The notes under the pieces: generated by a model | What the model was told of the DNA's origin: nothing | The model's input: only the letters and a program-made list of their open reading frames with translations | Databases searched by the model: none | Assembly: GCA_008632985.1 (NCBI GenBank) | Contig: QPGO01000136.1 | Location: forward strand, 62,001 to 126,000 | Origin: Psammoneis japonica | Taxonomy: Eukaryota | Direction: 5' to 3' | DNA length: 64,000 nucleotides | In this document: positions 1-64,000 of the stretch, piece by piece | Numbering within the stretch: the stretch's first letter is position 1 | How the letters are laid out: every line of letters begins with the position of its first letter | Translations under genes and position numbers: made by a program

Positions 1-18
1 GAGACTGCATCAACAGTC

Positions 19-2325
19 ATGTGGTGTTCAAGAGCCTCATTGTCAAACAGCTTAAGGATCCGCCGAAAGGCTGCTTCACACGTTGGTGCTGTTTGCACTC
101 ACCCCGCCATCCGAGAGGCTTTACAACCAAGAACTTTTGTGGGGAGGCGAAGCCCGATAAACCAAGGACAACTTCGTGGTTTTACGAGTGGACAGCAAGT
201 CCTTACTAGAATACAAACAACTGGCTCCACTCATGATCCGCAAAATCAGCAAAAGAAGAGAAGTCGACGGAAAATGCCAACGTTGAAAAAACTGAACAGG
301 GTTTCTGATGTGCTCGGCATACACAAGTACAAAGAGACGAAAATGAGCCCTAAAAATATTTCACGTTGCTGGAGCCGTATTGCCACAATCGTATCTCGCA
401 ACGAGCAAGAGAGAGCAGAATTGCGACGAAGAAGTCGAGATGTCCAACTCTTACTGCAGCACACAATTCATGAAATCAAAGAATTTGGGGCCGACCCCCT
501 GTCGTTGTTGGTACACAGTCTCGCCAAAGTATCGATTAGATGCAGGTACAATATAGACAGAAAAGTATGGCGCGTTCTGGAACATAGAACGGTTGTTGTT
601 TTGGATGACGTTGACATGTCCCCGAGACGGATTTCCAACGTTGCTTGGGCATTTGCAAAGGTTCGGTATAGGTCGACGGCATTATTTGACAAAATTGCTC
701 AAGCATTAGTTCCGAAGATGAGCATGTTCAATCCACAAGACCTTTCCAATCTGGCTTTGGCATACGCAACTGCCGAACACTCAGCGCCACTACTCTTTGA
801 TGCAATAGCCGATGCATCTCTAGAACAGTTGGACAAATTCAATCCGCAGGACCTTTCAAACATTGCGTGGGCATTCGCAGCTGCCGGTCACACTTCTCCT
901 TTACTTTTTAACGCTATCGCCGACGCGTCGCGAGATCAGTTAGATGACTTTGCGCCACAGAATCTATCCATCATGGCGTGGGCGTTTGCCTCTGCCGGAC
1001 ATTCGGCGCCGACACTTTTCGGTGCCATTGCAGGCGCAGCACTGCCAGTGATACACAGCTTCAACCCGCAAGACCTTTCCAACATATTATGGGCATATGC
1101 AACCATCGGACAGCCGTCTCCTTTTCTCTTTGATGTCATTGCGAAAGCTGCGCTACCTCAATTGAATAGGTTCAACCCGCACAACCTAGCAAACATAGCA
1201 TGGGCATATGCAACCGTCGACCGCTCGGCACCGTGGCTATTTAATGCCATTGCCGAGTCTGCACTCCCAAGGATAGACAGTTTTGATCCTCAGGCACTTG
1301 CTAAAATGGCATGGGCTTGCGCTACGGTCAAGCACTCGGCACCGCCACTCTTCGATGGCATAGCTGGCGTGGCAATATCTAGATTGGACCATTTCAGCCC
1401 TCATGCCCTTTCCAATATGGCATGGGCATATGCTACTGCTCGACATTCAGCCCCGTTGCTCTTTGACGAAATGACCAAGACAGCAAGAGCAAGATTGGAC
1501 AGTTTCACCCCCCAAAACCTATCAATCATGGCATGGTCGTATGCTGCCGCGGGACATTCTGCGCCCTTGCTCTTTGACGCCATGGCTGATGCAGCGGTAT
1601 CTCGTTTGGATAGCTTCAGCCCACAAGATCTCTCACACTTATTGTTGTCCTTTGCAAATGCCGGACACTTGGTTCCGTCACTTTTCGATGCCACCGGCCA
1701 TGTAGTACTCTCGAAATTGGACGATTTCAATGCCCAAGAACTTTGTGATGTTCTTTGGGCGTTTGCCGTTTGTGACCATCCCTGTGAAAGTCTAATGAAC
1801 GATAATGGATCAAGCTTTACCAAAGCATTCAATGCAAACGACGCATTCCTTTCTTTGGATGCCTTGATTCGACTGCACCAAGTTCACCTGTGGTGTCTCG
1901 AACATGGCAGTAGTTCGCTACAGCTTGATTTCGAGTTACAAAAGAGGTGTCTAGATGCTTTTGTGGAACAAAGAGAAAAGCCATCCGAGTTGCAAAAGGA
2001 TGTCATCAAGACGCTTTCAGACCTTGGACTCGATCCAATAGAAGACGTTCAAACAGGATTTGGCTATACTTTGGATGCAGTTGTCAGGTATCGCGATCAA
2101 GACGTTGCCATTGAAGTGGATGTACCCCACCGCTTTCTTTCCAATCATTCACCGACGGGGTCTACGATTCTGAGACATCGCCAGCTCTCGATGTTAGAAA
2201 ATTATCGACTCTTGTCGGTGCCCTATTGGGAATGGCATCAAGTCGCCATGGAGGACTCAACTTCTGGTTGTGAAAAGCGAAAAACCTACTTGACGGAGAG
2301 GCTGGATGGCGTGGTTGAAAGTTAG
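19..2325 (+). CDS. Heptatricopeptide-repeat (HPR/OPR-like) RNA-binding protein with C-terminal RAP domain, probably organellar
   Basis: About 10 tandem 37-aa repeats (FNPQDLSNIAWAFA...LFDAIA). C-terminal RAP-type motifs AIEVD.P..F, TGST.LRHRQL and LLSVPYWEW. Basic N-terminal extension. Confidence 0.88.
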   Translation: MWCSRASLSNSLRIRRKAASHVGAVCTHPAIREALQPRTFVGRRSPINQGQLRGFTSGQQVLTRIQTTGSTHDPQNQQKKRSRRKMPTLKKLNRVSDVLGIHKYKETKMSPKNISRCWSRIATIVSRNEQERAELRRRSRDVQLLLQHTIHEIKEFGADPLSLLVHSLAKVSIRCRYNIDRKVWRVLEHRTVVVLDDVDMSPRRISNVAWAFAKVRYRSTALFDKIAQALVPKMSMFNPQDLSNLALAYATAEHSAPLLFDAIADASLEQLDKFNPQDLSNIAWAFAAAGHTSPLLFNAIADASRDQLDDFAPQNLSIMAWAFASAGHSAPTLFGAIAGAALPVIHSFNPQDLSNILWAYATIGQPSPFLFDVIAKAALPQLNRFNPHNLANIAWAYATVDRSAPWLFNAIAESALPRIDSFDPQALAKMAWACATVKHSAPPLFDGIAGVAISRLDHFSPHALSNMAWAYATARHSAPLLFDEMTKTARARLDSFTPQNLSIMAWSYAAAGHSAPLLFDAMADAAVSRLDSFSPQDLSHLLLSFANAGHLVPSLFDATGHVVLSKLDDFNAQELCDVLWAFAVCDHPCESLMNDNGSSFTKAFNANDAFLSLDALIRLHQVHLWCLEHGSSSLQLDFELQKRCLDAFVEQREKPSELQKDVIKTLSDLGLDPIEDVQTGFGYTLDAVVRYRDQDVAIEVDVPHRFLSNHSPTGSTILRHRQLSMLENYRLLSVPYWEWHQVAMEDSTSGCEKRKTYLTERLDGVVES

Positions 2326-2978
2326 GTCGTTAATGACAAAGGCTTGTCCATGAATGTAGTTTGTCTCTTTCAGATTTCAGCACTCTGACTCGAAAGAACC
2401 TATCATCAATGTTGCAACGGGTAGCCAAGTAATTAAGCCACTGAAGCATCGGGTGTAGTAGTTCTGCAATGATGTATGGCAGGCGACGTATATGTGACTC
2501 GTTTAAATACCGTAAAGCAGAAAATCAATCACAATTTTATACAAGTACAAACCAACCTCTCGTACTGTATGGAATCTCTGACCAATCTATCGCAGCGTGC
2601 ACCGTCACGTTTGAACCTCTCTGTACGTAACATGCACTATGTGCTCTACTAGAGTAATGGGTACGGCAGCTAGCTTACTGGTAGCAATAGTTGTACTATC
2701 CACTTAAATTATTAGTAATGACGCTATTTCTTGTCTGCAAGCCAACATCCTACTCTAGCTTTTCATTGTCACGAGTTATTCTTGACTTATCGTGCAGCAA
2801 TGATTCAAATAATTGTACAAAGGATTAACATAAGTTATACATGATCTACTCAAAGCGTCGAGTTTCGTTCTGCACTATCCACTGTATTTACCACTCTCGT
2901 GGCTAGCATAAAGGAGCAAAGCAATCGTCCTAACCTGGCATTATCTAACTGTAATGATTCTACACAATACTCTCTTTT

Positions 2979-3824
2979 TCAAAACATGTCAAAAGAAGGA
3001 ATTGCATCCTTGATGGGTGCCACAATGTTGGAATCGACGGCATTGGAAACAGAATCGGTCGCTCCCTTGATGGGTGCCACAAGGTTGGCATCGACGGCAC
3101 TGGACACCGAATCTGTCACATCCCGCACCGACGAATCCACAGCCTGTGTCACGGTATCCGTAGCACCTTGCGAATCAACCGCACTGGAAAGGGGCTCCAC
3201 TATATTCTGCGAGACGGAATCCGTCATGCTGTCCACATATGGGGCAGCCGCTGTGGATAATTTGTTTGTCGCGTCCTCGACATAGGGCGAAGCGGCTTGT
3301 GTGACTTTTTGCGATGCCGCCTCCACCACGGGTGCTGCCGCCTTGACACCCTCCACCACGGCCTTGCCCACGACGGGTGCTGCCACCTTGGCACCTTGAT
3401 AGGCGGCCCCCGCCACGGCTCCAGCCGCCGATCCCAAATTGTCCGCCACTTGACCCGCTTCTCGTGCCGCCTCGTGACTGAGTGCCGACACGAGGCTCAT
3501 GGTCAAATCCACAACCGCCATGGCGAGACTGTACGTGAAAAAGGCAGCCACCGCGACAAATCCAATCTTGATGAGAGCTTCCTTTAAAATTCCATCGTTG
3601 GGCGTAGATTCAGTTGTATTTGGAACAGACAGAGACGACGAGTCATTGTATTTATTATTATTGTCATTGTCGGACGACGCGGCAGAAAAGAAGACGAGAT
3701 TGTTTTTGGAAGAAGAAACTGCTGCTGCTGGCTTGATGGTTTGTATGGGTGCTACTACTGTAAAGGAATAAGCCACTTGGCTCGTGGCGAGCATGGCAAA
3801 GGATAAAACAGTGCTTAGCTTCAT
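2979..3824 (-). CDS. Putative plastid-targeted protein with a TM helix and amphipathic 11/22-aa repeats (LEA/apolipoprotein-like)
   Basis: Signal peptide MKLSTVLSFAMLATSQVAYS followed by F and a Ser-rich transit-like region. Hydrophobic segment. Repeated ATDSVS.AVD.N.VAPIK. Confidence 0.7.
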   Translation of the reverse strand: MKLSTVLSFAMLATSQVAYSFTVVAPIQTIKPAAAVSSSKNNLVFFSAASSDNDNNNKYNDSSSLSVPNTTESTPNDGILKEALIKIGFVAVAAFFTYSLAMAVVDLTMSLVSALSHEAAREAGQVADNLGSAAGAVAGAAYQGAKVAAPVVGKAVVEGVKAAAPVVEAASQKVTQAASPYVEDATNKLSTAAAPYVDSMTDSVSQNIVEPLSSAVDSQGATDTVTQAVDSSVRDVTDSVSSAVDANLVAPIKGATDSVSNAVDSNIVAPIKDAIPSFDMF

Positions 3825-4190
3825 CGTTGTTAACGGGTTTCTCATCATTGTCTTTCCCAGAAAAAATCTTACCTGATTTTTCTGAAAAAAGATATGACCG
3901 TAGAAATCAACGTAGTTTTCATACCAGAATTGCTTACGTCACGGATTGAGAATCTGTACAGCTCAGGCGCCGAGAAAAGATCAAGCGACAGGCTCAAGGC
4001 GATACGCGCGTTTTCGCGCGGTACAAATCAACGCATACTTTCCACGTCATTGCCCGCGATGCGATGAGCAAAAGCCGCGTCAACCAACACGCACAAAAAA
4101 AAAAATAGATCGGCCATGAGCAACAACAACAACAACAACAACAAGCAGCTATCGTATCTCTCGTATTACTCCAATCTCCTCCATCAAAAA

Positions 4191-5354
4191 ATGTCATCTC
4201 CCGAAAAACAACAAAAATGGGTCCGTGATCCGGTGGATAATTTTGAAAACATGAGTCTCACTCAATTTCATCACTACTCTGCACACCATTTGGAAATCTT
4301 GCGCGAATCCAAGTTGGGTCCAACGTCCAATAAGGATCCCACATGGGGTGATTCGGATACTCCACCGGGACCGTGTATACCACTCACGATTTATGGGACG
4401 TGCATGTTGTTACTGGCAGCAGGCGTTGGATTGGCCGTGGGTTGGACACAAGACAGTGTCGGATGGGGAATTGGTGCGGGCGTTATACTGTTGGTTGTGG
4501 CCTTTATCGCGGGCTTTGCTACGTTATTAACCTATCTCAAATGCTACGGCAAGGGCCTACAAGACCCACCCATGCCTACATGTGTCGAACGGGGTGGCTT
4601 TGTACGAAACATTCGTGCCAACATTGTGTGTCGGTACTTTATGACGTGCTTCTACAATGGCCATTGCGATGTGTGGGGTTGTATCATGAATGATGAAGCC
4701 AAAACGACTCTACAAAAAATTGAATCCATGAATGATGGGAATGGACCCGAACCGGGAAGTGTCTGTTGGTTGGGAGATTCGGAATTTACCTTTTGGCATT
4801 GTTTGGAGAGAGACATGAGTGGCTTTCATACGAACCATTTCAATGCCGGCTTTGGTGGAGCTCGTATTGTCGATCTACGACGCAATGTGCAACGGCTGTG
4901 TTTGGATTGGGATCCGTCGACAGTCATTGTGCATGCATCCGGCAATGATTATGATTACGACAATAATTTGACCGCCCGGGAAATTCCCGCCCGACTCCTC
5001 AAGTTGTTTGAAACGATTGCGTCACATGAATCCGTCAAGCGGATTGGATATTTGCTGTCATCACGACGACCCATTTATGCCGATGACAAGTGGGATTTCA
5101 TGGTGCGTGTTCATGCGTTGACTATAAAGGCTATTGAAGAATCATCTTTAAAGGGAAAAATCAAAGTGTTTGATATGCGAGCCAAAATTCATCCACTGGA
5201 TCACTTTGTCATGGATCGGGTACACTTGAGCGATGTCGGACATGCCGACAAGAGCAAAGTGCTACTGCCCAAACTACTCAAGGTTTGGCCCAATCCGGTT
5301 TCACCCGACGCGGGTGACGCTACCGACGAGAGTCTTGACATTATAGTCGAGTGA
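4191..5354 (+). CDS. Membrane-anchored SGNH/GDSL hydrolase
   Basis: SGNH blocks WLGDS, NAGFGG, SGND and DRVH. Two N-terminal TM helices. The ORF is open from 4116, but 4191 is the likelier start. Confidence 0.8.
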   Translation: MSSPEKQQKWVRDPVDNFENMSLTQFHHYSAHHLEILRESKLGPTSNKDPTWGDSDTPPGPCIPLTIYGTCMLLLAAGVGLAVGWTQDSVGWGIGAGVILLVVAFIAGFATLLTYLKCYGKGLQDPPMPTCVERGGFVRNIRANIVCRYFMTCFYNGHCDVWGCIMNDEAKTTLQKIESMNDGNGPEPGSVCWLGDSEFTFWHCLERDMSGFHTNHFNAGFGGARIVDLRRNVQRLCLDWDPSTVIVHASGNDYDYDNNLTAREIPARLLKLFETIASHESVKRIGYLLSSRRPIYADDKWDFMVRVHALTIKAIEESSLKGKIKVFDMRAKIHPLDHFVMDRVHLSDVGHADKSKVLLPKLLKVWPNPVSPDAGDATDESLDIIVE

Positions 5355-6206
5355 GACTGCAGTGTAGCTCTGGTTTTGGGGGGTAATTTATTGCCATTTT
5401 GCCGTCCAGTTTTGCTGGTCTTAGAGTTTTAGGATGAAATTATCGAGATTACAAAATTGAATGAAGAGTAGAGGCGGCGCAACTGACAAACAGGGCGCTC
5501 GCACTTTCAAGATGAGAAACAGACATGGAGGACCATAGTTGCGCAGTTTCACCAATACATCTACAGTTTTTAATAGTATTGTAGTGGTTGTGGACCATGT
5601 CTTTAACATGTGAGTGATGAGGTGAGGCGCGACTGACTGACACTCCCAGCCATGTGTCAGCAATTTTTATCAAGTCAACAAACAAAATAATCCACTGTGG
5701 TTGCATTTTCAAGTTATTGGAAAATAGTTCATGGCGTCAGTACGAACTTTCACCTTTCACTATGCCGCATGCTCTACTGTGCTAGAGAGTAGCTTTTGCT
5801 GGCAAGGGCAACATACCGTAAAGAGTGAGAGAGTCGTCACAAAGCCCAATCCATGCCGCACGAATGACAGCGAAGAAAGCGCGGACATTCTTGTGAAACA
5901 TGGTCATCTGTCCTTTGACATATCTAAGCTCACTTTTTGAAAAAGTAGAACGTCCTTTCTACTGAGAAACAATACGAAGAGTCATTTCCAATCGTGCTTT
6001 GTCGTCATGCAAATCGTAAAAACAGTGTGTCAATGGCCAAAAATAATGTGTCTACCCTTGTTTTTGTTCACGGTTCCACCATCCCCAAGAAACCACGTGT
6101 GCGAACGGGACTTAGTCCTCATTTTCTTTGTGCGTTCTCTGCATGACACCACTGCAGTCTCGCAAAAATCCATTTGCAAGACGCAAGACACATTTTTCTT
6201 TCTGAC

Positions 6207-7123
6207 ATGAGATTTGTTTTGCTGACGGCGTTTGCCATTTGCTGGAACGCCGTGTCTGGGCAAGCTCCCATTTGGCTAGATAATGACTCAACATTGTCGT
6301 TAGGCAGCTCCGTCCACCGTGAACTTGAGGAACAAGAAGTCGATTTGGGTGGGGACATGTATTATTATAATTTCACCACCTACGATAGAAGTAGAGAGGC
6401 ATATCTCTCGACCGAAACAATGGTGTGTATCGCATCTGTTTGGGTAACAACACGGAAGACTTGGTTGCAAAGTATATCGAGACTCAGACAAACAGCACAC
6501 AGGAATGGGGACGTGAAGTGAAAAAAGTGGCACACCGAACGGCAGAGAGGAGGGTAATCCTCAGGATTAAAGATGGAGAACAAGAATGGGAGGTGTGGAC
6601 CAATGGGCGGGGAAACAATATAGTGCTGAACCCAGTCGATGGTGAACCACCACCGTCACGTCCAACGCCGCCACCGGGAGGTTTGTAAGTTGTTCCTTTA
6701 AAAATACCTTCTCCGTTTTTTCTCTTGGCAGCTAGGACTAACTCTCCTCCTTCCATTACGTAACTTACTCGTAGAGGCGGATGGGTGCGACATTTGGAAG
6801 AAAAAGACATAGGTTCCGAGCGCTTTCTGTACGATGGCGCAGACGTTTCCACGGAAGCAATCGTTTCTCCGAGGAAGCGACGACGACGAAGAAGAAAAAG
6901 AATCAAGAGACGAACGTGGAGGGCATCTTATAGGATCACAAACAGGTGCCGACATTGTCCCGGAGATAACCTGGATGATGGAAGACGAGCACAAGCCAGG
7001 TCTCGAGGCCTCCAAAGCGACTTTGCCACTTGGATGAACATTACAGTTACTGAATTGATTAAGAGCACTTGCCCAGAAGCGAAAGAGAAGTTCAAAACAA
7101 CGATCTTTGCAGTTCTTGAATAA
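6207..7123 (+). CDS. Secreted protein of unknown function, paralog of 8021-9055 (frameshift/intron-split)
   Basis: Signal peptide MRFVLLTAFAICWNAVSG. Shares EAYL.TETM.CI, a poly-Arg tract, W.AS...C..C..D..D.RR and F..WMN.T with the downstream gene. Probable intron ~6681-6775. Confidence 0.6.
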
Positions 7124-8020
7124 CTCTTTTTCTTCTGGTTTGAGATCGGGATACTTTTCCAAGTGAATAATACGTTCACGCGAAGTATTTTGAGTCTTTT
7201 CATAAATGGACTAGCACAACGTGAGAACCGTCCCAGACTTAATTGTGCCAGCAAGCCGAGCGTTTATTGTTTTTGGTTCCCAAATTCACCGAAGGCGCTT
7301 TCTACTAGGTGGGGTATAGCCAACGCCGTTCCCCTATCATCCTCCGATTTCCTTGCATTCACTCTCAAGTGTTGTAATGCATCTGCATGCACTCTGCAGA
7401 GAAGCTAATTTGTTTCATACGATCGCGATCGACAGCGCAATACTCTAGCTAGAGAGGTGTTTGAGGTGATGTTGTAAATTTTCCTACTAGAGAGTTTCTA
7501 CCGGGACTCTGTCGCAGCTATCTATTAATAGCAGCTACTAGCTAGAGTACAACGAACAGGATCGAGGACCAAAAAAGGAAAAGTGGTGACTTGGACGGGG
7601 TGCGTGACAGTCAGTCATTGTACTGTATGTACCTACTATCCAAAAGTGTACACAATGAATAAAAATACGGTAATAGGGATATTATGACTATGTCTTTTTT
7701 CGAAAATCTGAAAGCCTCGTTCCCTTATGTATTGTCCGTTGTGCAGTCTTGGATGGACAAAACAGCTGTCAATAATGACCGTCTAAATAACGCGACAACG
7801 ATGAATGTACAGTGATTTGATACCAAGATGGGCTTATGTCTTTTGCATTTATGCAAAAGGTCATCTTTCTTATGCTCAGAAACCACTTTGCAGCAATGTT
7901 TCACCTCATTTTTTATTTTTTCCCGTTCGGCGTTTCATCCGGGGGAAAAGAGCCGAATTGAATCAGGGACAACGGGATAAGCGTCTCTCTCGGTGGCAAG
8001 AAACTAGAAGTCCTTCAAGA

Positions 8021-9055
8021 ATGAAATTCCTATGCAAGGTTCTGTTTCTTACCTTTTCGGCATTCTCATGTCAACTTGTTTCTGCGAGAGAGAACGAAAG
8101 CGATGGCTTTACTGTTGCTAATAGTGACAGTGAGAACGCCAAGAGTCTTGCTCATGAGAACGAAAGCTATGGCGTATCTGTTGCTGATAGTGACAGTGAG
8201 AACACCAAGAATCTTGCTCATGAGAACGAAAGCGATGGCGTAACTGTTGCTAATAGTGACAGTGAGAACGCCAAAGATCTTGCTCATTATCGATACAAGA
8301 TACACGTTGAGGACGAAAATGAAGAAGCATATCTGTACACGGAGACTATGGAGTGTATTTTGAAGAGTGTAGCAAAAGCTTGGAAGGAAGCAGTCACCGA
8401 GTTCTGGACCATGATGATGTACATGGACATGGAAAACAAAAGGATGGAGGAGAACCAGCTAGGTAACATGGATTTGGAAGGCAAAAGGATGGAGGAGAAC
8501 CAGCTAGCTACAGATGGTCTTTCCAAGGAATTACCATTTAAAGTTGGCCAGCTAAGGACTATTAGCCACGGTGACGACTTGAGGCGCATCACCTTGAATG
8601 TCACGGATGACGGCAATTTTGATATTTCCGTGTGGGAGAGGGGTTATGATAATGATGAGGAGGTGAAGGACTACAAAGACAGACGCAAACGAGGATCTGA
8701 CAGTGAAAGCGGAGCCGACAGTGAAAGCGACGAATCATCGCGTTCACGCCTTTTGCGCTCTGTACCAAGGGAATTGAGGAGGCGCCGAGGGAAGAGGAGG
8801 CGGAATTGGCAAGCCTCATGTCATGTGGAAGAGGAGTGTGGAGACTTCTGCACTGACGACGACGAGGATGGAGGCGGGGGCAGAAGACTCCTTTCTCTCG
8901 AAAGTACAAGAATCCGTAAAGAGTTCCAAGAGTGGATGAACGACACCCTTTTCTCACAGTTCACAAAGCTCTGCCAATATACAGAGGAAATGGACAAGGT
9001 AGAGAGGTCGCATTTCAAAGTCATTCCCCGTTGTGTTGACCAAGACTGCGATTAG
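8021..9055 (+). CDS. Secreted acidic/basic repeat protein of unknown function with RXL-like motifs
   Basis: Signal peptide MKFLCKVLFLTFSAFSCQLVSA. Three 22-aa repeats and two MD.E.KRMEENQL repeats. RLL/REL/RRL motifs. Confidence 0.72.
   Translation: MKFLCKVLFLTFSAFSCQLVSARENESDGFTVANSDSENAKSLAHENESYGVSVADSDSENTKNLAHENESDGVTVANSDSENAKDLAHYRYKIHVEDENEEAYLYTETMECILKSVAKAWKEAVTEFWTMMMYMDMENKRMEENQLGNMDLEGKRMEENQLATDGLSKELPFKVGQLRTISHGDDLRRITLNVTDDGNFDISVWERGYDNDEEVKDYKDRRKRGSDSESGADSESDESSRSRLLRSVPRELRRRRGKRRRNWQASCHVEEECGDFCTDDDEDGGGGRRLLSLESTRIRKEFQEWMNDTLFSQFTKLCQYTEEMDKVERSHFKVIPRCVDQDCD
8088..8287 (+). repeat. Three 66-bp coding tandem repeats (ENESDG.TVANSDSENAK.LAH)
   Basis: gagaacgaaagc...gtgacagtgagaac...tcttgctcat occurs three times. 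Confidence 0.9.
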
Positions 9056-9285
9056 GCTTGTATGGAACAGTAGAGGTTTGTATGGGTATTACATTTTACT
9101 AGGTACCGGCAGGGGCAGCGAATTCTAAAAAATACTATTTGCAGTTTCCATACGGTAGAATAGTCGACTTAGATCCTCCTTCGCAAATCATCCATGAGTT
9201 TCCAACAATTCACATGTAGATCTTGAACGGACACATCCCCATACGACAATATGCCCTGTGTGTCAAACCCTACGCTTTCATCGTT

Positions 9286-10140
9286 TCAGTGTTGTTTGAG
9301 TGGAACCTTGATGGTTCTCACGGTACAGTCGTCACTATCTCCACACTTTTGAGTGACACAGATCAGCAGGCAATCACCGACGCCAATCTCCCGTTCTGCC
9401 ACTGATTGATATGCGCGAATGACAATGTCGATGGCTTGTTCACACTTGCAATCCACAAAGGTCGGCACGACAAGAGGCAGCTTTCGCTTCACAAGTCCTA
9501 TATTGGATTCTTCTTTTTCTGTAGCAGTCGAGAAAAACATTCGATCCAAAATTGGTTGCAACAATTCTCGTCCCGTCCCCGACGTGGCCACGGCAACTTG
9601 TTCGTACGAACCAATAGCGTCGTATTGATACACCGCTCCTTGGCCTTCTTGAAGACCCGAAACAACGCAAAAACTGTAAAACGGAAAGGAACGCCGTCTG
9701 TACAGCGTTTGACTGAGCAGCGTGGCCACTTGAGCGCACGTCATGGTGGAGCCTTGATGATATGCAAAGGCAGAAGATTCGTGTTGAATGACTCTCTTTA
9801 GCGCTTCGCAATCGGCATTGCATCCGGACGATGCGATCCAAACTGGTAAAGACGATTTTTGTATTGTTGCTGTTTCAGAAGAAGAAGTATTCTCCAACAT
9901 GTTGGCAGTTGTTTGTTTTGCATGATTCGCGCACCACAAACGGCTAGATGTGTGTTGTCGGGTATAAATTTCGTATCCACCGTCCATGAGACGCGTGTCG
10001 GATGCGACGATGCAATAATCACGTCCCGCTACAGCCGACACGAGGCCACCATTCAACTGATAGGGTTCAAAGTCGCTCTTGCTAAACACTGTACGAGTGC
10101 ATGTAAATAGCAACAAGAAGAACAATAACGCTCTCATCAT
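9286..10140 (-). CDS. PSMB1: 20S proteasome subunit beta-6 (PSMB1/PRE7 family) with N-terminal signal peptide; likely the periplastid (symbiont-derived) form
   Basis: FEPY..NGG, ASDTRL, LY.RR.FPFY, YDAIGSYE and ERE.GVGD motifs. Preceded by hydrophobic MRALLFFLLLFTCTRTVFS. Confidence 0.85.
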   Translation of the reverse strand: MMRALLFFLLLFTCTRTVFSKSDFEPYQLNGGLVSAVAGRDYCIVASDTRLMDGGYEIYTRQHTSSRLWCANHAKQTTANMLENTSSSETATIQKSSLPVWIASSGCNADCEALKRVIQHESSAFAYHQGSTMTCAQVATLLSQTLYRRRSFPFYSFCVVSGLQEGQGAVYQYDAIGSYEQVAVATSGTGRELLQPILDRMFFSTATEKEESNIGLVKRKLPLVVPTFVDCKCEQAIDIVIRAYQSVAEREIGVGDCLLICVTQKCGDSDDCTVRTIKVPLKQH

Positions 10141-10194
10141 TACGTCTATTTGGTAAGAAGAAGTGTATTGTACTCGAGCTAGCTAGACGTTGAT

Positions 10195-10490
10195 GTGACA
10201 AGAGACAACAAACAACAAAACCAAGTGCACTGCCGCGGTGGGAGGTGGGCGACAGACGGACCATGATGCGCGTGTTTTAATAGTGATTCGTGATTCGGCA
10301 CATGTGTTTCAAACGACCCAAAGACGCACGAACCATTGCCACAGCACACGCACTCAGCATCCTTGCAACAAGCAACAGCACAATTGCAACACTCACACAC
10401 TTCATCCCTGCTGTTTTGCTGTTGGCACACCATGCAAATGAATCCCTTTTCACCTGTGTGCGCAACTCTTTGGTGTGTGCAGCAAGAAGG
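10195..10490 (+). pseudogene. Degenerate copy of the TMEM19 upstream region and first codons
   Basis: gtgattcggcacatgtgtttcaaa matches 21052 gtgattcggcatatgtgcttcaaa. MNPFSPVC here versus MDPFSPTC in the intact gene. Confidence 0.65.
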
Positions 10491-10759
10491 TCCTGGAGCA
10501 AAACAGCAGAGAGCCGAGAGAGGGGCGAGGAGGAGGAACGCAACCAGCCCCAGCAGGGCACAAAAGTCAGGGCCCTCATGCCCTGTCTCAGAGAAATGAC
10601 GCTTGGCAACCACAATCTGTGCCTGGGAAGAACCAATGTGATTTTTTCAAAGTTTTGTTTTTGACCAAATCAAAATGTTGTTTTTTCAAATTGTTGTCAT
10701 GGCGCTGCTCTCACTCTCATCCATGGTGCTCAAGCCAACAACAACCTGTCTGATTTGAT

Positions 10760-12590
10760 GATTTCCCCCCAGTGGCAGTGACCTGGACAACTTTGTCATG
10801 CCCTCCTTCCATCCACCATGTTGTTTTTGCCACGCTGAATGTTGCCATTCATGCCAAATGCAACCAAGAGTGTGGCTCACTTTTCCAAAAGGTGCCTCAA
10901 CACATGGAACAATTTGTCCAAAAGCTTCAATTCCAGTGCTGCATTCCACAGAATCCAGTTGCTGATTTCCACATTTTCAGAGTGCTCCTCATCTGTGAAA
11001 GCCATTTCCCCACATCTTCCAGAGCAGCAGCTCCCCTTTTGCAGGAGTCAACAAGTGCCAGAAAGGCTTGGGCCATTCATTGGCCTTGCAGCCATTTGGC
11101 AGTCACAGCTGCATTTTTGCCTTCCTCCTTTGACAGATTTCCAGCAAAGTCTTTGCCCCACATGCAGCAGTCTTGTCCCCCCCCCCCCCCCCAAAAAAAA
11201 GAGCCACTCTGATGCAGCCACACACCAAGCTCATCAAGAAGAAGTCACTGCCCATGTTCATTTGGAGAGCCCCGCGCAAATGGAGAGTGCTGTGCAGCTG
11301 AGGCAGCACATGCAAAGTCTGTTTAAATTTCATTGTCTTTTCTTTGTTCAATCTGGAGTGTCTGTGGAGGGCACGCCCAGTTGTGCCACACTTGATGACT
11401 GACATTGTGCAGTTTTGACAGAGACGCGTTCCAGCCCTAGGTGGGACTCCTTGTGACATTGGGCCCGTAGAATTCTACGTGCGAGCTCCGTAGTACGAGA
11501 ATTTAATTAATGGATATATTTATCTTCAACATCAAATAAACGGCCAAGTTTGTGGTACAATTATGCCTCTTACCACTCGACGTTTTTGCAACTTCGCCTG
11601 CCCTACGCGATTCTTAAGACATTGTAGAATCGCGCTGTAACAAAAAATGTCAAAAGTTGTTGGACGGATCGCTCAATAAGTGTACCGTAAAATGACACAA
11701 AATATCGAAAAAATCACGTAGAAATCTACGTGCGCGACATACGACGAGACTCAAAAAACTATCGATGTCACAGTTCAGTAGCACGAGGTCCCACCTAGAC
11801 CTGGAACGCGTCCAGAATCTTTTCATTCATCAACACCTCTCCAGCAAGTGCCAAGGCATTCATGGCAAATCCATCTGTTGTCTGTGAGACCATGATCTTC
11901 TCTTGGTTGGTCTTCACATGAAATCAAACATCAACACAATGGCTGTGGTCAATGTGCTCCAGCTTTGGAAACACAGCTTTCATCTCTTGCATCATGCTGC
12001 TCAAATCACATTTGTTTTCCATGAGAATGGCTGCACTGTTGATGCAACCCTGCAAATGCAGTGCCACAGTTGCACTGGCACTGCCCAACAATGGCAGCTT
12101 GCAAAGACTTTGACACACCAGCCAGCACATCATGGGTGGATTTGCTCTCTCCCGAACACTTCCACAGTTGGAATGTCTGGGATGGACCCGCATTTTTCTG
12201 CCCATCATCATGGTGCCAACAACTTGCTGCCAAGAGGGGAAGATGTGCCACTTGGATGAGTGTGCTTCCTCCCAATCCTGCAAAAGTGGTCTCACAATGA
12301 TGGAAAAGGCCATCTGCAGAGAAGTGTTGTTCCATCCACCACTGGCTCCTGTCATTTCTGTGCTGGTTGCAGATGCAAGTGGCAGATTTTGTGGATTTGA
12401 GCAACAGTTGCTCATGCTCAACTCCTGATGAGTGTGATCCAGAAATGTGCCACCTCCTGGGCCATTTGGCAATGAGGATCTGCTCCACCAGCAAACAAAA
12501 GATCGCCACTCATCAATCTGGGGCTTTGTCCCACTCATGAAAAAATTTGCAAGTGTGGTTTCATGATGAGGCAGCATGGCCCCACCCTTC
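10760..12590 (-). pseudogene. Hypermutated duplicate of the HET-like gene at 18757-20809
   Basis: Colinear with ~18940-20470, for example ctgcattccacagaatcca, gagtgtgcttcctcccaatcctgcaaaagtg and ctgatgagtgtgatccagaaatgtg. TA and CG are replaced by TG/CA. Confidence 0.9.
11423..11812. mobile_element. 390-bp MITE with ~25-bp TIRs and a 4-bp TSD (CAGA)
   Basis: Left end GACGCGTTCCAGccCTAGGTGGGAC and right end GTCCCACCTAGacCTGGAACGCGTC. CAGA lies at 11419-11422 and 11813-11816. The flanks rejoin to match the uninterrupted paralog at ~19680-19710. Confidence 0.9.
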
Positions 12591-13719
12591 TGTTTTCCTG
12601 CGGAACATCTTTTTTTGCTGGCAGCAATCCCAATGTTTGTGCACATGCACACAAATGAATGTGGTCCACAGCAATTGATGCAAATGCATTGTGCATTGAT
12701 TTGCATGCAACACATGAACAATTTGCACACACTGTGTCTGACAACCTTGAGAGGATGAAGGGCTCCTCATGTGCACTCACACATGCCTTCAAACATGAGT
12801 GTTTGACTTGCAAAATTTTGCATGGCTTGTGGAAACACAATGACAGTGGTGGCCATGAACACAATGTGCACCATCAACAGCCACAAAATTGCCACAACAC
12901 TGATGTGTTTTGATCGCACGCAATTTGCATCACGTGTGCATGTCTTTGCTGTGCATTGTGAAATCATTTGATCACAGAAAAAAAGCCAAAAAAAACACTC
13001 ACTTCTTTGCCCATTGCTTCTTAACCTCAAAAGTCAACAACTGGCCCATCACACTCTCACATGTTGACTCTCCCATGTGTCACACAGCTCTCAAGATGCA
13101 AGGTGCTGTTGGTTGTTGTGGCTCTTGAGTTGCTGATGCTGTCAAGAAAGCAGTGACCACAGAGTCACTGCAGTGTTGCTGACATGGTTCAGTGGCTTCC
13201 ATCTGCAGCATTTCTGCAGCGAGGTTGTGCTGAAGAAGCTGTGTCGTGCTTGTTGATTTGGCAAGTGCTGTGTCGCTTTGCTTGTCACAGCAGCATGCCC
13301 GCCATTCTCAGTGGTGGGGTTGGCAGCAAAAAAAAATTGTGGTTTGGCAAAAAATGTGAATGAGCTGAGTGTTGTTCTTTCTTCCCCATTCTTCAACTTG
13401 CCATCATTGTGTTGGACCCTCTCATTTGAGAAGCGGTCAAAATGGCCGCCCAGCTGCTCTCTGGAACACTGGCATTCTCTTGTCATCACAGCACCAATCA
13501 TCACCCCAAGAACCTTTTTTTCTGACGCAGAGTGCACCATCAAGCATGGTGTCAATGTTGCCATTGTGAAGGGCTCATCTTTCAGGAGCACACTGACAAG
13601 GTTGCTCAACTTGGCTCAGAGCCAGTCCATCTTGTGCTGCTGCCTGAGCTGTGCACATGTTGTTGATGCTCCCCTCTGTTTCTTCTCTTGTAAAAGTGAC
13701 AAACAGCAACTCTTGTGAC

Positions 13720-14210
13720 AACATTGAGCACATGAGATTAGAATGAGAACCTGATGCTGAGAAAAAAGGAAAATGAGAGAAGAATTTTTTATGCTGGAGA
13801 TCCGCAAGTTCAAAGTGCGTGGGGTGGCAGATGGACCAAATGACATCTGATTGTGGTTTGGCACATGTGCTTCAAAATGTCCAAAAGATGCTCTGTGTGC
13901 ATGAACAATCATGCATTAAGACAATTGGTTGATCTGTCCCTCAAGGTCCATGCCATCACCATCACAAGAACGCAACACCACAGGCTCTGGCAATGCAACC
14001 GCCTGCGCTGCCAACTGCCAATGCCCAATGCAAGACAAGACGCAATGCATGCTTTGCTGCTGTTTTGACTCTGCACACAATGGATCCCTTCTCACCAGCA
14101 TGTGTGGGATTGGGTGTGGCATGGGCCACCACCATGGTGCTGCATGGTGTCAAGCACAAATCCGTTTCCAACAGTGGCACGATTGCGGCCTGGATGGTGG
14201 GCTTTCTCAA
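13720..14210 (+). pseudogene. Hypermutated duplicate of the HET-TMEM19 intergenic region plus TMEM19 5' coding sequence (truncated)
   Basis: Matches ~20865-21380. MDPFSPACVGLGVAWATTMVLHGVKHKSVSNSGTIAAWMVGFL here versus MDPFSPTCIGLGVVCATTMVLRGVKRKSLSNSGAIAAWMVGFL in the intact gene. Confidence 0.92.
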
Positions 14211-14269
14211 CACTGCCACCAGATCTAGCACAGGTTGCAAGTGATGAAAGAGAAACTGAAAATTGGCAC

Positions 14270-15900
14270 AAACCAAGCCAACAAGGAGATCAAGATGGAT
14301 GAGATCATTCTTGACAATGGCTCCAGCAAAGATCAAGCTTGATCTGTCCATGAGTGCTGGAGCAGACCTGCTGCACAAAGATTGTGCCATGCCAGGATGG
14401 GGTGATGCAAAGCTTGCGTCAGAGAATGCTGCAGCAAGCATCCTCAATTTGAAGGATGTGAAGAGCAAGTGCTGCACTGCGTGCAACAACCAAGTGGTGG
14501 ATGAATTTTGACCGCTGGACAAGAAGTCTGGCAAGCACACCACAGTGTTTGCTTTTGCACTGAGCCAGCAATTCTTTGTGCCAGAGAACTCCTAGAAAAA
14601 GAGCTGCATGTGACCAACACACACATGTGGGTTTTCAAGACAATGGCCACATCACAAGAGGCATCAAAATGACTTTCATTTTGTGGGGAATGTGCAGAGA
14701 CAACCTGCATGATGCTGATTGGACTGCAGGAGTGGACAATGAAGAAACCAAAAACAAAAGTCACAACAAAAAAAGAACAAAAATGACCCAAAAGATCAAG
14801 ACTGCAAAGACAAGAAGACTCAGTTGAAAAGTGCAAAGAAGCAAACAAAGGTCCAGCCCCAATCACCAGCATGAGAACACTCAAATTGAGGACAAACATG
14901 AAAACAACAAAATGATGCAGAACAACTGGACAAGCACAGCAATGAATCAGAAGAAAAGAAGAAAAAATGGGCAGGTGAGAATCTGGAGGAACATGCACAA
15001 AAAGCACCTGAAAGAATGGCTGGAAGTGGCAAATCCTTCAGCACTGCAGGACACCTCCAGTTGAAAGAGAACAGAGAATGAGAGAAGAAAGTTCAACAAT
15101 CTGCAGCAGTGGAAGACACTGAAAAAAATGAGAATGAGCAGACAAGACTCAAGCACTGTCACCACTCACAAATGAATGCACACCCAATCCAGAGGATGAC
15201 ATTGAGTGCAATGCAGACACAACAACAGTGGTGGCACAATTCATGTGCAAGATTGCTGAACAACTTCAGTCAGGAAAGGGGGCTCATTTTGCAATGGAAA
15301 ACCAACAAGGAAATGGCAGGACAAGGACAATTCAGCCAGCCTGATGGCATCATCAGAAGGAGTGCCAATGATGGCCATTGTTGACACTGTGGAAGAGCAC
15401 CAACATGTGATGAGGTGCTGGAGCACCAAGCACATTCAGTCAGACCTTAATCCCAGAGCCCAAAAGGAGGGTGAAGACTGGATCATGATGAAGATTGCAG
15501 AGGAGGGCAGCTTGAACTCTGATGCATGTGCACAAAAAAGATCCCTGCAACCAGAGGCACACAGATGCCATGAACCACAGGTTCAGCCAGTCACAAGCCA
15601 CTGCTGCAGTGATTTGCACCTTCCTTGAGACATTTCCAGCCATGAGCAAAAGTGTGACATGCCACATGACACAATTAATCAGAGGTGACTGTGGGACCGC
15701 TGAGAAGAACACAAGAGATTCAATGAAATGACAGAGGCAGCAAAATTTAAATGCTGGCTCAACCATTCAATGGGCATGATGTCAGAGACAGTCTGGTGGC
15801 TTGACAGCATCAACCAGAGCAGGACCCTGATGGGAGATGACCCATTCCTCTGATGCAATGTCCCAGACTTGCACCAGCTGACACCATGTGGAGAAACCTG
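14270..15900 (+). mobile_element. Degenerate Ty1/copia (diatom CoDi-like) pol remnant: protease region and partial integrase
   Basis: IILDNGSS aspartic-protease motif. PGWG...AAASILNLKDVKSKCCTACNNQVVDEF resembles CoDi 'PG.G...AIANI..L.D....R.TYD....D.F' with Y/R->C changes. Later AEKNTR..K and MMSETVWWLDSI are integrase-like. No LTR recognised. Confidence 0.6.
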
Positions 15901-16992
15901 TGACGACTCAACCATTCCCAAAGAACATGCACAAAAAAAAACAAACCTGAATTTTAAGTGCTGTCACTCCTTTGCCAGCTGGGCCGGTGCCGGCTGACCC
16001 ACACTTCCAGCACACCATCAAGTGTGGCAAAAGAAAAAGAACATGTGCAGTGCAACAAGTGGAATGAAAGGCACCACTTGATGGGAAAAGTGCGTGCGAT
16101 GATCAGGGCATGAAGCCCTGATGTGTGCAAACATGTTTCTACCACCACGCCAATGCTGTCCATTCATGATGACCTGAAAGCACTGAATGAGATCAAGAGA
16201 CATGGAGTGGAGGCATGAAAAACCAAGGAATGTTGGCAAGCTGCTGGATGTCAACTGTGGAGCCACAGGCAGCTGTGTTGTCAATGGATTGGTGATGGCA
16301 GAAAGTGCCCAGAAAGTGGGGAAGTCACTGGATCAGCGGGCAACAAGCTGAAGTTGGCCCCAAATGAGAGTGCCATCAAGTGTGCCATCAAGTGTTTGTC
16401 AAGACCATGTTGATGGCTGGTTGTTGTCCTGCTTGTGGCATGGACACATTTGGGGTTTGTGGGCCTCTTGTGTGCATCAACCACAGCCACCTTCACAAAG
16501 ATGAGTGGTCCCATCACGGGCTCATTTGAGAGACTGATGGTGGCATTTGCAATGGGGAGAAGCTTGCATCTTTCTTCCACCATGATGCCAACAGGGAGAG
16601 TTGCCAGACCAGGTGGGCTTGTCAAAAGACAGAGTTCCTTGATTTGACTCTGGAGAAGATCAATGGTGGTTGGATCATGGACCTGATTGTTGGTCTGCGC
16701 ATTTGAGATCACAAGAGAGAGGGCTCATTGGCTGCACTTGTGTGGAGCATTTTGTGGAATGCACTCAAGACATTGCATGTTTGTTTGATGCCATGATCAG
16801 CTGCTCTGAGAAGGGACAGCATGCCAGCCTGCACATCTGTGATGCACAGGATGTTGATGTTGAAGCACAGGTGTTTCTGGCAACAAGAATGCAGTGGTTG
16901 TTCCTGAAGGAGAACCTTTCCCTGGTTGCCATTAATCTGGTGATGCCATTGATGCAAACAGCAGGAGTGTGTTGGAACACTTGGAACACAAG

Positions 16993-17706
16993 GATCAATG
17001 GGGTCAACAAGGGCCCACACCAGTTGACAAAAAGACATTTGACTTCTGACATGGCTTGCTTTGCAACTCATTGTTAGAAAAGTCACACCATCAAAATTCT
17101 CTCACCTTTGTTTTGTTCTTGCTCCTTGGAGTGAATCATTTGGTTTGCACAACTTGTCTTTCAGCATCAGCAGGCGCATGTCTTTTTTTTTATTTCACGA
17201 GCTCAAATTTGCACACAAGATTTTGGTCCACTTCAATCCCCATTGCATTGTGCTGGTCACAAGATTTTGTCCACTTCAATCCTCATTGTGTGATGTTGGT
17301 CACCGGCTCTTTCCTGGATGACATGAGAAGCAATTTTTGACAATGCTGGCCGGCACTCACCATCATCATCTCAAGAGTTGTTGGGCAGTGAGCAGGCTTT
17401 TGGTGGTGGTGCACACAAAACACACAACACATGGGAGCTTTCCAGTGCAAGAGCTGCAGCACTCACAGCCCTCATCTTTGCCACTCAGCTGTTGGTGCAC
17501 ACAGACAACAGGGTTGATCAATGGGATCAACAAGGACCCACATCAGCTGACAAAAAACATTTGACTTCTCTGATGTGGCTTGCTGCATGACTTGTTGTGC
17601 TGAGAAAAGCCACGCTGTTGTCATTCTCTCACTTGTGTTTTGTTCTCACTCTTTGGAGTGAGTCATTTGGTTTGCAGGATTTGTCTTTCATCATCAGCAG
17701 GTGCAC
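16993..17706 (+). repeat. Two diverged ~190-bp direct repeats (16993-17180 and 17516-17706)
   Basis: gatcaatggg.tcaacaagg.cccaca.cag.tgacaaaa..acatttgacttct ... ttggagtga.tcatttggtttgca occurs twice. Confidence 0.75.
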
Positions 17707-18756
17707 ATCACATCATCACTTTGGTGCCACAGGCAACCCACAGCCACTGCAGACTGCCAAGGCAAGTGTGACACGCAGCACAAGAAGCCCAAACTGACTC
17801 CTTTTTGGTGACATTGACTTGCTGGTTCAATGCTGTGCACATTTCTTGGCTCGGCATGCCCCCAGAGCAGGAGGGAGAGGTGCAGCCACACCAACAGTGA
17901 TGCACCAACAGAGCTTTTTTTGTCCTGCTGCATGAGGAAAAGATTGGCTTGCCCACACTTGCAACAAAAGAAACACATTCTGTGCCTGGCAGGAGCCAGC
18001 AAGACTTTTGTGCAGTTTTGATTGTTGGTCAAACACTCTGACACAACAGCATCAACAAATTGTGTGTTGATGCTTTTTTCCCAAGCAAATGCACATGTGT
18101 TGCACACAGTGAGAAACAAGGCTGAAGCAAAGCACAGCAGCAAACACAGCCAAAATTTTGTGTCTTTCAAACAGAGGAAAGCCATTGAGAACAGAGGATG
18201 ACAGGAAGAAAGAGGAAAGGGAAGGCAGGACATCTTAAAAACACATGGGACCAGGTGCATGCCAGCAGCAGCACCATGCTCTGTGTCTGTTGGCACCAGC
18301 GGCTCTCATTTTTAGGTTTTGTTTTGTGGAAAATGAGACCTTTTGTCGTCTGAGCTGAGCACTGCCACTGTTCTTGGCAAAATTGGGCAGTGGTGCCAAT
18401 GCACAGCACAATGCCATGCTCTAACATCTTGACAAGTCCAACAGTTGTGGCAGCTCTCTTGTCCAAGCATGTTGCTGAGAACTTGAGCAGGAGGCTGTGC
18501 ACCCCTTGAAAAGTGCATGGTTTCTCATGTGATGATCAGCCCTTGTGCTCAACATTCATTGGCACAACTGACACTTTCTGCACTGGAGAGAAATGCAAGG
18601 ATGCTCCACCATTCTCTCACAACATGAACACTGGTGCTGCTTCCATTCCCATTGTGGACCTGCTGCAATGTGATGATGACTGCTCTAATTTATTTCTGTG
18701 CATCAGGATCATCTCATGAGAGTCCAAGCTCTTCCAGCAACTTGTTCACTGTTTGT

Positions 18757-20809
18757 TCAGAAAGGAAACTGTCCTGAGTTCATCGATGATGTACACTGCA
18801 ATCGTTTCCCGCCAGGCATGACTTTTCGTGTTGGCCAAGTGTGACATTGCCTCAGTTCCCTGAGACCTTGTAATGCACGGTCCATGGCAGGCACAACATG
18901 ATTTGTCTTGGTGGAATGTTTGTCGCCTGTGACAGCAACCTGGACGACTTGAGCAACTCCATCATCGATTTGCCTGTGCCCTCCTTCCATCCAGAGCTTG
19001 GAGGCTGCAAGACGGAGCCTGTTCCAGATGTCCAAATCCACCGTCACGCTATTGCCTTTCAAACTTGCTAGCACCATGGAGAGCCACATATGAACGTCAT
19101 CATACATGCCAAACGCAACCAAGAGTCGCTCACCTTTCCGGAAGGTGTCCCAATACACGGAAAGATTTGTCCAAAAGCTCCCATTCTGACAAACTGCATT
19201 CCACAGAATCCAACTAATGACTTCTGCATTGTCAGAGTGTTTTTCGTCCGTGAAAGCCATTTCCATGTCCTCCAGAACATCAGCTCCCCTTTTGCGAGGG
19301 TCGACAAGCGCCACAAAGGCTTGTGCCATTCGTCGGCCTCGTAGCCATTCGGCAGTCGCAATTGCATTTTTGCCTTCCTCTTCCAACAGTTTTCCAGCAA
19401 AGTCTTGGTCCAACATGCAGCAGTCCTTCCCTCCCCAAAGAGCCACTCTGATACACACCAAGCTCGTCGAAAATAAGTTTTGTCCGTGTTCATCGAGAGA
19501 GTCCCATGAAGAGAGTGCTGCAACTGAGGAAGTACACGTAGAGTCTGTCGAAATCTCATCAATTCCTCTTCTGTTCGATCTGGCGGTGTCTGTGGAAGGC
19601 ACGCATAATCGTACCACAGCCAAATACGTTGACAAATTTTGTCGGCAATTTTCCGTCTCCATCCTAACAGTGCTTGCTGGCTAACATTATATGGTTTCGA
19701 TGGAATCTTTTCATCCATCAATACCTCTCCAGCAAGTGCCAAAATATTCATAGTCAATCTACCTGTCATTTTTGAGACCATAATCTTCTCTTGATTGGTC
19801 TTCAGATGGAATCGAACATCGATAATATGATCGACGCACTCCAGTTTCGGAAAGATAGCTTTCATCTCTCGCATCGCTTTATTCAAATCAAATTTGTTTT
19901 CCATGAGAACGATTGCACTATCGATGCAATCCTGCAACAGTTGCCACAAACAGGCATTCATACTAAGCCAATCTCCCGGTAATGCCGGTTGCATCGGTGC
20001 TGCCCAACGATGGCTTATAAACACTTTAACGCCATCACTGGCAGAATTGCTCCCGAACACTTCCGCAATTGGAATATCTGGGACGGTCCCATACTTTTTC
20101 GGTCCATCGTGGCGCCAACGAATCGCCACCGAAAGGGGAAGATACGTCACGCGGAGTGTGCTTCCTCCCAATCCTGCAAAAGTGAACTCGTGGTGGAAAA
20201 GGCGATCTGCGGAAGCATCGTCCGTCCATCATTAGCTGTCATTTCTACGTTGGTTGTAGATGCGAATGGCGGACTTTGTGGATTTGAATAAAAATCATCC
20301 ATGTTCAATTCCTGATGAGTGTGATCCAGAAATGTGACGGGACATTTCGCAACGAGGACGTGTTCCACCAGCAAATACAAAATCGCCGCTCGTCGATCTG
20401 GATCTTCACCGTACTCGCCGTACCATTCAAAAACTTCACGAAATATGGTTTCATAACGAGGCAAGGTAAAATTGCTTTCCTCTTCCTCAACGTCGCCTCC
20501 TTTGTCGTCTTCTCCACTTTTGTCGCGAACACCAGCTCGAAGAACAGTGGTACTGTTGCTATTCCTCCTCTCCTTAAATTTGTCGCTGTGTTGGATCCAT
20601 TCGTTTAAGAAATTGGTACAAATCGAAATCACCGTCCAATTCTCCGGAAGATCGGCATCATCATCACTACACCAATCATCATCATAAGAACCTTCTGTTT
20701 CTCTGATGCGGAAGATGTCATCAAACAAGGCGTCAACATCACCATCATGAAAGGCATCTTTCGGGAGTGTATTGACAAGATTGTTCAACTCGGTTCGGAG
20801 CCAATCCAT
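18757..20809 (-). CDS. HET-domain-like protein, split across ORFs by frameshift/intron
   Basis: Motifs FISHRW, WLWYDYACLPQ and YFRRAWCVSE in ORF 19068-20171. Acidic N-terminal ORF at 20147-20809. The C-terminal end is uncertain. Confidence 0.62.
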
Positions 20810-21251
20810 CGTATACTAAACTACGCATTATGATGACCGTTGTTCTGAGTCAAAGAGACAAACAATAACAACAATGAGAGCACGAGATCAGAATGAGAAA
20901 CTGATGATGTGCTGGGAAATAAAGGAGATGAAAGAAGAATCATACAGTTATGATCAGAATTTTGGAATTTTGTAATTTTGTAATTTTGTGCGTGGGAGAA
21001 TCCGTTTTTTTTTCCCAAGCGGTCGACAGACGATCCAAATGAAGTCTGATTGTGATTCGGCATATGTGCTTCAAAAGATCCAAAGAAACGCTATATTTAT
21101 CAATATTAATACATGAATATTGATAATTCGATATCGCACCTTGTGCTTCCAAAAAAAAAAAAAGAAAGGATACTTAGACTACTCTTATTATTAGTAAGAG
21201 TAAGACGCAACATATTTTTATCTCTGTTGCTGCTGTTCGACTCTGTACACA

Positions 21252-22133
21252 ATGGATCCCTTCTCACCAACATGTATAGGATTGGGTGTGGTGTGTGCCA
21301 CCACCATGGTGTTGCGTGGTGTCAAGCGCAAATCCCTTTCCAACAGCGGCGCGATTGCCGCCTGGATGGTGGGCTTTCTCATTGTGTCTTGTGGCTTGCG
21401 AGGATTTGTCTTGGTGGCTTTTTATTTGGTCGGAACCAAGGCTACCAAATACCACAAGCTTGAAAAACAAAAAATAGATGCGTCGGCCTTGGAAGGATCG
21501 ATACGAGACGCTCATCAAGTCTTGGCGAGTAGTATTTTGGCTGTCGCGTGCAGTCTGTTGCACGCGTGGTTGTGTGGTGAAGAAAAGCCAATCGATTTTG
21601 ATAAACACCCGGTAGCTTCGTCTTTGAGCTGTGCTGTACTGTCGCATCACGCCACTTGCTTGGCGGATACTCTGGCATCAGAAATGGGTATATTGTCAAA
21701 GCAGCAACCCGTATTGGTGACGAAGCCTTGGAAACACGTGCCGCCGGGAACCAACGGGGGTGTTACAGTCAGTGGTACTCTGTGGAGTGCGTTTGGCGGT
21801 GCACTCATGGCAATCTGTACCATATTTCTGGATTTTATATCTGGTTTGCATCCTTTGCAACCAACGCCCGTGATCCTGTTTGGTACGCTTTGTGGCCTGT
21901 TGGGCTCGCTGTTGGATTCCGTTATCGGTGCAACCTTGCAAGCGTCGTATTATGATCCTGATACGAAATTGGCGTACCAAGCCGAGGACATCAACCACAA
22001 GCTTCCGCTCTCTGCCAAGCACATTTCTGGAGTCAACGTTTTAACAAACGCACAAGTCAATCTCGTCAGTGTTGGCCTTACCATTGTCCTCAGCGGTTGG
22101 GTGCTTGGTCCATTTTTGTTTTCCTTCTTTTAG
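21252..22133 (+). CDS. TMEM19: TMEM19 / DUF92 integral membrane protein
   Basis: Multi-TM protein with R...QVLA, ADTLASEMG, VPPGTNGGVT..GT, GSLLDS.IGATLQ and LTN.QVN. Confidence 0.92.
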   Translation: MDPFSPTCIGLGVVCATTMVLRGVKRKSLSNSGAIAAWMVGFLIVSCGLRGFVLVAFYLVGTKATKYHKLEKQKIDASALEGSIRDAHQVLASSILAVACSLLHAWLCGEEKPIDFDKHPVASSLSCAVLSHHATCLADTLASEMGILSKQQPVLVTKPWKHVPPGTNGGVTVSGTLWSAFGGALMAICTIFLDFISGLHPLQPTPVILFGTLCGLLGSLLDSVIGATLQASYYDPDTKLAYQAEDINHKLPLSAKHISGVNVLTNAQVNLVSVGLTIVLSGWVLGPFLFSFF

Positions 22134-22662
22134 AGGTGTCCAGTTTAGCTTACTGCACTTTTACTATTCCTGACGGATGCCACAGTAAGCAAGAGTTGGG
22201 TTTCCTTCTTTCATCTCTCGGGAAGCATCCGAATGCCACAGCATTGATAGTCAGTAGTCAACGCTGCAACGAGGAGCATGAACGCTCGTTTGGATGCTTT
22301 TCAAGAGTAGTCCCACATTTCTTTGGCCAAAGTGCAAGATGTTGCAGACACTTCAACCGTACAGAAGATGTGGTTTTTAGTAACTGTATTGTAACATCGG
22401 TTTATTCTGACCCTGTGGTAACATGATTACGCCCCTGAAGGTGTTCGAGTGGACGACTTTGCAGGCAGGAGGAACATTCAATTCAGTCGTTCCGAGTGAG
22501 TGCGGGCTGTCTGCGTGCTGGTATGGGCACATTTGCGTCTCACGATGCTGGGGACCGATGGTCTCGCATCACTGCCGCCCTCGACTTCAAACAACAAAAT
22601 CATTCAAATTCAAAAACCACTGATCAGAATTATCAGTGCATTCTTTGATCAGAGTCTCACAA

Positions 22663-22841
22663 NNNNNNNNNNNNNNNNNNNNNNNNNNNNNNNNNNNNNN
22701 NNNNNNNNNNNNNNNNNNNNNNNNNNNNNNNNNNNNNNNNNNNNNNNNNNNNNNNNNNNNNNNNNNNNNNNNNNNNNNNNNNNNNNNNNNNNNNNNNNNN
22801 NNNNNNNNNNNNNNNNNNNNNNNNNNNNNNNNNNNNNNNNN
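22663..22841. other. Assembly gap (N run)
   Basis: Run of n characters. Confidence 0.99.
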
Positions 22842-24300
22842 NTTTTTCTTTCACACCCTAACTCAACATTTTGGAAGCATTGCAAATCACATCAGGAGCA
22901 GGGCATTTAGCAAGCAACAACTGTGTGCTCCTTGGAGCCAACTTGCCACACCTCTCAAAACAAGACTTTGCTTCCTCACCAGCATGTTTCAGCAGAAAAA
23001 ATGGGCTGGCTCTTTTCTGTGGCTTGCACGGCTCTGCTCCCAAAAACAGCTGCGCTGCTCTTTCTGGCTCTGTGCAGCCTCCAACAGCCTCCTTGTTAAA
23101 AAGGTTTTAACCCCTCTTTAACTCCTCATGAAAAAATGACAACCACTCACCCACAACTGCTGACCCCACCTTTTTTCTCCTCTCCACAAGGGCCCCTTTG
23201 TTTGAGACTCCGTTGTTCTGCCCCCTGCCCTGGAACCTCAAAGACCCTGACAGAGTTGATGCTCACCCTGCACTTGGCACAATCTGAGAAAAAGGCACCC
23301 AGTTGAAGTGGACAGCTGAGGTCACACTTTCCCACCTTGGCCACCACTTGACCAAAGCTTCTGGACAGACAGCAGGAGCATGTGGCCAGCAGCTCTTCCT
23401 CTGCAGCCTCCTGCTGCTCTTTCCTGGTTGTTGTCAGTGGCCCAACCAAGTGATGCAAACTTGGCAAATGCCAGCCATGCACTGCTGCATTTGCACAACC
23501 AACAGGCGGCCAGCTGCAGCTTCGAACCCCCAGAAATGAAAGCCACGCAACTTGCTCAAAACTGCCCCCCCAAGTCAGACCCTGGAAAATGCCATGACAA
23601 AAGCCCATTTGTTGGGTGTGACAGTCTCATCTGCAAGCCCCAGAAGCAAAGAAAAAAACAACATTTTGAAACATTGGCCACTGCGCTGTGCTGAAAACCT
23701 TGCTTGCCCCCCTGACTTTTTTGCCCCACCACCAGCAGCAGCAGTGCATGCCACAAAAAAGCAAGCATTTTGACACAGTCCTGTCAAGAGAAAAAAGGCC
23801 ATGTGTGACACACAGCTGGCAACTCCAGTTGAGCCGGCATCTCCGAGCACCCCCAAGTTCACAAACACAAAAGACAGACGTCACCTGCGTGAGAAAAGAT
23901 TTGCAGCCCATTGGATTTTCTTTAAATCCAACTTCCAAAACTGAAAAAATCTGCCACAACCCTTTGTCACATTGTCCTCAAAATGGTTCTGAATGTGCCT
24001 TTGCAAGCTGGGCCTTGCCTGGCCAGGCTCGAGGTCGCCACACTTTTCTTGCAGTCTCACCCAGCAGGCTGTCACTGCATGCTGCATGCCTTGTCATGTC
24101 ACCCTGACACATGCCCAATTCAAACTTTCCTTGGCCTTTCAGTTGACACTTTGAGAAATGACACTCTTTTCAGCACCGCTGCTCTTTTTCGATTCTGCCA
24201 AACCAGCGAAAAGAAAAGGTTTTAATCTGATGTTGCTGCGGTCACCTGTGACAAAAACAAATGCCAGCAATCATTCTGAATCTGAAAGCCTTGCATCAAA
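22842..24300. other. TpA/CpG-depleted hypermutated block 2
   Basis: Same dinucleotide signature. Surviving TAs are mostly TTAA/TTAG/CTAA. Origin not recognised. Confidence 0.8.
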
Positions 24301-24703
24301 ATGAAGTAAAATCAGTCTCGAACGACAACTCGTCATTCCAATCAAAACGAAAACACCAAAACATGACCAAGAAGCAACAAAGACGCAGTCCGCATACAAG
24401 ATGTTGACGTTTGCGATACCCGCGTCACCCAATGACCATAGATTTATATAAATAATATGTGTTAGTAACGTACAATAGCAGCAGCACAGACATATTTTTA
24501 AGCTGGAGGAAACGTAGGGGCTTATATATTTTTCGTCTTTAATGACCGTTGGCATAATGCTATGCTACATAACCGCGCAAGATGCAAAACTTTTTGACGA
24601 CCAAAAAAACCATCAGCTCTGCCCCTCAGATGATTATTGTTCGTGGTTCTTATTCCTTGTTGTTGTCTCTTTCGACGGTGACGTCGAAGACAGCAACTCT
24701 ACA

Positions 24704-27313
24704 ATGATCTGCTCTCCTAAGCCATGCTTAAGGCTCTTTCTGGTGGCTCTTGCCTTCGTTGTTCTGGTTGAGCGTGCGCAGTCCGCTGGCTTGCACAACT
24801 TCCGACGCAGCATTAGTGACGGTAATGACGATGCTGAAGAGTACCGAACAAATGCTGGTTCAGGTTTGGAAGGTCAGGTGAAACTCACCAACACTAATCT
24901 TGATTTGTGTCGGGAGATAATTCCTGGTCAACTCCACAACCCTCGAAATCTACACGTTGGTTTGCGGTTTACAAACATCACCGTTCCACGAAATGTGAAG
25001 ATAGAATCCGCATCCATCCTGTTCTTGGTTGACACTGAAGCCAGCCTAGAAGAAGAGAAAGAGCTTGGTCTTGATAGAAACATAAGTCTCATAATCACTG
25101 GGGAGTACACAGGAGATGCGGCACCCTTCAGCACGAAGAGGTATGACATATCACGCCGACTAAACCCTGGAACGCCAAACAGAGTAAGTTGGGTTGAAAC
25201 TCAAGCGTGGAAGGGCCAAGTTATCAGGTTTACATCTGATATTAGCCAGGTGATTCAAGATATAGTCAATCGATATGATTGGAGTCCTGGAAACGCACTC
25301 GCACTAATAATATCCGGATCGACCAATGACTCAGGAACACGAATTGCCTACAGCACCGAATCGGGTGAAAACTTGGGCCCCAAGCTTCTACTGAGGTACC
25401 TCGTTTCAGACCCTCCCAGTGAAGAGCACAATGGATGTGTTGATTCAAATGATCCATCCTCTAACGTCGTCTATAACTGTTTATACTACGCTGTGGACGA
25501 CCGATGTGAACGCTTTGGGGAACAAAACAGGGATAAGGGGTGGCCCACGCCAAACGATGTTTGTTGTGCATGCGGGGGAGGAAGGACTGTGCCAGATAAT
25601 ACACCAAGACCAACATTTCAGCCCAGTCCTTCTCCCACATTAGAGCCTACCCAAATCCCGACCAAACATCCAACTTCGTTACCGACAGGGTCACCGACGA
25701 GGACTCCCACATTCTGGCCAACCGTACTTCCCAAGTTAGCGCCATCTCCAAAGACACGTAGCACTTCAGAACTTCATCCCACGCCAAATCCTACCATCCC
25801 ATCTACAACATGCCGGAAATGCTTTCGAAATGGATGCTTTGAAGAAGTGACAGACGCGAACCAGCAAAAATGTACAAAGTTTCTCTGTGCAGAAAGAGTG
25901 ACATGCCCGCAGTATCGGTCCGGGGATGCTTTAAATAACGGAACCCAAGCCTGAGGAATTGAGCCCGCCCCTGCGTGGCACTGGTGAGCTATGCTTGTCC
26001 AATGATGACTGCAAGTCGTCCGTATGCAGAAATGGCGCCTGTTTTGCATCCTCTGCATGCTACCCAATCAAACACGAACGTGGTACATCGTTCGACACCA
26101 ACAAGGTCAATCTCGTATTTGTAGGATCAGCTTTTGATTCAGCTCCACGCAAGGAATGGCGAGCACAAGTCCGAGAAACGTATAGCGCTTTCCAAAACTT
26201 CAGGATGCTCGCGAGCGACGTGGAACAGCTAAACGTGTTTAGGGTGGACCCAGATGAGCTGAGTGGCTCCTTCTGTGACTACAATTGCCAAGGGATTGAA
26301 CGGCTTCTTTGTTGTGATCTAGAGGAAGTCGAGCGCTTATCAAGCCTTTGCTTTCCTCCATCCGGATCCACTCTGCAAACGGTGGTGATACATAACAACA
26401 TGACGTACGGCGGAGCGGGATATACAGGACAAAATGTCGCGGTAACATCTACTCACCCGCAAGGATTTCTTGTAGCAGTGCATGAGCTCGGTCACTCGTT
26501 GTTTGATCTCGAAGATGAATATTCCTATGGAGTGGGGGATGCGGCATCGGCGAACTGTGCAGAGTCAGGCTGTTCCAAGTGGTCTGACCTCATTGAGAAG
26601 CCAGCATTAGGTTACGAACCAGCGCAGTGTGTCAAGGGTTGTAAGAATGGTCAGTATTTTGTTTCGGGCAAAACCTTTATGGATGATCTGAGAAGTCCGG
26701 TAGGTGCAGCAAACACAAGGTACTCCTGTTGTTCATACCTCGCGATTACAAAACACTTCCGAGTTACTGCGATGTGTTCAATGTTGAGCCCGACTATCTG
26801 TACAACTACTGCAAAAGCAACGACTTCCAGAAGTATGGTACATACGACAATGACACAGCCTTGCTTTTGAAATCTAAAGCCGTTCCTTTCAGCACACCTG
26901 AACTTGCGGATCTGTCCAAGTACGTGTTTGTGCAAGACCCGCTGCTCGTGAAGATCAAGCTACGAAGAAATGGCAAATATGCAGTCAGAGGCACCCCGGT
27001 TCCTTTGCCTCCGGGATTGTACCAAAAGAATCGAGTCGAGGGTGACTTTGGCAAGGTCAAAAAAGCTGCAAAGCTGGGTTTTGACTCACTGTTGAAAGTG
27101 AAGGTGATCATGCGAGGTTCAAAAGAATCATTTCTATTTTCACTCAATGTCACAATCGATGTGCCAATGTCTCCGACGAAGGGCAAGAAGAGCAAAGGCG
27201 AAAAACGGCGGGTTTCTCAAAAGTCAAAATTTATTGAGGTGATTGTGGATAGAAAAGGGAGAGATCTGAGGAGAGTTCGCGCCGAAATGATCGGAACAGG
27301 AACAACTAGCTAG
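24704..27313 (+). CDS. Secreted multidomain zinc metallopeptidase (M64/IgA-peptidase-like), frameshifted over three ORFs
   Basis: Signal peptide. Bacterial-type beta-sandwich (S..DDAEE...VGLRF.NITVP). Cys-rich modules and a Pro/Thr stalk. YGGAG...HELGHSLFDLEDEY zincin motif. The three ORFs (24542-25954, 25959-26870, 26729-27313) abut. Confidence 0.72.
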
Positions 27314-27379
27314 AGAGAGAACACAGCATTCCTTTCCAAATCTAGTTTGTAGACTAATAACTATGGTACCTTGTATGCT

Positions 27380-27540
27380 CTTCCTAGAGCTCCTGATCTA
27401 TACTAGTCGTAGACGCGAGAGAGAGTCAGTCTACTCTCTTCTCTACTAGAGTAGAGAGAGGCCTAGAGACTACTCTACTCTACTACTAGTAGCTCTACTC
27501 TCTAGAGTTAGTAGCTACTACTCTTTAGAGAATAGAGTGT
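27380..27540. repeat. Low-complexity CTA/TAG/AGAG tract
   Basis: Repeated ctactctc, ctagag and agtagagag words. Confidence 0.7.
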
Positions 27541-27769
27541 TGATGCTTTGTCACGAGTGTTGTGAGTCACGAGAAAAAAACACGTCAGACGTCAGACGTC
27601 ACGATGCGCGCCGCCAGCGATGATCAAGATTGAACCTTACATACAATTTCCGAATTGTGTTGAATTGTTGAGAAACGATTACGGCAGCTGCAATAAGATT
27701 GCACTGGTACCCGTCCATCTTGTTAGGTTGCAGTCATTTCGATCACTACAATTGAAGAAAAAGTTTGGA

Positions 27770-28986
27770 ATGATGAAACAGCTGTTCCTGCTTGCATTGA
27801 TTCTCAGATGTGCGCCTTTGTTGGCTCTGACTTTCTCGTCCAGACGAGTTCATCGGCCTTTTGGATCGAAACTCGCATCGAATGGACCGTCAGCCGAATG
27901 GATTCTTCGCGCTAGCCGTAACGAAGCAGAAGAATCATTCTCGGGCTCGCCAATTCTCCATCCTTCATCCAAGGGTGACTCGACGATTCAGTTTGACACA
28001 CGTGCCATTGCCAACCCTGTCGTTCTTCCTCCATCATCTCCAGACAATCCGAAATGGCAATGCTACTATTACGGAAATGCCGGATCGTGGTTTAACGGTA
28101 CCAAAAGTTTTCTTCCTACCGGATGGTGTGGACTGGCCGAAAGTGATGATGGTATTACCTGGACAAAGGTTCCTGGAGAGCTTGAGGGTGGTGCATTTTG
28201 GCTCCGTCTGGAAACGACGATGGGACGGCATTCAACTTGGTGTTGGCGATGTTGTGAGAGTCCGAGAAGGCGAATTGCACATGTACTATTTCGGTGGGTC
28301 CAACGAAGAATTGGCAATGGGTCCAATGAACATTGTTGGTTTCCGAATGCGTATCGGACGAGCCAAATCCTTGGACGGAGGCAGAACTTGGGAGAAACTA
28401 GGAGTGTGCTTAGATTACGATGAAGAAGAGGGCCTTTTCGCCTCATGGCCACGAATTATCACACCCAAGGACGAGAATGAACCATGGCGAATGATTTACC
28501 ATTCCTTTGATGGCGAAAAATGGCGCGTTTTTGGGGCAACTAGTACGGACCAGGGTGAAACTTGGACGCGAACGGGTCTCATTCTGGAGGGGGAGAAGAC
28601 GAATACTGCTTTGACTTTTCAGGGATTGGCACACGCGACATCACTCCCTGGAGAGATGGGATGCTCATGATTTACGAAGCTGTTGATAAGACAAGCACTC
28701 ATCGCTTCGGTGCTGCCTTTTGCAAGGACAAGAATGGAGCTGGTAAATGGGAAAAGCTCGAGTCTGGCAAGCCTATCCTTGAACCGGGAAAAGGGCCAAT
28801 GTGCGAGTGGACATCCATGTGATTGGCACACCGTACATTGTCTCCATGCCGGATGGAAGTATACGACTGTACCACTGTGCAAGGAAAGATGCTGAGGAAG
28901 GGATGAAAATAGGAGTTCTTGTCTCAGAGACGGGAGACGTTTCAACAGAGTCTTGGAAACCAGTACAATCACTGATTGACGCTTAA
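27770..28986 (+). CDS. Five-bladed beta-propeller glycosyl-hydrolase-like protein, probably plastid-targeted (frameshifted)
   Basis: Signal peptide plus F. Repeated blades W..YY.G...GLAES.DG.TW, MYYFGG...IGRAKS.DGG.TW and W.MIYH...ATS.D.G.TW, found in successive frames. Confidence 0.7.
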
Positions 28987-29966
28987 TATTGACAGAAGTG
29001 TAAACGTAGACGACAGGTCAAAAATTCACCGTGTCAATCGATTTCTTTTAATACTTGTCAACTTCTACTCTTTATCTTTTGTCTTGCTTTTCTTTTTCTC
29101 GTTCCATGCGTCTTGTTCTTCCTTTGAGAATGTACCGCCGGTTTGTTGTTTATCGTAGAGATTCCATGCAGCCTGTATTTTTAAAAAGAAAGAAAGACAA
29201 CATGAGGATATAAGAAAGGCAGCAAATTTGTCAAATCCCACACCCGTGTGAGTCGCAACTCGTGCCGAGCTTCTGGGGTTAAGGTGTTGTACTCACAACA
29301 ACTCCAAACGCAACCACCCACGCCCCAAGTCTGCCGGTCTGATATAGATCAAAACGGGAAAATCAATAAGCATCCGCGAGCATTGACTTAATATTCAAAG
29401 TGTCGAAAACATTGAGGAGTCACGCTCTTACCCGCCCAAGGCCGCTCGAGAAGGGGTTTTTATTTGCAGAGGGATTCTGTGTCATGATTTTTCTTCGGGC
29501 TCTTTCAGTCTCACAGAACAGGAATCAAGGAAATTTTCTCTAACAACCAGGATATGAGATGAGCGTCTTTGAGGTGTCGATTGATGGGGAGCAGATGGAG
29601 TTCGTCGTATTGGAGGAGTCGTCGTTCTTTGTTCACTCACGCGCCGCCATGGTCGATCTGCGATCTGTGCGCCACAAAAAATCCAAAATCTACGCTCTTG
29701 ATTCATTCGACCGACCTATTGACGGACGGAGAAAGGACGGTCCGTTCAGGTTTGTCCGTCCTTCGTAATGATATATATACAAAACTAAAGATTATATTGT
29801 CGCGCGTCATCAGTACCTCGGCACGTGCATTTGTACGTGATGACGTCACAGGGAAACTGCAAAAATTTGCGCGAAAAGTTGAACACGCAACCGAACACCC
29901 ACCGCAAAATCTTTCTCTGCTCTTTCCTCATTTTCTTTTCGACCATCGAAAACAGCCAAAACAACC

Positions 29967-32438
29967 ATGCTCGCCACCGCCGCAGCCGCCCGCGCCCTGG
30001 CACGCCGCTCCGTTGCTCCTATTGTCGGAGCTCGTTTCATTAACCTTGAAGCATACGAAGACTATGGAAAGAGTGTCTTTGCCGGAAAAGTTGCCGAAGA
30101 ATACCTTCAAAAGCAAGGGGCAAGCGCCGATATTCTTAAGGACCCGACATGGGTCAAAACACACGCCGACACTGTCGCCAAGGCCGTTCTTGAATGGTAC
30201 GTGTATGAAAGCATTAAATTGAGAGTTTGGAGCCGATTGAGCCGACGAGAGGAGTGAAAATCGCATGGAACCGTCATCGCCAACCGTCGGGTTCTGATTG
30301 GATCTTTTGTGTGAAAGTTCCGAAGATTATTTGGGAGGAAATGCACGTATATTTCTACGTGAATAACGTGCATTTAACGGCTGTATCTTTTTGTGTTGTC
30401 GATCGGACTTTTTGATCGGCTTTTTGTTCTTTGAAGTTTGTTCGAGTTGATTTTTAGCTCCCTGGGCTTTCAATAAATTACCGCTAACCTCTACTGCGCT
30501 TCTTGTATTACAGGGGTGTAGACAATGGTGCCAATGTGTATTGCCACTGGTTCCAGCCTATGGCTTCCTCTGGAGTCCGTCACGGTCAGACTGGTCAAGT
30601 GCACAACATTATGCTCAAATTTGACGAAAACGTGATGGAAGTAACTCCTGATTTCAAGGGAAAGAACCTTGTCAAGGGTGAGACTGATGGTTCTTCCTAC
30701 CCCAACGGTGGCCTTCGTGGAACCCATCAAGCGGTGGATACCTTGCTGTCGATACGTCGTCCCCCATCTTTCTCCGTGGTGATACAATTTTGTCCCATCC
30801 GTCTTTGTCTCTTACTATGGACAAGCTCTCGACGAAAAGACCCCACTCTTGCGCGCCAACGCCGCACTCAACAAGGAGGGTTCCCGCCTTCTCAAGCATA
30901 TTGGCTTGACCGTCGGTGATGGTGATATCCGTGCCAACATTGGTCTCGAACAGGAGATCTTTTTGATCCCCCGTGACAAGTATTACGAGCGTCCCGATCT
31001 TCAATTGACGGGACGTACCGTAATTGGTGCCAACGCCCCCCGTGGACAGGAAATGTGTGATCACTACATGGCCCCGCTCTCCTCCGCCACTGACGCCCTT
31101 GCCTGTATGCAGGAAATCCAAGACGAGTGCTGGAAACTTGGTATCCCACTCAAGACCCGCCACCGTGAGGTCGCCCCCAACCAGTTTGAGTTTGCCCCAC
31201 TCTTTGGAGTCAACACCACCCAGATCGACCAGAACCTCATGGTGATGCAAATCATTGAGGAGATTGCTCCCAAGCACGGACTTGCCGCTCTTCTTCAGGA
31301 GAAGCCTTTCAACGACATAACGGTTCCGGAAAGCACAACAACTGGTCGCTTGGTACCAAGGATGGTGTTATGCTCTTTGACCCCGACAGTGTCCATGCTG
31401 CCACCGGACGTGACGATGCGTTCCCCGTCATTATGGCTGCCGTGATTGCCGCCATTGATGAGCACGGTGACTTGATGCGCATGGCCATTTCGTCTCCTGG
31501 AAATGATTTCCGTCTCGGAGCTTGCGAGGCCCCTCCTGCCATTGTGTCGACCTACTTGGGTGACGACATGACTGGTTACTTGGAAGCCTTTGTGAACGGC
31601 AAGGACGCCAAGTACGAGCCCGGTAAGAAGGAGCTCGATCTTGGAGTGTTTGAGGTTGTCCCGTTTGACGTGCCCGCCGAGGATCGCAACCGTACCTCCC
31701 CCTTCCCCTATGGTGGTGCCCGTTTTGAGTTCCGTGCCGTTGGATCATCCCAGAATGTATCCATGGTGAACTGCGTTCTCAACACCATTCTTGCCGAGAA
31801 GTTTGGTGAGTTTGCCGACCGCATCGAGGCTGGAGAGAGCCCGGCTGATGTTGCCCGTGACGCCCTCAAAAAACACTGGAAGGTCATTTTCAACGGAGAC
31901 AACTACTGCGACACCGCCCAGCAGGAACTCACGGACCGAGGTGTCTGGCGTATTGACTCGGGTGTTGATGCTATCCACCGTCTTGTCGACCCCAAGAACG
32001 TTGAGCTCTTTGAGAAGATGGGAGTCCTACCAAGGACGAGTGCGTCGCTCGCCAAATTATCCTTCACGACCACTACACCGGAACCGTCGAGATGGAGGCC
32101 CTCACATTGGTTGACATGCTCAACCAGCAGATCATCCCTGCTGTCAAGGCTGGTGGCGTTGGTCCTCTTGCCGAATTGGAGGCTGCCGTTACTACCCTCA
32201 AGTCCGCCTTGAAGGAAATCCACGACACCGAAGACGGATACGAAAAGGCCAAGCTCGCTCGTGTCCTTCGTCTCGAGACCATGATTGACATTCGTGAAGT
32301 GTGCGATGCTGCGAGGGTGTCGTTCCCGCCGATCTCTGGCCGCTTGCCACTTACAAGGAGCTTCTCTTCCTCGACTCCCACACTCACCCCCCTCGTGACG
32401 GTGAATTTGAGTACGATAGACTTTTCGAGGTTTGCTGA
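29967..32438 (+). CDS. GLNN: Glutamine synthetase type III with mitochondrial-type presequence; intron 30197-30513; several 1-nt frameshifts
   Basis: YCHWFQP, GETDGSSYPNGGLR.TH, GLEQE.F, TRHREVAPNQFE, NDFRLGACEAPPAI, DRNRTSPFPYGG.RFEFRAVGS and YKELLF motifs. GT..AG intron with a gctaac branch site. Confidence 0.95.
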
Positions 32439-32787
32439 TGGTCGGCGCGTTGTCTTTCGTTAGAGGGTTTTTCATAATGTGAATTACAGTAATCAAAACG
32501 ATAAAGTAAACTGCTTGTTGAGTTAACGTGTACTGTATGTGATGCTACAGTTCTCTGCTTTGTGGTCACCCCAAAAACGGGAACTGGGGCAATAGATCAA
32601 TTGAAGATTCGCATTAGATTCATTGGATTTCAATCAGTCTCTGTAAAAGATCGCAGCAGCTGCCGATCGCGAATCGCGAAGACACATTTTTTCGTTAGGA
32701 ATACTTTTACCATGAGCAGACGAGTAGTGTAACAGAAACGGTGGTCACGCGGACTCAGTCATCCAATGGAGCGGTTCTGATGCAGTA

Positions 32788-34668
32788 GTGAACCTGAAGG
32801 ATCTCTGTAAGAACGCTTGGGTTCGGTTTTTCACGTTTGAGCTCCCAGTAATTTCCATGTTGATCTCTATTTTGGTGCTCCTTCAGGGGTCCCTCTTTAT
32901 GCATGATGCCTTCCTTCATCCCTATTTGCAGTCGTTGGAATGGACTGAAGAACGAGCTCTCCAAGAAAGAACATATCCAAGTTTTGACTGTGCGAGTGAC
33001 CCATCGGCAGTGACTCTGGACTCACCAGACGAGCTCTATCTCGCAAAGAACATTAGCCCGGCGGATGCTACAGATTTCGTAATGCAGCATGGAGGTGCGG
33101 TTTTTCCGGATTTGGTTCCCAAAGAATACGCTTCTGAACTCCGAGATTACTTGTTAACATTCGAGTTTCTTTCTGGTGGAAGGCAGCTTCCTCTCATTAC
33201 AAACGAAGATAGATTCAGCAAAGGACTTACAGGGACAGAGCATCCTAGTCTTCCAAAAGTCCTGCACTCTATTTCATCCAACCCTTTGTTACGTGAAACC
33301 CTAGAGCAACTGTTGGGCCGAAATCCTGCTATTCTCGCTCTATCTACCATTATTGCTCAATCTGGCGCAGACCACCAAAACTATCACGTGGACAAACCCC
33401 CCGATGGATCTTCTATGCAATTTGCACGCTCTTTCGTTCCAAATTATGCACTGCTGATTCCATTACAAGACACAACGGGCAGCATGGGAGCCACTGCAAT
33501 TTGTCCGGGAACACATCGATGCAACGAAATGAACCGAAGCTATGCAGACGAACGCGGCTTTCAAGCCATTCCGAATACAACCGGCGTTTGGCCAAGTGGA
33601 CATGGGCTCTTGTATAACCCACAAGTGAGGCATCGGGGAAGTGCACACGTGGGCGAAGAAGTTAGAGTTGTACTGATTGTGACCTTTGCCAGTCGACCTC
33701 GACTAGGGACTCGCCATCATCGAGCTCTTCCCCTCTTGCCGCTCTTTGCCATGCGGAGGGACATGTGGGGCTTTACACTCAACGACATGTTGGATACAAA
33801 CACCTACATGCAGTTCCCGTGGCTGCGATCCTTTGGTATATGGAAACACAAAGAGGCGGATTGGGGCTGGACTATTGTGGAAGATTGGTGTGCCATGTTT
33901 GCGGATCGAGTCTACAGTCGATTGGGAGAAAAGATCTCGTGGCGACTAGCCACCGGTAAATTTTCATGGCTGACAAGCCTATTGTTTCCATTCGAGGAAT
34001 TTGAGAGGTGGAAAGAAACGGACCGAGAAGGTGCTCCTTACGAATGGTTTCTGGTTGAGTATACTCGAAGACTTCGTTGGTTGGCGTTGGCGTTGTTGGT
34101 AGCCACAGGCGCGGGATACTACAGCTTTGTCACAGAAGTGTTAAACATAAGAGGAAGGAGTACCTGGGTGCGTATTGCGGCCACAATTGTTGCAGTATCA
34201 GTGCTCGCGGTTTGTGGTATTGACCAACTGCGCACTTCCTCCAAGTTCTGGTGCGACTCTGATCAATTTCGGAGCGTCTCAAGCTTGCGTCTTCCACTCC
34301 CAGAGAGCAACACAACTCTCATTGAACATCCCACTTTTCAGGACATTCTATTTTCGCCTGCATCATCAGCAGAGGATTGCTCGCTGTTTGCCTTTTCTCG
34401 CATACTTGATTACCATGAAGGCAATCGTCAATGGCATGCCGCGGCATCGAAATATTTGGACGATCTTGCTCATCAACCCATAGATTCAGTAGTGACAAAG
34501 GTAGTAAAGGCTGCGACCAAACAAGACAAGACGAGGCGTTTCTTGAAGCAAGTTTACGGCGGATGGATAGAGATGAATCACACGGAGGCCCTTGAGGCGG
34601 CACGTGGTTTGATATCCAAAAAAGCATCAGCAAACGAGATGAAAAGTTGCAAAGCTCTGCAAATGTAG
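32788..34668 (+). CDS. PhyH-like Fe(II)/2-oxoglutarate dioxygenase membrane protein with C-terminal DUF6824-like domain
   Basis: QNYHVD, IPLQDT...MGAT.ICPGTH and HRG motifs. TM segments. H.GN..W...RFLKQ...W at the C-terminus. Start uncertain. Confidence 0.75.
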   Translation: MNLKDLCKNAWVRFFTFELPVISMLISILVLLQGSLFMHDAFLHPYLQSLEWTEERALQERTYPSFDCASDPSAVTLDSPDELYLAKNISPADATDFVMQHGGAVFPDLVPKEYASELRDYLLTFEFLSGGRQLPLITNEDRFSKGLTGTEHPSLPKVLHSISSNPLLRETLEQLLGRNPAILALSTIIAQSGADHQNYHVDKPPDGSSMQFARSFVPNYALLIPLQDTTGSMGATAICPGTHRCNEMNRSYADERGFQAIPNTTGVWPSGHGLLYNPQVRHRGSAHVGEEVRVVLIVTFASRPRLGTRHHRALPLLPLFAMRRDMWGFTLNDMLDTNTYMQFPWLRSFGIWKHKEADWGWTIVEDWCAMFADRVYSRLGEKISWRLATGKFSWLTSLLFPFEEFERWKETDREGAPYEWFLVEYTRRLRWLALALLVATGAGYYSFVTEVLNIRGRSTWVRIAATIVAVSVLAVCGIDQLRTSSKFWCDSDQFRSVSSLRLPLPESNTTLIEHPTFQDILFSPASSAEDCSLFAFSRILDYHEGNRQWHAAASKYLDDLAHQPIDSVVTKVVKAATKQDKTRRFLKQVYGGWIEMNHTEALEAARGLISKKASANEMKSCKALQM

Positions 34669-34764
34669 TCCACGTCACATTTTCCGCCCAGTATATCCTC
34701 TACCATGACTCAATACATTCACAATCCAATTACGTTGGAGTTTGTTTGACATATGGCTCCCCGT

Positions 34765-36556
34765 TTAATCACTTCTTTCCATGTCCAAAAGGTCCATTGG
34801 TTGGTATGGCAGAGAAACATTCTCAGGCTTGACCAATATGTTCTTGTTTCCATCCTGCATCTTCACGGCATATCGTCCCTTCCCGCTGTTGTAATTCAGA
34901 ATAGTACCAACCTTGCCGTTCCAGTGAGTAGCGGAGGCCAAACCACGGACCAGAACTTCATCATCTGAGTCAAACACAACACACAGTTTGCAGTCCTCAT
35001 CATGTCCAAGCTCGCGGTGCTCGCGCTGGCATTGCAAACTACAATAAGATAAAGCCCTACATGCGTTGCACTTCATACCATTAGTGCCATCACAAGCATC
35101 ACGTGCGCCCATCATGGCACATTCTTCCTTTACCTCATCCAGCAAATCAAGATGATCTTGCCACTCTTTCTTTGTTCTGTCGCCACTACTGACAGCCTGT
35201 CGAGCCCAATAAGCGGCAAGAGGAATTGGGCTGTACGAAGGCATCGTGATGTAATCGTAGAGTTCATATCCACGGATTATTAATGCCTTTGACAACTGAC
35301 ACTGTGCGCGTTTGAATCCGTGCTTTGCTGCCTTGTCGAACCAGCAAATGGCGCCATGCGCAGGACATGTCGACTTGAGATTGCCTTGCACAATGTGTTC
35401 GCCGAGAATGCACTGGGCTTCGGTGTCACCTTGCGCCGCGGCGAGCGTGTAGTGCCGCAACGCTTTCTTTAAATCAACTGGTCCATAATTTCCAGAGGAG
35501 AACATGTTCCCGGCCATGAGTTGCCCAACACTGTCACCCCCTTCGGCAGCGAAGGACATGAACTCGCGCGCTTTCTCCGGACAAGGTGCCACGCCGTCAA
35601 ATGCGCCCACACACAGGGCTGCAAGATCCACAAAGGCACTGGGATCACCCTTGTCGGCTGCCCTGTGAAACCATTCCAGTGCTTTCTGGCTGTCTTGATC
35701 AACCTCTGTAGTTCCATTGAGGTGTTCGCGTGCAACGTGGACCATCGCCCAAGCCTTTCCATTTTCTGCAAAATCAAGCCAAGCTCAGTGAGGTTCAGGG
35801 TGGATGCTCATGAACCTCACACCCACTGGCTTTCTGCAAGCTGGGCAATTGCGAAAAGCAGAGTCTAACGAATGAGCAACCTTTGCTTTGCACTCAAGAC
35901 AGAGCCGTGCTCCACAGCAAACAGTCGTCCCTGACAAATGAGGTTTCTGTCGGGTCCACGAGCAGTTGCACCCAAAGGCATGAAATCGGAACAAAATGGA
36001 CATGACATGTTTTCATTGTCGAAATTGCGGTTGGATGCATAAAATTCATTTCGCCACTTCTGCGCCACCGTTTGAACTCGCAACTCCTCCGTTCCAACTC
36101 ATCCCTGAAGCCTCCGAGCAGTTTGCTTGCTCGCGCATCTCCGACAACATTGTCATTGCACTTCGCTCCGGATCTTACAATCTCCAGATGGCTCATTTCG
36201 GATTTAAGTCTTTCAATGGACTCTTTTGTTCTTGGCCAAGAAGGCCCCTCGATTCGTTTTCGCAGTCGTTCCATCGACTCATCAAGAGTCAAAAGCTCAT
36301 CCGCGCCAGACATGGAACGAGCCCCACTGCTGGCCCCACTTGAGTTCTGCCTCTGTCCACCACCATGTCTTCTCGTGTGTCCCTGGTCTCTCACACATGC
36401 TTTGCATCGTCCACGAAACCCCTTTTTCCACTGACTCGAGCTGCAATTTTCGCGATCGAGATTTGCGCTGCATTGAGAGCAACGTCTGGTGTTGCCAACG
36501 TTCCTGTCATTCTGACAAACAGCAGGCGGTTGCGCCTTGGCTTTTAGTGTCAGCAC
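34765..36556 (-). CDS. Sel1-repeat / MYND zinc-finger protein with N-terminal Cys-rich fingers (frameshifted)
   Basis: KALEWFHRAADKG, KALRHYTLAAAQG and WFDKAAKHG repeats. MYND motif C..C....YCS..CQ..H...GH...C. Upstream ORFs carry CxxC motifs. Confidence 0.72.
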
Positions 36557-36911
36557 TTCTACTGTACAAAAAGTCGGTTTTCAAATCACATGCAATTGTC
36601 GCACTTGTTGGACGTCATGGTCATGGTGCGTGCGGGGATGCGGAGCAAGACGCACGGTGGACTCGTTCGACTCAATCGCGAAGCACGTGACTTGTTCGCG
36701 CCATCAAATCTTTGAAAGTACACAGAAAGCGATAGTAAATCCTGTCTGTAGGGAGGACATCGTAGATGCTACACTGGTACTGCCTATGTACTATTTCACG
36801 TACGTAGCTTTTAGCAGAGCTCATCCTCCGCACTGCACTTGGCCACAGAAGACGACGTCACAAAACGCCTGATCTCGTGTCAAATTTTCGTTTCTGTTGC
36901 TATTGCGAACC

Positions 36912-38327
36912 ATGAAGCTATCTTTGAGTTTGGCGTTAGTCGCTGCACTATTCACCTCCAGCCTGGCGGAAGGCAATCTAAAAGAATGTATTGACCCTGC
37001 CAATTTTGATCCCAGCGTCGATCTGTTTCCCGACAAGGTCATGCCCGTGTCGTCCCAGCACTGGGATATCACATACCACAACTACTACAAGATTGTCAAA
37101 AACAAGGTATCCAATTCTTCGTACCTTCTACATCAGTGCGGTACAAACGTGACTGACGAACTACGTCAAGGCCATGACGCCGTGATTGCCGTTCCGGCGC
37201 AAAACGGTGTCGGTTTTACATCAACACCTCAGCTCCCGCACTTGGAGCAGCTTGGTGTACGAGAAGAGATTGTTGCCTACATTGGCAACCCCGCCTTTCT
37301 CTCCTCGTCTTGTCTCAACGAATTGATTGATGATGGAAGCGTCTTTGTGTTGCAAAACGCAAGTGACCCGGTCGCTGTTCAAAACCTCATTGATTCCAAC
37401 GACGGCAAAACTCCCAGCGTTATTTTTACAAGTCCCTGGGACGCCCTCTCGCTTGACAATCAAGTCAAGATTTCTGCGTCAGAGGAAGATTCCAACGCTG
37501 CCATTTATGAATGGTCCAAGGTGTACGCGTCCTTTTTTAACCTGGAAGCCATGGCCAATGACTTGAATGACGAAACGATTGGACGCTACGACTGTGTGGC
37601 CAGCAACGCCGCCATTGTAGCTACCGATTCAAAAGCCCAGCCCACGGTCCTGTGGGCTTACTACTCCACCTTTAACAGTGGATGGGACGTTGCCAAGGAA
37701 TGTCCCAACAATTATTACTGCGAATATGCCAGAGACTGTTCTGCCAAGCTCCTTGACTCGACCGAAGGCAGCATCGAAACACAATATGGGAACTTTAAAA
37801 CGTTGGACGAGTTTGTAGAGTTTGGAAAGGACGCCGACATGTGGATCTTCCCCAGCGGTGACTGGAACGACATTTATGCTACCAACAAGGAAGCGCTTGA
37901 TGGATTCAAGAGTGTGCAGAACCAAATGGTGTTTGACTATCAAGGAGTGGGTTCGAACGCGTGGTTCTCGGAGCGCTTTGCCGAGCCTGGTATGTACTTT
38001 CACACATGGTCAGAGGCTTGTTTTACGTCGAGTATTCTCTCTCACGCTTTTTCTGGTCTTGTAGATGTCGTTCTTCAGGACTTTTGCGCTGTCACCGGAA
38101 CCATGAGTGCTGCACCACCACTTCATACCCGCAGGTGGTTCCGCAACGTGTTTACGGAGAACGTTGGCGCTCCAGCCACGTGCACGGACCCGTCTGCACC
38201 TCTAGAGACTGGAGCTACAGAGTGCGTGGCATTGCCCGCTCCACTGGGCGGCGACGACTCTTCGTCGGTCAAGAGGGCTGCGTCCTTTGCCATTCTTGTG
38301 ACGGCTGCTGCCATTTTTGCATTGTAG
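36912..38327 (+). CDS. CBA1: Cobalamin acquisition protein CBA1-like periplasmic-binding-fold surface protein; in-frame 75-nt intron 37990-38064
   Basis: Signal peptide. D.FPDKV, YK.V.N...YLL.QCGT, IYEW.K, WF.ER.AEP|DVVLQDF and WFRNV motifs. C-terminal hydrophobic anchor. Removing gtatgt..gtag restores EPDVVL. Confidence 0.7.
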   Translation: MKLSLSLALVAALFTSSLAEGNLKECIDPANFDPSVDLFPDKVMPVSSQHWDITYHNYYKIVKNKVSNSSYLLHQCGTNVTDELRQGHDAVIAVPAQNGVGFTSTPQLPHLEQLGVREEIVAYIGNPAFLSSSCLNELIDDGSVFVLQNASDPVAVQNLIDSNDGKTPSVIFTSPWDALSLDNQVKISASEEDSNAAIYEWSKVYASFFNLEAMANDLNDETIGRYDCVASNAAIVATDSKAQPTVLWAYYSTFNSGWDVAKECPNNYYCEYARDCSAKLLDSTEGSIETQYGNFKTLDEFVEFGKDADMWIFPSGDWNDIYATNKEALDGFKSVQNQMVFDYQGVGSNAWFSERFAEPGMYFHTWSEACFTSSILSHAFSGLVDVVLQDFCAVTGTMSAAPPLHTRRWFRNVFTENVGAPATCTDPSAPLETGATECVALPAPLGGDDSSSVKRAASFAILVTAAAIFAL

Positions 38328-38468
38328 GCTCTCGCAGAACCGCACCAATACGTATCGTTGTCGCGTCTGTTTCCGTAATGTTTCGAAAGATCCTCCGATA
38401 GCGCTAAAATTGAGACGCAAGAGTATCTTGTTAAAACTATCTTTTGTGTGATTTAATAATTGCAAAAG

Positions 38469-39233
38469 TCATTGCTGTTTATTTCTTGTCCTAATCGCCG
38501 TTGACACGCTTACTCTACCATTGCTAAAGCTTGGCAAATCAAATGTCCACTCTAAACCAACATCTGCCCCAACATTGGATAGAAATTCCTTGGTAGAAGT
38601 TGGAAGCCGATAACTAATCAAGAGATAGATGCCGCCGTGCGACAATACCCGAGCAGCCCCTTCGAAAATACGGGTGAGCGGTGTATTCCAGCCTTCTCCG
38701 CATAATATTGCATCAATCAACCCCTTATCCAAAATGGCTTGATATTCACTAGGAACATCAACATGTTGCTCTGCTTCTCGAAGCAACACCTCCTGGAGTT
38801 CGGTGGCATCGCCACACACGTACTTTAGTCTCTCACAATGATCCCCATACCGTTCCAGCAGGTGATCAAGACAAGTCTGAGACGTATCTAGACACGTCAC
38901 GACGGAAGCGTTTGTATTGTCGTGTAACAGTTTTGGTACCTGTGAATTGCCGCATCCAATCACGAGGCAAGACGATTGTTTCGGCACATAGTGATCCACA
39001 ACGTCAGCCAGCGGTATGGACGCATGCCATTCAGTCTGATCATTTCCCTCAATCTGATAATACTTGTCCCACCCCAATGGAGACGAAAAGTCAAAAGCAA
39101 AACGATGTGTCAGTTCTTTTGATTTTGGTGAAACTGCTCGAAAAGCTGCACTTCGGGAAGTCAAGCACAGTGTGGCTACTAGCAGCCCATGTCCAACGAG
39201 GAATTTGATGTTCTCTTTGGCAATAGTTTTCAT
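38469..39233 (-). CDS. Class I SAM-dependent methyltransferase (EEF1AKMT4/METTL13-N-like), possibly plastid-targeted
   Basis: W..YY, LVIGCGNS, DAT and ILDKGLIDAILCG motifs. N-terminal hydrophobic stretch ending SAA-F. Confidence 0.8.
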   Translation of the reverse strand: MKTIAKENIKFLVGHGLLVATLCLTSRSAAFRAVSPKSKELTHRFAFDFSSPLGWDKYYQIEGNDQTEWHASIPLADVVDHYVPKQSSCLVIGCGNSQVPKLLHDNTNASVVTCLDTSQTCLDHLLERYGDHCERLKYVCGDATELQEVLLREAEQHVDVPSEYQAILDKGLIDAILCGEGWNTPLTRIFEGAARVLSHGGIYLLISYRLPTSTKEFLSNVGADVGLEWTFDLPSFSNGRVSVSTAIRTRNKQQ

Positions 39234-39519
39234 GATCTTCTTCGCTTCTTTTCTGTTTTGGTCGTTTGTCAGCAGCAGAGTGTTTCTGATGCCATAAGTT
39301 GTGGAGTCACTGTTCAATGCGAGGAATGTAATGGCGGTGAGATCCATGCGATCGGCATTCGGCATCAACAACATTGGGATCATCCGCCCCCCGCCCCCCG
39401 CATTGCGGTAGGGCCCTAAATTCCAAAATCCAAAATGCGCCACCCGCCATGCATGAAGGCAGGGAGGGAAGGACAGACTGCCGGGGTGTGTGAACCGGCC
39501 GGCCGGATAGATCGATGCA

Positions 39520-42500
39520 TCGATGTGGTCGACTTCTTTTTCCAAAAAGTCTCTGATGAGTGATCCTTTTTTTGTGAAGGAGAGCACCAAATCGTTGGCT
39601 CTCGAAATCCTTTTTGGAAGAAAGCAGACAAAGGCTGGTCTTTGAAAGAAAAAGAACACAGCAGTGTGCAACCATGCTGAGTTGCCAGAGTCGCGCCTGA
39701 CACTGACTAAAAGGCGGTGATCGCATCAAGGCAGGCTGGTGAGAAGATGTTTTGACCAAAAAATCCTGTCATGATGAGGCTTGGTGCACAGATTCCTCTC
39801 AAGTGCCAGATGTTTTGAAAACAACGGCAGTTTTGTTTTGGGCATTGGACATGGGCTGTTTTGGAGCTGCTTTCGCTCAATCGCTCAGCTGCCAAAGGGA
39901 ATCACCAGCACTGATGTGTGGACTGTGTGGCATCATTGTCACAACTGGGGTGCCTTTGTGATGGGAAATTGGGGATTTGACTGGATTGAAGATGAGCCAA
40001 TTTTTTTCAATCTTTGCCAGAGCATCAGAGCGCGCATTGTGGTGGTTTCCACTTTCCTTTGTAAATTTTTTAATGTGCGTTGTCAAAATTGTTAACAACC
40101 AGAATTTAAAAAATGCCAGCAAAGGTGCTCAACAAAATGCAGCTGTTTTGTGCATTTCATCTGATGTCTCATCAACGTTTCTTGCACAAGCTTCAATCAA
40201 ATGCGTGCAATGTTCTGTTCAATGGGGGTCGAAATCCACATTTTGTGGTGCATGGTTTGGTTTCCTTTTGACTGCAATCAATTTGAACTTGGTTTTAACT
40301 TTGTCCTCCTCACTCACGTGCATGTGTCTTTGCATGTGTGCAGTCTGTCACTGCACATGCAGTGCTCAACGCACGCACGTGACCTTCATTTTTCTTCATG
40401 TTTCCCAGATTTGCGCAGCCCGTTGGTCTGCGGCATTTTCAGCATGTTTTTTACATGCGCATTTTTCCACACACTTCACAACAGCACACCCTCTCCCCAA
40501 AATTTGAAAAACAAGAGCATGTGCTGTTGTGATTCACATGGATCCTGCATGTGGTTGCAAATCTGCAAATCCACAACAACCGGCCATGGCGGTGAAAGAC
40601 TTTGCCCCACTGGCCAATGACAGCAGCTCAACGCATGTGAAGCCTGCTGTCCTTCTGGTTGGTTAAGATGGATTTTGACTGGGGCACAGCTTGAGTTTCA
40701 TGATTGCGAGTGTGCTGTCACAAATCTGCCGCATCCAGAATGCTGAGCTGCTGGCGTGTTGTTTTGTGCACGCACGTCACAAATTCACTCCCATGTTGCA
40801 CTCTTGCAACATGTTCTGCTCTTTTTGGTGATGAGTGAGGTGGAACAGAGCAGCAGCAGTTCAAACAATGGAGCAGCAGCTCCTGCTACAAACTCGCCCA
40901 CTCCAGAATCAGCGGCGCCTGATTCACCGGTGAGTCTGTGTTGCTGTTCCTGTTGGCAGTGTCAGCTCATCTGCACTGTGCTCTCACAATGCATTCTGCA
41001 CTTTTTTTGGCAATGAACAAAGTGGCTGCCAGCAGTGGCACTTCAAGAAAGCAAGCTGCAACTGCTGCTGCAAACTCCAGGGTGTTGTCTCCTTCAGCAT
41101 CATTCAGTTTAAATGCAGACAACAAAATGGAATGTTCATGGTGCAGTGCAAATGATTTTAATTTACAAGTTTTGCAGGGATGGAGGGTGGGCACTCTCAT
41201 GGGGAAAACATGTCCCTGTTTCACAGCAAAAACAGGGGGTCTGATCCCACAGCATAAAAATGTTTGTCTGTCACAGTTGACATGTCATTGCCAGCTGCAC
41301 AACTGTCAAGGTTTGAAACAACAGAATTTTGTGCTGCAACAGATTAAAAAATTGCTGTGAGAAAGGTGGTCTGGATCAGCGCTGCAATGCACACTCTGAC
41401 AAGAGGGCTCAACTTCTTGCTGGCATTTCTTCATGTCAGTTGTTGTTGCCAGCATGTCAGCACTCTCAATTTGTGGAGATGCAGGGTTTCTGTCAGCTTT
41501 GTCTCTGAGGTTGGCCCACTGGGTGTGGGGCTCCAAAGATCTTTGAGAGGAGCTTGTCCAAGTTTTTCTTTTGGAAAGAACACAGGAGGGCACTCTTTCC
41601 AGAGTTGGCATCAGAAGCCAAGCTCACTCATCTCAAAATGGCACTTTTTTGCTTGTTTGTGCACATGATCATGGCCTGCCTTCTTAGAGAAGCAAACAGA
41701 AATCTGTTGAACTCTGAGCTCCACAGAGGCAACAAAGTGGTGCTCTCAATTGTCAGCGCAGCAACGTCATCTTTCAAGAGAGAATGAACATGTTTGAAGA
41801 TGCCATGGCCATTTGCAGACATGCTTTACACTGGCCACCAAGTGTGTAGATTCTGCTTAAAAAGTCCTCACAAAAAGCCCAGACATGTGGAGAGAGACAG
41901 CTTCTGCAAAAAAAGAGGAGCAGCAGGCAGCTTTTTGTTTGGCGCTGAGTTTCTGCATGCTGTTGTTGAGCACTCCACTCAACTGTGCCACTCTCCATGT
42001 GGCTTTGCACAGAAATGCCAGAAAAACATCTTGCAGCAGATCTCTCATCCAAAGAAAAGCTCATTTTGCTGCAAAACAAGGCCTCCAAATCAAAGCACCT
42101 TTTGATTGCTGTGATGTCTGCTGCAGCATGTCACAGATTGTTGTCCTGCTGAGTTTCTGCACATGTGCCACAACTGAACATGCTGCTCAAACATGACACC
42201 TTGTGGCTTCCCAAAGCCAGCAACTCAACTGGTCCCATGAGAACCCGCATTTTGCACCAGTGAAAGCAACCCCCGGGTTGACGTGCGAACGTGGAGCTGC
42301 GACCTGTCCTTGTTTTTTTTACACGAAGGCCGAAGGGTCACGCACACCAAGCAAAAACTGCAACTTTCACCCCCCCCCCCAATCGAACTGTCAGAATGTG
42401 CAGTGCAGCAGGGAGTCGGTTGAAAGTGCATCGGCGGAAGTCGCTCGCACGCTCGCATGCAATGCCAGATCGCATGTAAAACAATCAGGTGGGATGGACA

Positions 42501-45470
42501 TTTCTGGTCGTGTGATGTCCGTGTTGTCGATCCGTTGTGAACTCACTTGTTGCCCTTCGTGTTTTGTGTCTACACAGGCACGAACACACAAGATTAAAAA
42601 AACTCAACGGACGTTGAAAATCTGTTGAAACTTGGAAGTTTCAACAAAAAACTGTTGAAACTTGGAAGTTTCAACAAAAAAATGTTGAAACTTTTTTCGA
42701 GTTGTTGAAACTTCAAAGTTTCAACAGATGTTTTGTTGAAAGTTTGAGTTTCAACAAAAACACTTTCAACAAAAATTCACAAAAACTGTTGAAACTTTCA
42801 GACTCTACATTGCATGACGTCATCCACCAGTGGCGGCTACACGCGAAATGGGAAAAGTGCAGCGGCGAGCCAAATTCAAGCTGACACTGCGCGATGACGC
42901 AAACCGCCTCGAAGCAGTGGCGGTGTTTCTCAACGCCATGGCGAAACATCCTGAGAGACAAGCAAAGTTCTTGATGTGAGCATTGAAAGTCACTTGACGA
43001 GACCAAGCCCGGCTCTCAGCTTCTGCTGTGGGTCCCGACATGCCGAGCTTTAGCGGTCCTTGTGGCGCCAACTGCGACAGCGTCTTTGGCATTTTCCACG
43101 GAGTTTCAGAGCGGCATCAGATTCGCAGAAATGATTTTTTGCACCAGCGCAGAAATCCACCTGTGTTTCTGGCACATGAAATTCATGCCGACATCAACCT
43201 TTTTGCGATCTTTCGACAATGGCGGCGTTCTCGGTTCGCAGCTGTTGCGCCACTGATGCCGCGTCAATTGTCGCAAAACCTGTGGCATGTCACTCATCAC
43301 CCTCTTCTCAGTTCATTTTTTCCCTCTGACATTGCATCTTCTTCGGCCACAATCTCGAATTTCGACAGCATCAACACAAGGTAAAAATCCAAAGCGGGTG
43401 CCAGTTGTTTGTTGGTTTTTGACCCCGCGCTTTTATTTTGAACGCCCACCTGAAACAGCGTTTTGCCTTCTCTTTCACTTGATCCCCCAGGGTGTCATTC
43501 TTTTGGGCTGCAGTCGTCTGGGGAGCCATTCGCTGAGGCCATGAGCCATGAAGCTTCTGTTGAAATCTTTCTGTTGGGTGGAGATCACTGAACACGGTGA
43601 CTGCCCTGTTGGGTGGACATTCCGACTCATTTCAAACATTGCCAAAGGAATGAAACAAGTCACCCAGTTTCTGTGTTTCCTGTTGGAGACTCAAATGAGC
43701 AAGCTGCACTCACAAACACTGCGGTCTGCTTCGAAGGTAAGATCAAAACATCCGACTCTGCTTGTTTGTCTCGTGGAATGAGATGTCTTCTTTAGACAGC
43801 TCGAATTTAGAGCCAACAGAAAAATGTAAAAAACACTTTAGAGTGCCCCATTGACATCACAACAGTTTCATTTTAGAGACAGGAAGGAGTGCCAACCATC
43901 AATGGCAGCTCAGCAGCATCACAAAGCCATCGGAACGGGCTCGGTTTCAGAGCTGAGATCTGCGTTGATCCACTTCGTAAAGAGCAAAAAACAGCACCAC
44001 AACTCATGGACTCATGGATGGTTGATTTACATCAGAAGCCTTTTTCACAACAGTTGCAGGAAAGGCACAAGACAATGCGATCATCGTCAATCCAGGGTGA
44101 GTTCACCAATTTTTGTGATCGAGTGTTCTCTTTGTGATGTCACGCACCAGAAAATGTCGTGAAGTCCACACAGAAAACGGAACACCAATTTGAAGCTGCT
44201 GCTTTGTGGCCAAAGTGAGCTCACCATTTGAAGCACATCTAAGAAACGGTCACTCCAACAAGCAAAGTGAAGGGCTGTGGAAGGTGCTCCAAATGCCACA
44301 GCAGTTTTGATGTTGTGGCAACATCTTGAAACTTGCAGCTCTGTGTCATTAAGTGGGATTCCGCAAAATCTGCGTGTCACGCACAAAAGCAAGGAATTTT
44401 AAAAATGTTCGAGGTTGATCGAGCTCCGAAATGATTGGTTTGGATTTTAGTCGCACAAGTCGAAGCCAATGCCACTCGCGCGTAGAGCTGAAACACCGTG
44501 TTTCTCGCGGTGTTTCAGAGCGGCATTGGCTTCGTAGAAATGATTTTTTGTGCCAGCGCAGAAATGTGCGCATGTTTCTTGTGCATGAAATTCATGCCGA
44601 CATCAACCTTTTTGCGATCTTTTGACAATGGAGGAGTTCTCGGTTCGCAGCTGTTGCGCCACTGATGCCACGTCAATTGTCGCAAAACCTGTGGCACATC
44701 ACTCGTCACCCTCTTCTCAGTTCATTTTTTCCTCTGACATTGCATCTTCTTTGGTCGCAATCTTGAATTTCGATGGCATCAACACAAGGTAAAAATCCAA
44801 AGCAGGTGTGAGTTGTTTGTTGGTTTTTAACCCCGCACTTTTGTTTTAAATGCCCACCTGAACAGCATTTTGCCTTCTCTTTCACTTGATCCCCCAGGGT
44901 GTCATTGTTTTGAGCTGCAGTCGTCCGGGGAGCCATTCGCTGATCGCTGAGGCCATGAGCCATGAAGCTTCTGTTGAAATCTTTCTGTTGGGTGGAGATC
45001 ACTGAACACGGTGTGACTGCCCTGTTGGGTGGACACTCCGACTCATTTCAAACATTGCCAAAGGAATGAAACAAGTCGCCCAGTTTCCGCATTTTGAACA
45101 AGCAAGCTGCACTCGCCAACACTGCGGTCTACTTCGAAGGTGAGATCAAAACATCCGACTCCACTTGTTTGTCTCGTGGAATGAGATGTCTTCTTTAGAC
45201 AGCTCGAATTTAGAGCCAACAGAAAAATGCAAAAAACACATTGGAGCGCCCCGTTGACATCACAATGGTTTTGTTTTAGAGATGGGAAGGAGCGCCAACC
45301 ATCAATGGCAGCTCAGCAGCATTGAAGCCATCGGAGCGCACTCGGTTTCAGAGCTGAGATCTGCGTGAATCCATCATTTCGTAAAAGAGCACAAAACAGC
45401 ACCGCAACTCATGGACTCATGGGTGATTGATTTGCATCAGAAGCCTTTTTCACAACAGTCACTGGAAAGG
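39520..45470. other. TpA-depleted (CpG partly depleted) hypermutated block 3
   Basis: TA is rare throughout. CG is rare at 40.5-42.2 kb but retained at 42.2-45.5 kb. The signature fades over 45.5-45.9 kb. Confidence 0.85.
42612..42800 (+). repeat. Array of GTTGAAAC/GTTTCAAC palindromic units (left)
   Basis: 22-bp hairpin units separated by short A/T runs. Confidence 0.9.
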
Positions 45471-45905
45471 CAAAAGACGATATGATCATCGTCAATCCAG
45501 GGTGAGTTCACCGATTTTTGTGATCGAGTGTTCTCTTTGTGACGTCACGCACTAGAAAATGTCGTAAAGTCCACACAGAAAACGGAGCACCAATTTGAAG
45601 CTGCCACTTTGTGGCCAAAATAAGCTTGCCATTTGGAGCACATCTAAGAAACGGTCACTCCAACGAGTAAAGTGAAGGGCTGTGGAAGGTGCTCCAAATG
45701 CCACAGCAGTTTTGATGTTGTGGTAACATCTTGAAACTTGCAGCTCTGTGTCATTAAGTAGGATTCCGTAAAATCTACGTGTCATGCATGAAAGTAAGGA
45801 ATTTAAAAAATATTCGAGGTCGATCGAGCTCCGAAATAATTAATTTTGATTTTAGTCGTACAAGTCGAAGCTAATGCCACTCGCGCGTAGAACTGAAACA
45901 CCGTG
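43097..45905 (+). repeat. Two tandem ~1.4-kb units (43097-44500, 44506-45905), each with its own CACGG.GTTTCAG...CTGAAACACCGTG inverted ends
   Basis: The units align along their whole length. Terminal inverted motifs ctgaaacaccg/cggtgtttcag and cgaagccaatgcc/ggcattggcttcg. Confidence 0.85.
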
Positions 45906-46019
45906 TTCGTTCTACCTCCCGTCAATTCGTCTGCTCTACCTCCTGTCAATTCGTCTGAATTGACGGTGACGTCATGAAGTTTCAGACATTATGGTGATGA
46001 CATCGTGGTGACGTCAGAC

Positions 46020-46186
46020 AGTTTCAACAACGACTGTTGAAACTCAAAGTTTCAACAACTTTTTGTTGAAACTTGGAACTTTCAACAAAAAATCTGTTGA
46101 AACTTTTTCGGAGTTGTTGAAACTTCCAAGTTTCAACAGTTTTTTTGTTGAAACTTCCAAGTTTCAACAGTTTTTTGTTGAAACTA
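46020..46186 (-). repeat. Array of GTTGAAAC/GTTTCAAC palindromic units (right, inverted relative to left)
   Basis: gttgaaacttccaagtttcaacagttttttgttgaaac is the reverse complement of the left-array units. Confidence 0.9.
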
Positions 46187-46617
46187 TCGCCAATTTTTCG
46201 GCGAAAATGACTCTTTTTAATCAATAATATGGATTAGCTATACTTATATACGAACAGAATCACTATATATTATTTGTATATATATGTTGAGCATTTGCCT
46301 AATTAACGTCTATGCACATTGTGAGCACGCATATGATACATATTGTCATGAATATATTCATTCAATCACGAATATGATATTCATTATTCTGGTTTCAACA
46401 GATTTGAGGCGACTCCCAGTTGAAAAATCTTCACTATCTTGTCGGGTGAGTCGAATTGATGTACACCACCGGTGAGTCAATGATGTTTTATGAAAAGCGC
46501 TACCTGGCATTGGTTTTACAAAATCATTAATGTCATGAATTACACTATTACACATTCACTTTCTTTTCTAGAGTTGGTCACACTTGTCGACTCTCTAGAG
46601 TGAGTCTACTACCGGCA

Positions 46618-49411
46618 CTACCGTTTTCCACCCTTGCCCTTGCCTTTGGACTTGGATTTATCCTTGGACTTGGATCCATCCTTAGACTTGGATCCACCCT
46701 TGCCGCCCTTGGACTTGCTCGGGGACCCATTTGAAGGGCATTTATTGAGTCTACAACGGCTGTTCACACCCTGCCATTCGCCTTTACAAAGCCTTTCGGT
46801 GGTAAGTATGCAAGTTCTGCCACCATCACCTCTGCTCGAGCTTCCACTGCCGCTGCCATACCAGCTGATGAAGCCTAAATCCCTGTCCCTCATCCGGCTC
46901 TTGCTTCCCCCCTTGGACTTACTGCTACTTCCGCCCTTACTCTTGCTTCCGCCCTTGCTGCTACTTCCGCCCTTGGACCTCCTGAAGCCCTTGCTGAAAC
47001 CCTTACTCCTGCTTGCTCTATCCGGGACAGCAATGCAGCATGCACCAAGTATTCCTGGCGTCGGTGGCCGGGTTGGACGTGGACAAGTTAGGTCACGGCA
47101 TAGATTACCCCGACCCTGGTATCTGCCTCCCAACAACCTGCAGCTCGAAGCAAATTTAAGGTCCCTGCATTTGCCGCTCTTGAAACAGCAGCCACCGTAA
47201 AGTGACGGCTTTGGAGTAGGTGGTGGAGTAGGATCAATATCCAACGGAGTTGGTGCTGGAGTAGGCTTCGGACAAGTTAAGTCACGGCATAGATTGCCCA
47301 ATCCCTGGTACATGCCTCCCACATCCATGCACCTCTTTTCCTTTCTAAAGTTCTGGCATCTACCATTTTCAAAGCAGCAGGCACCGCGATCAGGAGTTGG
47401 TGGTGGAGTAGGATCAATATCCAACGGAGTTGGTGATGGAGTAGGCATCGGACAAGTTAGGTCACGGCATCGATTACCCAATCCCTGGTACTTTCCACCC
47501 AAAGCGATGCACCTCAGTTCCTTTCTAAAGTTCTTGCATCTGCCGTTTGAAAAGCAACAGGCACCGCGATCAGGACCTGGTGGTGGAGGAGTTGGCTCTG
47601 GAGTTTTGGGTGCAGCAGTTGGTTCTGGAGTTTTGGGTGTAGCGGTTGGTGCTGGAGTTGCGACCGGACAAGTAATGAATTTGCATCTGTTACCGGCGCC
47701 CTGGAACTTTCCTCCCAACGATGCGCACTTAGCGGGGTTCACGAGATTCTTGCATGCACCATCTTCAAAACAACAGCCACCGCCTTGGCGGGGAGGATTA
47801 GTGGGCTTCGGGGTAATCGGTGTCGCCGTTGGCTCCGGGGTTGGGGCAGGGCAAATTGCGTCATCGTTGCAGTCAGTCTTGTCACCCTGATAAATTCCAC
47901 CGTCGTTGTCGCAAGTGTCTTCGTCGACGTCTTGACAGGTCCCGTCTTCGAAGCAACATGCTCCTTCCTCAATATCCAAGGCGGTTGGCGACGGAGTCTT
48001 GGGAGCAGGAGTGGGAGATGGCGTGGGAGCAGGAGTGGGTGGACGAGTTGGACACGTAATATCGCTGTCGTCGCATTCAGTACCAGCTCCCTGATAGTCT
48101 CCGTCAGCTCTTTTGCACTGATTCAGGTTCCTCGTTGAAGTACACGAGCCATCAGGAAGACAACATGCCCCCGGTAAGCGCCGACAGCGAGCGTTGTCGC
48201 AGGTGCTTCCGTTGCCGTTATAGATACCTCTGAAAAAGTCGCAAGTGTCCTCATCGACATTCTCACCGCAACTTCCGTCCGGGAAACAGCAACTGCCGTC
48301 CGTCACGTCCAATGGTGGGGTCGGAGAAGGAGTCTTAGGCGTTGCGGTCGGAGAAGGAGTCTCCGGTGCAGAAGTCGGAGAGGGAGTCTCGGGTGTTGAA
48401 GTTGGAGAAGGAGTCTCGGGTGCAGAAGTTGGAGAAGGAGTGTCAGGCACAGGACCGGGGGTAGGAGACGGAGTGTCCTGCGCTGTACAAGAGATATCAG
48501 GGTCATCACACTCGGTACCGGGGCCCTGGAAATCACCATTGGCTTCTCTAGTACACCTCCTCCTGTTTTTGAATTGCTGACACGATCCGTCAGGGAGGCA
48601 GCAGGCTCCAGGCTTGACTGCGCAAACAACGCTAGCGTCTGTACATTCCGAACCAGCTCCCTGGTAGGTTCCTCTATCACCATCACACGTAGCTTCATCA
48701 ACGATGCCACAAGATCCGTCCGGGAAGCAGCATGCACCCGCCTCAAAATCCAATGGGGTAGGAGATGGTGTCGCTGCAGCACAGGAAACATCGTTACACC
48801 TTACTCCGCTCCCCTGCCATTCACCTCCGAATCTCCTGTTACAAACTCCTTCATTCCTGGTAACTCTGCACTCTTCTGTTTCGCGTATACAGCATGCACC
48901 ACTTTGCCCAACCGGGGACACGGTGGGGCTCGGGGAAGGCGAAGGCTCTTCAGGACAGGTTGCGTCTTCGTTACACTCAGTGTTCCCGCCCTGGAATTTT
49001 CCGTTTGCAGCAAGACAGTCGGCTTTGTTGGCAATGCCACAAGTGTTCCCGAGATCAGGAAAGCAACACGCTCCGATTTTGTCGAGCTGTACGACGTTTG
49101 AGAGTCCAAATGAACAAGGATAATTAGAATAAATCGACGTATGAAAGCACTTGTCCCTTTAAGTTTCATTCTTACCCCAGATTTCAAAGGGACGTTTTGT
49201 AGCTTCCTGGAATTTGTCTCTGGTACTTCCTCAGTAAGCCCTAGCTTTGCCGCGAGATCTGCAGTAAAACGAAAACACAAAAGCGAAAATGTGAGAAAAG
49301 AACACAAACGCCAATGACATTGATGCCAAGAAAATACCCGGTCCTCGTACCCGCGGCTTCGCAACAAGCTAGAGAGAGAAGGAGTAAAACTCCCTTGCTA
49401 ACGATCTTCAT
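46618..49411 (-). CDS. Secreted Cys-rich GACC-repeat protein with Pro/Thr stalks and a Lys/Ser/Gly-rich tail (candidate cell-wall/adhesive protein)
   Basis: Signal peptide MKIVSKGVLLLLSLACCEA at 49411, with 5' introns (e.g. ~49259-49337). More than ten GACC..DG.C...C...GG.YQG.G..C repeats. TP.PT repeats. C-terminal SKGG/KSK tract. Confidence 0.8.
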
Positions 49412-50627
49412 CTTATCGACCCTTTTCGATGCGGTCGTTAGAAAAATTGTGACATGTATGAGTTCTTTTTCAAAGTTCAGGTACCGGTAAAGACTAGGTC
49501 GTGTTCGGATTATGCTTCAATTGCCAAGTTTGTTGTGGACTGCCAAGGTGAACAACAGCAGATACTTATGCAACCTTTATGTAGATAAACAGAGCCATAG
49601 GTTTTTGATTCAGTACCGGATGGACGAAACACTATTACCTATTGCCCCAACATTTATTTATGCCCGAATGACCGTCCGAAACGCCCGTAGGATTCTACGT
49701 CTAACATGTCTGAGGGGAAGACAAAATTTCAAAAATGATCTCAGGATCTGCTGAACGCCTATAATGGTTTGATGGCAATCGCTGTTGAGAAATATTTGTT
49801 GTGGATCTTGAAACTCTCTCGCAGGTTCACTCTTTATTTCTGACGTACCGATCCTACGTACTGTGTACTTGACAGTGCTCCCTGATCCGTTCATCCCTTT
49901 TCCATCTTGAGTCACGAGTGGTGTTCACAGCGTGGTCAGTTGGGGAATAACAGTATGGATCAGTGACATCGTTTATGACGATGTCTTTATTGTGCTGTGA
50001 GTAGGGAACGATTTGATCAATGAGCGATATCTTTTGGCCTCATGTCGTAAGAGAGCTTGTTTGGACTGGCAAGAGAAGGATGAACCATGACATTGCTTCA
50101 AAGATACCAGCAGTCAAAACGAACCATTTGAATTGGAGAACAACAAGTCTAGTCGATTGTCCTTGAGATGAAAGTGTAGGGTACTCAAACTGTTTAGCGA
50201 TAGTAGCCGCAACAGTGAGATCAACGACTGGGCTGCGCGATTGCAGTCGCAATAGCGAGAGGAACCAGAAGGAACAATCAATAACGAAAGGAACCAGAAG
50301 GAACGACCAGAGAATTCCCGAGTGTATGCATTCGGAAACTACGGTTCACATCGCCGCTTTCTCATAGAGCCGAGAAATGAAGCTCAGTTGCTCTGACGAC
50401 TATCGCTGCAAACAAAGTTATTCATCCGTGGCAAGCGCGTGTTGCAAGAGCTAGCTAGTGTATGATATTTTTGACGTCGAGCCCCTCAAACGCTTGAGAC
50501 GCGATCGCACTATAGATGCAATGAAGTGTCTTCATAATCTATTCTCAATGGCCCAACATCACCATACCTCAGTTATCACATTTATAGCCAACCTTTACAG
50601 ACGTCACAAGCTCACACACAACACTAC

Positions 50628-52625
50628 TTAAAGTCCCAGCTTTGCCAATTCATCCAAAAGACTCTTTTCATTGGCAATCTTTTTCTTTTGATCCTCATTC
50701 AAATCATCCTTGCCTTTGAGTTCTTCAATTTGTTTGAGAGTCTTTTTGATTTTTCGAGCTCGTTTTTCCGGATCCACTGGTTGTTGTTGTTGTTGCTTGG
50801 CGGCAGCAGCCGCCGCTTCTTCTTGTTGTTGTTGTTTGGCCTTGGCAGCCTTGAGACGTTCCTTGCGAGCAGCATTCTTCTTGCTACTCTTGTTGTTGCT
50901 GGATGATGATTCGGGTGCCATGCCTGGAATGACCTTTTTGTTGCCACCCACAATACTTTGAGACGAGGTCTTTGTGATTTTGGTGGCACCCATCATGGAC
51001 GATTCCTTTTCTCGTCTCATGCGTTCCGCTAAACTTGTGCCACTACTGGCTTTGCCACGTGCTCCGGGAGGAACATAACGACCCGCGGGTTTTTTGGGAG
51101 GAGGAGCTGCAACAGCGGTAGTAGCTGCAGTACTCTCATCGCCTACAGTCACACCCTTGGGTGGTGGACTCTGTGGTCGATCGGGATACACACACGTTGT
51201 TGCTGGCAAGAATTCGGCTTGCAACAAACGATCCGGTTGATACCATTCATTCTTCCACGGCAATTCTGCCGTCGATAGTTCTTGTCCATTGTATTTGAAC
51301 ACGCAAACACCATTGTCCACATTCATTCTTGGACTCGTGGTGCTGGAATAAAAGAGTCTCGAATCGGGAGACCATCCATATCCCACGGTACAATGCGCCA
51401 CGGGTTGCGGCAATTCAATCGTTTTTCCATTACCTTCATATTGTGGAATGACTTTGAGTTTATTTCGATCCCAAAACGTCATGCCACCCTGTAAATTCCC
51501 AAATCCAGCCAAACACACAAATCGTCCATGGGGTGACCAGGAGATGGTGTTGCGATGGGCATTGCCAAACAAAAAGATTGGTTCTGCCGTTGATCCGTGA
51601 TGGAGGGATGCCATGCTGGGCATTTTACCACTCTCAACACCAAAACACGGTGGTTTGGATGGATTGGGCATCCATGCTACATTCAAGACGGGGCCATCGC
51701 TGCTATTGTTGGGAAGTGGTACGGCCAAGACGTCCTTGGTGGTAAACAAGTAGAGTGTGGCGGATCCATAATAGGATTCACCCGTGGTATCGACACTGGT
51801 TTGCATCGATACGAGTGCCGAATCGCCACGGGGAGACCAATGGACGGCCACGTCTTCGACTTGATAGAGACTCTTGGAAACAAGTGCGGGATACCCTTGT
51901 GGGTTATTGCTGCTTGTTTTGACTGCTGCTTGGCATGGATATTGCAACAACGACACTCGTCCCGGCTTGTCCTTGGTGGTGGGAACAAAGACGGAAAGCA
52001 AATAACTATCGCTAGTAGTAGTAGCATCCGCAACCTTTTCTGGAACCGACATGCTCACGACACCCTGACACCGCATCTTGTCAATATACCGAACTTCTTC
52101 TTTAGAAGAAAACGCATTGCCCTCATAGACTCGTACTTCATTGGTGGCCAGCAAAAAGGCATACCGTTCATCATGAGTCCATTGAATATAGGGCCACGCG
52201 TCTTTGCGAATGTTTTTTTGAACAAAGCCACATTCCAATTCGCCAGAAACAGCATTCCAAACTTTGAGATTGAATGCTTGATTTGGATTGAGCTTTTCCC
52301 ACGTGAGCAAATACGTGCCCTTGGGACTGCAACACATGAAGGATACCTTTTCCGAGTTTTGCAAAAAGGGTTTGTTTGGAAGCCGTGTCGATTGTTCCAA
52401 ATCACACTTGATGACACCCACACCAGCTTGATGAATATACGCATACTTTCCATTGGGTGAAATGACTTGGAGCGTTGTCGAACCCTTTAGTAACCAATTT
52501 CGTTCTTGTAGTGGTGGAGAGGGAACATTGTACAACTCCACACCATCTTTGGAACGCAACAACATTCGACATGGTGGAAGAGTAGTAGTAGTAGTATCAG
52601 CGCTGCTTTTTGTTGATGACGACAT
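50628..52625 (-). CDS. EIF2A: Eukaryotic translation initiation factor 2A
   Basis: VDTTGESYYG, RNTISWSPHGR..LAGFGNL.G.M.FWD, TTSPRMNVDNG and YVPP motifs. C-terminal coiled coil KK.L.QIE.LK. Confidence 0.95.
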   Translation of the reverse strand: MSSSTKSSADTTTTTLPPCRMLLRSKDGVELYNVPSPPLQERNWLLKGSTTLQVISPNGKYAYIHQAGVGVIKCDLEQSTRLPNKPFLQNSEKVSFMCCSPKGTYLLTWEKLNPNQAFNLKVWNAVSGELECGFVQKNIRKDAWPYIQWTHDERYAFLLATNEVRVYEGNAFSSKEEVRYIDKMRCQGVVSMSVPEKVADATTTSDSYLLSVFVPTTKDKPGRVSLLQYPCQAAVKTSSNNPQGYPALVSKSLYQVEDVAVHWSPRGDSALVSMQTSVDTTGESYYGSATLYLFTTKDVLAVPLPNNSSDGPVLNVAWMPNPSKPPCFGVESGKMPSMASLHHGSTAEPIFLFGNAHRNTISWSPHGRFVCLAGFGNLQGGMTFWDRNKLKVIPQYEGNGKTIELPQPVAHCTVGYGWSPDSRLFYSSTTSPRMNVDNGVCVFKYNGQELSTAELPWKNEWYQPDRLLQAEFLPATTCVYPDRPQSPPPKGVTVGDESTAATTAVAAPPPKKPAGRYVPPGARGKASSGTSLAERMRREKESSMMGATKITKTSSQSIVGGNKKVIPGMAPESSSSNNKSSKKNAARKERLKAAKAKQQQQEEAAAAAAKQQQQQPVDPEKRARKIKKTLKQIEELKGKDDLNEDQKKKIANEKSLLDELAKLGL

Positions 52626-53026
52626 GGTTTATAATATGCTCTTGTGTGGTAAAGACAAAATCACAGGACAACAACTCTAACGACACTTCGTTTCTCAAGA
52701 TCAACACGTTGTGGTTGTGAGAAAGAAAATGAGGGGAGCAAAAAAACGTGAGGTCATGAACGAGCCTGTCGACTCATTGGACTAAACATATATAATTTCT
52801 TCATATGATATAGAATGAAAAGCGTGGCTTGCTCGCGCGCACGTGTGCGTGGTACTGTATGTTGAAGCAGAGCGCTTTCTTCAGTTCTTCAGCATGACAC
52901 AATGATGCCCGTTGCCCGTTGTGTGCACATGGTTCTCTGATTGTTGCTACACTGGTTGTTATCGTTGATGTTCCACCATGGCACACGAAACTTCCATGAC
53001 TCTTTCAAAATGACAACGACGACAAC

Positions 53027-54893
53027 ATGTCGTCGAGTGAAAAAATCATTGCGCTTCAACAAGAAATTGCGCAACTCACGCATCAACTCGAAAGCCTTCA
53101 ACAACAAGGTCCCAACAAGAAGAAAAAAAAGAAAAACCGTCTTTTGCCACACTCCACTACAGTATTCTATGACGAATCCTCCAAAAAGCAAAGCCAACAA
53201 CGTCAACGATTGGGACGGAATGCATCGATTGGAACACGCAATGTCTTGAATGCACTTCCTCATGCTTCTCAACAACAAGCTGCGGACCATGCATCACACG
53301 CCGCAGCACGCCGCGTCATGACCATGTTTTCCAATCCATCCTCTCATATGGATTATTTGAATTCAACCGAATTCAGTCGAGACTTGTTGAAATTGTGTGG
53401 ACGTGTCCGTAAAATATTGGAAAAGGAACCCCGTTGTGTATTGTCAAAGTCCGGCGTACGTCTTTGGTGATATTCACGGCAATTTGGAAGATTTGCATTT
53501 CTTTTCCGATAATGTATGGAGACTCGGTATGGCATTGACGGCGGGGAATTTTGTCTTTTTAGGTGATTATGTGTCGATCGTGGTTTTGAATTCGTGTGAC
53601 TCTAATGAAAATCTCATGCCATACCATGATCCTCTCCTTTTTCTCCTTTTTCCGATTCATTCTCTTTTTAAGGTGATTATGTCGATCGTGGCTTAAATGG
53701 ACTAGAGTGTGTCGCCTATTTGCTAGCGGTCAAGTTGCTAATCCAACCAAAGTGTTTTTATTGAGAGGCAATCACGAAACACGCGATGTCAATGGATGGG
53801 AAGAACATTATGGTGAACGGAGTTTTATGTATCATGTCGATTGCGTTTTGGAGATTTTGTAGGATATAAGCTTTGGGAACAATGCAATCAAGTCTTTGAT
53901 CGCATGCCGTTGTCGGCCGTGATTGATCAAGACATTTTTTGTGTCCACGGGGGCATTCCAAGACCCATTTCCAAGGGTACCACCAGCATTTCCGATATAC
54001 TCAAGGTGCCTCGTGTGGCGGGTATCAATCCACCCTATGGACACGAACAAGAAGTTTATCAACAAGTGGCGAGTGATTGCATTTGGAGCGATCCAGCCAC
54101 GGAACATCAAGAAGCCACCGGCGTGGATCCATCGTCGGGGTTTGGTGAGTCCCTCCGTGGTGGCGGTGCCATTTGTTTTGGTCATTTGGCCGTGACGAAT
54201 TTTTTAAAACAACAAAACATGTCGTACATTATGCGTGCCCACGAGGCCCACGCCGAAGGCGTGGCCGTCAGCAAGGGTGCACGGGTCTTTACCGTCTTTA
54301 GTACATCCAAGGATCACAATCAGGGCTCTCAAGCCATGGCGGGTTGTATCTTGGTGGATTTTGACAAGCTTCAAGTCATTAATCGATCACCGGCCTACAA
54401 GAATCAATACGTTCATCGACGGGATTCCGTCAGTTTGGCGGCATTGACCGAAAGTGAAATTCAACAACGCATGCGACTCGGGCTCGTGACCAATCCAGTG
54501 GCCAATTCCGACAGTGAAGAAGACGAGGATGAACAACAACAACAGCAACAAGATGAGGAAGAGTGGGATAATATCTCGGATGATGACGAGGAGGAAAATG
54601 ACGCAAAGGAATCATCGTCGTCTCGCTTTACCTTTGATCACGAGCGGAGGACGTCCGTGGATGCGTCACACACGTGCACGTCTCCGATTGGTAGTTCACA
54701 CGACAATCACGATGTACCGTCGTCGTCGCTTCGCCGTACCGAAGGATTAAATATCATGGACTTGGAGATGACGTGGTTCGTCGACCCAGTCGTTGTTCGT
54801 CCATTCATGAAGAAGAAGAGGAGGACGAAGTGGAAACGGACGTGGGTAGTGACAATGACGAAGCCATGGCTATTTGAAAAACATGGATTGTAG
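53027..54893 (+). CDS. PPP-family Ser/Thr protein phosphatase (intron 53563-53672; frameshifts)
   Basis: [34 protein letters not shown] and TVFS motifs in order. Confidence 0.9.
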
Positions 54894-55087
54894 TTGGCTA
54901 CCGTAGCAAAGTTTGTGGCTTTGATGTTCCCTCTAAACTAAGTAGTATATTTTCTTTCGACGACGCGCAAAAGCTAGCAGATGAATGACAATATAGTTGG
55001 TTTAAGATATCAAAACGACAACGATGATTTCTATGCAACCATAAATAAACGAAAACCCACCCATCTCGTACAGTATGCGCATCAATT

Positions 55088-55873
55088 TTACATGCGCATG
55101 ACAGATGTAGTCTTGTTGACCAAATAGGCCTCGTCCACTTTTCCAACAATTACAATCTTGTCTTTCTTTTTATGTTCAACGCGTTCTCCATCCATCCACT
55201 CACCCTTGTCGACCGTTCCGTCGGGGTGCTCAATTTCACCCTTTCCGTGCTCCACGTCTTGTTTCCATCCACCCCGGTAGACATCGCCATTGGCATAAAA
55301 GTACGTTCCGTAGCCATCCCTCAAGTCCTCCTTGTAGGTTCCGACAAAGGCATCCCCCGTGGGCCAGTGGAATTCGCCATCGCCGTGCCTCAAGTCATTT
55401 GCAAACTCACCCTTGTAGTAAACGCCGTCGGCAAACGTATAAGTGCCTTGGCCATGACGCAAATCATTCTTCCACGATCCCTTGTACACGTCCTTACTGG
55501 GCCATGTGCTTGTTCCGTATCCATGGCGAAGACCCTTTTTGAAATCACCCACATAGCTATAGCCGTCAGGAAACCGCAATGTGCCATAACCATGAAAGAG
55601 ACCGTTTTGGTATTGTCCCTTGTAAGTCGAGGCCTTGCGTTCTTCGAGCTTGGATTGTGGTACACGGTAAAAGGTACCGGTGCCAATCTTGGCAGTGCCT
55701 TGCTCGGCAACACCCACCCATTGCCTGCCGTCGTGGCTCTTGAGAAACATTTCGATTCTTTCTGGGTCTTCTCGTGTTCGTGTTGCTTCTGCATGTTCTG
55801 CATGGCAAACAACGTTGACATGAAGAGCAGCAATCACAAAGAGGGTAATAAAGAGAGAGCGCAACCGAAACAT
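55088..55873 (-). CDS. MORN-repeat protein with signal peptide
   Basis: Six 23-aa Y.G.F/W....HG.G.....DG repeats. N-terminal MFRLRSLFITLFVIAALHVNVVCHA. Confidence 0.88.
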   Translation of the reverse strand: MFRLRSLFITLFVIAALHVNVVCHAEHAEATRTREDPERIEMFLKSHDGRQWVGVAEQGTAKIGTGTFYRVPQSKLEERKASTYKGQYQNGLFHGYGTLRFPDGYSYVGDFKKGLRHGYGTSTWPSKDVYKGSWKNDLRHGQGTYTFADGVYYKGEFANDLRHGDGEFHWPTGDAFVGTYKEDLRDGYGTYFYANGDVYRGGWKQDVEHGKGEIEHPDGTVDKGEWMDGERVEHKKKDKIVIVGKVDEAYLVNKTTSVMRM

Positions 55874-56320
55874 GATGTTGAGAGATGGATTGATGGTATC
55901 AATGTTCGTTCCCGTGAAAAAAAGTGTGCTGCTATTATCACTGTGTGGTGTTTGCAGCCACTTCATTTTCTCTTCGTCCGGGTCTCGGTAGTTTCAAAAA
56001 AATTTGAACGGATTCAACTCTTTCCCAACCTACAACTCTGAATATATCTCAATTGCCTATTGTTCTTATTGTTCCATATCCTTTATGTAACGGTGGATTT
56101 TAATTTCAACGGAAAATATATATTAGAGTGCAAATATGTTGAATACAGACAATTTTATGAGTGCGCGCTCTCCATGGCCATCCTTTTCAGAAGCTCGCAT
56201 CGCTGAAATCGATGTATGACCAGAGATCAGATCAGCATTGTTGATGATCATGAATGAGAAACGACGGCTCATGCTCCGCTGATTGTCGATCCACTCCATC
56301 TGTTTTTGCACTTCGACATT

Positions 56321-57643
56321 ATGACAAGGTTCAAAGGATTTCATGTGATTGTTCTATTGGCTGGAGTTTCCGTGATCTACATTTTTTTCTCGCTTTGCAC
56401 TAGCCATGTGATTGGAAGAGCCCAATTCGTTGAGGAACAGCGCAAGACATCCACAACAGAGTCTATTGGAGACATTCAAGCGATTATGATATCTTACAAC
56501 TGGACACATCATCCGTTTTGGAAGCATGGCATGGAAGACTTCTGTGATTTAGTGAAACAGGAAAAAGCGCGGCTGCGGAATACGTACTCGTCAAAGCAAC
56601 GCAAACCCCGAATTGTGGTAGATTTCTCGACACGTTGCCATGATCCATATCATGTGTTTGGATTGGGAGTCGGAAACATTGTCATGGCTGTCTATGGACT
56701 ACGATTAACGGCAGTTGCGTTGGGAGTCGATTTTTCCTTTCGTTGCCTGGATGTGACCGAGAATGACGTGCTGGCCTACACGGACGAAGTGCTGCCTTGG
56801 CTTGAAGGGTACTTTGAAGCTCCTTCCAGAAAAGGTGGCAAACTCCGCAATGGGGCCACGTTTTCTCCTTTTGTTCCTACTATTCCTGGTGTGGGCAAGA
56901 CATGCCGGGGCTTTCTCACGCATCCGTTACATTACATGTCCGAAGCCATGCGGCATGAATTACGAATCATGGCGTTGACGCTGCTTGGACCAAGGACACG
57001 TGCGCAACAAGAATTGGCACAGCAGCAAAACATCTTGACAGATCCTCTCATTCCAGATACTGAAGTTGATAATGTCGCCATTCACCTTAGATGTGGGGAC
57101 GTTATTGGAGTCAAAAGCGCCGATTATGGCTTTGTCCGGTTCGACACATTTCGAGACTTGATTTCGCCGTCTGCTTTGTCCATTGGAATTATTACACAGC
57201 CTTTTGAAAAGGAGCAAAATCGACAACGCGATCAATTCTATATCGAGCCGTGTCGTGGGATTGTCGAGAGTCTGGTGCAATACCTTCAACAGTATTTTCC
57301 ACATGCCACAATATCTGTTCGCAACGGTCCTCAAGAAACAGCCGCTACAGCATTCGCACGGCTGGTGCTGGCCAATCAAACTTTCAGCTCCCTCAGCACA
57401 TTCTCCTTATTTCCTGCAATTGCGTCATTTGGGACATCCTACGTTCAGAATGGAAGGCTTGCCTACTTTGTTCCGCCTATCGCAGAGGTGCATCAGGATG
57501 TAACGATTATGAATGGAACCGTCCTCACCCCCACCATGCTGAGAGAGACCAAGACCTTATCTGACGTTATTGCGTGGCTACAGAACGGGGAACTAGAGCT
57601 CAGGAGAAATGAAAATATGGACACTACAAGGTTACGAAGATAA
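56321..57643 (+). CDS. Type II membrane glycosyltransferase-like protein (GT11/fucosyltransferase-like motifs)
   Basis: N-terminal TM anchor. G.GN, AIHLRCGD and STFS.F.A motifs. Confidence 0.6.
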   Translation: MTRFKGFHVIVLLAGVSVIYIFFSLCTSHVIGRAQFVEEQRKTSTTESIGDIQAIMISYNWTHHPFWKHGMEDFCDLVKQEKARLRNTYSSKQRKPRIVVDFSTRCHDPYHVFGLGVGNIVMAVYGLRLTAVALGVDFSFRCLDVTENDVLAYTDEVLPWLEGYFEAPSRKGGKLRNGATFSPFVPTIPGVGKTCRGFLTHPLHYMSEAMRHELRIMALTLLGPRTRAQQELAQQQNILTDPLIPDTEVDNVAIHLRCGDVIGVKSADYGFVRFDTFRDLISPSALSIGIITQPFEKEQNRQRDQFYIEPCRGIVESLVQYLQQYFPHATISVRNGPQETAATAFARLVLANQTFSSLSTFSLFPAIASFGTSYVQNGRLAYFVPPIAEVHQDVTIMNGTVLTPTMLRETKTLSDVIAWLQNGELELRRNENMDTTRLRR

Positions 57644-57707
57644 TCACGCGAAAAAATGTATGCCAAGTCTTGCACCAGCCTTTCCAGCGATAGCACCTTT
57701 GGACAAT

Positions 57708-58830
57708 TCAATACTTTATGGAGAAAACACTATCGTATCTTCCCTGAGGATCACCGAGGCGGGCTGTGACGGCCAAGGTATATCTGGTATTAGATAAAGC
57801 CACGGCCCATCCAAATGCATCGCCAGGTGCTGTGCCATCGACAGGCGAGCCCATGTTCTCCCACTCATCTTGTTCGGGCTCATTGGGCTCGAAGACTCGG
57901 GCTTGACCAGTTTGCTGAGCGAAGTTCCTTGCACCGACGGCGACCCTGTTACCATCACTAATCAGGGACACGCGGTGACCAAAGCCGGAGCCTTCATCTC
58001 CACGAATTACTGGGCCAAGTTGGTTCCACTGGTCGCAATTCCGTCGGTAAGTGATGACGGTTTGGCCTTGGTTTGCTCCCGCTGCAATTGTGCTGCCATC
58101 GCGGGATACTTTAACATCTCCTCCAAGTCGACTTCCTTCATCAGTGCCTTGTATTGTCTGCACGGCGGTCACTTCTGCCGGACCAAGCGGTGTGGGTGTG
58201 GGAGATGGAGTTGGTATGTCGGTTTCTTTCACCGTACCTGTCGGTGTGGGAGATAGCGTCAGCGAGACTGTGGGAGATGGAGTTGGTATGTCGGTTTCTT
58301 TCACCGTACCATTCAGTGTCGGAGATGACGTTGGCGGAACTGTGGTTGATGGTGTTGGCGGGGCAGTTACTTCAGTGTGAGAGATGGCGTTTTTCCGATT
58401 ACTTTAAGCGTGAGACAGATAGCGATGACTGATCTGTAGTTTGGGTGCCAATTAATACGCCTACCACTGCCCCAACGGCTGCAATCAGTAAAATGATTGC
58501 AGAAGCGATGAACCACCTGCGCCTCCACAATGGAGTCTCGGCCAACTGGTCGGTGGATTTTCCCTTATCTGGGGGACTGCTCTCCCTGACCAGACCCGCA
58601 ATCAGTGCAATGATTCCAGAAGTGACGAACCACCTGCGCCTCCACAATGGAGTCTTGGCCCTCTGGTCAGTGTTTTTTCTCTCATCTGGGAGTCTGCTCT
58701 CCCTGACCAAACCCTCTTCTGCTGTGTCATCTACAGCCTGTGCTGTGACGCTTGATGAGGTACGTCTTCGATTTCTTGCCTAATTTTGCAACGAAGCTCT
58801 TCGCGAATTTCATTTGCCGAATCCTCATTG
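57708..58830 (-). pseudogene. Type II membrane protein with Pro/Thr stalk and FG-GAP-like propeller repeats; frameshifted and 3'-truncated
   Basis: Duplicated 117-bp TM segment (TPLWRRRWF). 72-bp TP.PT repeats. FG..VSL..DG..VAVGA blades. Homology to the 63480-64000 copy breaks at ~57740 while that copy continues. Confidence 0.6.
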
Positions 58831-61639
58831 TGACCGTATGTGCGACTACAGTCTGAGGTCAATCAGAATTAGTTGAAAGGTTGCCTCGACAGTTATCATG
58901 AAGATTAGGGCCTGCGATGGCATGAGCGCCTACTTGCGCATTAGACGTTGCTTTTGCTTGCTGCGTTCCTCTGTCATCCGATGTGTTGTGCTGGCCACTG
59001 TCTTGAGCGCCAACGACGGAACTGTGGTGGAGTGAGCGATGACATAGTTAAAGAACTTTCATTTTGAGGACCCCGTGAGCGTGGCGTTGATCTACTAGCC
59101 TTCTTCTTCTCTGCTACTTTCAAAGCTTCTGTGTCGGTCTTGTCGTTCGTTGCTACATTGACAGCGTGCAGAGCATTTGCCGTGGCACATTTCCCTCGGA
59201 GATACGTCATCATATTTACCCACACGATCCCATGCCTCAGCGGTGTCTGAGTTTGTGCCTTTGTTCATGGCAACAACTTCAAAGCAAAGGGTGTTACAAT
59301 TCTGAGCAGAAGGCACATGTGGAAGTTTAATGCAGACACCAACGTACATGTGCGACCGAAAGTTACATTCGCATTTTTAAGTTGTTGGAAGCACCGGTGG
59401 AGGCGAATGCCTCCTGCATGATGTCCCCTGATTTCCACCTGCCCGTGTGCATGGCAACCCAACAAACATCACATGCAGGGCTTCAGTGCTGGACAAGCTT
59501 CTGATGTGTGTTTGAAACAAGAGAGCTTTGTGTGAGACACTTCTTTCCAGGCTGTTGTTCTTTTCACCTGAGCAGAGCTCATCTTGCTCCTTGTTCTTGT
59601 CAGCCAGTGCACTCATGGAAGAGGTGTTTTGTGCCTGTTTCTTGAGAGAGTGCATTGGAAGAACAGCAACTGTGATTGCTGACACCCATGCTCACAAAAG
59701 AGCTGCTGCCCCATCTTGCAGTTGTTGGGTTGGCCAACTCTGCTGGGCACAGAGCAAATTGCCACACACAGGGAGAAAAAGTGTGCAAAAAAGCTTTTCT
59801 TTTATTTCTGGGAGGTCATCCTTTGGGTGCATTGCTGAAAAAATGAGGTCTCTCATGCAGACAACCTTTTGTCCTCATCAGAGACAATCTGACATCACTG
59901 GCTCTCACAGTGTTTGACCTCACTCTCTTTTCCAAAATGCAGCTGCATCATGGTTGCCTCCCACCAGTCAAACACACAGCACTTTTTTTCTGTTTCTGAG
60001 GATCTGCCCCCTGTTTGCACTCCAACAGCAGCATCAGGGAGGCTCAGGCCACTTGCAACGGCTTTGGCAAACAACTCCTTCAGTGCCTCTTTTTTCTGCC
60101 TCTTGTGCAATGCTCTCAAGAGAGCTTTTTGTGTGCAAGACCAAGATTTTTTCCCTCCTCAAGCCCTTGTGCTTTGCCCCCAGGCAGAGATCTTCTTGCT
60201 TGTCAGCTGGCACACTCATTGAATGTGTTTTGTGCCCATTCATTTGAGTGTGTGTGGATGAGCCTTTGGCGCTGTCTCCGGACTTTCTTGCAGAGTTAGC
60301 TGCTGACACCCATGCACTTCTTGCACAGAGAAAAGAGCTGTCTTCCAGCTGCTTGGTTGGCCAGCTGTTCAAAGCACTTTCTTTTTTCATGAGAAACATT
60401 TTTTGAGATTCTGGAGGCCTTTAATTGCTCTTGTCTTCTGGGGTGCTTTTTTGCTTTTCTTCTTTTTTTGCCAGACTTCTTTGCACTGCCAGCTGTGCCA
60501 CCTGAGAACTGTGTCATGTTTGAGCTCACAGATGATGAGCTCAAGCCAGCAATTTCTGCCACACTGCACATGTCTCAAGTGTTTGACAATTGCAAACTGA
60601 GTGTGTGGGTGAGACTGCCTTGCAAGCTTCAAGAAAGGAGTCTTTGCAGTGCCGCACTGCAAAAAGGAGGAGCCACCCCCCTTTTTTGACTGCAGAGGGT
60701 TTCTCCTTTTCTGCTCACTCAAAAAGCTGCTCTCTTGCCACAGGCTTGATGATCAACAAACACACCAAAAAAAGTTTGAGAATGCAAACAAACACCCGCT
60801 GCCTTTTTGCACATGTGGGCAGTCATCCTCTGCTGGCGGCACTGTGAAGTGTGGTGCTGGTGCCCCATGCCGGCGCACACAGGTTTGCCTGAATGTCCTC
60901 AGACAAGAAAAGACAAGGAAACAAGATGTGAGGAAAAATTTGTTGTGGCAATTTGCTGCACAGCTGCAGCTGTCCTGGTCCTTTGATCCACCAGCAGCTG
61001 ACTTGTCCAGAGCCCATCCACCAAAATGCCTTTTTAAACACTGTGTTCAATGAGCAAGACAGGCACCGTTGGGGACCATGTTCTCAGCATGATTGCTCCA
61101 CCTCATCTTGCTTTGTGCCATCATGTTTTGCTCCTCACCAAGATGTTGCTGTGGCACATGCAAGCAATGGCTTCAACAACTTTGCAGCCCATTTTCCTGT
61201 GGCAAAAATTGCACATCTCTTTCACACATTTTCAAGTCTCCTCCCCAATTGTTTTTCCATTGATGGCAAAGCGTTAAACACCGCTGGGCACAGGGGCACA
61301 TGAAATGCACAAGGGAAAATTGATTGGAAGTGGCATTCCAAGGCTTCTGCACACATGAGAAATGAGTTTGTCACAGTCGGGGGCCACAAATCAATCGCCG
61401 GCACGCTGTTTTCACGCGCAAAACACGGCATTTTATGTGGCACTGTGTGGAATCAGCACCAGTTTCACTGCAGAAAGAAATGCCATGTGTGGCATTGTGG
61501 CACTTGTGTGGATGATCACTGCCAGCTGGTGGAGAGTGGCGAGTGCAAATGAAAGCAGCACAATCCGCGTGCGATGTTGATGACTCTTTTTTCCTCGTCT
61601 TCTCCCTGTCATCATAAAAACAATTGTTTCAACAGCGAA

Positions 61640-63150
61640 TGATGTCAACTCGCCGTCGCCCCAACCCTTTTGACTTCAAGTCAATTGCACTTGAAACTGT
61701 CTCCCTTGTTGGAATGTTTGGACAAGATGAGCTCCTTGGGGACAGAGCTTCTCTTACGGATTTGAGAGCAATTGGTGAAAAGGCCGCCTTTTTGCCCAGA
61801 ACGGTGTTTGTTTGGACCGAAATGCAGACTGTGTTTTCGGAATTGTTGAAAAAAGATGCTGGCAAAAAGCGCGCACTCATTGGCAGCCCCGGAGTTGGAA
61901 AATCCACGGCATTTTTCTTGGCAGCCCTGCACATTGCAGCAGTGAAAAGAAAACAGGTTGTCTGCATTCGCTGGGCTGCCGAAGAGCAACCCCCACAGTT
62001 TTCCTGATCTGCCCAGGACAACATGATGGTGCTGTTTGCATGGGATCACTCTCCTTCACGAGGTTGCGCTTCTCCCTCAAGGACATTGCGTGGGCCGCAC
62101 TGGATTTCGGCTGTGAAACAAACAATGAAAGCCAGCAGCACTTCCTCGATGGGCCCAAGGAAGTGCAAGCAAAAGAACTCGTCAATCTTGACTGCCATTT
62201 GTGCATGTCAGGAGGATGCAGTGCTCTGTCCAATGCTGAATGGATGATCACCCACATTGCCGTCATGAGTGGATCGACTGAGTGTGATCTCATGGCAGCC
62301 TCAGCTAATGTGAAGAATGTCAATTCGAACGAAGCAAAGAAAGTGTGCGCTGAGTGTGGAGGGCGAATGCGTCTGGCACTTGATCATTCAAATGATGAGG
62401 CGGCAATGATTTCTTGGGCTGATGGCATTGTTGCGGATCTGTCAGAGAGTGCATGTGCTTTGGCAATGATGGAGTCAGAGTCTCGAACATCTTTTGACAG
62501 CAAAGACAGATTGCGGACCATGTTCAGGAGAAGCAGTGGGCGACCTCTTCAACTCGTGGATTCACAGCATTTGCTTTCAAAGCTTCGAGACCGCTTGACT
62601 TTTTGTGACTTGCAAAAAGCTTGTGGAGTTGCCGAGGCACTGGATTCTCGTACGATGATGGGAGTCCTTTTTGAGGAAATCATGCACAACTGGTTTCAAC
62701 GAGTCAAGCCGACCCCGGCATCCAGGGTTTTGCATTCCCCTGGGGGGGAGACAGGAAAAGCTGGTGCCGCAGACCTGTCCAAAGAGCTGGCCTGCTGGAG
62801 TCCAAGTGTGCCAAACTTTGCCAATGTTGGTGCTGCGTTTGTGGACAAAGCAACCGTTCTGCATTTTTTTTGTGCCCAGTGTGCCACAAGTGACTCTCAC
62901 GAGTTCAACGCCTTGACGTTTGACACGGATTTCATCCTCGAACTGAAAAAGAGCTTCGTCAAAGGATTCCAAGAGATTGTGGTGTGTTTCACAGTTCCAT
63001 CTGGGGTGATCTTTGACGTTGAGGCACATGACGCTTTTGAGTGTGACAACGACTCAACAACCTGTCGGTTTGAGGTTGTTCATTTGAAATTCAGCAATGA
63101 CAACAAAATTGGTGCATTGGCCAGCGCCTTTCCCTTCTTGTCACAGGAAA
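61640..63150 (+). pseudogene. Hypermutated Crinkler/RHS-type P-loop NTPase + REase-like effector gene
   Basis: Walker A LIGSPGVGKS, FLDG, GG..R.A and G.LFEE.MH. C-terminal CWSPSVPNFANVGAAFV...Q.....H.F resembles CR-REase 'YW.P..PNF..ID'. Frameshift near 62000. No Tyr in the 471-aa ORF. Confidence 0.65.
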
Positions 63151-63419
63151 AATTCTTGGGTTGCAGAGGTGCGCACGCTGCAGGCCGTGATTGTGAATGT
63201 GCCCACAGATCTGATTGCACCAAATGAATGTGATGATGAAGAACAGATGGCAGCTGTCCGACGCACTGACAGAAAGGCGATGGAAGGATGCAGGCTGTGC
63301 TGGACTGGGGACTGAGTGAGACATGGGACTGTCTTCCAATGCCCTCCCTCGAGATGGAGCCAGTTGATTCACAATGATGTGAAAAAACTTGCAAGATCTT
63401 GCAAACCTTGGAAGAAAGT

Positions 63420-64000
63420 GCAATGGAGCACATTCCGTCAAGATTCTGAGCTCCTGCCACAAGAACATTGCCATCGTCAGACAAACTCAAGTGACCATCA
63501 CCAAGGTCACTGGAACTGCCTCGCCTGACAACATTCTGGCCATGCTGAACCCAGCTGCTTCCATCAAGTTCGCACACTCGGACAAATGCCTGAGTCTCAA
63601 CCGCCAGCATCTGATCCAATGGCTCCAACAGCTAAATGCAGACCTGTCAGCAGAAAGTTCTATGCTGGCACCATGCCAACTTTCGAAACTCTCTCTGTCC
63701 AGGTCTTGACCGCGCTGCTTCCAACTGTTGTTGTCAAAAGTCAAAAACTTTGACCCATCCAAAACCGTTGGCACCCCAAACGATTCCGACGGCGACTCTA
63801 CGTCCAGTGGAATCAAATGCAATGGATCGACATCAAGGGCAAACTCGCCCTCCAGGTCCTTACCAAGTTGGGTCCATTGGCTTCTAAAAGGGCAAATCCG
63901 AGCATGTCCGGCGTCCAACCTTCCCTGAGGATCGCCGAGGTGGGCAGTCATGGCCATGGCATGTCCGGTGCTAGACAAAGCCACGGCCCACCCAAATTCA
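63420..64000 (-). pseudogene. Hypermutated paralog of the FG-GAP-like gene at 57708-58830
   Basis: 63920-63997 aligns to 57739-57817 (ttccctgaggatc.ccgagg.gggc...aaagccacggccca.ccaaat). W.Q.G.D..G and LS.DG..L..GA blades. Confidence 0.8.

Follow-up and report, generated by a model that had tools for sequence, protein, structure and literature searches.

A precedent for the DNA analysed here comes from the chlorarachniophyte Bigelowiella natans, in which hypermutation of TpA to TpG/CpA occurs de novo in integrated viral DNA (bioRxiv 10.64898/2026.01.13.699255, a 2026 preprint). For mutation-accumulation lines sequenced on the Illumina platform, the preprint reports that two regions gained 231 mutations, of which 230 were A→G or T→C and lay at TpA. 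It also describes 124 clusters in the B. natans genome in which TpA is scarce and CpA+TpG abundant. As for the enzyme, the proposal is an ADAT2-like adenine deaminase. The original prediction knew of no characterised pathway of this kind, a view that the preprint supersedes. This preprint was the sole report of the footprint found in a literature search, which returned none for diatoms; the accessible text of a mutation-accumulation study of the diatom Phaeodactylum tricornutum describes only a GC→AT bias (PMC6604790). The window considered here is the whole analysed stretch of 64,000 nt of Psammoneis japonica (GCA_008632985.1 QPGO01000136.1:62001-126000; one strand, 63,820 non-N bases). The two cases share the A:T→G:C change at TpA giving TpG/CpA, the confinement to discrete regions with a large rate contrast to their neighbours, and the TpA-poor, CpA+TpG-rich footprint clusters. 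They differ in lineage (Rhizaria versus a diatom, i.e. a stramenopile), in targets (integrated giant-virus and virophage DNA versus duplicated host genes, a pseudogene of a host family and sequence without recognisable content) and in saturation (TpA Rho of 0.45 in the B. natans NCLDV region versus TA O/E of 0.04–0.12). A term search of the preprint found no mention of CpG loss, of wider sequence context or of diatoms.

Fungal RIP is alike in being an irreversible transition hypermutation by which silent or redundant sequence is inactivated and a dinucleotide signature left behind. RIP changes C:G to T:A, for the most part at CpA, so that TpA arises and GC falls, whereas here TpA is destroyed (A→G or T→C) and GC is unchanged. 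RIP is also homology-dependent and hits both copies, whereas here the partners, as searched for within the window, are intact and the edges ignore repeat ends. The decay of 5mCpG in vertebrates, plants and diatom TEs resembles the present process in being site by site, strand-symmetric and dependent on chromatin domain, and CG→TG/CA is found where the blocks are older; being limited to CpG, it cannot remove TpA, which here was lost independently and earlier. TadA/ADAT and ADAR deaminases prefer U or T 5' of the edited A, a preference shared by TadA-derived adenine base editors, and all convert A to I, which is read as G. The natural substrates of TadA/ADAT and ADAR are RNA, whereas the change here is in DNA, and we know of no TadA/ADAT/ADAR enzyme described as having near-total TpA specificity with TTAA spared. 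AID/APOBEC enzymes likewise mutate unwanted DNA by deamination with a dinucleotide preference, but act on single-stranded DNA and leave strand-coordinated clusters of C→T, in contrast to the A:T→G:C without strand runs seen here.

Six TA-poor tracts were delimited.

10185–11420, no strand assigned: block 1a, hypermutated; 3 TA in 1,236 bp, TA O/E 0.04, CG O/E 0.31, CA/TG O/E 1.75
11815–18700, no strand assigned: block 1b, hypermutated, the highest saturation of all tracts; 20 TA in 6,886 bp (8 of them TTAA), TA O/E 0.04, CG O/E 0.12, CA/TG O/E 1.93
22860–24220, no strand assigned: block 2, hypermutated; 5 TA in 1,361 bp (4 of them TTAA), TA O/E 0.06, CG O/E 0.20
35486–36545, minus strand: tract depleted in TA only; 6 TA in 1,060 bp, TA O/E 0.10, CG O/E 0.80
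39500–45480, no strand assigned: block 3, hypermutated; 50 TA in 5,981 bp (14 of them TTAA), TA O/E 0.12, CG O/E 0.58
59380–63630, no strand assigned: block 4, hypermutated; 10 TA in 4,251 bp, TA O/E 0.04, CG O/E 0.38, CA/TG O/E 1.66

Together the tracts cover 20,775 of the 63,820 non-N bases, the third of the window that had been estimated from the sequence beforehand, and contain 95 TA where 815 were expected; the remaining 43,045 bp hold 1,689. TA O/E ranges from 0.04 to 0.12 and CA/TG O/E from 1.41 to 1.93 among tracts (0.07 and 1.72, respectively, when pooled). AA/TT O/E is raised in the depleted DNA, and GC is nearly equal inside the tracts and elsewhere in the window (0.480 versus 0.475). 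The longest runs devoid of TA measure 1226, 1045, 1043 and 982 bp, and the probability of the first at normal TA density is ∼1e-21. The depletion is confirmed as real and far above chance. With the signature defined for each 500-bp segment as TA O/E ≤0.15 plus CA/TG O/E ≥1.5, it was present in 61 of 252 overlapping segments of the window, which form contiguous blocks, and in none of 1,834 control segments from 80 diatom-like environmental loci encoding TMEM19 relatives (488,679 bp; a gene-rich sample). Edges could be placed to within 100–200 bp and are fairly sharp, lying at gene borders. Depletion of CG is strong at 10.2–18.7, 22.9–24.2, 41–42 and 59.4–61 kb and weak or absent at 35.5–36.5, 42.5–45.5 and 61.5–63.6 kb; within block 3 it is confined to the 41–42 kb core. 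All four blocks of the original prediction are borne out by composition; it had missed the tract at 35.5–36.5 kb and an island of normal composition at 11421–11812.

The changes are shown to run from TA to CA/TG, as had been claimed, by three comparisons: with an intact paralog, between tandem copies, and with outgroup proteins in which conserved Tyr correspond to Cys or His. The first involves the following features.

10846–14209, plus strand: degraded collinear copy of 19101–21381; six collinear blastn segments, 71–90% identity
19101–21381, plus strand: intact source paralog of normal composition, with ORFs 18757–20815 (minus strand) and the 5' end of TMEM19/DUF92 21204–22133 (plus strand)
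11421–11812, no strand assigned: MITE-like insertion of 392 bp with ∼25-nt terminal inverted repeats; 28 TA (O/E 0.93), 29 CG (O/E 1.52)

The degraded copy spans an unnamed gene, the TMEM19 promoter and the first ∼160 bp of TMEM19, the product of which matches Pfam DUF92 (E 4.6e-68) and has diatom relatives with up to 62% identity. None of the 38 aligned TA of the intact paralog is kept in the degraded one (19 are CA and 15 TG), and only two changes produced TA. CG is kept at four of 77 sites, with 64 now CA (34) or TG (30). The TMEM19 examples given originally (tgTATAgg to tgTGTGgg, gCGtgg to gCAtgg and aagCGc to aagCAc) are present in this alignment, and the HET-like gene example (cTAacatTAT to cTGacatTGT) was likewise found. 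In this old pair 143 transitions stand against 65 transversions; transitions are common outside TA and CG too, and A before C or T has changed 2–3 times more often than A before A or G. Either the preference for TpA is less than absolute or some of these changes are ordinary divergence. The unnamed gene (19068–20228) has a single detected relative and therefore gave no outgroup. The MITE-like insertion is missing from the intact paralog, and either arrived after the hypermutation or resists it.

The second comparison is provided by a duplication that crosses a domain edge.

43099–45907, plus strand: tandem duplication; copies 43099–44502 and 44508–45907, 89.6% identical, with few indels between them

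The edge, at ∼45,480, falls within copy 2, the right ∼430 bp of which lie outside the hypermutated domain. To the right of it, 14 of the 18 TA of copy 2 are CA (seven) or TG (seven) in copy 1, with no change in the reverse direction, whereas to the left TA differences are split five versus five between the copies (Fisher p=0.006 versus the right side). Where both copies are depleted there are 16 CA↔TG double differences, so each copy resolved the same ancestral site independently. Over 412 bp of the comparison, 78% of TA have been lost and 16 of 21 CG kept, and only seven differences fall outside TA, CG and CA↔TG sites (a background divergence of 1.7%). TpA decay is thus shown to be ∼7 times as fast as CpG decay in the same DNA, and to exceed background substitution by a factor on the order of 100. 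Loss of TpA is also present where CpG O/E is still 0.8–1.1. As TA decays faster than CG, tracts that lack TA alone are younger and tracts that lack both dinucleotides are older. The earlier statement that deamination of 5mC is unable to explain the TpA loss agrees with the composition of 35486–36545, where TA O/E is 0.10 and CG O/E 0.80.

The changes are largely TpA-specific, a conclusion supported by the polarised spectrum: the excess of A:T→G:C foreseen at TpA appears as an A→G fraction of 35/75 after a 5' T, compared with 44/243 after A, 28/249 after G and 20/257 after C. The order of CA and TG along the tracts is random (runs test z from −1.7 to +0.6, as in normal DNA), and both strands are hit equally without strand runs; conversion is shown to proceed site by site, independently and without strand bias. 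The ratio of tetranucleotide frequencies in depleted and normal DNA is 0 for ATAT and ATAC, 0.015 for GTAC, 0.36 for CTAA/TTAG and 0.86 for TTAA, which accounts for 32 of the 95 surviving TA. These values show a context rule: TA is wiped out in ATAT, ATAC and GTAC, gains partial protection from a T on its 5' side or an A on its 3' side, and is practically untouched in TTAA. A single-rule model in which a 3' A blocks the edit fits tetranucleotide survival, but it predicts XTAA→XCAA only and the products of XTAA split 15 CA to 6 TG. Polymerase eta, acting in error-prone repair at WA motifs, was also rejected as the source: its preference for TA over AA is only a few-fold, and here TA is erased while AA/TT O/E rises.

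We read the tracts as silenced, gene-poor islands of the diatom genome that carry a domain-restricted mutational process changing TpA to TpG/CpA, that is, A:T→G:C on either strand, and assign this reading a probability of about 0.75. The domain would be chosen by its chromatin state and not by sequence homology. The process at TpA would be enzymatic and of the same event type as the de novo hypermutation of B. natans. The most likely chemistry would be that a TadA/ADAT-like deaminase favouring a 5' T converts adenine in DNA to hypoxanthine, which is then copied as G; a DNA adenine deaminase is our favoured guess for the enzyme, and none was found within the 64-kb window. The slower CpG→TpG/CpA decay in the same domains would most simply be deamination of 5mC, a base known on silenced diatom DNA. 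The outcome would be the irreversible inactivation of domain content, e.g. by turning Tyr codons into Cys or His codons.

By sequence symmetry, a change on A and a change on T look alike in these data. The same process could therefore act through thymine chemistry: in silent chromatin the T of TpA would undergo oxidation or another modification (a TET/JBP-type enzyme could, for example, yield 5-hydroxymethyl- or 5-formyl-uracil), mispair with G and give T→C. A T-centred rule, with R-T-A strongly and T-T-A weakly preferred, accounts for the data no less well than an A-centred one, and CpG, the other 5-methylpyrimidine–purine step, is lost in the same domains; moreover, 5-formyluracil mispairs with G, and 5hmU is present in dinoflagellates. 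We nevertheless regard the thymine route as unlikely, as neither the present data nor the literature examined gives evidence of such a modification in diatoms, and the text of the B. natans preprint favours adenine deamination (bioRxiv 10.64898/2026.01.13.699255).

The process is restricted to domains and does not follow homology. The original prediction saw it as repeat-associated in the manner of RIP, and duplicated DNA might indeed be recognised as such and then mutated: duplications lie within two blocks (the 10.8–14.2 kb copy of 19.1–21.4 kb and the tandem pair at 43.1–45.9 kb), and many diatoms encode DNMT4 enzymes, relatives of fungal RID, according to the accessible text of PMC9998398. 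We give a homology trigger a low probability. The partner at 19.1–21.4 kb is unmutated although the copy at 10.8–14.2 kb is degraded, and tandem copy 2 is spared over its final ∼430 bp although the homologous stretch of copy 1 is mutated. No partner lies within this window for most of block 1 (14.2–18.7 kb) or for blocks 2 and 4, strand-coordinated tracts are absent, and the MITE is unaffected. What stands of the predicted second mutator at TpA is a dedicated A:T→G:C mutator acting in discrete domains, which remains the best reading; its guidance by repeats does not, given the intact partner and the edge inside a copy.

The protein comparisons concern two genes, the first of which straddles the border of a tract. 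The TA-only tract at 35486–36545 overlies the 5' half of a Sel1/MYND gene (ORFs 34765–35784 and 35894–36580, with Sel1 and zf-MYND Pfam matches). Its ORFs have no Tyr in the portion inside the tract; against P0274, none of four Tyr is kept in the tract and most are kept downstream. The second lies in block 4.

61779–63224, plus strand: hypermutated pseudogene from a P-loop (GSPGVGKS) protein family that is uncharacterised; 482-codon open frame without Tyr

The length of this frame exceeds all of 500 simulated maxima. It has 149 relatives at E≤1e-3 (top identity 58%) and aligns with them across 312 residues in one matched stretch. At family-conserved columns it keeps none of eight Tyr (five are C and one H), compared with 13 of 15 Phe, 12 of 14 Gly and 10 of 11 Ala; nine Tyr of the closest relative are replaced by C (six), H (two) and D (one). 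The Walker A motif is degenerate. Four further low-Tyr members of the family were found in public data, with conserved Tyr changed to C or H in nine of 11 cases. Pfam searches with ten relatives gave a weak AAA match in one and nothing else, and a PDB profile search gave no match.

These proteins bear on a technical explanation, in which modified bases at TpA and CpG are miscalled by sequencing and the consensus takes CA or TG randomly. Strand-random CA/TG and sharp edges would be expected from miscalling as well. We consider it very improbable: the blocks also show real decay (indels, transversions and the degenerate Walker A motif), while the base calls look good, as judged by the 482-codon frame aligned over 312 residues and the few indels between tandem copies. 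TA and CG are normal in the MITE within block 1, the sized gap of 180 N suggests short-read or clone scaffolding, which would be blind to modifications, and the low-Tyr family members in public data carry the same replacements. The same type of mutation also arose de novo in the Illumina-sequenced B. natans lines, as the preprint describes (bioRxiv 10.64898/2026.01.13.699255).

The recognisable content of the blocks consists of host-gene duplicates and one pseudogene, and much of the blocks is unrecognisable. Of the content proposed originally, TE remnants and duplicated genes, only the latter was recovered: among 162 block ORFs of at least 70 aa, Pfam searches identified no TE or viral family. 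Besides the genuine Sel1 match there were seven weak matches, all under the curated cut-offs and none to a TE; the only virus-named one, Baculo_IE-1, is not credible (19.9 bits against a cut-off of 33.1). A tblastx comparison of the window with itself gave no additional paralogs. That the tracts are foreign or viral DNA with an intrinsically TA- and CG-poor composition, or reflect selection against TA, in either case with no mutation in place, might be suggested by the hypermutable regions of B. natans, which the preprint identifies as integrated viruses (bioRxiv 10.64898/2026.01.13.699255). This has a minimal chance of being correct, since the polarised comparisons with host paralogs and outgroup proteins show TA once present and lost in place, the 162 ORFs lack viral and TE domains, and a search for the P-loop family in a viral contig collection gave 15 pattern matches, of which none was confirmed. 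RNA-level A-to-I hyper-editing fixed via retro-copies, for which the 5' U preference of ADAR-type enzymes noted in the preprint could be cited (bioRxiv 10.64898/2026.01.13.699255), is hardly tenable in view of the strand symmetry with CA and TG balanced, a copy that is a collinear multi-gene genomic segment with two genes and a promoter in genomic order, tracts ending at chromatin-like borders and not at transcript ends, and no reverse-transcriptase remnants among the 162 block ORFs.

A wider reading builds on the domain-restricted mutator, and we hold it tentatively, at somewhat less than even odds. Diatoms and chlorarachniophytes may share a dedicated chromatin-reading system that removes TpA by enzymatic means, TTAA excepted, from silenced DNA, whether foreign or redundant host sequence; it would be a RIP-like defence of opposite polarity, independent of homology and working by adenine (or thymine) editing, and the islands of the window would be its fossil record. 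The defence role is what we infer from the pattern. If the domain-restricted process is real, a second major algal lineage has an A:T mutator targeting TpA in silent domains, one of very few natural processes by which DNA undergoes A:T→G:C. Its effects on diatom genome evolution would include the fast, irreversible killing of duplicates, and pseudogenes devoid of Tyr. Substitution models and the dating of TEs would be biased by it, and it would provide a simple genome-wide marker for long-silenced chromatin. Comparison of genomes with the footprint (this diatom and B. natans) and genomes without a reported one would offer a route to the enzyme, and a naturally occurring editor of adenine in DNA, strict in preferring TA but not TTAA, would be of interest for base editing.

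As to the positions of the tracts, the left edge of block 1a adjoins the end of a proteasome-subunit ORF (9286–10182), block 2 adjoins the 180-N gap (22663–22842), and the window ends soon after block 4.

The window (64,000 bases, GC 47.5%) has a TA observed/expected ratio (O/E) of 0.41 and a CA/TG O/E of ~1.38. The shortage of TA is uneven along its length and is concentrated in six tracts nearly without TA:

10185–11420, TA-poor tract, first part of block 1
11815–18700, TA-poor tract, second part of block 1
22860–24220, TA-poor tract, block 2
35486–36545, TA-poor tract, over part of a Sel1/MYND gene
39500–45480, TA-poor tract, block 3
59380–63630, TA-poor tract, block 4

These tracts contain 95 TA in 20,775 bp, compared with 815 expected from the 1,689 TA in the other 43,045 bp. 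The longest runs without TA are 1226, 1045, 1043 and 982 bp; at normal TA density, the chance of a 1226 bp run is ~1e-21. Strand-symmetric O/E values inside the tracts are 0.07 for TA, 0.36 for CG, 1.72 for CA/TG, 1.27 for the GC dinucleotide and 0.80 for AT, versus 0.57, 0.94, 1.22, 0.99 and 0.95, respectively, outside them, and the G+C content is equal (0.480 and 0.475, respectively). A weaker A→G drift at A before a pyrimidine may underlie the raised GC dinucleotide and the lowered AT. The signature was defined as a TA O/E of ≤0.15 plus a CA/TG O/E of ≥1.5 in overlapping 500 bp windows. It was found in 61 of the 252 such windows here and in none of 1,834 in a control sample of 80 environmental loci (488,679 bp), each encoding relatives of the TMEM19 of the window. 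The four TA-depleted blocks of the original prediction, and its estimate that they cover one third of the window (measured as 32.6%), agree with these counts; its map omitted the 1 kb tract at 35.5–36.5 kb and, within block 1, an island whose composition is normal. A 180-N assembly gap (22663–22842) adjoins block 2, the listed left edge of which is provisional.

The direction of change was read from two pairs of copies. In the first, bases 10846–14209 of block 1 form a collinear, indel-ridden copy of the segment 19101–21381, which is of normal composition and comprises an unnamed gene together with the start of TMEM19 (promoter and first ~160 bp). Of the TA in the intact copy, 38 align without gaps; the degraded copy keeps none of them (19 are CA and 15 are TG), and only 4/77 CG are kept (34 are CA and 30 are TG); in the reverse direction, changes to TA occur at two sites only. 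The second pair consists of tandem copies at 43099–44502 (copy 1) and 44508–45907 (copy 2) with 89.6% identity. Over the 975 aligned bases for which both are inside the TA-poor domain, 74 transitions and 18 transversions separate the copies. These include 16 double changes at neighbouring bases in which one copy reads CA and the other TG, the outcome expected had a single ancestral TA (or CG) been resolved separately in each copy. In this part, TA is opposed to CA/TG five times in each direction. The final 412 aligned bases of copy 2 are outside the domain. There, 14 of 18 copy-2 TA are CA (seven) or TG (seven) in copy 1, the remaining four read TA in each copy, and no case runs in reverse; the two parts differ in direction with p = 0.006 (Fisher). 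The individual substitutions quoted in the original prediction are present in the alignments of these copies. Two arrays of a ~30 bp palindromic unit in both orientations (42617–42760 and 46034–46185) flank the 1.4 kb tandem duplication on either side and may together form the two termini of a ~3.5 kb foldback-type element; with neither TA nor CG in it, the unit is uninformative on hypermutation.

When the paralogue pair is folded onto A, A→G changes are found at 35/75 positions after T, 44/243 after A, 28/249 after G and 20/257 after C. Because every TA has an A on both strands, a frequency of 47% per strand means that nearly all TA were hit. C→T changes amount to 67/152 before G and to 15–18 per 151–255 before the other bases. 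The remaining changes (143 transitions and 65 transversions) are in the ratio that would be expected for ordinary divergence of old copies. The frequency of change at A before C or T is, however, 2–3 times that at A before a purine, an excess that leaves room for a weaker secondary activity besides that at TpA. The survival of TA depends on both neighbouring bases.

Context ratio (NTAN tetranucleotide frequency in the tracts relative to normal DNA)
ATAT, 0
ATAC/GTAT, 0
GTAC, 0.015
ATAG/CTAT, 0.02
CTAG, 0.06
CTAC/GTAG, 0.08
ATAA/TTAT, 0.08
GTAA/TTAC, 0.16
CTAA/TTAG, 0.36
TTAA, 0.86

From these ratios, and from the share of TTAA among the remaining tract TA (32/95), it follows that a 5′ T or a 3′ A protects TA and that both together give almost full protection. 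A rule based on a single flank is insufficient, as XTAA yields both XCAA (15) and XTGA (6). The remaining tract CG are also context-dependent, with GCGC at 0.91 of its normal frequency and ACGA, ACGG and ACGT at ~0.23.

In the 412 bp tandem comparison, TA loss in copy 1 is 78%. Away from TA, CG and CA↔TG sites, the copies show seven differences (five transitions and two transversions), corresponding to 1.7% with both lineages summed; 16 of 21 CG are kept in both copies, and four of the five CG changes are in the domain copy. From these counts we infer that TA decays ~100 times faster than background per base, with a wide error as there are only seven background events, and, within this DNA, ~7 times faster than CG. 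Strong CG loss is confined to TA-poor DNA (10.2–18.7, 22.9–24.2, 41–42 and 59.4–61 kb), and further TA-poor stretches (35.5–36.5, 42.5–45.5 and 61.5–63.6 kb) have CG O/E values of 0.5–1.1. CG loss is nested in this way because TA decays faster than CG, and the tracts with TA loss only are simply younger. One agent and two agents both fit the nested pattern and cannot be told apart by it; 5mC deamination is sufficient for the CG part.

Targeting appears to be by domain and not by homology. The partner copy at 19.1–21.4 kb is unaltered, the right edge of block 3 (~45,440–45,480) falls within tandem copy 2, the matching stretch of copy 1 being converted, and for most of the block DNA the window contains no partner. 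The proposed association with repeats does not hold in the sense of guidance by repeats as in RIP. Block 1 is interrupted in its middle by an insertion:

11421–11812, no strand, MITE-like insertion of 392 bp with ~25 nt terminal inverted repeats (23/25 positions matching) and CAGA on both flanks

It lies within the degraded paralogue, is missing from the intact paralogue and has a normal composition (28 TA, O/E 0.93; 29 CG, O/E 1.52); it would either have arrived after the main episode or escape hypermutation. The order of CA and TG in the blocks is random (runs test, z = −1.69, −1.47 and +0.56, compared with −0.33 to −2.96 in normal DNA), and the blocks therefore lack strand-coordinated tracts such as those left by RIP and by processive single-strand deaminases. 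In this respect the footprint resembles CpG decay, with many independent site-wise events.

A Pfam search of 162 stop-to-stop ORFs (at least 70 amino acids) from the tracts gave no TE or viral family, the sole real match being Sel1 at 35401–35784, and the TE remnants that had been proposed were thus not recovered. One further coding region was recognized in block 4:

61779–63224, + strand, open frame of 482 codons

This frame exceeds the longest frame in all 500 first-order Markov simulations of block 4 (maximum 432, 95th percentile 289). A library of 1.84 billion proteins contains 149 relatives at E ≤ 1e-3, the closest with 58% identity across 312 residues, and the frame belongs to an uncharacterized P-loop family. 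The family consensus GSPGVGKS (Walker A) is GSPAHCSS in the window, and the copy is therefore dead. A comparison of the family with a viral contig collection gave 15 pattern matches and no confirmed relative. Because neither TE or viral Pfam families nor viral relatives of the P-loop family were found in these searches, the recognizable content of the blocks is duplicated host DNA and one pseudogene.

The P-loop frame lacks Tyr altogether and contains 28 Cys and 18 His residues. None of the eight columns with Tyr in at least half of the relatives is kept (five are Cys, one His, one Leu and one Asp), and other conserved columns are mostly kept (Phe 13/15, Gly 12/14, Ala 10/11). The nine Tyr residues of the closest relative are replaced by six Cys, two His and one Asp; TAY→TGY and TAY→CAY are precisely the codon changes predicted. 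Among the 149 public relatives, four (P0158, P0162, P0172 and P0223) have 0–1 Tyr. These keep 0/11 conserved Tyr columns, with Cys or His in 9/11, and 28/36 Phe columns; as they were chosen for low Tyr the loss is circular, but the identity of the replacements is not, and it hints at the same footprint at other loci or in other genomes.

The Sel1-repeat/MYND-finger gene (34765–36580, − strand) is TA-poor only in its 5′ half (35486–36545) and has normal CG. Its frames remain open, and the translated stretch within the tract contains no Tyr. Compared with the single good relative (39% identity), 0/4 Tyr are kept in the tract (replaced by Asp, His, Asn and Cys), whereas the normal 3′ half retains most of its Tyr; this evidence is weak. 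The gene may still be alive or may have died recently, and the half-gene pattern could mean that a live gene was hit very recently or that a mutated paralogue donated a conversion patch.

That the missing TA are an artefact of modified bases is very improbable. The blocks also contain indels, transversions and the wrecked Walker A motif. Long frames and copies can be aligned with few indels, which indicates that the base calls are otherwise clean. The MITE embedded in block 1 reads normally, and the sized 180-N gap suggests a short-read or clone assembly, which would be blind to modifications. The Cys and His replacements in the four low-Tyr relatives come from public data, and the same type of mutation arose in Illumina-resequenced culture lines of another alga.

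A full-text literature search did not find the footprint in diatoms and gave one direct precedent, in that alga, the chlorarachniophyte Bigelowiella natans (Mettrop et al., version of April 2026; bioRxiv 10.64898/2026.01.13.699255). According to that report, 231 of 302 nuclear point mutations in 15 mutation-accumulation lines fell in two regions, a 186 kb integrated giant virus and a 25 kb virophage; 230 of the 231 were A→G or T→C, every one of these at TpA. The local rate was ~6e-7, ~1000 times background, with activity in some lines only, and the genome contains 124 clusters of TpA-poor, CpA+TpG-rich windows with mostly unannotated genes. Its authors propose an ADAT2-like DNA adenine deaminase with a role in defence; in a term search of the preprint, CpG, TTAA, trinucleotide context and diatoms were all absent. 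Mutation accumulation in Phaeodactylum tricornutum is described, in the part of the source available, as GC→AT-biased with no such hotspot (PMC6604790). DNMT4 enzymes, which are related to fungal RID, are stated in a source likewise available in part to be encoded by many diatoms and not by P. tricornutum (PMC9998398); as a connection to hypermutation they are a lead only.

The best explanation for the tracts is a TpA-specific A:T→G:C mutator acting on particular chromatin. The mutator of the original prediction is retained in this form, without RIP-style guidance by repeats and with a precedent in B. natans; we infer both the enzyme and a defence function. To that report the window adds a second, distant lineage, a saturated end state and targets that are host-derived and non-viral, in contrast to the giant virus and virophage of B. 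natans. It also adds a flanking-base rule (TTAA spared), site-wise and strand-random kinetics, a rate relative to CpG decay and domain edges that ignore homology.

The tracts are set among ordinary genes. The best relatives of the TMEM19/DUF92 gene (21204–22133) are diatom proteins with up to 62% identity, from genera including Cylindrotheca, Pseudictyota, Chaetoceros, Seminavis and Nitzschia. The ordinary genes also include those for a FAST/RAP protein, a GDSL lipase, a proteasome subunit, an M64-like peptidase, eIF2A and a metallophosphoesterase, and block 1 has its left edge <100 bp from where the proteasome ORF ends. At the left end of the window, the FAST/RAP-domain gene (619–1800, + strand) contains a long internal array of ~111 bp (37-residue) repeats with 35–52% protein-level identity in self-comparison. 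An 846-codon frame without a Pfam match (46618–49158, − strand) is packed with 18, 27, 54 and 180 bp tandem repeats; its CG is slightly low (O/E 0.5–0.6) and its TA is normal.

Follow-up and report, generated by a model that had tools for sequence, protein, structure and literature searches.

Evidence for TpA hypermutation with a graded 3′-base preference in TA-depleted blocks of the diatom Psammoneis japonica

RESULTS

TA-depleted blocks and their neighbors

We analyzed a 64-kb window (the whole stretch of 64,000 nucleotides under study) of contig QPGO01000136.1 from the diatom Psammoneis japonica and delimited within it five TA-depleted blocks, A to E, totaling 20,041 bp. The blocks are 1-7 kb each (n = 5), and they have sharp borders, resolved to tens of bases. 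In the depleted DNA (12-19 kb), the observed/expected (o/e) ratio of TA is 0.00-0.10 and that of TG/CA is 1.6-2.35, compared to a background TA o/e of ~0.4-0.85. The features of the window are the following, with no strand assigned unless one is given.

10282..11323, block A, TA-free (0 TA in 1042 bp) and CG-poor
11423..11812, MITE-like insertion of 390 bp that separates blocks A and B, with normal TA and CG content
11797..18790, block B, which includes 12900-18720; 20 TAs in 7 kb, 15 of them YTAR
19101..21381, unmutated "parent" copy with normal TA and CG, intact ORFs and the start of a DUF92 gene
22909..24222, block C, just past an N gap (22663-22842); 4 TAs, all four TTAA
39709..45130, block D, TA-depleted, CG-poor solely in 40930-42245
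59379..64000, block E, reaching the window end, TA-depleted throughout, CG-poor solely in 59445-61270
61779..63224, plus strand, "ghost" ORF of 482 codons with no Tyr; seven homologs at 44-59% identity

Several blocks have relatives within the window or beyond it. The right part of block A (10846-11390) is a diverged copy of non-block DNA at 19101-19618 (blastn, 75.6% identity), and the left part of block B, up to 14209, is collinear with non-block 19703-21381. The interior of block B (14210-18000) belongs to a multi-copy family, with a depth of 90-1500 compared to 32-54 for single-copy DNA, while a tandem duplication (43099-44502 and 44508-45907, 89.6% identity) has its left copy, and its right copy in part, within block D. 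Further ancient block copies were not found when the window was compared with itself by tblastx. The MITE-like insertion carries 25-nt terminal inverted repeats (92% complementary) and has a word depth of ~1.4e5 in one of the two bins that span it and 5.9e4 in the other, compared to ~32-54 in single-copy DNA; the parental copy lacks it, and it is context that lies outside the hypermutated DNA.

Pfam searches of 150 of the 152 stop-to-stop block ORFs of at least 70 amino acids returned five sub-threshold matches (E 0.004-0.009), all of which were rejected, and a six-frame translation of 14210-18790, in which X stood for stops, matched 0 Pfam families. Rfam and tRNA scans of the window gave 0 hits. 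Contigs that we compared from a public sequencing run showed 253 differences from the window overall.

Direction of change

Two comparisons, one with the parent copy and one with homologs of the ghost ORF, establish rather than assume that the change ran from TA to TG or CA. Between the parent (19101-21381) and the block, none of the 38 parental TAs was kept; 33 of them now read CA (19) or TG (14). CG was kept at only 4 of 76 sites (72/76 lost), and CA was kept at 123 of 145. The alignment contains 240 transitions and 60 transversions, with the four transition types represented 62, 62, 63 and 53 times, and its indels are not multiples of three. The tandem copies in block D show 24 TA/TG or TA/CA differences, and YTAR makes up 6/8 of the TAs kept in both copies versus 6/24 of those kept in one. 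These aligned data are small, comprising 38 parental TAs and 32 in block D.

Biased repair or gene conversion, in which T:G or A:C mispairs at TA steps are resolved to G:C with an efficiency set by neighboring bases, would account for products that are always TG or CA, and heteroduplexes could form in the duplicated DNA that the blocks involve. In E. coli, very-short-patch repair depletes CTAG in this way. Such a process would, however, require mispairs to arise at TA alone and in the blocks alone; the parent, which is unmutated, is 5-8 kb distant, and the differences between the copies run in a single direction. Moreover, according to the available text of a recent preprint, the hypermutated NCLDV region of Bigelowiella natans is single-copy (Mettrop et al., bioRxiv 2026, doi 10.64898/2026.01.13.699255). 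We consider biased repair quite improbable.

Contexts of the remaining TAs

Twenty TAs remain in 12900-18720, of which 15 are YTAR (8 of them TTAA), 4 are YTAY, 1 is RTAR and 0 are RTAY. This agrees with the original prediction that the residual TAs in this region are mostly YTAR, and the nine examples quoted in its support are all present where it placed them. Outside the blocks, YTAR accounts for 266/1677 TAs (Fisher P = 1e-8). The 93 TAs of the five blocks together divide into 52 YTAR, 22 YTAY, 18 RTAR and 1 RTAY, compared to 273, 495, 393 and 530, respectively, among 1691 TAs outside the blocks (Fisher P = 4e-17); block D by itself has 43 TAs, including 22 YTAR (14 TTAA among its TAs) and 0 RTAY, although some of its survivors sit in short local repeats (TTTAGA occurs four times) and are not independent. 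TAC/TAT and GTA/ATA had been described as almost extinct, and they are: the strongest blocks contain 2 GTA/TAC versus 991 outside and 4 ATA/TAT versus 954, with 11 CTA/TAG versus 701 and 39 TAA/TTA versus 724. The YTAR picture needs one refinement. The YTAR excess is real, but TTAA dominates it, representing 29/93 of the block TAs and being almost undepleted (29 seen, 36.5 expected), whereas CTAG is clearly depleted (4 seen in the blocks versus 30.5 expected if unmutated), so that YTAR is not a homogeneous class.

An excess of this kind might arise with no context-specific process at all, from base composition, newly made TAs, selection for TA-free sequence or base-calling artefacts. Composition does contribute, in that Y precedes T 58% of the time and R follows A 57% of the time within the blocks, raising the expected YTAR share to 0.33. 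At least two block TAs are demonstrably new (11324, TTAA from parental TCGA; 13739, TTAG from TCAG), and a simple "survivor" reading is therefore incomplete. Nevertheless, uniform survival across NTAN contexts was rejected after correction for composition (likelihood ratio test [LRT] chi2 132, 3 df, P = 2e-28). Within the blocks, the counts of YTAR, RTAY and TTAA departed from a first-order Markov model (P = 6e-6, 4e-7 and 1e-7, respectively) and from the contexts of TAs newly made from block TG/CA (P = 3e-12, 1e-10 and 6e-12), and a test of which base had changed, described below, is independent of composition. We dropped selection for TA-free sequence, since frameshifting indels, the lost Walker-A segment of the ghost ORF and the change of Tyr to Cys/His at its conserved sites indicate that the blocks are not under selection. 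Base-calling artefacts were likewise dropped because contigs from the public run, at a word depth of 32-54, match the block over as much as 2467 bp without a single difference; this read-level support is not independent, as the one DNA sequencing run in which the block was found is probably the window's own source sample. The block was listed for no RNA run. It is exceedingly improbable, in our judgment, that the pattern arose without a context-specific process.

A graded 3′-base hierarchy

The original prediction had proposed 5′-TAY, with A changing to G, as the target on each strand. We fitted a two-strand model in which the 3′ neighbor of the A on each strand determines how fast that A is lost. 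The model fits all 16 NTAN classes (Pearson X2 = 6.3, 12 df), with k values by 3′ base of 2.60 for T, 1.73 for C, 0.91 for G and 0.10 for A. The same 3′ order was obtained in blocks A+B+C, D and E separately, with an automatic segmentation, and in 12900-18720. An equilibrium model, in which the creation of TA from TG/CA is divided by its destruction, gave relative rates of 1 for T, 0.27 for C, 0.15 for G and 0.03 for A, with a poorer fit (X2 = 22, 12 df) and a weak result in block E alone (P = 0.08). The rates span a roughly 30-fold range, with TTAA spared. Because the independent two-strand model already fits, a protection specific to TTAA is superfluous, and we rejected it. The preference for TAY was supported, but the rule is graded rather than binary (T≥C>G>>A), with TAG intermediate and only TAA nearly immune.

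Rates taken from the alignment showed the same preference, TAY having changed in 27/49 cases versus 7/26 for TAR (P = 0.03). In asymmetric contexts, the A with the 3′ pyrimidine changed 23 times versus 9 (P = 0.02), and the hierarchy predicts the mutated strand in 30/42 cases (P = 0.008). Adenines outside TA also changed more often before a 3′ pyrimidine (65/361) than before a 3′ purine (24/375; P = 1e-6); part of this non-TA adenine change, together with part of the CpG loss, may reflect ordinary divergence accumulated over far more time. The oldest block has also lost parental YTAR (TTTAAC to TTTGAC and ATTAGC to ACTGGC), so protection is relative, not absolute. We conclude that the per-strand motif T-A-[T≥C>G>>A] is supported by three independent lines of evidence, namely survivor contexts, rates in two alignments and which base changed.

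These orders bear on the possibility that an ADAR-like enzyme edited RNA and that the edited copies were then reverse transcribed and re-inserted. ADARs have the 5′ preference U>A>C>G, favor a 3′ G in the case of ADAR2, and edit on the transcribed strand of double-stranded RNA. The A-to-G rate in our alignment by 5′ base (T 0.45, A 0.18, G 0.10, C 0.08) gives the order T>A>G~C, which resembles that of ADARs, and the B. natans preprint, in its available text, also states that ADARs favor an upstream U (doi 10.64898/2026.01.13.699255). The resemblance does not extend to the 3′ side, where the order here is T/C>G>A rather than the G of ADAR2. Both strands of the block were hit, with outcomes interleaved within a few bases (14 TG and 19 CA, in 16 runs versus 17.1 expected), and block A together with the left of block B is a collinear, in-place copy that spans several genes on both strands as well as intergenic DNA. 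A reverse-transcriptase domain was found neither in the 150 block ORFs searched (of 152) nor in the six-frame translation of 14210-18790. The strand interleaving largely refutes editing and retro-copying, which we regard as very improbable.

A second way to read the hierarchy places the attack on the T, through modification or excision (for example, 5-hydroxymethyluracil, then mispairing or error-prone repair), giving T-to-C change at 5′-V-T-A with a preceding-base order of A≥G>C>>T. This is formally the observed pattern read on the other strand, and sequence alone cannot separate A-to-G from T-to-C. The non-TA component, however, reads naturally as A-to-G change, with its own 5′ order and its 3′ pyrimidine preference, and we know of no T-directed activity with TA specificity. 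The authors of the B. natans study, which is the sole experimental precedent, interpret their own mutations, as a proposal in the available text, as adenine deamination. We consider attack on the T unlikely.

A ghost ORF in block E

The ghost ORF is a hypermutated pseudogene of a P-loop NTPase family and lacks the Walker-A segment. At 11 conserved Tyr columns, it has Cys at 7, His at 3, Ile at 1 and Tyr at 0, and its Cys share is 5.8% versus 1.6-2.1% in the homologs. Because change from TA to TG or CA cannot make stops and erases TAA and TAG, genes persist as open "ghost" ORFs in which Tyr becomes Cys or His. This warrants caution in annotation, as gene finders will call such long, Tyr-free, Cys/His-rich ORFs as genes. 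Searches for relatives of the NTPase family gave 336 pattern matches in metagenome contigs and 134 in viral contigs, none of which was confirmed. Features of the family suggest Crinkler/RHS-like proteins as a lead.

Loss of CpG

TA was lost without CG loss in 42246-45130 and 61270-64000, indicating that two processes were at work. Where CpG was lost, the loss constants depended on the 5′ base (T 1.86, A 1.34, C 0.87, G 0.45; LRT P = 6e-9). The second, separable process would be C-to-T change at CpG in part of the blocks, with the 5′ order T>A>C>G, and would most simply be methylated-CpG decay.

DISCUSSION

Context-dependent DNA hypermutation at TpA very probably produced the blocks. The blocks would be segments that have gone through many rounds of region-restricted TpA transition hypermutation, among them a degenerate copy of neighboring genes, a multi-copy family and a pseudogene. 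On either strand, a T-A step would have its A changed to G, yielding TG, or CA when the opposite strand is hit, at a rate set mainly by the base 3′ of the A (T≥C>G>>A). Since TA loss is the sum of the two strand rates, RTAY would become extinct, YTAY and RTAR rare, and TTAA nearly untouched, and new TAs arising from TG/CA would be removed under the same 3′-base rule. The most likely chemistry would be enzymatic deamination of adenine in DNA to inosine, read as G; considered by itself, we give adenine deamination an even chance. The graded 3′ effect and the extra protection conferred by a further A at +2 look more like the ease with which a poorly stacked A is flipped than like read-out of a specific base. 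Counting against the explanation, the neighboring parental copy is unmutated, as is a high-copy repeat (roughly a thousand or more copies) within a block, and no deaminase Pfam family matched among the 22 long ORFs scanned in the window. Taken whole, as TpA hypermutation with a 3′-base rule, adenine deamination as its most likely chemistry and a separate CpG process, the explanation is the one that we favor on balance.

One hypothetical candidate for the enzyme, put forward with the original prediction, is a TadA-like DNA deaminase, which would carry the CDA fold (H-x-E ... P-C-x-x-C). TadA naturally acts on U-A-C-G in tRNA, and TadA-derived base editors prefer a 5′ T. The process described here shares with TadA/ADAT2 a strong preference for T on the 5′ side of the changed A and the acceptance of C at +1, but T at +1 serves no worse than C, and the substrate would be chromosomal DNA over kilobases. 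A TadA-like G at +2 was not apparent, as TACG is not preferentially lost (7/27 of the surviving TAC strand contexts versus 201/992 outside; P = 0.47).

Repeat-induced point mutation (RIP) of ascomycetes changes CpA to TpA, C:G to T:A only, thereby creating TA and stops, and mutates both copies of a duplication. As in RIP, mutation in the blocks is limited to transitions, extends over whole regions of duplicated or repeated DNA, is aimed at a dinucleotide and leaves a tell-tale dinucleotide skew. In contrast to RIP, TA is destroyed and stops are erased here while CA is mostly kept, the neighboring parental copy is intact in its TA, CG and ORFs, and the four transition types are about equal. A closer parallel to the CpG component is the TpCpG hypermutation of Pucciniomycotina repeats, as described in the text available to us (Horns et al. 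2012, PMC3318451). In both cases, the loss depends on the 5′ base, TCG being the most depleted in the blocks, but here a gradient (T>A>C>G) takes the place of a strict TpCpG target, and the CpG component acts next to another process and is missing from some stretches depleted of TA.

The nearest precedent is the chlorarachniophyte Bigelowiella natans, in which, according to the available text of the preprint, defined regions of integrated viral DNA undergo de novo A-to-G/T-to-C hypermutation at TpA only, with 230 of 230 GC-biased mutations at TpA (Mettrop et al., doi 10.64898/2026.01.13.699255). The same text describes a process that occurs in real time, with a rate ~1000-fold above background, and that targets foreign DNA, viral or transposon, and it proposes an ADAT2-like adenine deaminase as a candidate (doi 10.64898/2026.01.13.699255). 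As far as that text allows comparison, the two cases share the change of TpA to TpG or CpA, discrete regions with sharp borders, and affected genes that lose recognizable annotation. They differ in lineage, the host here being a diatom, also by its best protein hits, and in extent, the TA o/e being 0.0-0.1 here (near saturation) versus 0.45 in the NCLDV region of B. natans. Here, the process affected a copy of host genes, a multi-copy family and a P-loop NTPase pseudogene, and neither viral nor transposon domains were detected. Exclusivity also differs, in that weaker A-to-G change occurs here at non-TA adenines with a 3′ pyrimidine, and some block stretches have lost CpG as well as TA, whereas the term CpG is absent from the available preprint text. 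A flanking-base rule was not found in that text either.

In our literature search on hypermutation, TpA and diatoms, which covered only a minority of subscription journals, the B. natans preprint was the sole related phenomenon, and none was found in diatoms. TpA-specific regional hypermutation was known beforehand from one report, a 2026 preprint on a chlorarachniophyte. What is new here is the same kind of process in a diatom, driven almost to completion and often coupled with CpG loss. Judging from the available part of that preprint, the 3′-base rule is the first quantitative flanking-base rule found for such a process. It yields a prediction that the published de novo mutations of B. natans could falsify, supplies a substrate panel for tests of candidate deaminases, and separates the TpA signature from methyl-CpG decay and RIP in the annotation of protist genomes. 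It also provides a concrete target motif for a putative DNA-mutating enzyme.

More tentatively, diatoms may possess a natural, region-targeted DNA adenine deaminase, an "inverse RIP" that would erase silenced duplicated or invading DNA at 5′-T-A-B-3′ on both strands, sparing TTAA, alongside CpG decay. Since a chlorarachniophyte also shows TpA hypermutation, this possibility perhaps extends to SAR protists generally. If it is true, the flanking rule would serve as a fingerprint for finding the enzyme, and a native adenine deaminase acting on chromosomal DNA would represent new enzymology of direct interest for base editing.

TA depletion in the window

Per-kilobase dinucleotide ratios revealed five blocks in which TA observed/expected values were 0.00-0.10, vs. 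~0.4-0.85 in the background, and in which TG and CA values rose to 1.6-2.35. Block borders were set by locating each TA and CG:

Block A, 10282-11323
Block B, 11797-18790
Block C, 22909-24222
Block D, 39709-45130 (initial left border 39062, trimmed later)
Block E, 59379-64000

A further stretch of 689 bp (35487-36175) has at most one TA per 300 bp and normal CG content and overlaps ORFs that look intact; it could represent a mild or incomplete block, or chance.

Long ORFs outside the blocks encode eukaryotic families (FAST_1 + RAP, proteasome subunit, eIF2A, MORN, zf-MYND, and DUF92). The best named relatives of the eIF2A protein are from the pennate diatoms Cylindrotheca, Fragilaria, Nitzschia, and Seminavis (~50% identity), and one further relative reaches 62% identity. 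Because of these affiliations, we treated the source of the window as an intron-poor, diatom-like genome. In the gene for the 768-aa FAST_1 + RAP protein (19-2325, plus strand), the DNA repeats internally with a spacing of 111 bp (37 codons), a pattern that would be expected of heptatricopeptide-repeat proteins, which bind organellar RNA.

Direction of change

Self-comparison showed that 10846-14209, spanning parts of blocks A and B, is a collinear copy of non-block 19101-21381 (71-90% identity), which carries intact ORFs and is referred to here as the parental copy. None of the 38 parental TAs was kept in the blocks (19 became CA, 14 TG, and 5 other), and only 4 of 76 CGs were kept (35 became CA and 29 TG). 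The differences comprised 62 A>G, 62 T>C, 63 C>T, and 53 G>A transitions, 60 transversions, and indels whose lengths were not multiples of three. The TG and CA outcomes were interleaved along the DNA (16 runs vs. 17.1 expected), indicating that both strands were hit. TA has thus undergone transition hypermutation on both strands, confined to defined regions.

The segment 14054-14209 matches 21227-21381, the start of the DUF92 gene, at 89.7% identity, the remaining copy being at 71-77%; this segment may have undergone later gene conversion or belong to a younger layer of duplication. At the end of block E, the terminal 81 bp (63920-64000) share 82.7% identity with non-block 57739-57819, 6 kb upstream, suggesting that this block also includes a copy of neighboring sequence, running on past the window end. 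Just left of block A, 10102-10167 matched a second contig from the public run that contains the locus (depth 38 of 70) with 8 differences in 65 bp, among them three TA>TG (10105, 10142, and 10167) and one CG>CA (10144). This contig may represent an allele, or another copy, with a longer block; if so, the process was active after the two diverged.

Contexts of surviving TAs

The original prediction held that the TAs surviving in 12900-18720 lie mostly in YTAR contexts (Y, C or T; R, A or G), and this proved correct. Every TA example that it quoted was found in the window, and 15 of the 20 TAs in this interval are YTAR (8 of them TTAA), the others being four YTAY, one RTAR, and no RTAY; outside, YTAR accounts for 266 of 1677 TAs (Fisher P = 1e-8). 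The pattern holds across the five blocks, whose 93 TAs are distributed as 52 YTAR, 22 YTAY, 18 RTAR, and 1 RTAY, compared with 273, 495, 393, and 530, respectively, of the 1691 TAs outside (P = 4e-17).

Density of TA contexts in blocks relative to outside
TTAA, 0.79
TTAG, 0.35
CTAA, 0.32
CTAG, 0.13
Four RTAY classes, 0-0.016

Survival of NTAN (TA with both flanking bases) was compared with three nulls. The first, that the NTAN spectrum found outside survives uniformly, was rejected (likelihood-ratio test [LRT] chi2 132, 3 df, P = 2e-28). A first-order Markov model within blocks predicts YTAR, RTAY, and TTAA proportions of 0.33, 0.18, and 0.11, vs. the 52, 1, and 29 of 92 observed (P = 6e-6, 4e-7, and 1e-7), and the assumption that the TAs arose anew from block TG/CA predicts 0.23, 0.25, and 0.07 (P = 3e-12, 1e-10, and 6e-12). 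Since all three nulls were rejected, the uniform survival against which the prediction had been framed does not hold once composition is corrected for.

A two-strand rate model

In our model, each strand loses its A at a rate that depends on the neighbor 3′ of that A, such that the survival of N1-TA-N4 equals exp(-(k[N4]+k[complement of N1])). Fitting the 16 NTAN classes gave k values of 0.10 (A), 0.91 (G), 1.73 (C), and 2.60 (T), with a Pearson X2 of 6.3 on 12 df. For TTAA, the fit gave 29.7 sites vs. 29 observed, with 36.5 expected in the absence of mutation; for ATAT, it gave 0.4 vs. 0 observed, with 64.7 expected. The order of k by 3′ base is reproduced in every subset tested.

Rate constants by 3′ base in subsets of the data
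Subset: k(A), k(G), k(C), k(T)
Blocks A+B+C: 0.19, 1.22, 3.35, 2.97
Block D: -0.15, 0.63, 1.12, 2.58
Trimmed block D: -0.22, 0.91, 1.12, 3.37
Block E: 0.41, 0.95, 1.88, 2.08
Automatic segmentation: 0.30, 1.42, 2.20, 2.67
12900-18720: 0.13, 0.92, 3.05, 2.65

The per-strand rule is T-A-[T≥C>G≫A], with TAA almost immune. Because k is graded by 3′ base, YTAR is not a uniform class, and the 5′-TAY (A>G) motif originally proposed, while supported, is refined by the 16-class fit to this graded form. At the +2 position, TAAA survives best (57 in blocks vs. 243 outside, compared with 15 vs. 228 for TAAT), part of these survivors sitting in local repeats of block D and so not being independent. TACG was not lost preferentially (7 of 27 surviving TAC contexts in blocks vs. 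201 of 992 outside, P = 0.47).

Within the aligned part, two block TAs are not survivors but arose anew: 11324 (TTAA from parental TCGA) and 13739 (TTAG from TCAG). Background transitions at TG/CA, at ~7-10%, would create far more TAs than the 20 in block B, so removal must have kept acting. A fit assuming equilibrium between creation and destruction gave relative destruction rates of 1 (T), 0.27 (C), 0.15 (G), and 0.03 (A) (LRT 88, P = 7e-19), the same order of bases as the two-strand model; its fit was poorer (X2 22 on 12 df) and weak for block E alone (P = 0.08). Parental YTAR sites were lost too in the oldest block, and their protection is therefore relative.

The changes from parental copy to block carry the same dependence. 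With strands folded, the A>G rate by 5′ base was 0.45 (T), 0.18 (A), 0.10 (G), and 0.08 (C), and by 3′ base 0.23 (C), 0.22 (T), 0.09 (G), and 0.07 (A). TAY was changed in 27 of 49 cases vs. 7 of 26 for TAR (P = 0.03), and non-TA adenines were changed at 65 of 361 sites with a 3′ pyrimidine vs. 24 of 375 with a 3′ purine (P = 1e-6). The hypermutation thus combines a graded 3′-neighbor rule with a strong requirement for a 5′ T.

In asymmetric TA contexts, which of the two bases changed provides a test that is independent of composition. YTAY sites became TG eight times and CA once, and RTAR sites became CA 15 times and TG 8 times, so that the A with a 3′ pyrimidine was changed 23 times vs. 9 (P = 0.02); the full base hierarchy was right about the mutated strand 30 times out of 42 (P = 0.008). 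This rules out the mirror alternative, where the fate of a strand's A would depend on the base immediately 5′ to the T. Between the tandem copies in block D, 6 of the 8 TAs kept in both are YTAR, vs. 6 of the 24 kept in one only.

The tandem duplication itself (1.4 kb; 43099-44502 and 44508-45907) is flanked by ~140-bp copies at 42617-42760 and 46020-46185, which match each other in direct and inverted orientation at 72-86% identity; possibly the whole 3.5-kb unit is a mobile element. In the right-hand tandem copy, TA becomes denser again beyond ~45130.

Loss of CpG

CG is almost absent in blocks A, B, and C, and also in 40930-42245 and 59445-61270. Its content is normal in TA-depleted 42246-45130 and 61270-64000, and CpG loss is therefore separable from TA hypermutation. 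In the CG-poor sub-blocks (10350-11272, 11810-18783, 22909-24176, 40930-42245, and 59445-61270; 12307 bp), 78 CGs remain, biased by 5′ base. The loss constants were 1.86 (T), 1.34 (A), 0.87 (C), and 0.45 (G) (LRT 41, P = 6e-9), and GCGC is the best-surviving context. This TCG bias resembles the TpCpG preference in the available account of Pucciniomycotina repeats (PMC3318451). According to the accessible text of PMC9998398, diatoms widely encode DNMT4, which is related to RID, the RIP enzyme of fungi, and whose function is unknown.

Reading frames within the blocks

Reading frames hit by the process remain open and carry Cys or His in place of Tyr. The open frame at 61779-63224 in block E has seven homologs (44-59% identity). 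At the 11 columns where these conserve Tyr, it has Cys seven times, His three times, Ile once, and Tyr never; it contains no Tyr anywhere, its Cys content is 5.8% vs. 1.6-2.1% in the homologs, and its Walker-A segment is missing. Together with the parental-copy changes, this shows that the blocks are mutated derivatives of ordinary sequence rather than sequence selected to lack TA. The dead gene stays open because TA>TG/CA creates no TAA, TAG, or new TGA and erases TAA and TAG. The family is an uncharacterized P-loop NTPase with only subthreshold nSTAND matches; its features give a lead to Crinkler/RHS-like proteins, and no relatives were present in viral_contigs.

Three further ORFs of 187-268 codons lie within the blocks:

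10839-11402, plus strand
11924-12730, minus strand
17694-18296, minus strand

These are most likely open only via erasure of TAA and TAG and would probably be picked up by automatic gene callers. Pfam searches found no domain in the blocks (150 of 152 block ORFs of at least 70 aa, and six frames of 14210-18790).

Targets

Word depth over 10000-22600, from the contigs of the only public run found to contain the locus, was ~32-54 in single-copy parts, 90-1500 for 14210-18000, which belongs to a multi-copy family, and ~1.4e5 and 5.9e4 in two bins covering a 390-bp MITE-like element (11423-11812). This element has 25-nt terminal inverted repeats, possibly with CAGA flanking on both sides, and is absent from the parental copy. 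Its TA and CG are normal despite its location inside a hypermutated block, so mere repetition is insufficient for targeting; either it was inserted after hypermutation had stopped in the block, or it was not targeted. Among the copy variants listed, its three best-supported A>G variants (11522, 11557, and 11761) each affect the A of a TA preceding T or C. The parental copy a few kilobases away is spared; a putative mark would set a block apart from it.

Comparison with known systems

Ascomycete RIP was rejected, since it generates TA, which is lost here, and since the second copy remains intact. The closest known case is that in the available text of a Bigelowiella natans preprint (Mettrop et al., bioRxiv 2026, doi 10.64898/2026.01.13.699255), where two integrated viral regions received 231 of the 302 de novo mutations. 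Of these, 20 were in the virophage region, all A>G or T>C, and 211 were in the NCLDV region, 210 of them A>G or T>C; every such change lay at TpA. A further result was 124 clusters that were TpA-poor and rich in CpA and TpG. As far as that text goes, the two cases are unlike in lineage, degree, and targets, and the window additionally shows CpG loss and an off-TA component.

Adenine deamination in DNA would be the favored chemistry, with about an even chance of being correct, given that the changes outside TA can be read as A>G and show the neighbor preferences seen at TA, and given the B. natans precedent. A thymine-directed reaction on the other strand is improbable, and biased repair is still less probable. 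The order T≥C>G≫A and the extra protection by A at +2 suggest that a poorly stacked A (3′ pyrimidine) may be easier to flip out and that A-tract junctions such as TTTAAA would resist. Of the TadA-like signature raised as a hypothesis in the original prediction, the window has the -1 feature and fails at +1 and +2. The available preprint text makes no mention of a flanking rule, CpG, or diatoms, and relative to that text the flanking rule is what the case in this window adds to TpA hypermutation of the B. natans type.

Follow-up and report, generated by a model that had tools for sequence, protein, structure and literature searches.

Is TA lost from the repeated DNA of a diatom as a by-product of CG decay, or are the two dinucleotides lost separately? 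The question is raised by positions 42240-45470 of a 64,000-nucleotide stretch of Psammoneis japonica DNA (contig QPGO01000136.1), referred to here as the window. This zone of 3231 bp contains 31 TA and 145 CG. Normal stretches of the same size within the window (n = 247) contain a minimum of 93 TA (median 125) and a minimum of 142 CG (median 173). TA in the zone is far below the normal range, while CG is near its lower limit, reduced but common. The initial annotation had described 42.2-45.5 kb as nearly devoid of TA with CG still frequent, and the counts bear this out.

TA and CG content across the window

Window-wide profiles give a background observed/expected ratio (o/e) of ~0.58 for TA and ~0.95 for CG. 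Erasure of TA is near-complete, at an o/e of 0.04-0.10. As a control, 500-bp windows from 38 metagenomic loci carrying eIF2A relatives (272 kb) were scored, and 0 of 1031 had a TA o/e below 0.25. The eIF2A frame of the window itself is 49-51% identical to those of pennate and other diatoms, and its top matches reach 58-62%. Divided into 500-bp bins (n = 127), the window has 86 normal bins, 18 that are low in TA but keep CG, 23 low in both and none low in CG with TA kept. This one-sided distribution accords with the earlier proposal that TA loss is uncoupled from CG loss.

Block cores (10740 bp in total) lack both dinucleotides, as had been claimed, with 3.1 TA/kb and 5.9 CG/kb compared with 39.7 and 53.2 in normal DNA. 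The first block low in both (10351..18783) is broken by a young insertion at 11423-11812. A short block low in both (22843..24220) adjoins an assembly gap, another lies at 59380..61250, and a TA-low block (39730..42240) borders the 42240-45470 zone on its left. A second zone that is low in TA and partly keeps CG follows at 61251..63750. It behaves as had been reported for 61.3-63.2 kb, with a somewhat different extent. Pooled, the two zones have a CG o/e of 0.70, against 0.95 in normal DNA.

Margins that have lost only TA are present at three of the five block edges examined. The left margin of the first block, 10186..10350, lies just past a proteasome-subunit frame; dense TA ends at 10184 and dense CG runs on to 10349. 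At the right edge of that block (18784..19050) CG is back at 18784, with TA sparse until ~19050. TA becomes thin from ~39230 at the third block and CG from ~39530-39730; this margin (39230..39729) enters the 5′ end of a methyltransferase-domain frame, 38469-39725(-). Positions 39251-39750 hold 6 TA and 25 CG, and the TA minimum in normal 500-bp windows (n = 745) is 7. The CG-keeping, TA-poor edges that had been noted at 10.2-10.35 and 39.5-39.75 kb are therefore real. The TA and CG edges fall together at 24.2 kb and 59.38-59.44 kb. One further stretch (~35487..36545), which the initial annotation had not listed, covers the 5′ portion of a RING/Sel1/MYND gene on the minus strand and adjoins no core. 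It has 5 TA/kb and 54 CG/kb, having lost ~87% of its TA with CG fully normal.

Conversion of TA and CG to CA and TG

CA and TG together rise from 150.6 per kb in normal DNA to 189.0 in TA-only zones and 231.5 in cores. The sum of TA, CG, CA and TG is 243.5, 236.3 and 240.4 per kb, respectively, and the gain of CA and TG offsets the loss of TA and CG. Comparison of duplicates within the window shows that the depletion arose by mutation in place: TA became CA or TG, and so did CG.

A segmental duplication found in a purine/pyrimidine k-mer dot plot allows the changes to be followed site by site. The hypermutated copy lies at 10850..14215 (+) within the first block. Its twin at 19105..21387 (+), which spans the frame 19068-20228(-) and the start of a DUF92 gene, 21204-22133(+), has TA and CG at their usual densities. 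The twin has ~61 TA, and at 55 of them the block copy reads CA or TG (25 T>C, 30 A>G); it does so too at 62 of the twin's ~78 CG. Among the remaining changes, other A/T sites show 14% transitions, and transversions run at 6-8% (73/1187, or 6.1%, and 118/1565, or 7.5%, by two counts). Both kinds of change fall on either strand and are unclustered (runs test; 50 TA, P = 0.60; 62 CG, P = 0.95). The normal twin is probably under selection, so some of the differences would have arisen in its own lineage. Since only one member is mutated, duplication alone is not the trigger.

Changing TA to CA or TG replaces A:T by G:C, which cytosine deamination could not yield even as a side effect. The earlier claim that TA loss does not derive from CG decay holds on this ground. 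The two losses also differ in context. Cores still have 33 TA, 14 of them in TTAA and none in ATAT, ATAC, ATAG, GTAC, GTAT or CTAT. CG is spared between G/C neighbors.

A protein-level footprint of the same change is seen in the second TA-low zone. A relic of a P-loop NTPase gene at 61779..63227 (+) is open for 482 codons without a stop and encodes no tyrosine; its Walker A motif is deleted and its N-terminus diverged. At 13 tyrosine columns conserved among homologs, it has Cys at seven, His at three, Phe at two, Ile at one and Tyr at none. The Cys and His replacements follow from TAY becoming TGY or CAY.

The tandem pair and the rates of loss

The 42240-45470 zone lies within a repeated, foldback-like element. 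Its read-depth sums are ~80-525, above a baseline of 35-65, and across the repeats they reach a maximum of 5450. The terminal arrays, at 42617..42798 and 46035..46185, consist of the same 24-nt palindromic units (TGTTGAAACTT..AAGTTTCAACA). Between them lie two tandem copies of a 1.4-kb unit that share 91% identity, copy A (43092..44500, +), TA-low over its full length, and copy B (44501..45910, +), TA-low to ~45470 and TA-normal past there. The switch in copy B is sharp, falling between ~45433, where a site is lost, and 45481, where TA is kept, and the depth sum rises there from 162 to 492. In other copies of the element 43060 is joined to 45946, hence they are without the inner 2.9 kb. Positions that vary among the repeat copies comprise 256 with transitions and 99 with transversions, and adjacent TG/CA double changes are seen. 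In the block to the left, 39.8-41.4 kb is high-copy, with intermediate CG and depth sums of 990-5450, while 41001-42240 is low in both dinucleotides and approximately single-copy (depth sums 15-88 at 41.4-42.2 kb). CG density rises abruptly at 42240, and one variant is longer by 30 letters at 42246. Because the inner borders at 42240 and ~45470 coincide with repeat-unit ends or depth changes, they reflect either sequence history or, possibly, copies that recombined or were joined in the assembly, and not the reach of a process.

Where both copies are TA-low, they differ as CA versus TG at 16 sites, a count to which ancestral CG can also contribute, with 1.7 such sites expected and corrected for; TA remains in one copy at nine sites and in both at four. 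These counts give 38 ancestral TA, or 39.8/kb, against 39.7/kb in normal DNA. The two copies lost TA independently, after duplication. In the same DNA each copy keeps a fraction of 0.136 of its TA and 0.73 of its CG, which makes TA loss ~6.4 times faster per site than CG loss, and proportional decay of the two is contradicted. Past 45470, comparison of the pair finds 15/20 TA, 5/22 CG, 8/210 other A/T and 5/140 other C/G converted.

The initial annotation had proposed that the TA process is faster or reaches further. The first part stands; further reach needs no separate explanation, since a faster process with the same spatial profile saturates further out.

Three relative ages can be ordered. 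The insertion at 11423..11812, a MITE-like element of 390 bp that ends in 25-nt terminal inverted repeats, has no counterpart in the twin, and its TA and CG are normal. Inside the old block it serves as a time marker, being young and unmutated, with neither TA nor CG lost. The tandem pair, with 20/1392 (1.4%) transversions, has lost TA only, and the segmental duplicate, at 6-7.5%, has lost both. The suggestion that the ratio of TA to CG could serve as a clock fits this series, but establishing it would take more than three ages drawn from a single window.

Two proposed context-specific processes and their alternatives

We consider it likely that two context-specific transition processes, each yielding CA and TG, have altered the repeated and decaying DNA of this diatom in situ. 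Process 1 would change A:T to G:C at 5′-TpA-3′, with equal chance on either strand and site by site. It would largely spare TTAA and partly spare TTAG/CTAA and GTAA/TTAC. At hundreds of times the transversion rate, it would remove ~85-95% of TA soon after targeting. Process 2 would change CG to TG or CA about six times more slowly per site, and would most simply be 5-methylcytosine deamination in methylated repeats. Because process 1 is the faster, recent targets and block margins would be TA-low yet CG-rich; old targets would have lost both dinucleotides, and very recent insertions neither. The mutational origin, direction, context, strand symmetry, rate ratio and order of events we regard as established. 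For process 1 we favor, by analogy, a polynucleotide adenosine deaminase that would turn adenine into hypoxanthine within duplex DNA. Targeting may follow a mark of repeats or of silent chromatin, and the blocks are presumably CpG-methylated. No transposon or viral protein is recognizable in the blocks, where none of 28 frames has a Pfam match at E<0.01, so the targets are defined only as repeated or duplicated.

The rate ratio of ~6.4 supports the earlier proposal of two separable processes, and its main competitor is a single deaminase (for example ADAT2/TadA-like, acting on A and C in DNA) that takes TpA fast and CpG slowly. Such an enzyme would account for the absence of CG loss without TA loss in all 127 bins and for two kinds of strand-symmetric, unclustered transition at self-complementary pyrimidine-purine steps. 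CG loss per transversion is also of similar order in the TA-only zone and the core, and ADAT2 enzymes that edit A and C in DNA are cited in bioRxiv 10.64898/2026.01.13.699255. That same paper reports de novo mutations of Bigelowiella natans at TpA only and, in its available text, never mentions CpG; methylation of diatom transposons (PMC9998398) already explains CpG decay. Together with the stretch at 35487-36545, which lost ~87% of its TA at a normal CG density of 54/kb, and the unlike flanking preferences (TA spared in TTAA, CG between G/C), this makes a single deaminase unlikely. Alternatively, a TET/JBP-type dioxygenase could oxidize the T of TpA, for example to 5-hydroxymethyl- or 5-formyluracil, and the product would mispair with G, giving T to C. 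In dinoflagellates 5hmU favors TpA, and T>C cannot be told by sequence from A>G on the opposite strand, the outcomes being symmetric at 25 versus 30. Nothing here supports thymine oxidation directly, and the only study of the phenomenon, in its available text, favors adenine deamination, also without proof; we hold this chemistry to be rather improbable.

The remaining alternatives deny that resident DNA was mutated in place. If the blocks were foreign, from a virus or transposon natively avoiding TA and CG, the failure of any block frame to match a known family, which leaves the origin of most block sequence unplaced, would be understandable, and UpA and CpG are both suppressed in many viruses. 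The relatives are not natively TA-poor, however. The TA-normal twin, the 39.8/kb of ancestral TA in the tandem pair and the 13 conserved homolog tyrosines turned to Cys or His and other residues point to a TA-normal ancestor; one block copy duplicates ordinary host genes, and a search of viral contigs yielded no relative. Native poverty is contradicted for all four stretches that could be tested, and a foreign origin is very unlikely. An artifact, in which modified TpA and CpG bases in silent chromatin are misread as transitions and the true DNA keeps both, would produce random CA and TG calls at symmetric modified sites, mimicking the 50:50 unclustered pattern, and would fit the 482-codon frame that is still open. 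That frame is expected to be open regardless, because a TpA mutator cannot make in-frame stops; the relic has nonetheless lost its Walker A motif and diverged at its N-terminus, and cores contain broken frames and CGA-type stops. Contigs built from exact 31-letter words of X1, the one sequencing run that contains the stretch, gave four TA-free pieces with no differences, at word depths of 33-38, an agreement that is not independent confirmation as X1 may be the assembly's own sample. A misreading of this kind is highly improbable. Least probable of all is that ADAR-like A-to-I edits of double-stranded transposon RNA were fixed by retrotransposition. ADAR prefers U 5′ of the edited A (bioRxiv 10.64898/2026.01.13.699255), and the targets are repeats, but copying back would leave A>G on a single strand, and here CA and TG are equal in number and randomly interleaved. 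This strand symmetry contradicts copy-back. Part of the mutated DNA, moreover, is a genomic duplicate that is collinear and contains intergenic sequence, part is marginal and lies in unique flanking DNA, and the tandem copies were mutated independently, in place.

Comparison with known systems

The pattern can be set beside several systems. Fungal repeat-induced point mutation (RIP), active in a premeiotic stage, is likewise a defense-like, context-specific transition hypermutation of repeats with a dinucleotide footprint. RIP hits both members of a duplication, whereas here one twin is untouched. It changes C to T, mainly at CpA, and generates TpA (PMC2621366); here TpA is destroyed and CpA/TpG created. 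ADAR hyperediting and APOBEC-type hypermutation in animals also use deaminase-type editing as defense, and ADAR prefers U before A, but they act on RNA or single-stranded DNA in a strand-coordinated manner; here the changes are random on both strands of resident genomic DNA. Decay of 5-methylcytosine in transposons has in common with the present pattern the change of CG to TG or CA in repeat blocks, next to genes whose CG o/e stays close to 1, and in Phaeodactylum transposons are CpG-methylated through DNMT5a (PMC9998398). It covers only the slower half of the pattern, with methylation of the blocks presumed.

The closest likeness is to B. natans, where integrated giant-virus and virophage DNA undergoes TpA-restricted A:T to G:C hypermutation and an adenosine deaminase has been proposed (Mettrop et al. 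2026, bioRxiv 10.64898/2026.01.13.699255). In mutation-accumulation lines, the GC-biased mutations in two hypermutable regions were all at TpA (same source). There too, TpA becomes TpG or CpA on either strand over kilobase-scale regions, orders of magnitude above background; the long-term footprint is TpA depletion with CpA/TpG gain, and TpA-depleted genes are enriched in transposon-type domains. The host differs, a diatom (stramenopile) here and a chlorarachniophyte, a rhizarian, there. So do the targets: viral DNA is hit in B. natans, and here it is repeats, one duplicated segment of the host genome and relics of genes. Erasure is deeper, at a TA o/e of 0.04-0.10 versus 0.45 in the B. natans viral region. 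A slower CpG decay runs alongside here, which the available text of the B. natans paper never mentions, and TTAA sparing and the TA:CG rate ratio can be read here, unlike in B. natans. Mutations were watched arising in B. natans, whereas ours are deduced from footprints alone. A literature search found no report of TpA-erasing hypermutation in diatoms. Until now B. natans, an unrelated alga, has been the only organism with a described TA-specific mutator, and a likely counterpart of that mutator is found here in the repeats of a diatom.

Kilobase-scale blocks lose TA, with or without CG

The long frames in the window, which has a G+C content of 47%, are of eukaryotic type (FAST/RAP, proteasome subunit, eIF2A, DUF92, and Sel1/MYND). 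Among named relatives of the eIF2A frame, the best are the diatoms Cylindrotheca, Fragilaria, Nitzschia, and Seminavis at 49–51% identity, and further sequences reach 62%, so the host is a diatom. Background observed/expected (o/e) ratios are 0.58 for TA and 0.95 for CG. Binning the window at 500 bp gives 127 bins: 86 normal, 18 with TA lost and CG kept, and 23 low in both, which bears out the initial annotation that block cores lack both dinucleotides. Not one of the 127 bins across the whole window has lost CG with TA retained. Both are lost in bins at about 10.4–18.8, 23.0–24.0, 41.0–42.2, and 59.5–61.0 kb. TA is lost and CG kept at 42.25–45.5 and 61.25–63.75 kb, at block margins, and at 35.5–36.5 kb. 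The 41 TA-low bins form six kilobase-scale blocks whose edges are sharp on a scale from tens to hundreds of bp, the rest of the window being normal. TpA o/e falls as far as 0.04, and CpA/TpG rises to 1.8–1.9.

The interval 42240–45470 contains 31 TA, against a minimum of 93 (median 125) in normal windows of equal size, so TA is nearly gone there, as first described. CG had been called still common in such zones. It is common but not intact: the interval holds 145 CG, where equal-sized normal windows range from 142 up (median 173), and CG in the CG-kept zones is mildly reduced (o/e 0.70). In metagenomic DNA around eIF2A relatives (38 loci, 272 kb), 0 of 1031 windows of 500 bp have TA o/e below 0.25; these are short gene-centered contigs that serve as a control for chance and say nothing on absence of the process in other diatoms.

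Some local features accompany these blocks. The plus strand is strongly A-rich at 14501–15500, inside a TA- and CG-free block (A versus T 208/82, then 183/84 per 500 bp). A 180-N assembly gap (22663–22842) directly adjoins another such block, which suggests that they are hard to assemble. Elsewhere, long open frames of normal composition carry in-frame tandem repeats with units of 66 bp (8090–8287), 180 bp (47213–47572), 72 bp (58197–58340), and 117 bp (58481–58714).

TA and CG are mutated in place

The depletion is mutation in place, on which four lines agree: mass balance, a segmental duplication, a tandem pair, and protein homologs. The sum of TA, CG, CA, and TG per kb is constant, at 243.5 in normal DNA, 240.4 in the cores, and 236.3 in TA-only zones. 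CA plus TG rises from 150.6 per kb in normal DNA to 231.5 in the cores and 189.0 in TA-only zones.

A dot plot in a purine/pyrimidine alphabet shows that 10.85–14.2 kb, in the first block (10351–18783), is a collinear duplicate of normal DNA at 19.1–21.4 kb. This twin, in which TA and CG are normal, contains an open frame plus the beginning of the DUF92 gene. In the block copy, 55 of about 61 twin TA sites have become CA or TG, and 62 of about 78 twin CG sites have become TG or CA. Other transitions stand at 11–14% (non-CpG C/G transitions at only 11%) and transversions at 6–8%.

The tandem pair consists of 1.4-kb units (43092–44500 and 44501–45910, 91% identical) in the 42240–45470 interval. 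Beyond 45470 the second copy is TA-normal, and here conversion in the first copy has reached 15 of 20 TA sites versus 8 of 210 among the other A/T, and 5 of 22 CG sites versus 5 of 140 among the other C/G.

The protein evidence comes from 61779–63227 (plus strand), in a second TA-low zone at 61251–63750. This frame of 482 codons has no stop and no tyrosine, and its Walker A motif is lost, so the copy is a relic. It belongs with seven homologs at 44–59% identity (P0121–P0127). At 13 tyrosine columns conserved in these homologs, the relic has seven cysteines, three histidines, two phenylalanines, and one isoleucine; cysteine and histidine are the products of TAY to TGY or CAY. The initial annotation would have been undone by relatives that are natively TA-poor. 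For every stretch where this could be tested they are not: the twin, the tandem copies, and the tyrosine-bearing homologs all argue otherwise.

The relic and its homologs represent a P-loop NTPase family of about 500 aa with a GSPGVGKS motif; all seven sequences found are named "hypothetical protein". Pfam searches with four of the seven gave only sub-threshold P-loop/STAND-type matches. A search for further relatives confirmed none of 336 pattern matches in metagenome contigs and none of 134 in viral contigs. By reasoning, a TpA mutator erases TAA and TAG stops and is unable to make a new in-frame stop. An open frame in such DNA is thus no evidence of function.

TA loss outpaces CG loss

Where both tandem copies are TA-low, we counted 16 CA-versus-TG discordances, nine TA sites kept in one copy, and four kept in both. 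About 1.7 of the 16 discordances are expected from CG and were corrected for. This gives 38 ancestral TA in about 960 bp, or 39.8 per kb versus a normal 39.7. The unit was therefore TA-normal at duplication, and both copies were then stripped independently. Of the CG sites, 26 are kept in both copies and 19 in one. Per-copy retention is 0.136 (TA) and 0.73 (CG), which gives a TA:CG rate ratio of 6.4. This figure is a minimum, since TA sites in resistant contexts raise the apparent retention. TpA loss is thus faster than CpG loss in the same DNA and not proportional to it, as the initial annotation had proposed. Transversions in the pair number 20 in 1392 aligned sites (about 0.7% per copy), while TA loss amounts to 2.0 per site. 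Relative to the transversion rate, TA is lost a few hundred times faster and CG about 40 times faster.

The segmental duplication is older, with 6.1–7.5% transversions, and TA and CG are both lost from its block copy. Scaled to transversions, CG loss has a similar order of magnitude in the two pairs. Inside this old block lies a 390-bp MITE-like element (11423–11812) with 25-nt terminal inverted repeats (92% complementary) and an inner inverted pair. Its TA and CG are normal, and the duplicate lacks it at 19.39–19.70 kb. The three ages fall in the order predicted by a two-rate clock, from neither lost to TA only to both. A TA:CG clock had been suggested at the outset, and the ordering agrees with it, but these are three ages in one window.

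The stretch at 35487–36545 has no adjoining core. It covers the 5′ part of a RING/Sel1/MYND gene on the minus strand and has 5 TA and 54 CG per kb, so that CG is fully normal. It is the best hint of TA loss without any CG loss, judged from present-day CG only. Frame 35894–36580 (minus strand) has no tyrosine. The first Sel1 repeats of the gene have histidine or cysteine at positions where the Sel1 repeat consensus has tyrosine. A profile-free search with this frame against 1.84 billion representatives gave 10 weak matches (best E = 3e-8), each of them confined to a short cysteine motif. The RING motif of the gene is apparently split over two reading frames, which may reflect a frameshift or a sequencing indel, and near 35815–35760 there is a GT..AG intron some 55 nt long.

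Block borders

The borders speak to the initial view that the TpA process is faster or reaches further. The sharp CG step at 42240 falls at a repeat-unit end, with a variant of 30 extra letters at 42246 and a change in depth. The sharp TA step, at about 45470, falls within the second tandem copy at a rise in depth sum from 162 to 492; it may mark a place where a younger copy was joined on by recombination or in the assembly. Since these inner borders sit at a repeat-unit end and at depth changes, they record sequence history, not the reach of a process. At the outer borders, where blocks meet unique genes, three of five edges do have TA-only margins, 165–300 bp wide. A faster process with the same spatial profile would give such margins, so a separate range for the TA process is unneeded.

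At 39251–39750 there are 6 TA per 500 bp, thinning into the 5′ end of a methyltransferase-domain frame (38469–39725, minus strand). The mutator may thus touch the start of a neighboring, apparently intact gene.

The targets are repeats and decaying DNA

Contigs of one sequencing run, which may be the assembly's own sample, were mapped on 39–47 kb, and depth was summed over all contigs of at least 85% identity. Against a baseline of 35–65, depth sums reach 990–5450 at 39.8–41.4 kb and 470–810 at the element ends within 42.5–46.2 kb. This excess identifies the TA-low targets as repeats. Among repeat copies, transition places number 256 against 99 transversion places. Neighboring TG/CA double changes also occur (for example 42463/4 and 42505/6), which indicates that the same ancestral site was resolved independently in different copies. 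We considered whether the high depth at 39.8–41.4 kb reflects amplification of already TA-free sequence. This was dropped, because independent TA and CG resolution predicts about 9% divergence, matching the main identity classes, and the sums include all contigs down to 85% identity.

Arrays of 24-nt palindromes (TGTTGAAACTT..AAGTTTCAACA) at 42617–42798 and 46035–46185 bound a 3.6-kb foldback-like element that carries the interval. Directly inside both terminal arrays are TGACGTCA palindromes. In the read set there are other copies in which 45946 directly follows 43060, so that the inner 2.9 kb is missing. Pfam searches with 28 block frames gave nothing at E < 0.01 (four chance-level matches) and no viral or transposon domains. 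The affected DNA also includes the duplicated host segment at 10.85–14.2 kb and gene relics.

Strands, flanks, and candidate chemistries

Reading one strand of the segmental duplicate, we found 25 T>C and 30 A>G changes, so both strands are hit equally. Runs tests detected no strand-coordinated clustering of outcomes: the order of CA and TG is random for 50 TA sites (P = 0.60) and for 62 CG sites (P = 0.95). This unclustered symmetry points to attack on the DNA duplex, site by site. It also counts against two known editors. ADAR-type editing fixed by retro-copying requires A>G on the transcribed strand only, and both-strand, randomly interleaved outcomes exclude such fixation of one-strand RNA editing. 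APOBEC-type deamination of single strands would leave strand-coordinated C>T clusters at TpC or CpC; the random interleaving argues against a processive enzyme of this kind, and the non-CpG C/G transitions are at only 11%. Flanks matter as well. Of 33 TA survivors in 10.7 kb of core, 14 are TTAA. Survival is partial in TTAG/CTAA and GTAA/TTAC and zero in ATAT, ATAC, ATAG, GTAC, GTAT, and CTAT, and surviving CG sits between G/C neighbors.

The sequence footprints show a duplex-symmetric, TpA-specific A:T to G:C process and a slower CpG transition process, both limited to repeated or decaying DNA. The TpA process would be enzymatic and directed by a repeat or silent-chromatin mark, with adenine deamination to hypoxanthine as its simplest chemistry, as proposed for the chlorarachniophyte Bigelowiella natans. 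Oxidation of thymine at TpA would leave changes that sequence data cannot separate from adenine deamination, and we consider it unlikely. The CpG process is probably deamination of 5-methylcytosine. This reading draws on diatom transposons, whose methylation in Phaeodactylum depends on DNMT5a (PMC9998398). CG to TG/CA change exceeds other C/G transitions as 5mC-driven decay would have it (62 of about 78 versus 11%; young-pair CG retention 0.73). A single enzyme with two substrates, TpA and CpG, instead of this pair of processes running at different rates, strikes us as rather improbable.

Relation to known systems

We file the window as a further case of a very recently described kind, the TpA-specific A:T to G:C mutator. 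Such a mutator of resident DNA has otherwise been described only in a 2026 preprint on the alga B. natans (bioRxiv 10.64898/2026.01.13.699255). In that work, 231 of 302 single-nucleotide mutations in mutation-accumulation lines fell in integrated giant-virus and virophage regions. All GC-biased mutations in these two regions were at TpA, about 1000 times background, and arose de novo at about 1e-7 to 1e-6 per site per generation. The preprint never mentions CpG, flanking context, or diatoms. For diatoms, literature searches turned up no report of TpA loss or hypermutation. The passages covered of a Phaeodactylum mutation-accumulation study describe an ordinary spectrum with the usual GC-to-AT bias and leave a TpA hotspot unmentioned (PMC6604790).

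Tentatively, and with less than even confidence, we suggest that diatoms share the B. natans TpA-editing defense, which would be old and widespread in stramenopile-alveolate-rhizarian lineages. It would recognize duplex TpA, except in TTAA-type flanks, in repeat- or silent-marked DNA, and erase essentially all targets while only a quarter of CpGs decay, independently of cytosine methylation. If so, the TA:CG survival pair would date, locus by locus, the entry of DNA into the silent state. Diatoms are distant from B. natans and dominant ecologically, and a saturated footprint in them suggests a process common to many marine protists. TA-free DNA has no TAA or TAG stops and no tyrosine codons, so gene finders will report long spurious frames there, and relics will escape homology searches. 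In such genomes, CpG-corrected repeat ages will be wrong.

Fungal RIP is the mirror image. It changes C to T at CpA and raises TpA, whereas here TpA is erased and CpA/TpG raised. RIP hits both members of a duplication; here the 19.1–21.4 kb twin is normal, yet the tandem pair was hit in both copies. The likeness to B. natans is closer. In both, A>G after T or T>C before A yields TpG or CpA, other A/T sites are hardly touched, and the effect is confined to kilobase-scale regions. B. natans mutations were seen arising de novo, whereas the process here is known from its footprints. Targets there are integrated virus, virophage, and transposon; here they are repeats, a host duplicate, and gene relics. 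Beyond the preprint, the diatom footprint adds another host lineage, erasure that is almost complete, targets that include host duplicates and gene relics, a hint that the process can run where CpG is untouched, unclustered strand symmetry, a readable flank rule that spares TTAA, and a co-occurring CpG decay that TA loss outruns about six times.

Follow-up and report, generated by a model that had tools for sequence, protein, structure and literature searches.

Loss of TpA in a sharply bounded domain that ends inside a tandem transposon pair: probable local TpA hypermutation in the diatom Psammoneis japonica

Two neighbouring copies of one 1.4-kb sequence, lying within the 64-kb window analysed here (the whole stretch of DNA, to which all positions refer), differ at their 3' ends in a single direction, one carrying TG or CA where the other carries TA. 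This raises the questions of which state is the original one, and whether the change follows the sequence itself or the place that it occupies. The elements concerned are the following:

43097-44500, plus strand: unit 1, a copy of a 1.4-kb element with 13-bp terminal inverted repeats (CACGGWGTTTCAG), delimited by alignment and termini.
44506-45905, plus strand: unit 2, a second copy of the same 1.4-kb element with ~90% identity to unit 1, delimited in the same way.
42617-46185, unstranded: the enclosing element, present in many copies, whose inverted subterminal arrays of TGTTGAAACTT repeats occupy 42617-42810 and 46027-46185.
45911-45957, plus strand: a 24-bp tandem repeat in two copies, at the units' site within the outer element.

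The two units, lying side by side, represent a small non-autonomous transposon with terminal inverted repeats and are nested in a second, MITE-like element. Families of direct repeats spaced 1401-1416 bp apart and spanning 43092-45683 confirmed the duplication, and the enclosing element showed inverted repeats (I1-I12), one of them of 46 nt at 100%. The contig depth of its arms was 743 and 480-561, against about 40 for single-copy sequence, and in other copies that lack the units, position 43096/43099 is joined straight to 45947. A second run (X2) gave almost no coverage of the enclosing element, and an Rfam search of 39000-47000 gave no match. The sequence-only reading had named mis-assembly of the tandem as an alternative, which found no support: a contig from a public DNA run bridges the junction between the units, matching 44325-44613 with 0 differences at a depth of 36.4, equal to that of the single-copy flanks (35.9-46.3), a match that serves as a consistency check rather than as independent support, as the run is possibly the assembly's own sample.

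Global alignment of the units (43092-44500 against 44501-45910; 1428 columns, 37 of them gap columns) revealed 119 substitutions, 99 of them transitions, and 84 of the 119 were switches among CG, TA, TG, and CA. The two 3' parts differ as follows:

44140-44470, plus strand: 3' part of unit 1, in which 14 TA, ancestral by the evidence given below, are now TG (7) or CA (7).
45481-45905, plus strand: 3' part of unit 2, of normal TA density (20 TA), whose version is matched by other genomic copies.

The count made by eye in the sequence-only reading, 14 sites at which TA in unit 2 faces TG or CA in unit 1, with none in reverse, proved exact (unit 1 positions 44148-44467), and all nine example pairs that it quoted were present in the alignment. 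The 14-to-0 asymmetry is significant by itself (two-sided binomial p = 1.2e-4) and against the 5-to-5 distribution in the 5' part (Fisher test, p = 0.006). Expressed as losses, 14 of 19 TA are gone from the 3' end of unit 1, against 0 of 19 at the homologous end of unit 2, where the 20 TA found in 45471-45905 correspond to the window's normal density, with 5 in the homologous part of unit 1. In their 5' parts the two units are indeed equally TA-poor, with 9 TA in 44501-45470 (unit 2) and 10 in 43092-44060 (unit 1). The stretch at 46200-46400, described earlier as the very TA-rich right end of the enclosing element, is TA-rich (32 TA in 46001-46500) but lies outside the element, whose arm stops at 46185.

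At 17 sites, one unit carries CA and the other TG, against 1.8 expected if only CpG ancestors had decayed, and thus the units decayed independently after the duplication. Fourteen of these 17 discordant pairs fall in the 5' 1065 columns, and the number of ancestral TA that they imply, ~40 per 1065 bp, is again the window's normal density. At two discordant sites (45605 and 45627), other copies agree with unit 2, as implied by the 40 of 103 differences listed, and therefore a palindromic ancestor is not needed for every such pair. Within the units, the loss of TA was roughly four to five times as complete as that of CG (about 75% against 14-23%).

The direction of change was approached through the other genomic copies and through a second pair of sequences in the window. 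Contig depth reaches 1093 at 45548-45731, in the 3' end of unit 2, while the corresponding stretch of unit 1 has 172-314. Among the 40 of 103 differences listed, the well-supported ones at this end of unit 2 are at 45615, 45649, and 45661, none of them at a TA site, and at all three both units share the minority letter. The possibility that the family consensus has TG or CA, and that unit 2 gained its TA, thus went against the other copies as far as it could be tested, although the consensus itself leans partly on differences outside those 40. The second internal control consists of two paralogues:

10846-14209, unstranded: mutated paralogue of 19101-21381.
19101-21381, unstranded: unmutated paralogue, comprising a conserved gene on the minus strand (ORF 19068-20228) and, on the plus strand, the beginning of a DUF92 gene (21204-22133).

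In this pair, 32 sites with TA in the normal copy read TG or CA in the mutated one, with 0 in reverse, and CG is lost from the mutated copy at 61 sites, with 4 in reverse. TpA and CpG had per-base transition fractions of 0.45 and 0.44, whereas five other contexts ranged from 0.07 to 0.10. TpT, with 0.18, was discarded as a further target, its elevated value being taken as alignment noise in T runs, as AA/TT is not depleted. When the 15 non-synonymous TA-type codon differences were compared with 10 protein outgroups, the normal copy matched in 8 cases and the mutated one in 1, with 6 ties, and for CG-type differences the corresponding figures were 19, 1, and 11. The mutated copy carries five CGA-to-TGA stops, and the two copies are separated by indels and stop codons as well. 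The functional paralogue is untouched though it adjoins the fully mutated copy. The one-way loss proposed for the units is thus borne out by the other genomic copies, by the paralogues and by the outgroups, and the pattern, its direction and its dinucleotide specificity follow directly from these comparisons. Because other genomic copies match unit 2 and the second pair is polarised by protein outgroups, the evidence supports TA as the ancestral and TG/CA as the derived state in the units.

The TA positions and a 500-bp profile place the units at the right end of a much larger TA-poor region:

39417-45480, unstranded: TpA-depleted domain, in which TA are spaced 100-460 bp apart, against about 25 bp outside.
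40928-42246, unstranded: domain core in which CpG is lost too, with 5 CG in 1.3 kb (1 and 3 CG per 500 bp in 41001-42000).

Unit 1 lies entirely within this domain, whereas unit 2 has its first ~975 bp inside and its last ~425 bp outside. The domain passes the left end of the enclosing element (42617) without a break and ends inside unit 2; its limits do not coincide with those of the repeats. From 39.5 to 45.5 kb, the TA profile is a flat, low plateau of 2-7 per 500 bp, followed by a jump to 22. The right edge was estimated at 45325-45720 (2-log-likelihood support), where a step and a logistic curve about 94 bp wide describe the data equally well. The spatial gradient put forward by the sequence-only reading finds no support in its original wording, with TA flat and low inside the domain and the edge this narrow, whereas its companion claim, that the load tracks position and not sequence identity, is upheld by the contrast of 14/19 with 0/19 TA lost and by the unbroken passage at 42617. 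At 42.25-45.5 kb, the observed/expected ratio is 0.68 for CG and 0.10 for TA, and a CpG-free core inside a wider TA-poor domain fits an older centre.

Three further domains were found in the window, one of them with an intact insertion:

10281-19050, unstranded: second hypermutated domain, with TA and CG both nearly absent.
11423-11812, unstranded: 390-bp unmutated MITE in the second domain, flanked on either side by CAGA; it has 25-bp terminal inverted repeats and contains 28 TA and 29 CG.
59378-63633, unstranded: third domain, with TA lost throughout and CG lost only in 59.5-61.0 kb.
22430-24220, unstranded: fourth domain, of small size, adjoining an assembly gap (N run 22663-22842).

All four are discrete, with edges sharper than about 100-400 bp, those at 10281, 39417, and 59378 being likewise sharp, and TA falls from about 20 per 500 bp in normal sequence to 0-7 within them. 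Observed/expected ratios in the domains are 0.05-0.10 for TA and 1.53-1.85 for CA/TG; in the old blocks, TA is at 0.05, CG at 0.12, and CA/TG at 1.85, with GC content unchanged and AA/TT at 1.23, against 1.14 in normal sequence. The loss of TA outreaches that of CpG both at 42.25-45.5 kb and at 61-63.6 kb. The unmutated MITE shows that arrival time matters besides position: position alone does not ensure mutation, and either the process in the second domain must be episodic or finished, or the MITE must be very young. The targets are two TIR-type elements plus a copy of host genes. A Pfam search of 138 open reading frames of 75 aa or more, taken from the blocks, detected no transposase, reverse transcriptase or viral family, giving sub-threshold chance matches only, plus the neighbouring Sel1 gene. 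A metagenome scan with the eIF2A protein recovered 4 loci of 2-9 kb, none with a 500-bp stretch of three or fewer TA, which is too little DNA for statements on other diatoms.

Taken as a whole, these data make it probable that this diatom genome undergoes local hypermutation of TpA to TpG/CpA in sharp-edged, kb-scale domains, and that one of them ends before the last ~425 bp of unit 2. The process would consist of A:T to G:C transitions at TpA within such domains, to which ordinary methylation-type CpG decay would have been added in the older cores; the CpG decay that accompanies TA loss is probably a separate effect of methylation. After the units arose, each would have separately lost roughly 75% of the TpA in its portion within the domain (about 39.4-45.5 kb), whereas the last ~425 bp of unit 2 would have retained the ancestral TpA. 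The position of the edge suggests that targeting is by chromosomal position, presumably that of a silenced chromatin domain. As for chemistry, a more tentative candidate is deamination of the adenine in 5'-T-A on either strand, which would be read as G at replication. The outcomes, 29 TG and 27 CA, come in mixed order without strand runs, and so fit many single events rather than one processive burst. The 3' neighbour of the changed A was T in 19 cases, C in 19, A in 10 and G in 8 (a pyrimidine in 38 of 56), while among the TA that were kept it was a purine in 28 of 32 half-sites. TTAA was considered as an immune context and rejected, for its domain-wide survival is 0.89, yet three of the four informative TTAA sites in the units were lost; what remains is the more modest observation that a following A reduces the mutability of TpA, the order by 3' neighbour being T and C, then G, then A. 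This flank preference differs from those of ADAR and TadA.

The main alternative for the tandem pair is a difference of age instead of position, in which the right ~0.7 kb (the 3' end of unit 2 plus the right arm) would have been renewed by gene conversion or recombination with an unmutated copy of the family and would be TA-rich because it is young. The edge of TA retention (45481-45553) does coincide with the start of high-copy sequence, the depth rising from 144 (45364-45547) to the 1093 given above, so that conversion donors would have been many, and the unmutated MITE is an example of young sequence staying TA-rich inside a domain. However, unit 2 keeps the minority letter shared with unit 1 at 45615, 45649, and 45661, among the 40 of 103 differences listed; this letter accounts for about 18% of the depth, unit 2 itself counted, and a random donor would probably have altered these positions. 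Moreover, divergence outside the CG/TA/TG/CA switches is alike in the 3' (6 of ~360 columns) and 5' (29 of 1065) parts, and the alignment of the units is colinear and ungapped through the edge, all of which makes renewal of the right end unlikely.

Another chemistry could produce the same positional pattern, either polymerase eta (WA motif) acting in error-prone repair after 5mC deamination, or TET/JBP-type oxidised thymine (5hmU/5fU) pairing with G. TA loss and CpG decay share domains, mutagenic non-canonical mismatch repair with WA-motif targeting has been described (PMC4139959), and a T-to-C change at TpA mirrors an A-to-G change, which makes the attacked base indistinguishable from sequence. 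Against polymerase eta, AA/TT is not depleted in blocks where TA has fallen to 0.05; TA in the units was lost far more completely than CG, and the TpA signature of Bigelowiella natans comes with almost no G:C-to-A:T change (bioRxiv 10.64898/2026.01.13.699255). Our search of literature titles and abstracts for 5hmU or 6mA in diatom DNA found none, and we regard these chemistries as quite improbable.

The opposite direction, a gain of TA through RIP-like C-to-T change at CpA/TpG in the 3' end of unit 2, draws on the relationship reported between diatom DNMT4 enzymes and the fungal RID protein (PMC9998398) and on the fact that the tandem pair by itself cannot polarise the change; it is very hard to sustain, as all three direction tests give TA loss, the 3' end of unit 2 has TA at the window's normal density with no excess, blocks elsewhere have a TA ratio of 0.05, the opposite of RIP, and RIP would be expected to hit both copies. 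Equally remote is an artefact, with the tandem a collapsed haplotype pair or the losses miscalls of modified bases in an assembly of long reads: there is an N gap in the window (22663-22842) and the supporting run is possibly the assembly's own data, but contigs free of mismatches, at a word depth typical of single-copy sequence (36-46), span the TA-poor stretches 42789-43060 and 43231-43490 as well as the junction, and the mutated paralogue differs from its partner by more than base changes.

With TpA hypermutation by position as the preferred reading, the tandem pair serves as a natural control in which homologous sequence can be compared at two positions: of two stretches separated by 1.4 kb, one has lost 74% of its TpA and the other 0%. 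This shifts the range of targeting models in favour of chromatin domains, at the expense of homology or foreignness. On this reading, the signature is carried nearly to completion, together with CpG decay, in a diatom, a member of a major group of marine primary producers. Counts of TA and CG relative to those of TG and CA in 500-bp steps give a simple measure with which the genomes of other algae could be scanned for such domains, and gene finders should be expected to predict long false open frames in them because TAA and TAG are erased. More speculatively, and with somewhat less than even confidence, TpA hypermutation could be a DNA-editing genome defence common to distant algae of the SAR (stramenopile-alveolate-rhizarian) group, diatoms and chlorarachniophytes alike, aimed by chromatin position, with CpG methylation in the same domains in diatoms, and not by homology or foreign origin. 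In that case, the edge within the duplicated transposon and the destroyed copy of host genes next to its intact paralogue would be the first evidence at the sequence level for targeting by position.

Among known systems, fungal RIP converts CpA to TpA, depends on duplication and mutates both copies. As described in Neurospora and other fungi, it resembles the diatom process in being transition-only and dinucleotide-specific, in ruining repeats and in leaving a dinucleotide trace. However, RIP creates TpA, whereas the diatom process destroys it (0.05-0.10 for TA and 1.53-1.85 for CA/TG), and RIP hits both copies, whereas the diatom process spares a copy or part of one according to position, as in the 0/19 against 14/19 of the units and the untouched functional paralogue.

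APOBEC editing of retroelements has reportedly become fixed in genomes, and ADAR hyper-editing works on an RNA intermediate, leaving one-strand A-to-G runs with a preferred 3' G; both activities act on RNA or on a reverse-transcription intermediate and give one-strand runs. They share with the diatom pattern clusters of deaminase-type transitions in mobile DNA, and a preference of ADAR for a 5' U/T neighbour is also mentioned in the Discussion of bioRxiv 10.64898/2026.01.13.699255. ADAR-type hyper-editing of an RNA intermediate was nevertheless rejected, as the diatom targets are DNA transposons, and the outcomes are mixed and strand-symmetric (29 TG, 27 CA), without a preference for a 3' G. 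CpG methylation of transposable elements is described in diatoms (PMC9998398), and decay of methylated CpG gives the same CpG to TpG/CpA change as is seen in the domain cores (CG 0.12). It was rejected as the sole cause: TA is lost as strongly or more, also where CG is largely kept (0.68, against 0.10 for TA).

The closest match is the chlorarachniophyte B. natans, in which a TpA-removing mutation process was first measured in 2026 (bioRxiv 10.64898/2026.01.13.699255), in the only paper with this signature that our literature search returned, the search finding no report of TpA loss in diatoms. In the mutation-accumulation lines described in that preprint, 230 of 231 mutations in two regions were A-to-G or T-to-C, all on TpA, at a de novo rate about 1000 times background; the hypermutation is restricted to TpA in integrated viral regions, and adenine deamination at TpA is proposed (Mettrop et al., bioRxiv 10.64898/2026.01.13.699255). 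The diatom signature matches this TpA-only hypermutation and would extend it to an unrelated alga. Common to both are A:T-to-G:C changes only at TpA, giving TpG/CpA on either strand, discrete regions that reach past the recognisable insert, and a long-term trace of TpA depletion with CpA/TpG enrichment in clusters of windows, with sequences of transposable-element type among the TpA-poor set. The process is not constitutively active in B. natans, in agreement with the unmutated MITE in the diatom domain. The two differ in that rates were measured directly in B. natans, while P. japonica offers the fossil trace alone, and in that TpA is mildly depleted in the active region of the former (rho 0.45) and nearly erased in the domains of the latter (0.05-0.10). 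In addition, CpG decay stands beside TA loss in the diatom (61 to 4 in the paralogues; 0.12 in old blocks, weaker in the young units), in contrast to the near absence of G:C-to-A:T change in B. natans, and the main text of the preprint makes no mention of CpG, flanking context or diatoms. Finally, the targets in the diatom are small DNA transposons and a host-gene copy, whereas those in B. natans are viral inserts.

Profiled in 500-bp steps, the window contains blocks that lack nearly all of both self-complementary pyrimidine-purine steps, TA and CG. Ordinary sequence holds around 20 TA and 25 CG per 500 bp. In 12001-18500 these fall to 0-4 TA and 0-7 CG, and TG and CA each number 44-69. Base composition showed no change between old blocks and normal sequence.

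Observed/expected dinucleotide ratios, old blocks and normal sequence
TA: 0.05 and 0.58
CG: 0.12 and 0.94
CA/TG: 1.85 and 1.21
GC: 1.31 and 0.98
AT: 0.78 and 0.96
AA/TT: 1.23 and 1.14

The depletion of TA extends beyond that of CG at 42.25-45.5 kb and 61-63.6 kb (observed/expected TA 0.10, CG 0.68). The domain of interest here bears two adjacent copies of a 1.4-kb sequence, unit 1 (43097-44500) and unit 2 (44506-45905).

39417 to ~45480: unit-bearing domain (from TA positions)
40928-42246: CpG-free core within this domain (from CG positions)

Elsewhere, a stretch of ~1 kb (35486-36545) with only 5-6 TA and ordinary CpG overlaps open frames beside a Sel1/MYND gene; its low TA may mark a small TA-only domain or simply reflect coding bias. 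In the largest hypermutated block, 14001-16000 showed a strong A-over-T skew of 0.29-0.30 with CA above TG, next to a TG excess at 16-17 kb; such strand-biased patches may come from the process itself or from the sequence before mutation. Frames of up to 482 codons, including 61779-63227 (plus strand), are open in TA-erased DNA and matched no family. As TAA and TAG are erased and TGA is the sole remaining stop, gene finders may predict false genes in the blocks.

Direct repeats at a spacing of 1401-1416 bp extend over 43092-45683, and global alignment of 43092-44500 with 44501-45910 gave 1428 columns with 37 gap columns and 119 substitutions (99 of them transitions). Both units start with CACGG(A/T)GTTTCAG and end with its reverse complement; the tandem is therefore a pair of neighbouring copies of a 1.4-kb element with terminal inverted repeats (TIRs) at its ends rather than an anonymous duplication. 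The units lie inside an outer element.

42617-42810 and 46027-46185: arms of the outer element, inverted arrays of TGTTGAAACTT, including a 46-nt arm pair with 100% identity

The outer family is multi-copy, with arm depths of 743 and 480-561 against ~40 in single-copy flanks among contigs of a public DNA run, and those contigs also join 43096/43099 directly to 45947, so that other copies lack the units. Neither Rfam (39000-47000) nor Pfam (138 open frames of at least 75 aa from the blocks) returned a family for the element. In two contigs matching the unit from 44525 onward, a telomere-like CCTAA-type repeat precedes the match, and some family copies may therefore adjoin chromosome ends. Immediately right of the element, an 846-residue open frame (46618-49158, minus strand), with its 3' end towards the domain edge, carries internal tandem repeats of 18, 27, 54, and 180 bp and had no Pfam match. 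The source of the window is a diatom: for its eIF2A gene, the named relatives are from diatoms (Fragilaria, Nitzschia, Cylindrotheca, Seminavis, and others).

50628-52628, minus strand: eIF2A gene (379 relatives with E<=0.001; 62% identity to the best)

Switches among CG, TA, TG, and CA make up 84 of the 119 inter-unit substitutions. Over the whole units, TA in unit 2 faces TG or CA in unit 1 at 19 sites, with the opposite at 5. The 14 such sites against none that the sequence-only reading had counted by eye in the 3' part were recovered exactly on the alignment (44148-44467 in unit 1; binomial p=1.2e-4), and this 14:0 differs from the 5:5 of the 5' part (Fisher test, p=0.006). Its remark that the 5' part of unit 2 is as TA-poor as unit 1 was likewise correct (9 and 10 TA in 970 bp), while the 3' parts hold 20 TA in unit 2 and 5 in unit 1, the former (20 per 435 bp) being the ordinary density of the window. 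The tandem, for which the same reading had considered a mis-assembly of haplotypes, is not a collapse: one contig spans 44325-44613, including the unit junction, with no differences and a depth of 36.4 (35.9-46.3 in single-copy flanks), in a public run that may be the assembly's own sample.

Three tests agree in supporting TA as the ancestral state, and thus the one-way loss of TA proposed earlier: a paralogue pair, protein outgroups, and other genomic copies. The pair is a segmental duplication (71-90% identity) comprising a conserved gene and ~180 bp from the start of a DUF92 gene, with the upstream paralogue a ruined pseudogene and the downstream one intact.

10846-14209: mutated paralogue, within a block; diverged from its counterpart at 19101-21381, which has normal composition
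19068-20228, minus strand: open frame of the conserved gene in the normal paralogue (121 relatives at E<=0.001, best 2.6e-28)
21204-22133: DUF92 gene (E 4.6e-68)

TA in the normal copy faces TG or CA in the mutated one at 32 sites, with no site in the opposite direction; for CG, the figures are 61 and 4. When 10 outgroup proteins were aligned, they sided with the normal copy at 8 of 15 non-synonymous TA-type codon differences and with the mutated copy at one (6 ties), and at 19 and one, respectively, of the CG-type differences (11 ties). The normal copy, for example, has TAC (Tyr) at codon 206, where 10/10 outgroups also have Tyr and the mutated copy has CAC. The mutated copy also contains five stops from CGA-to-TGA changes. 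Regarding other genomic copies, depth was 1093 on the unit 2 version of the 3' part (45548-45731) and only 172-314 on its unit 1 counterpart. Among the best 40 of 103 differences, which include support down to 27 where total depth is ~590-690, those within 45548-45731 lie at 45615, 45649, and 45661, none at a TA site; this test is the weakest of the three, as absence from the best 40 is not proof.

The two units also decayed separately. CA in one unit stands opposite TG in the other at 17 aligned positions, a discordance that requires two transitions, or a single one in each unit if the ancestor was CG or TA. Of the CpG, 44 survive in both units, unit 1 has lost 16, and unit 2 has lost 10; CpG ancestry would then account for only 1.8 expected discordant pairs, and the remainder implies TA ancestors that decayed independently. 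Since 14 of the 17 fall in the first 1065 columns and outcomes overall are nearly even (29 TG, 27 CA), ~25 TA would have been lost there in both units, 10 in one, and ~5 in neither. The ancestor would then have had ~40 TA per 1065 bp, as in normal sequence, and each unit would have lost ~75%. At the discordant positions 45605 and 45627, beyond the edge, other copies seem to match unit 2, so a palindromic ancestor is not needed everywhere.

The domain runs unbroken across the left end of the outer element (42617) and ends within unit 2, 0.7 kb before the right end of the outer element. At the 3' ends, unit 1 lost 14 of 19 TA (74%, matching its 5' exposure) and unit 2 none of 19. The earlier proposal that mutation load tracks position was upheld by these data, which support hypermutation following position rather than sequence identity. 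Its spatial gradient was not: TA is flat and low inside the domain, a plateau with a sharp edge in which no gradient is resolvable, and a logistic curve ~94 bp wide fitted the edge no better than a step. The step model places the edge at 45325-45720 (2-log-likelihood support), or 45435-45665 from unambiguous losses alone, and other block edges (10281, 39417, 59378) are likewise sharp. These results do not demonstrate the heterochromatic centre of the earlier proposal either.

The main rival, that an unmutated copy renewed the right end of the element by conversion, has available donors, as the TA edge coincides with the onset of a high-copy stretch (at 45548, depth rises from 144 to 1093). We nevertheless consider it unlikely: at all three sites at which the majority of copies disagree with the window, the letter in unit 2 is the minority one (~18% of depth, unit 2 included), in common with unit 1, and divergence other than switches among CG, TA, TG, and CA is similar in the 3' (6 per ~360 columns) and 5' (29 per 1065) parts. 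A homology-driven process such as RIP predicts equal 3' ends and a mutated functional paralogue, neither of which was observed. Alongside the favoured positional reading, a MITE within a fully mutated block is a caution for purely positional models.

11423-11812: MITE, 390 bp, 25-bp TIRs (23/25 matching), CAGA on either side

It is unmutated (28 TA, 29 CG), so either the process is episodic or has finished there, or the MITE arrived very recently. It is absent from the paralogous site near 19618-19703.

Per-base transition fractions in the paralogue pair were 0.45 for TpA, 0.18 for TpT, and 0.07-0.10 for five other non-CpG contexts, with strand-symmetric outcomes and no runs of a single outcome. 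The changed A had a 3' pyrimidine in 38/56 events and retained TA a 3' purine in 28/32 half-sites; across domains, surviving TA is enriched for 3' A (chi-square, p=1.5e-32). The few TA left are chiefly in TTAA, CTAA, and GTAA contexts, and the ten context classes are approximated fairly well by a multiplicative half-site model in which mutability falls from a 3' T or C through G to A. Within the units, 3/4 informative TTAA sites were lost, so this context confers no immunity there. These patterns suggest a strand-wise attack on a single A (or T) within the T-A step, which in its most economical form would be deamination of adenine to hypoxanthine, then read as G; thymine oxidation is a possible alternative chemistry. 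That AA/TT is undepleted in old blocks argues against a polymerase-eta WA-type signature. CpG decay, with 14-23% of CG lost in the units against ~75% of TA, is treated as a separate, slower process within the same domains, and in the cores it fits the CpG methylation described for diatom transposons (PMC9998398).

RIP, CpG decay alone, ADAR-type hyper-editing, and a WA-motif polymerase signature each failed as a class for this signature. A literature search for it yielded one match, in Bigelowiella natans (Mettrop et al., bioRxiv 10.64898/2026.01.13.699255). For its mutation-accumulation lines, the preprint's main text reports 302 nuclear mutations, with 231 located inside two integrated viral regions; among these 231, 230 were A-to-G or T-to-C, all on TpA, at rates of ~6e-7 per site per generation; the hypermutation was restricted to some lines, and an ADAT2-like DNA adenine deaminase was proposed. 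That main text makes no mention of diatoms, flanking context, or CpG. The window shares with B. natans the TpA-restricted transition signature. In contrast to the viral regions, its targets are small DNA transposons and a host-gene copy, and the signature is near completion and accompanied by CpG decay. The TpA-loss signature in this diatom is a new case of a kind described only very recently, and the window supplies a natural control for the positional targeting of TpA hypermutation.
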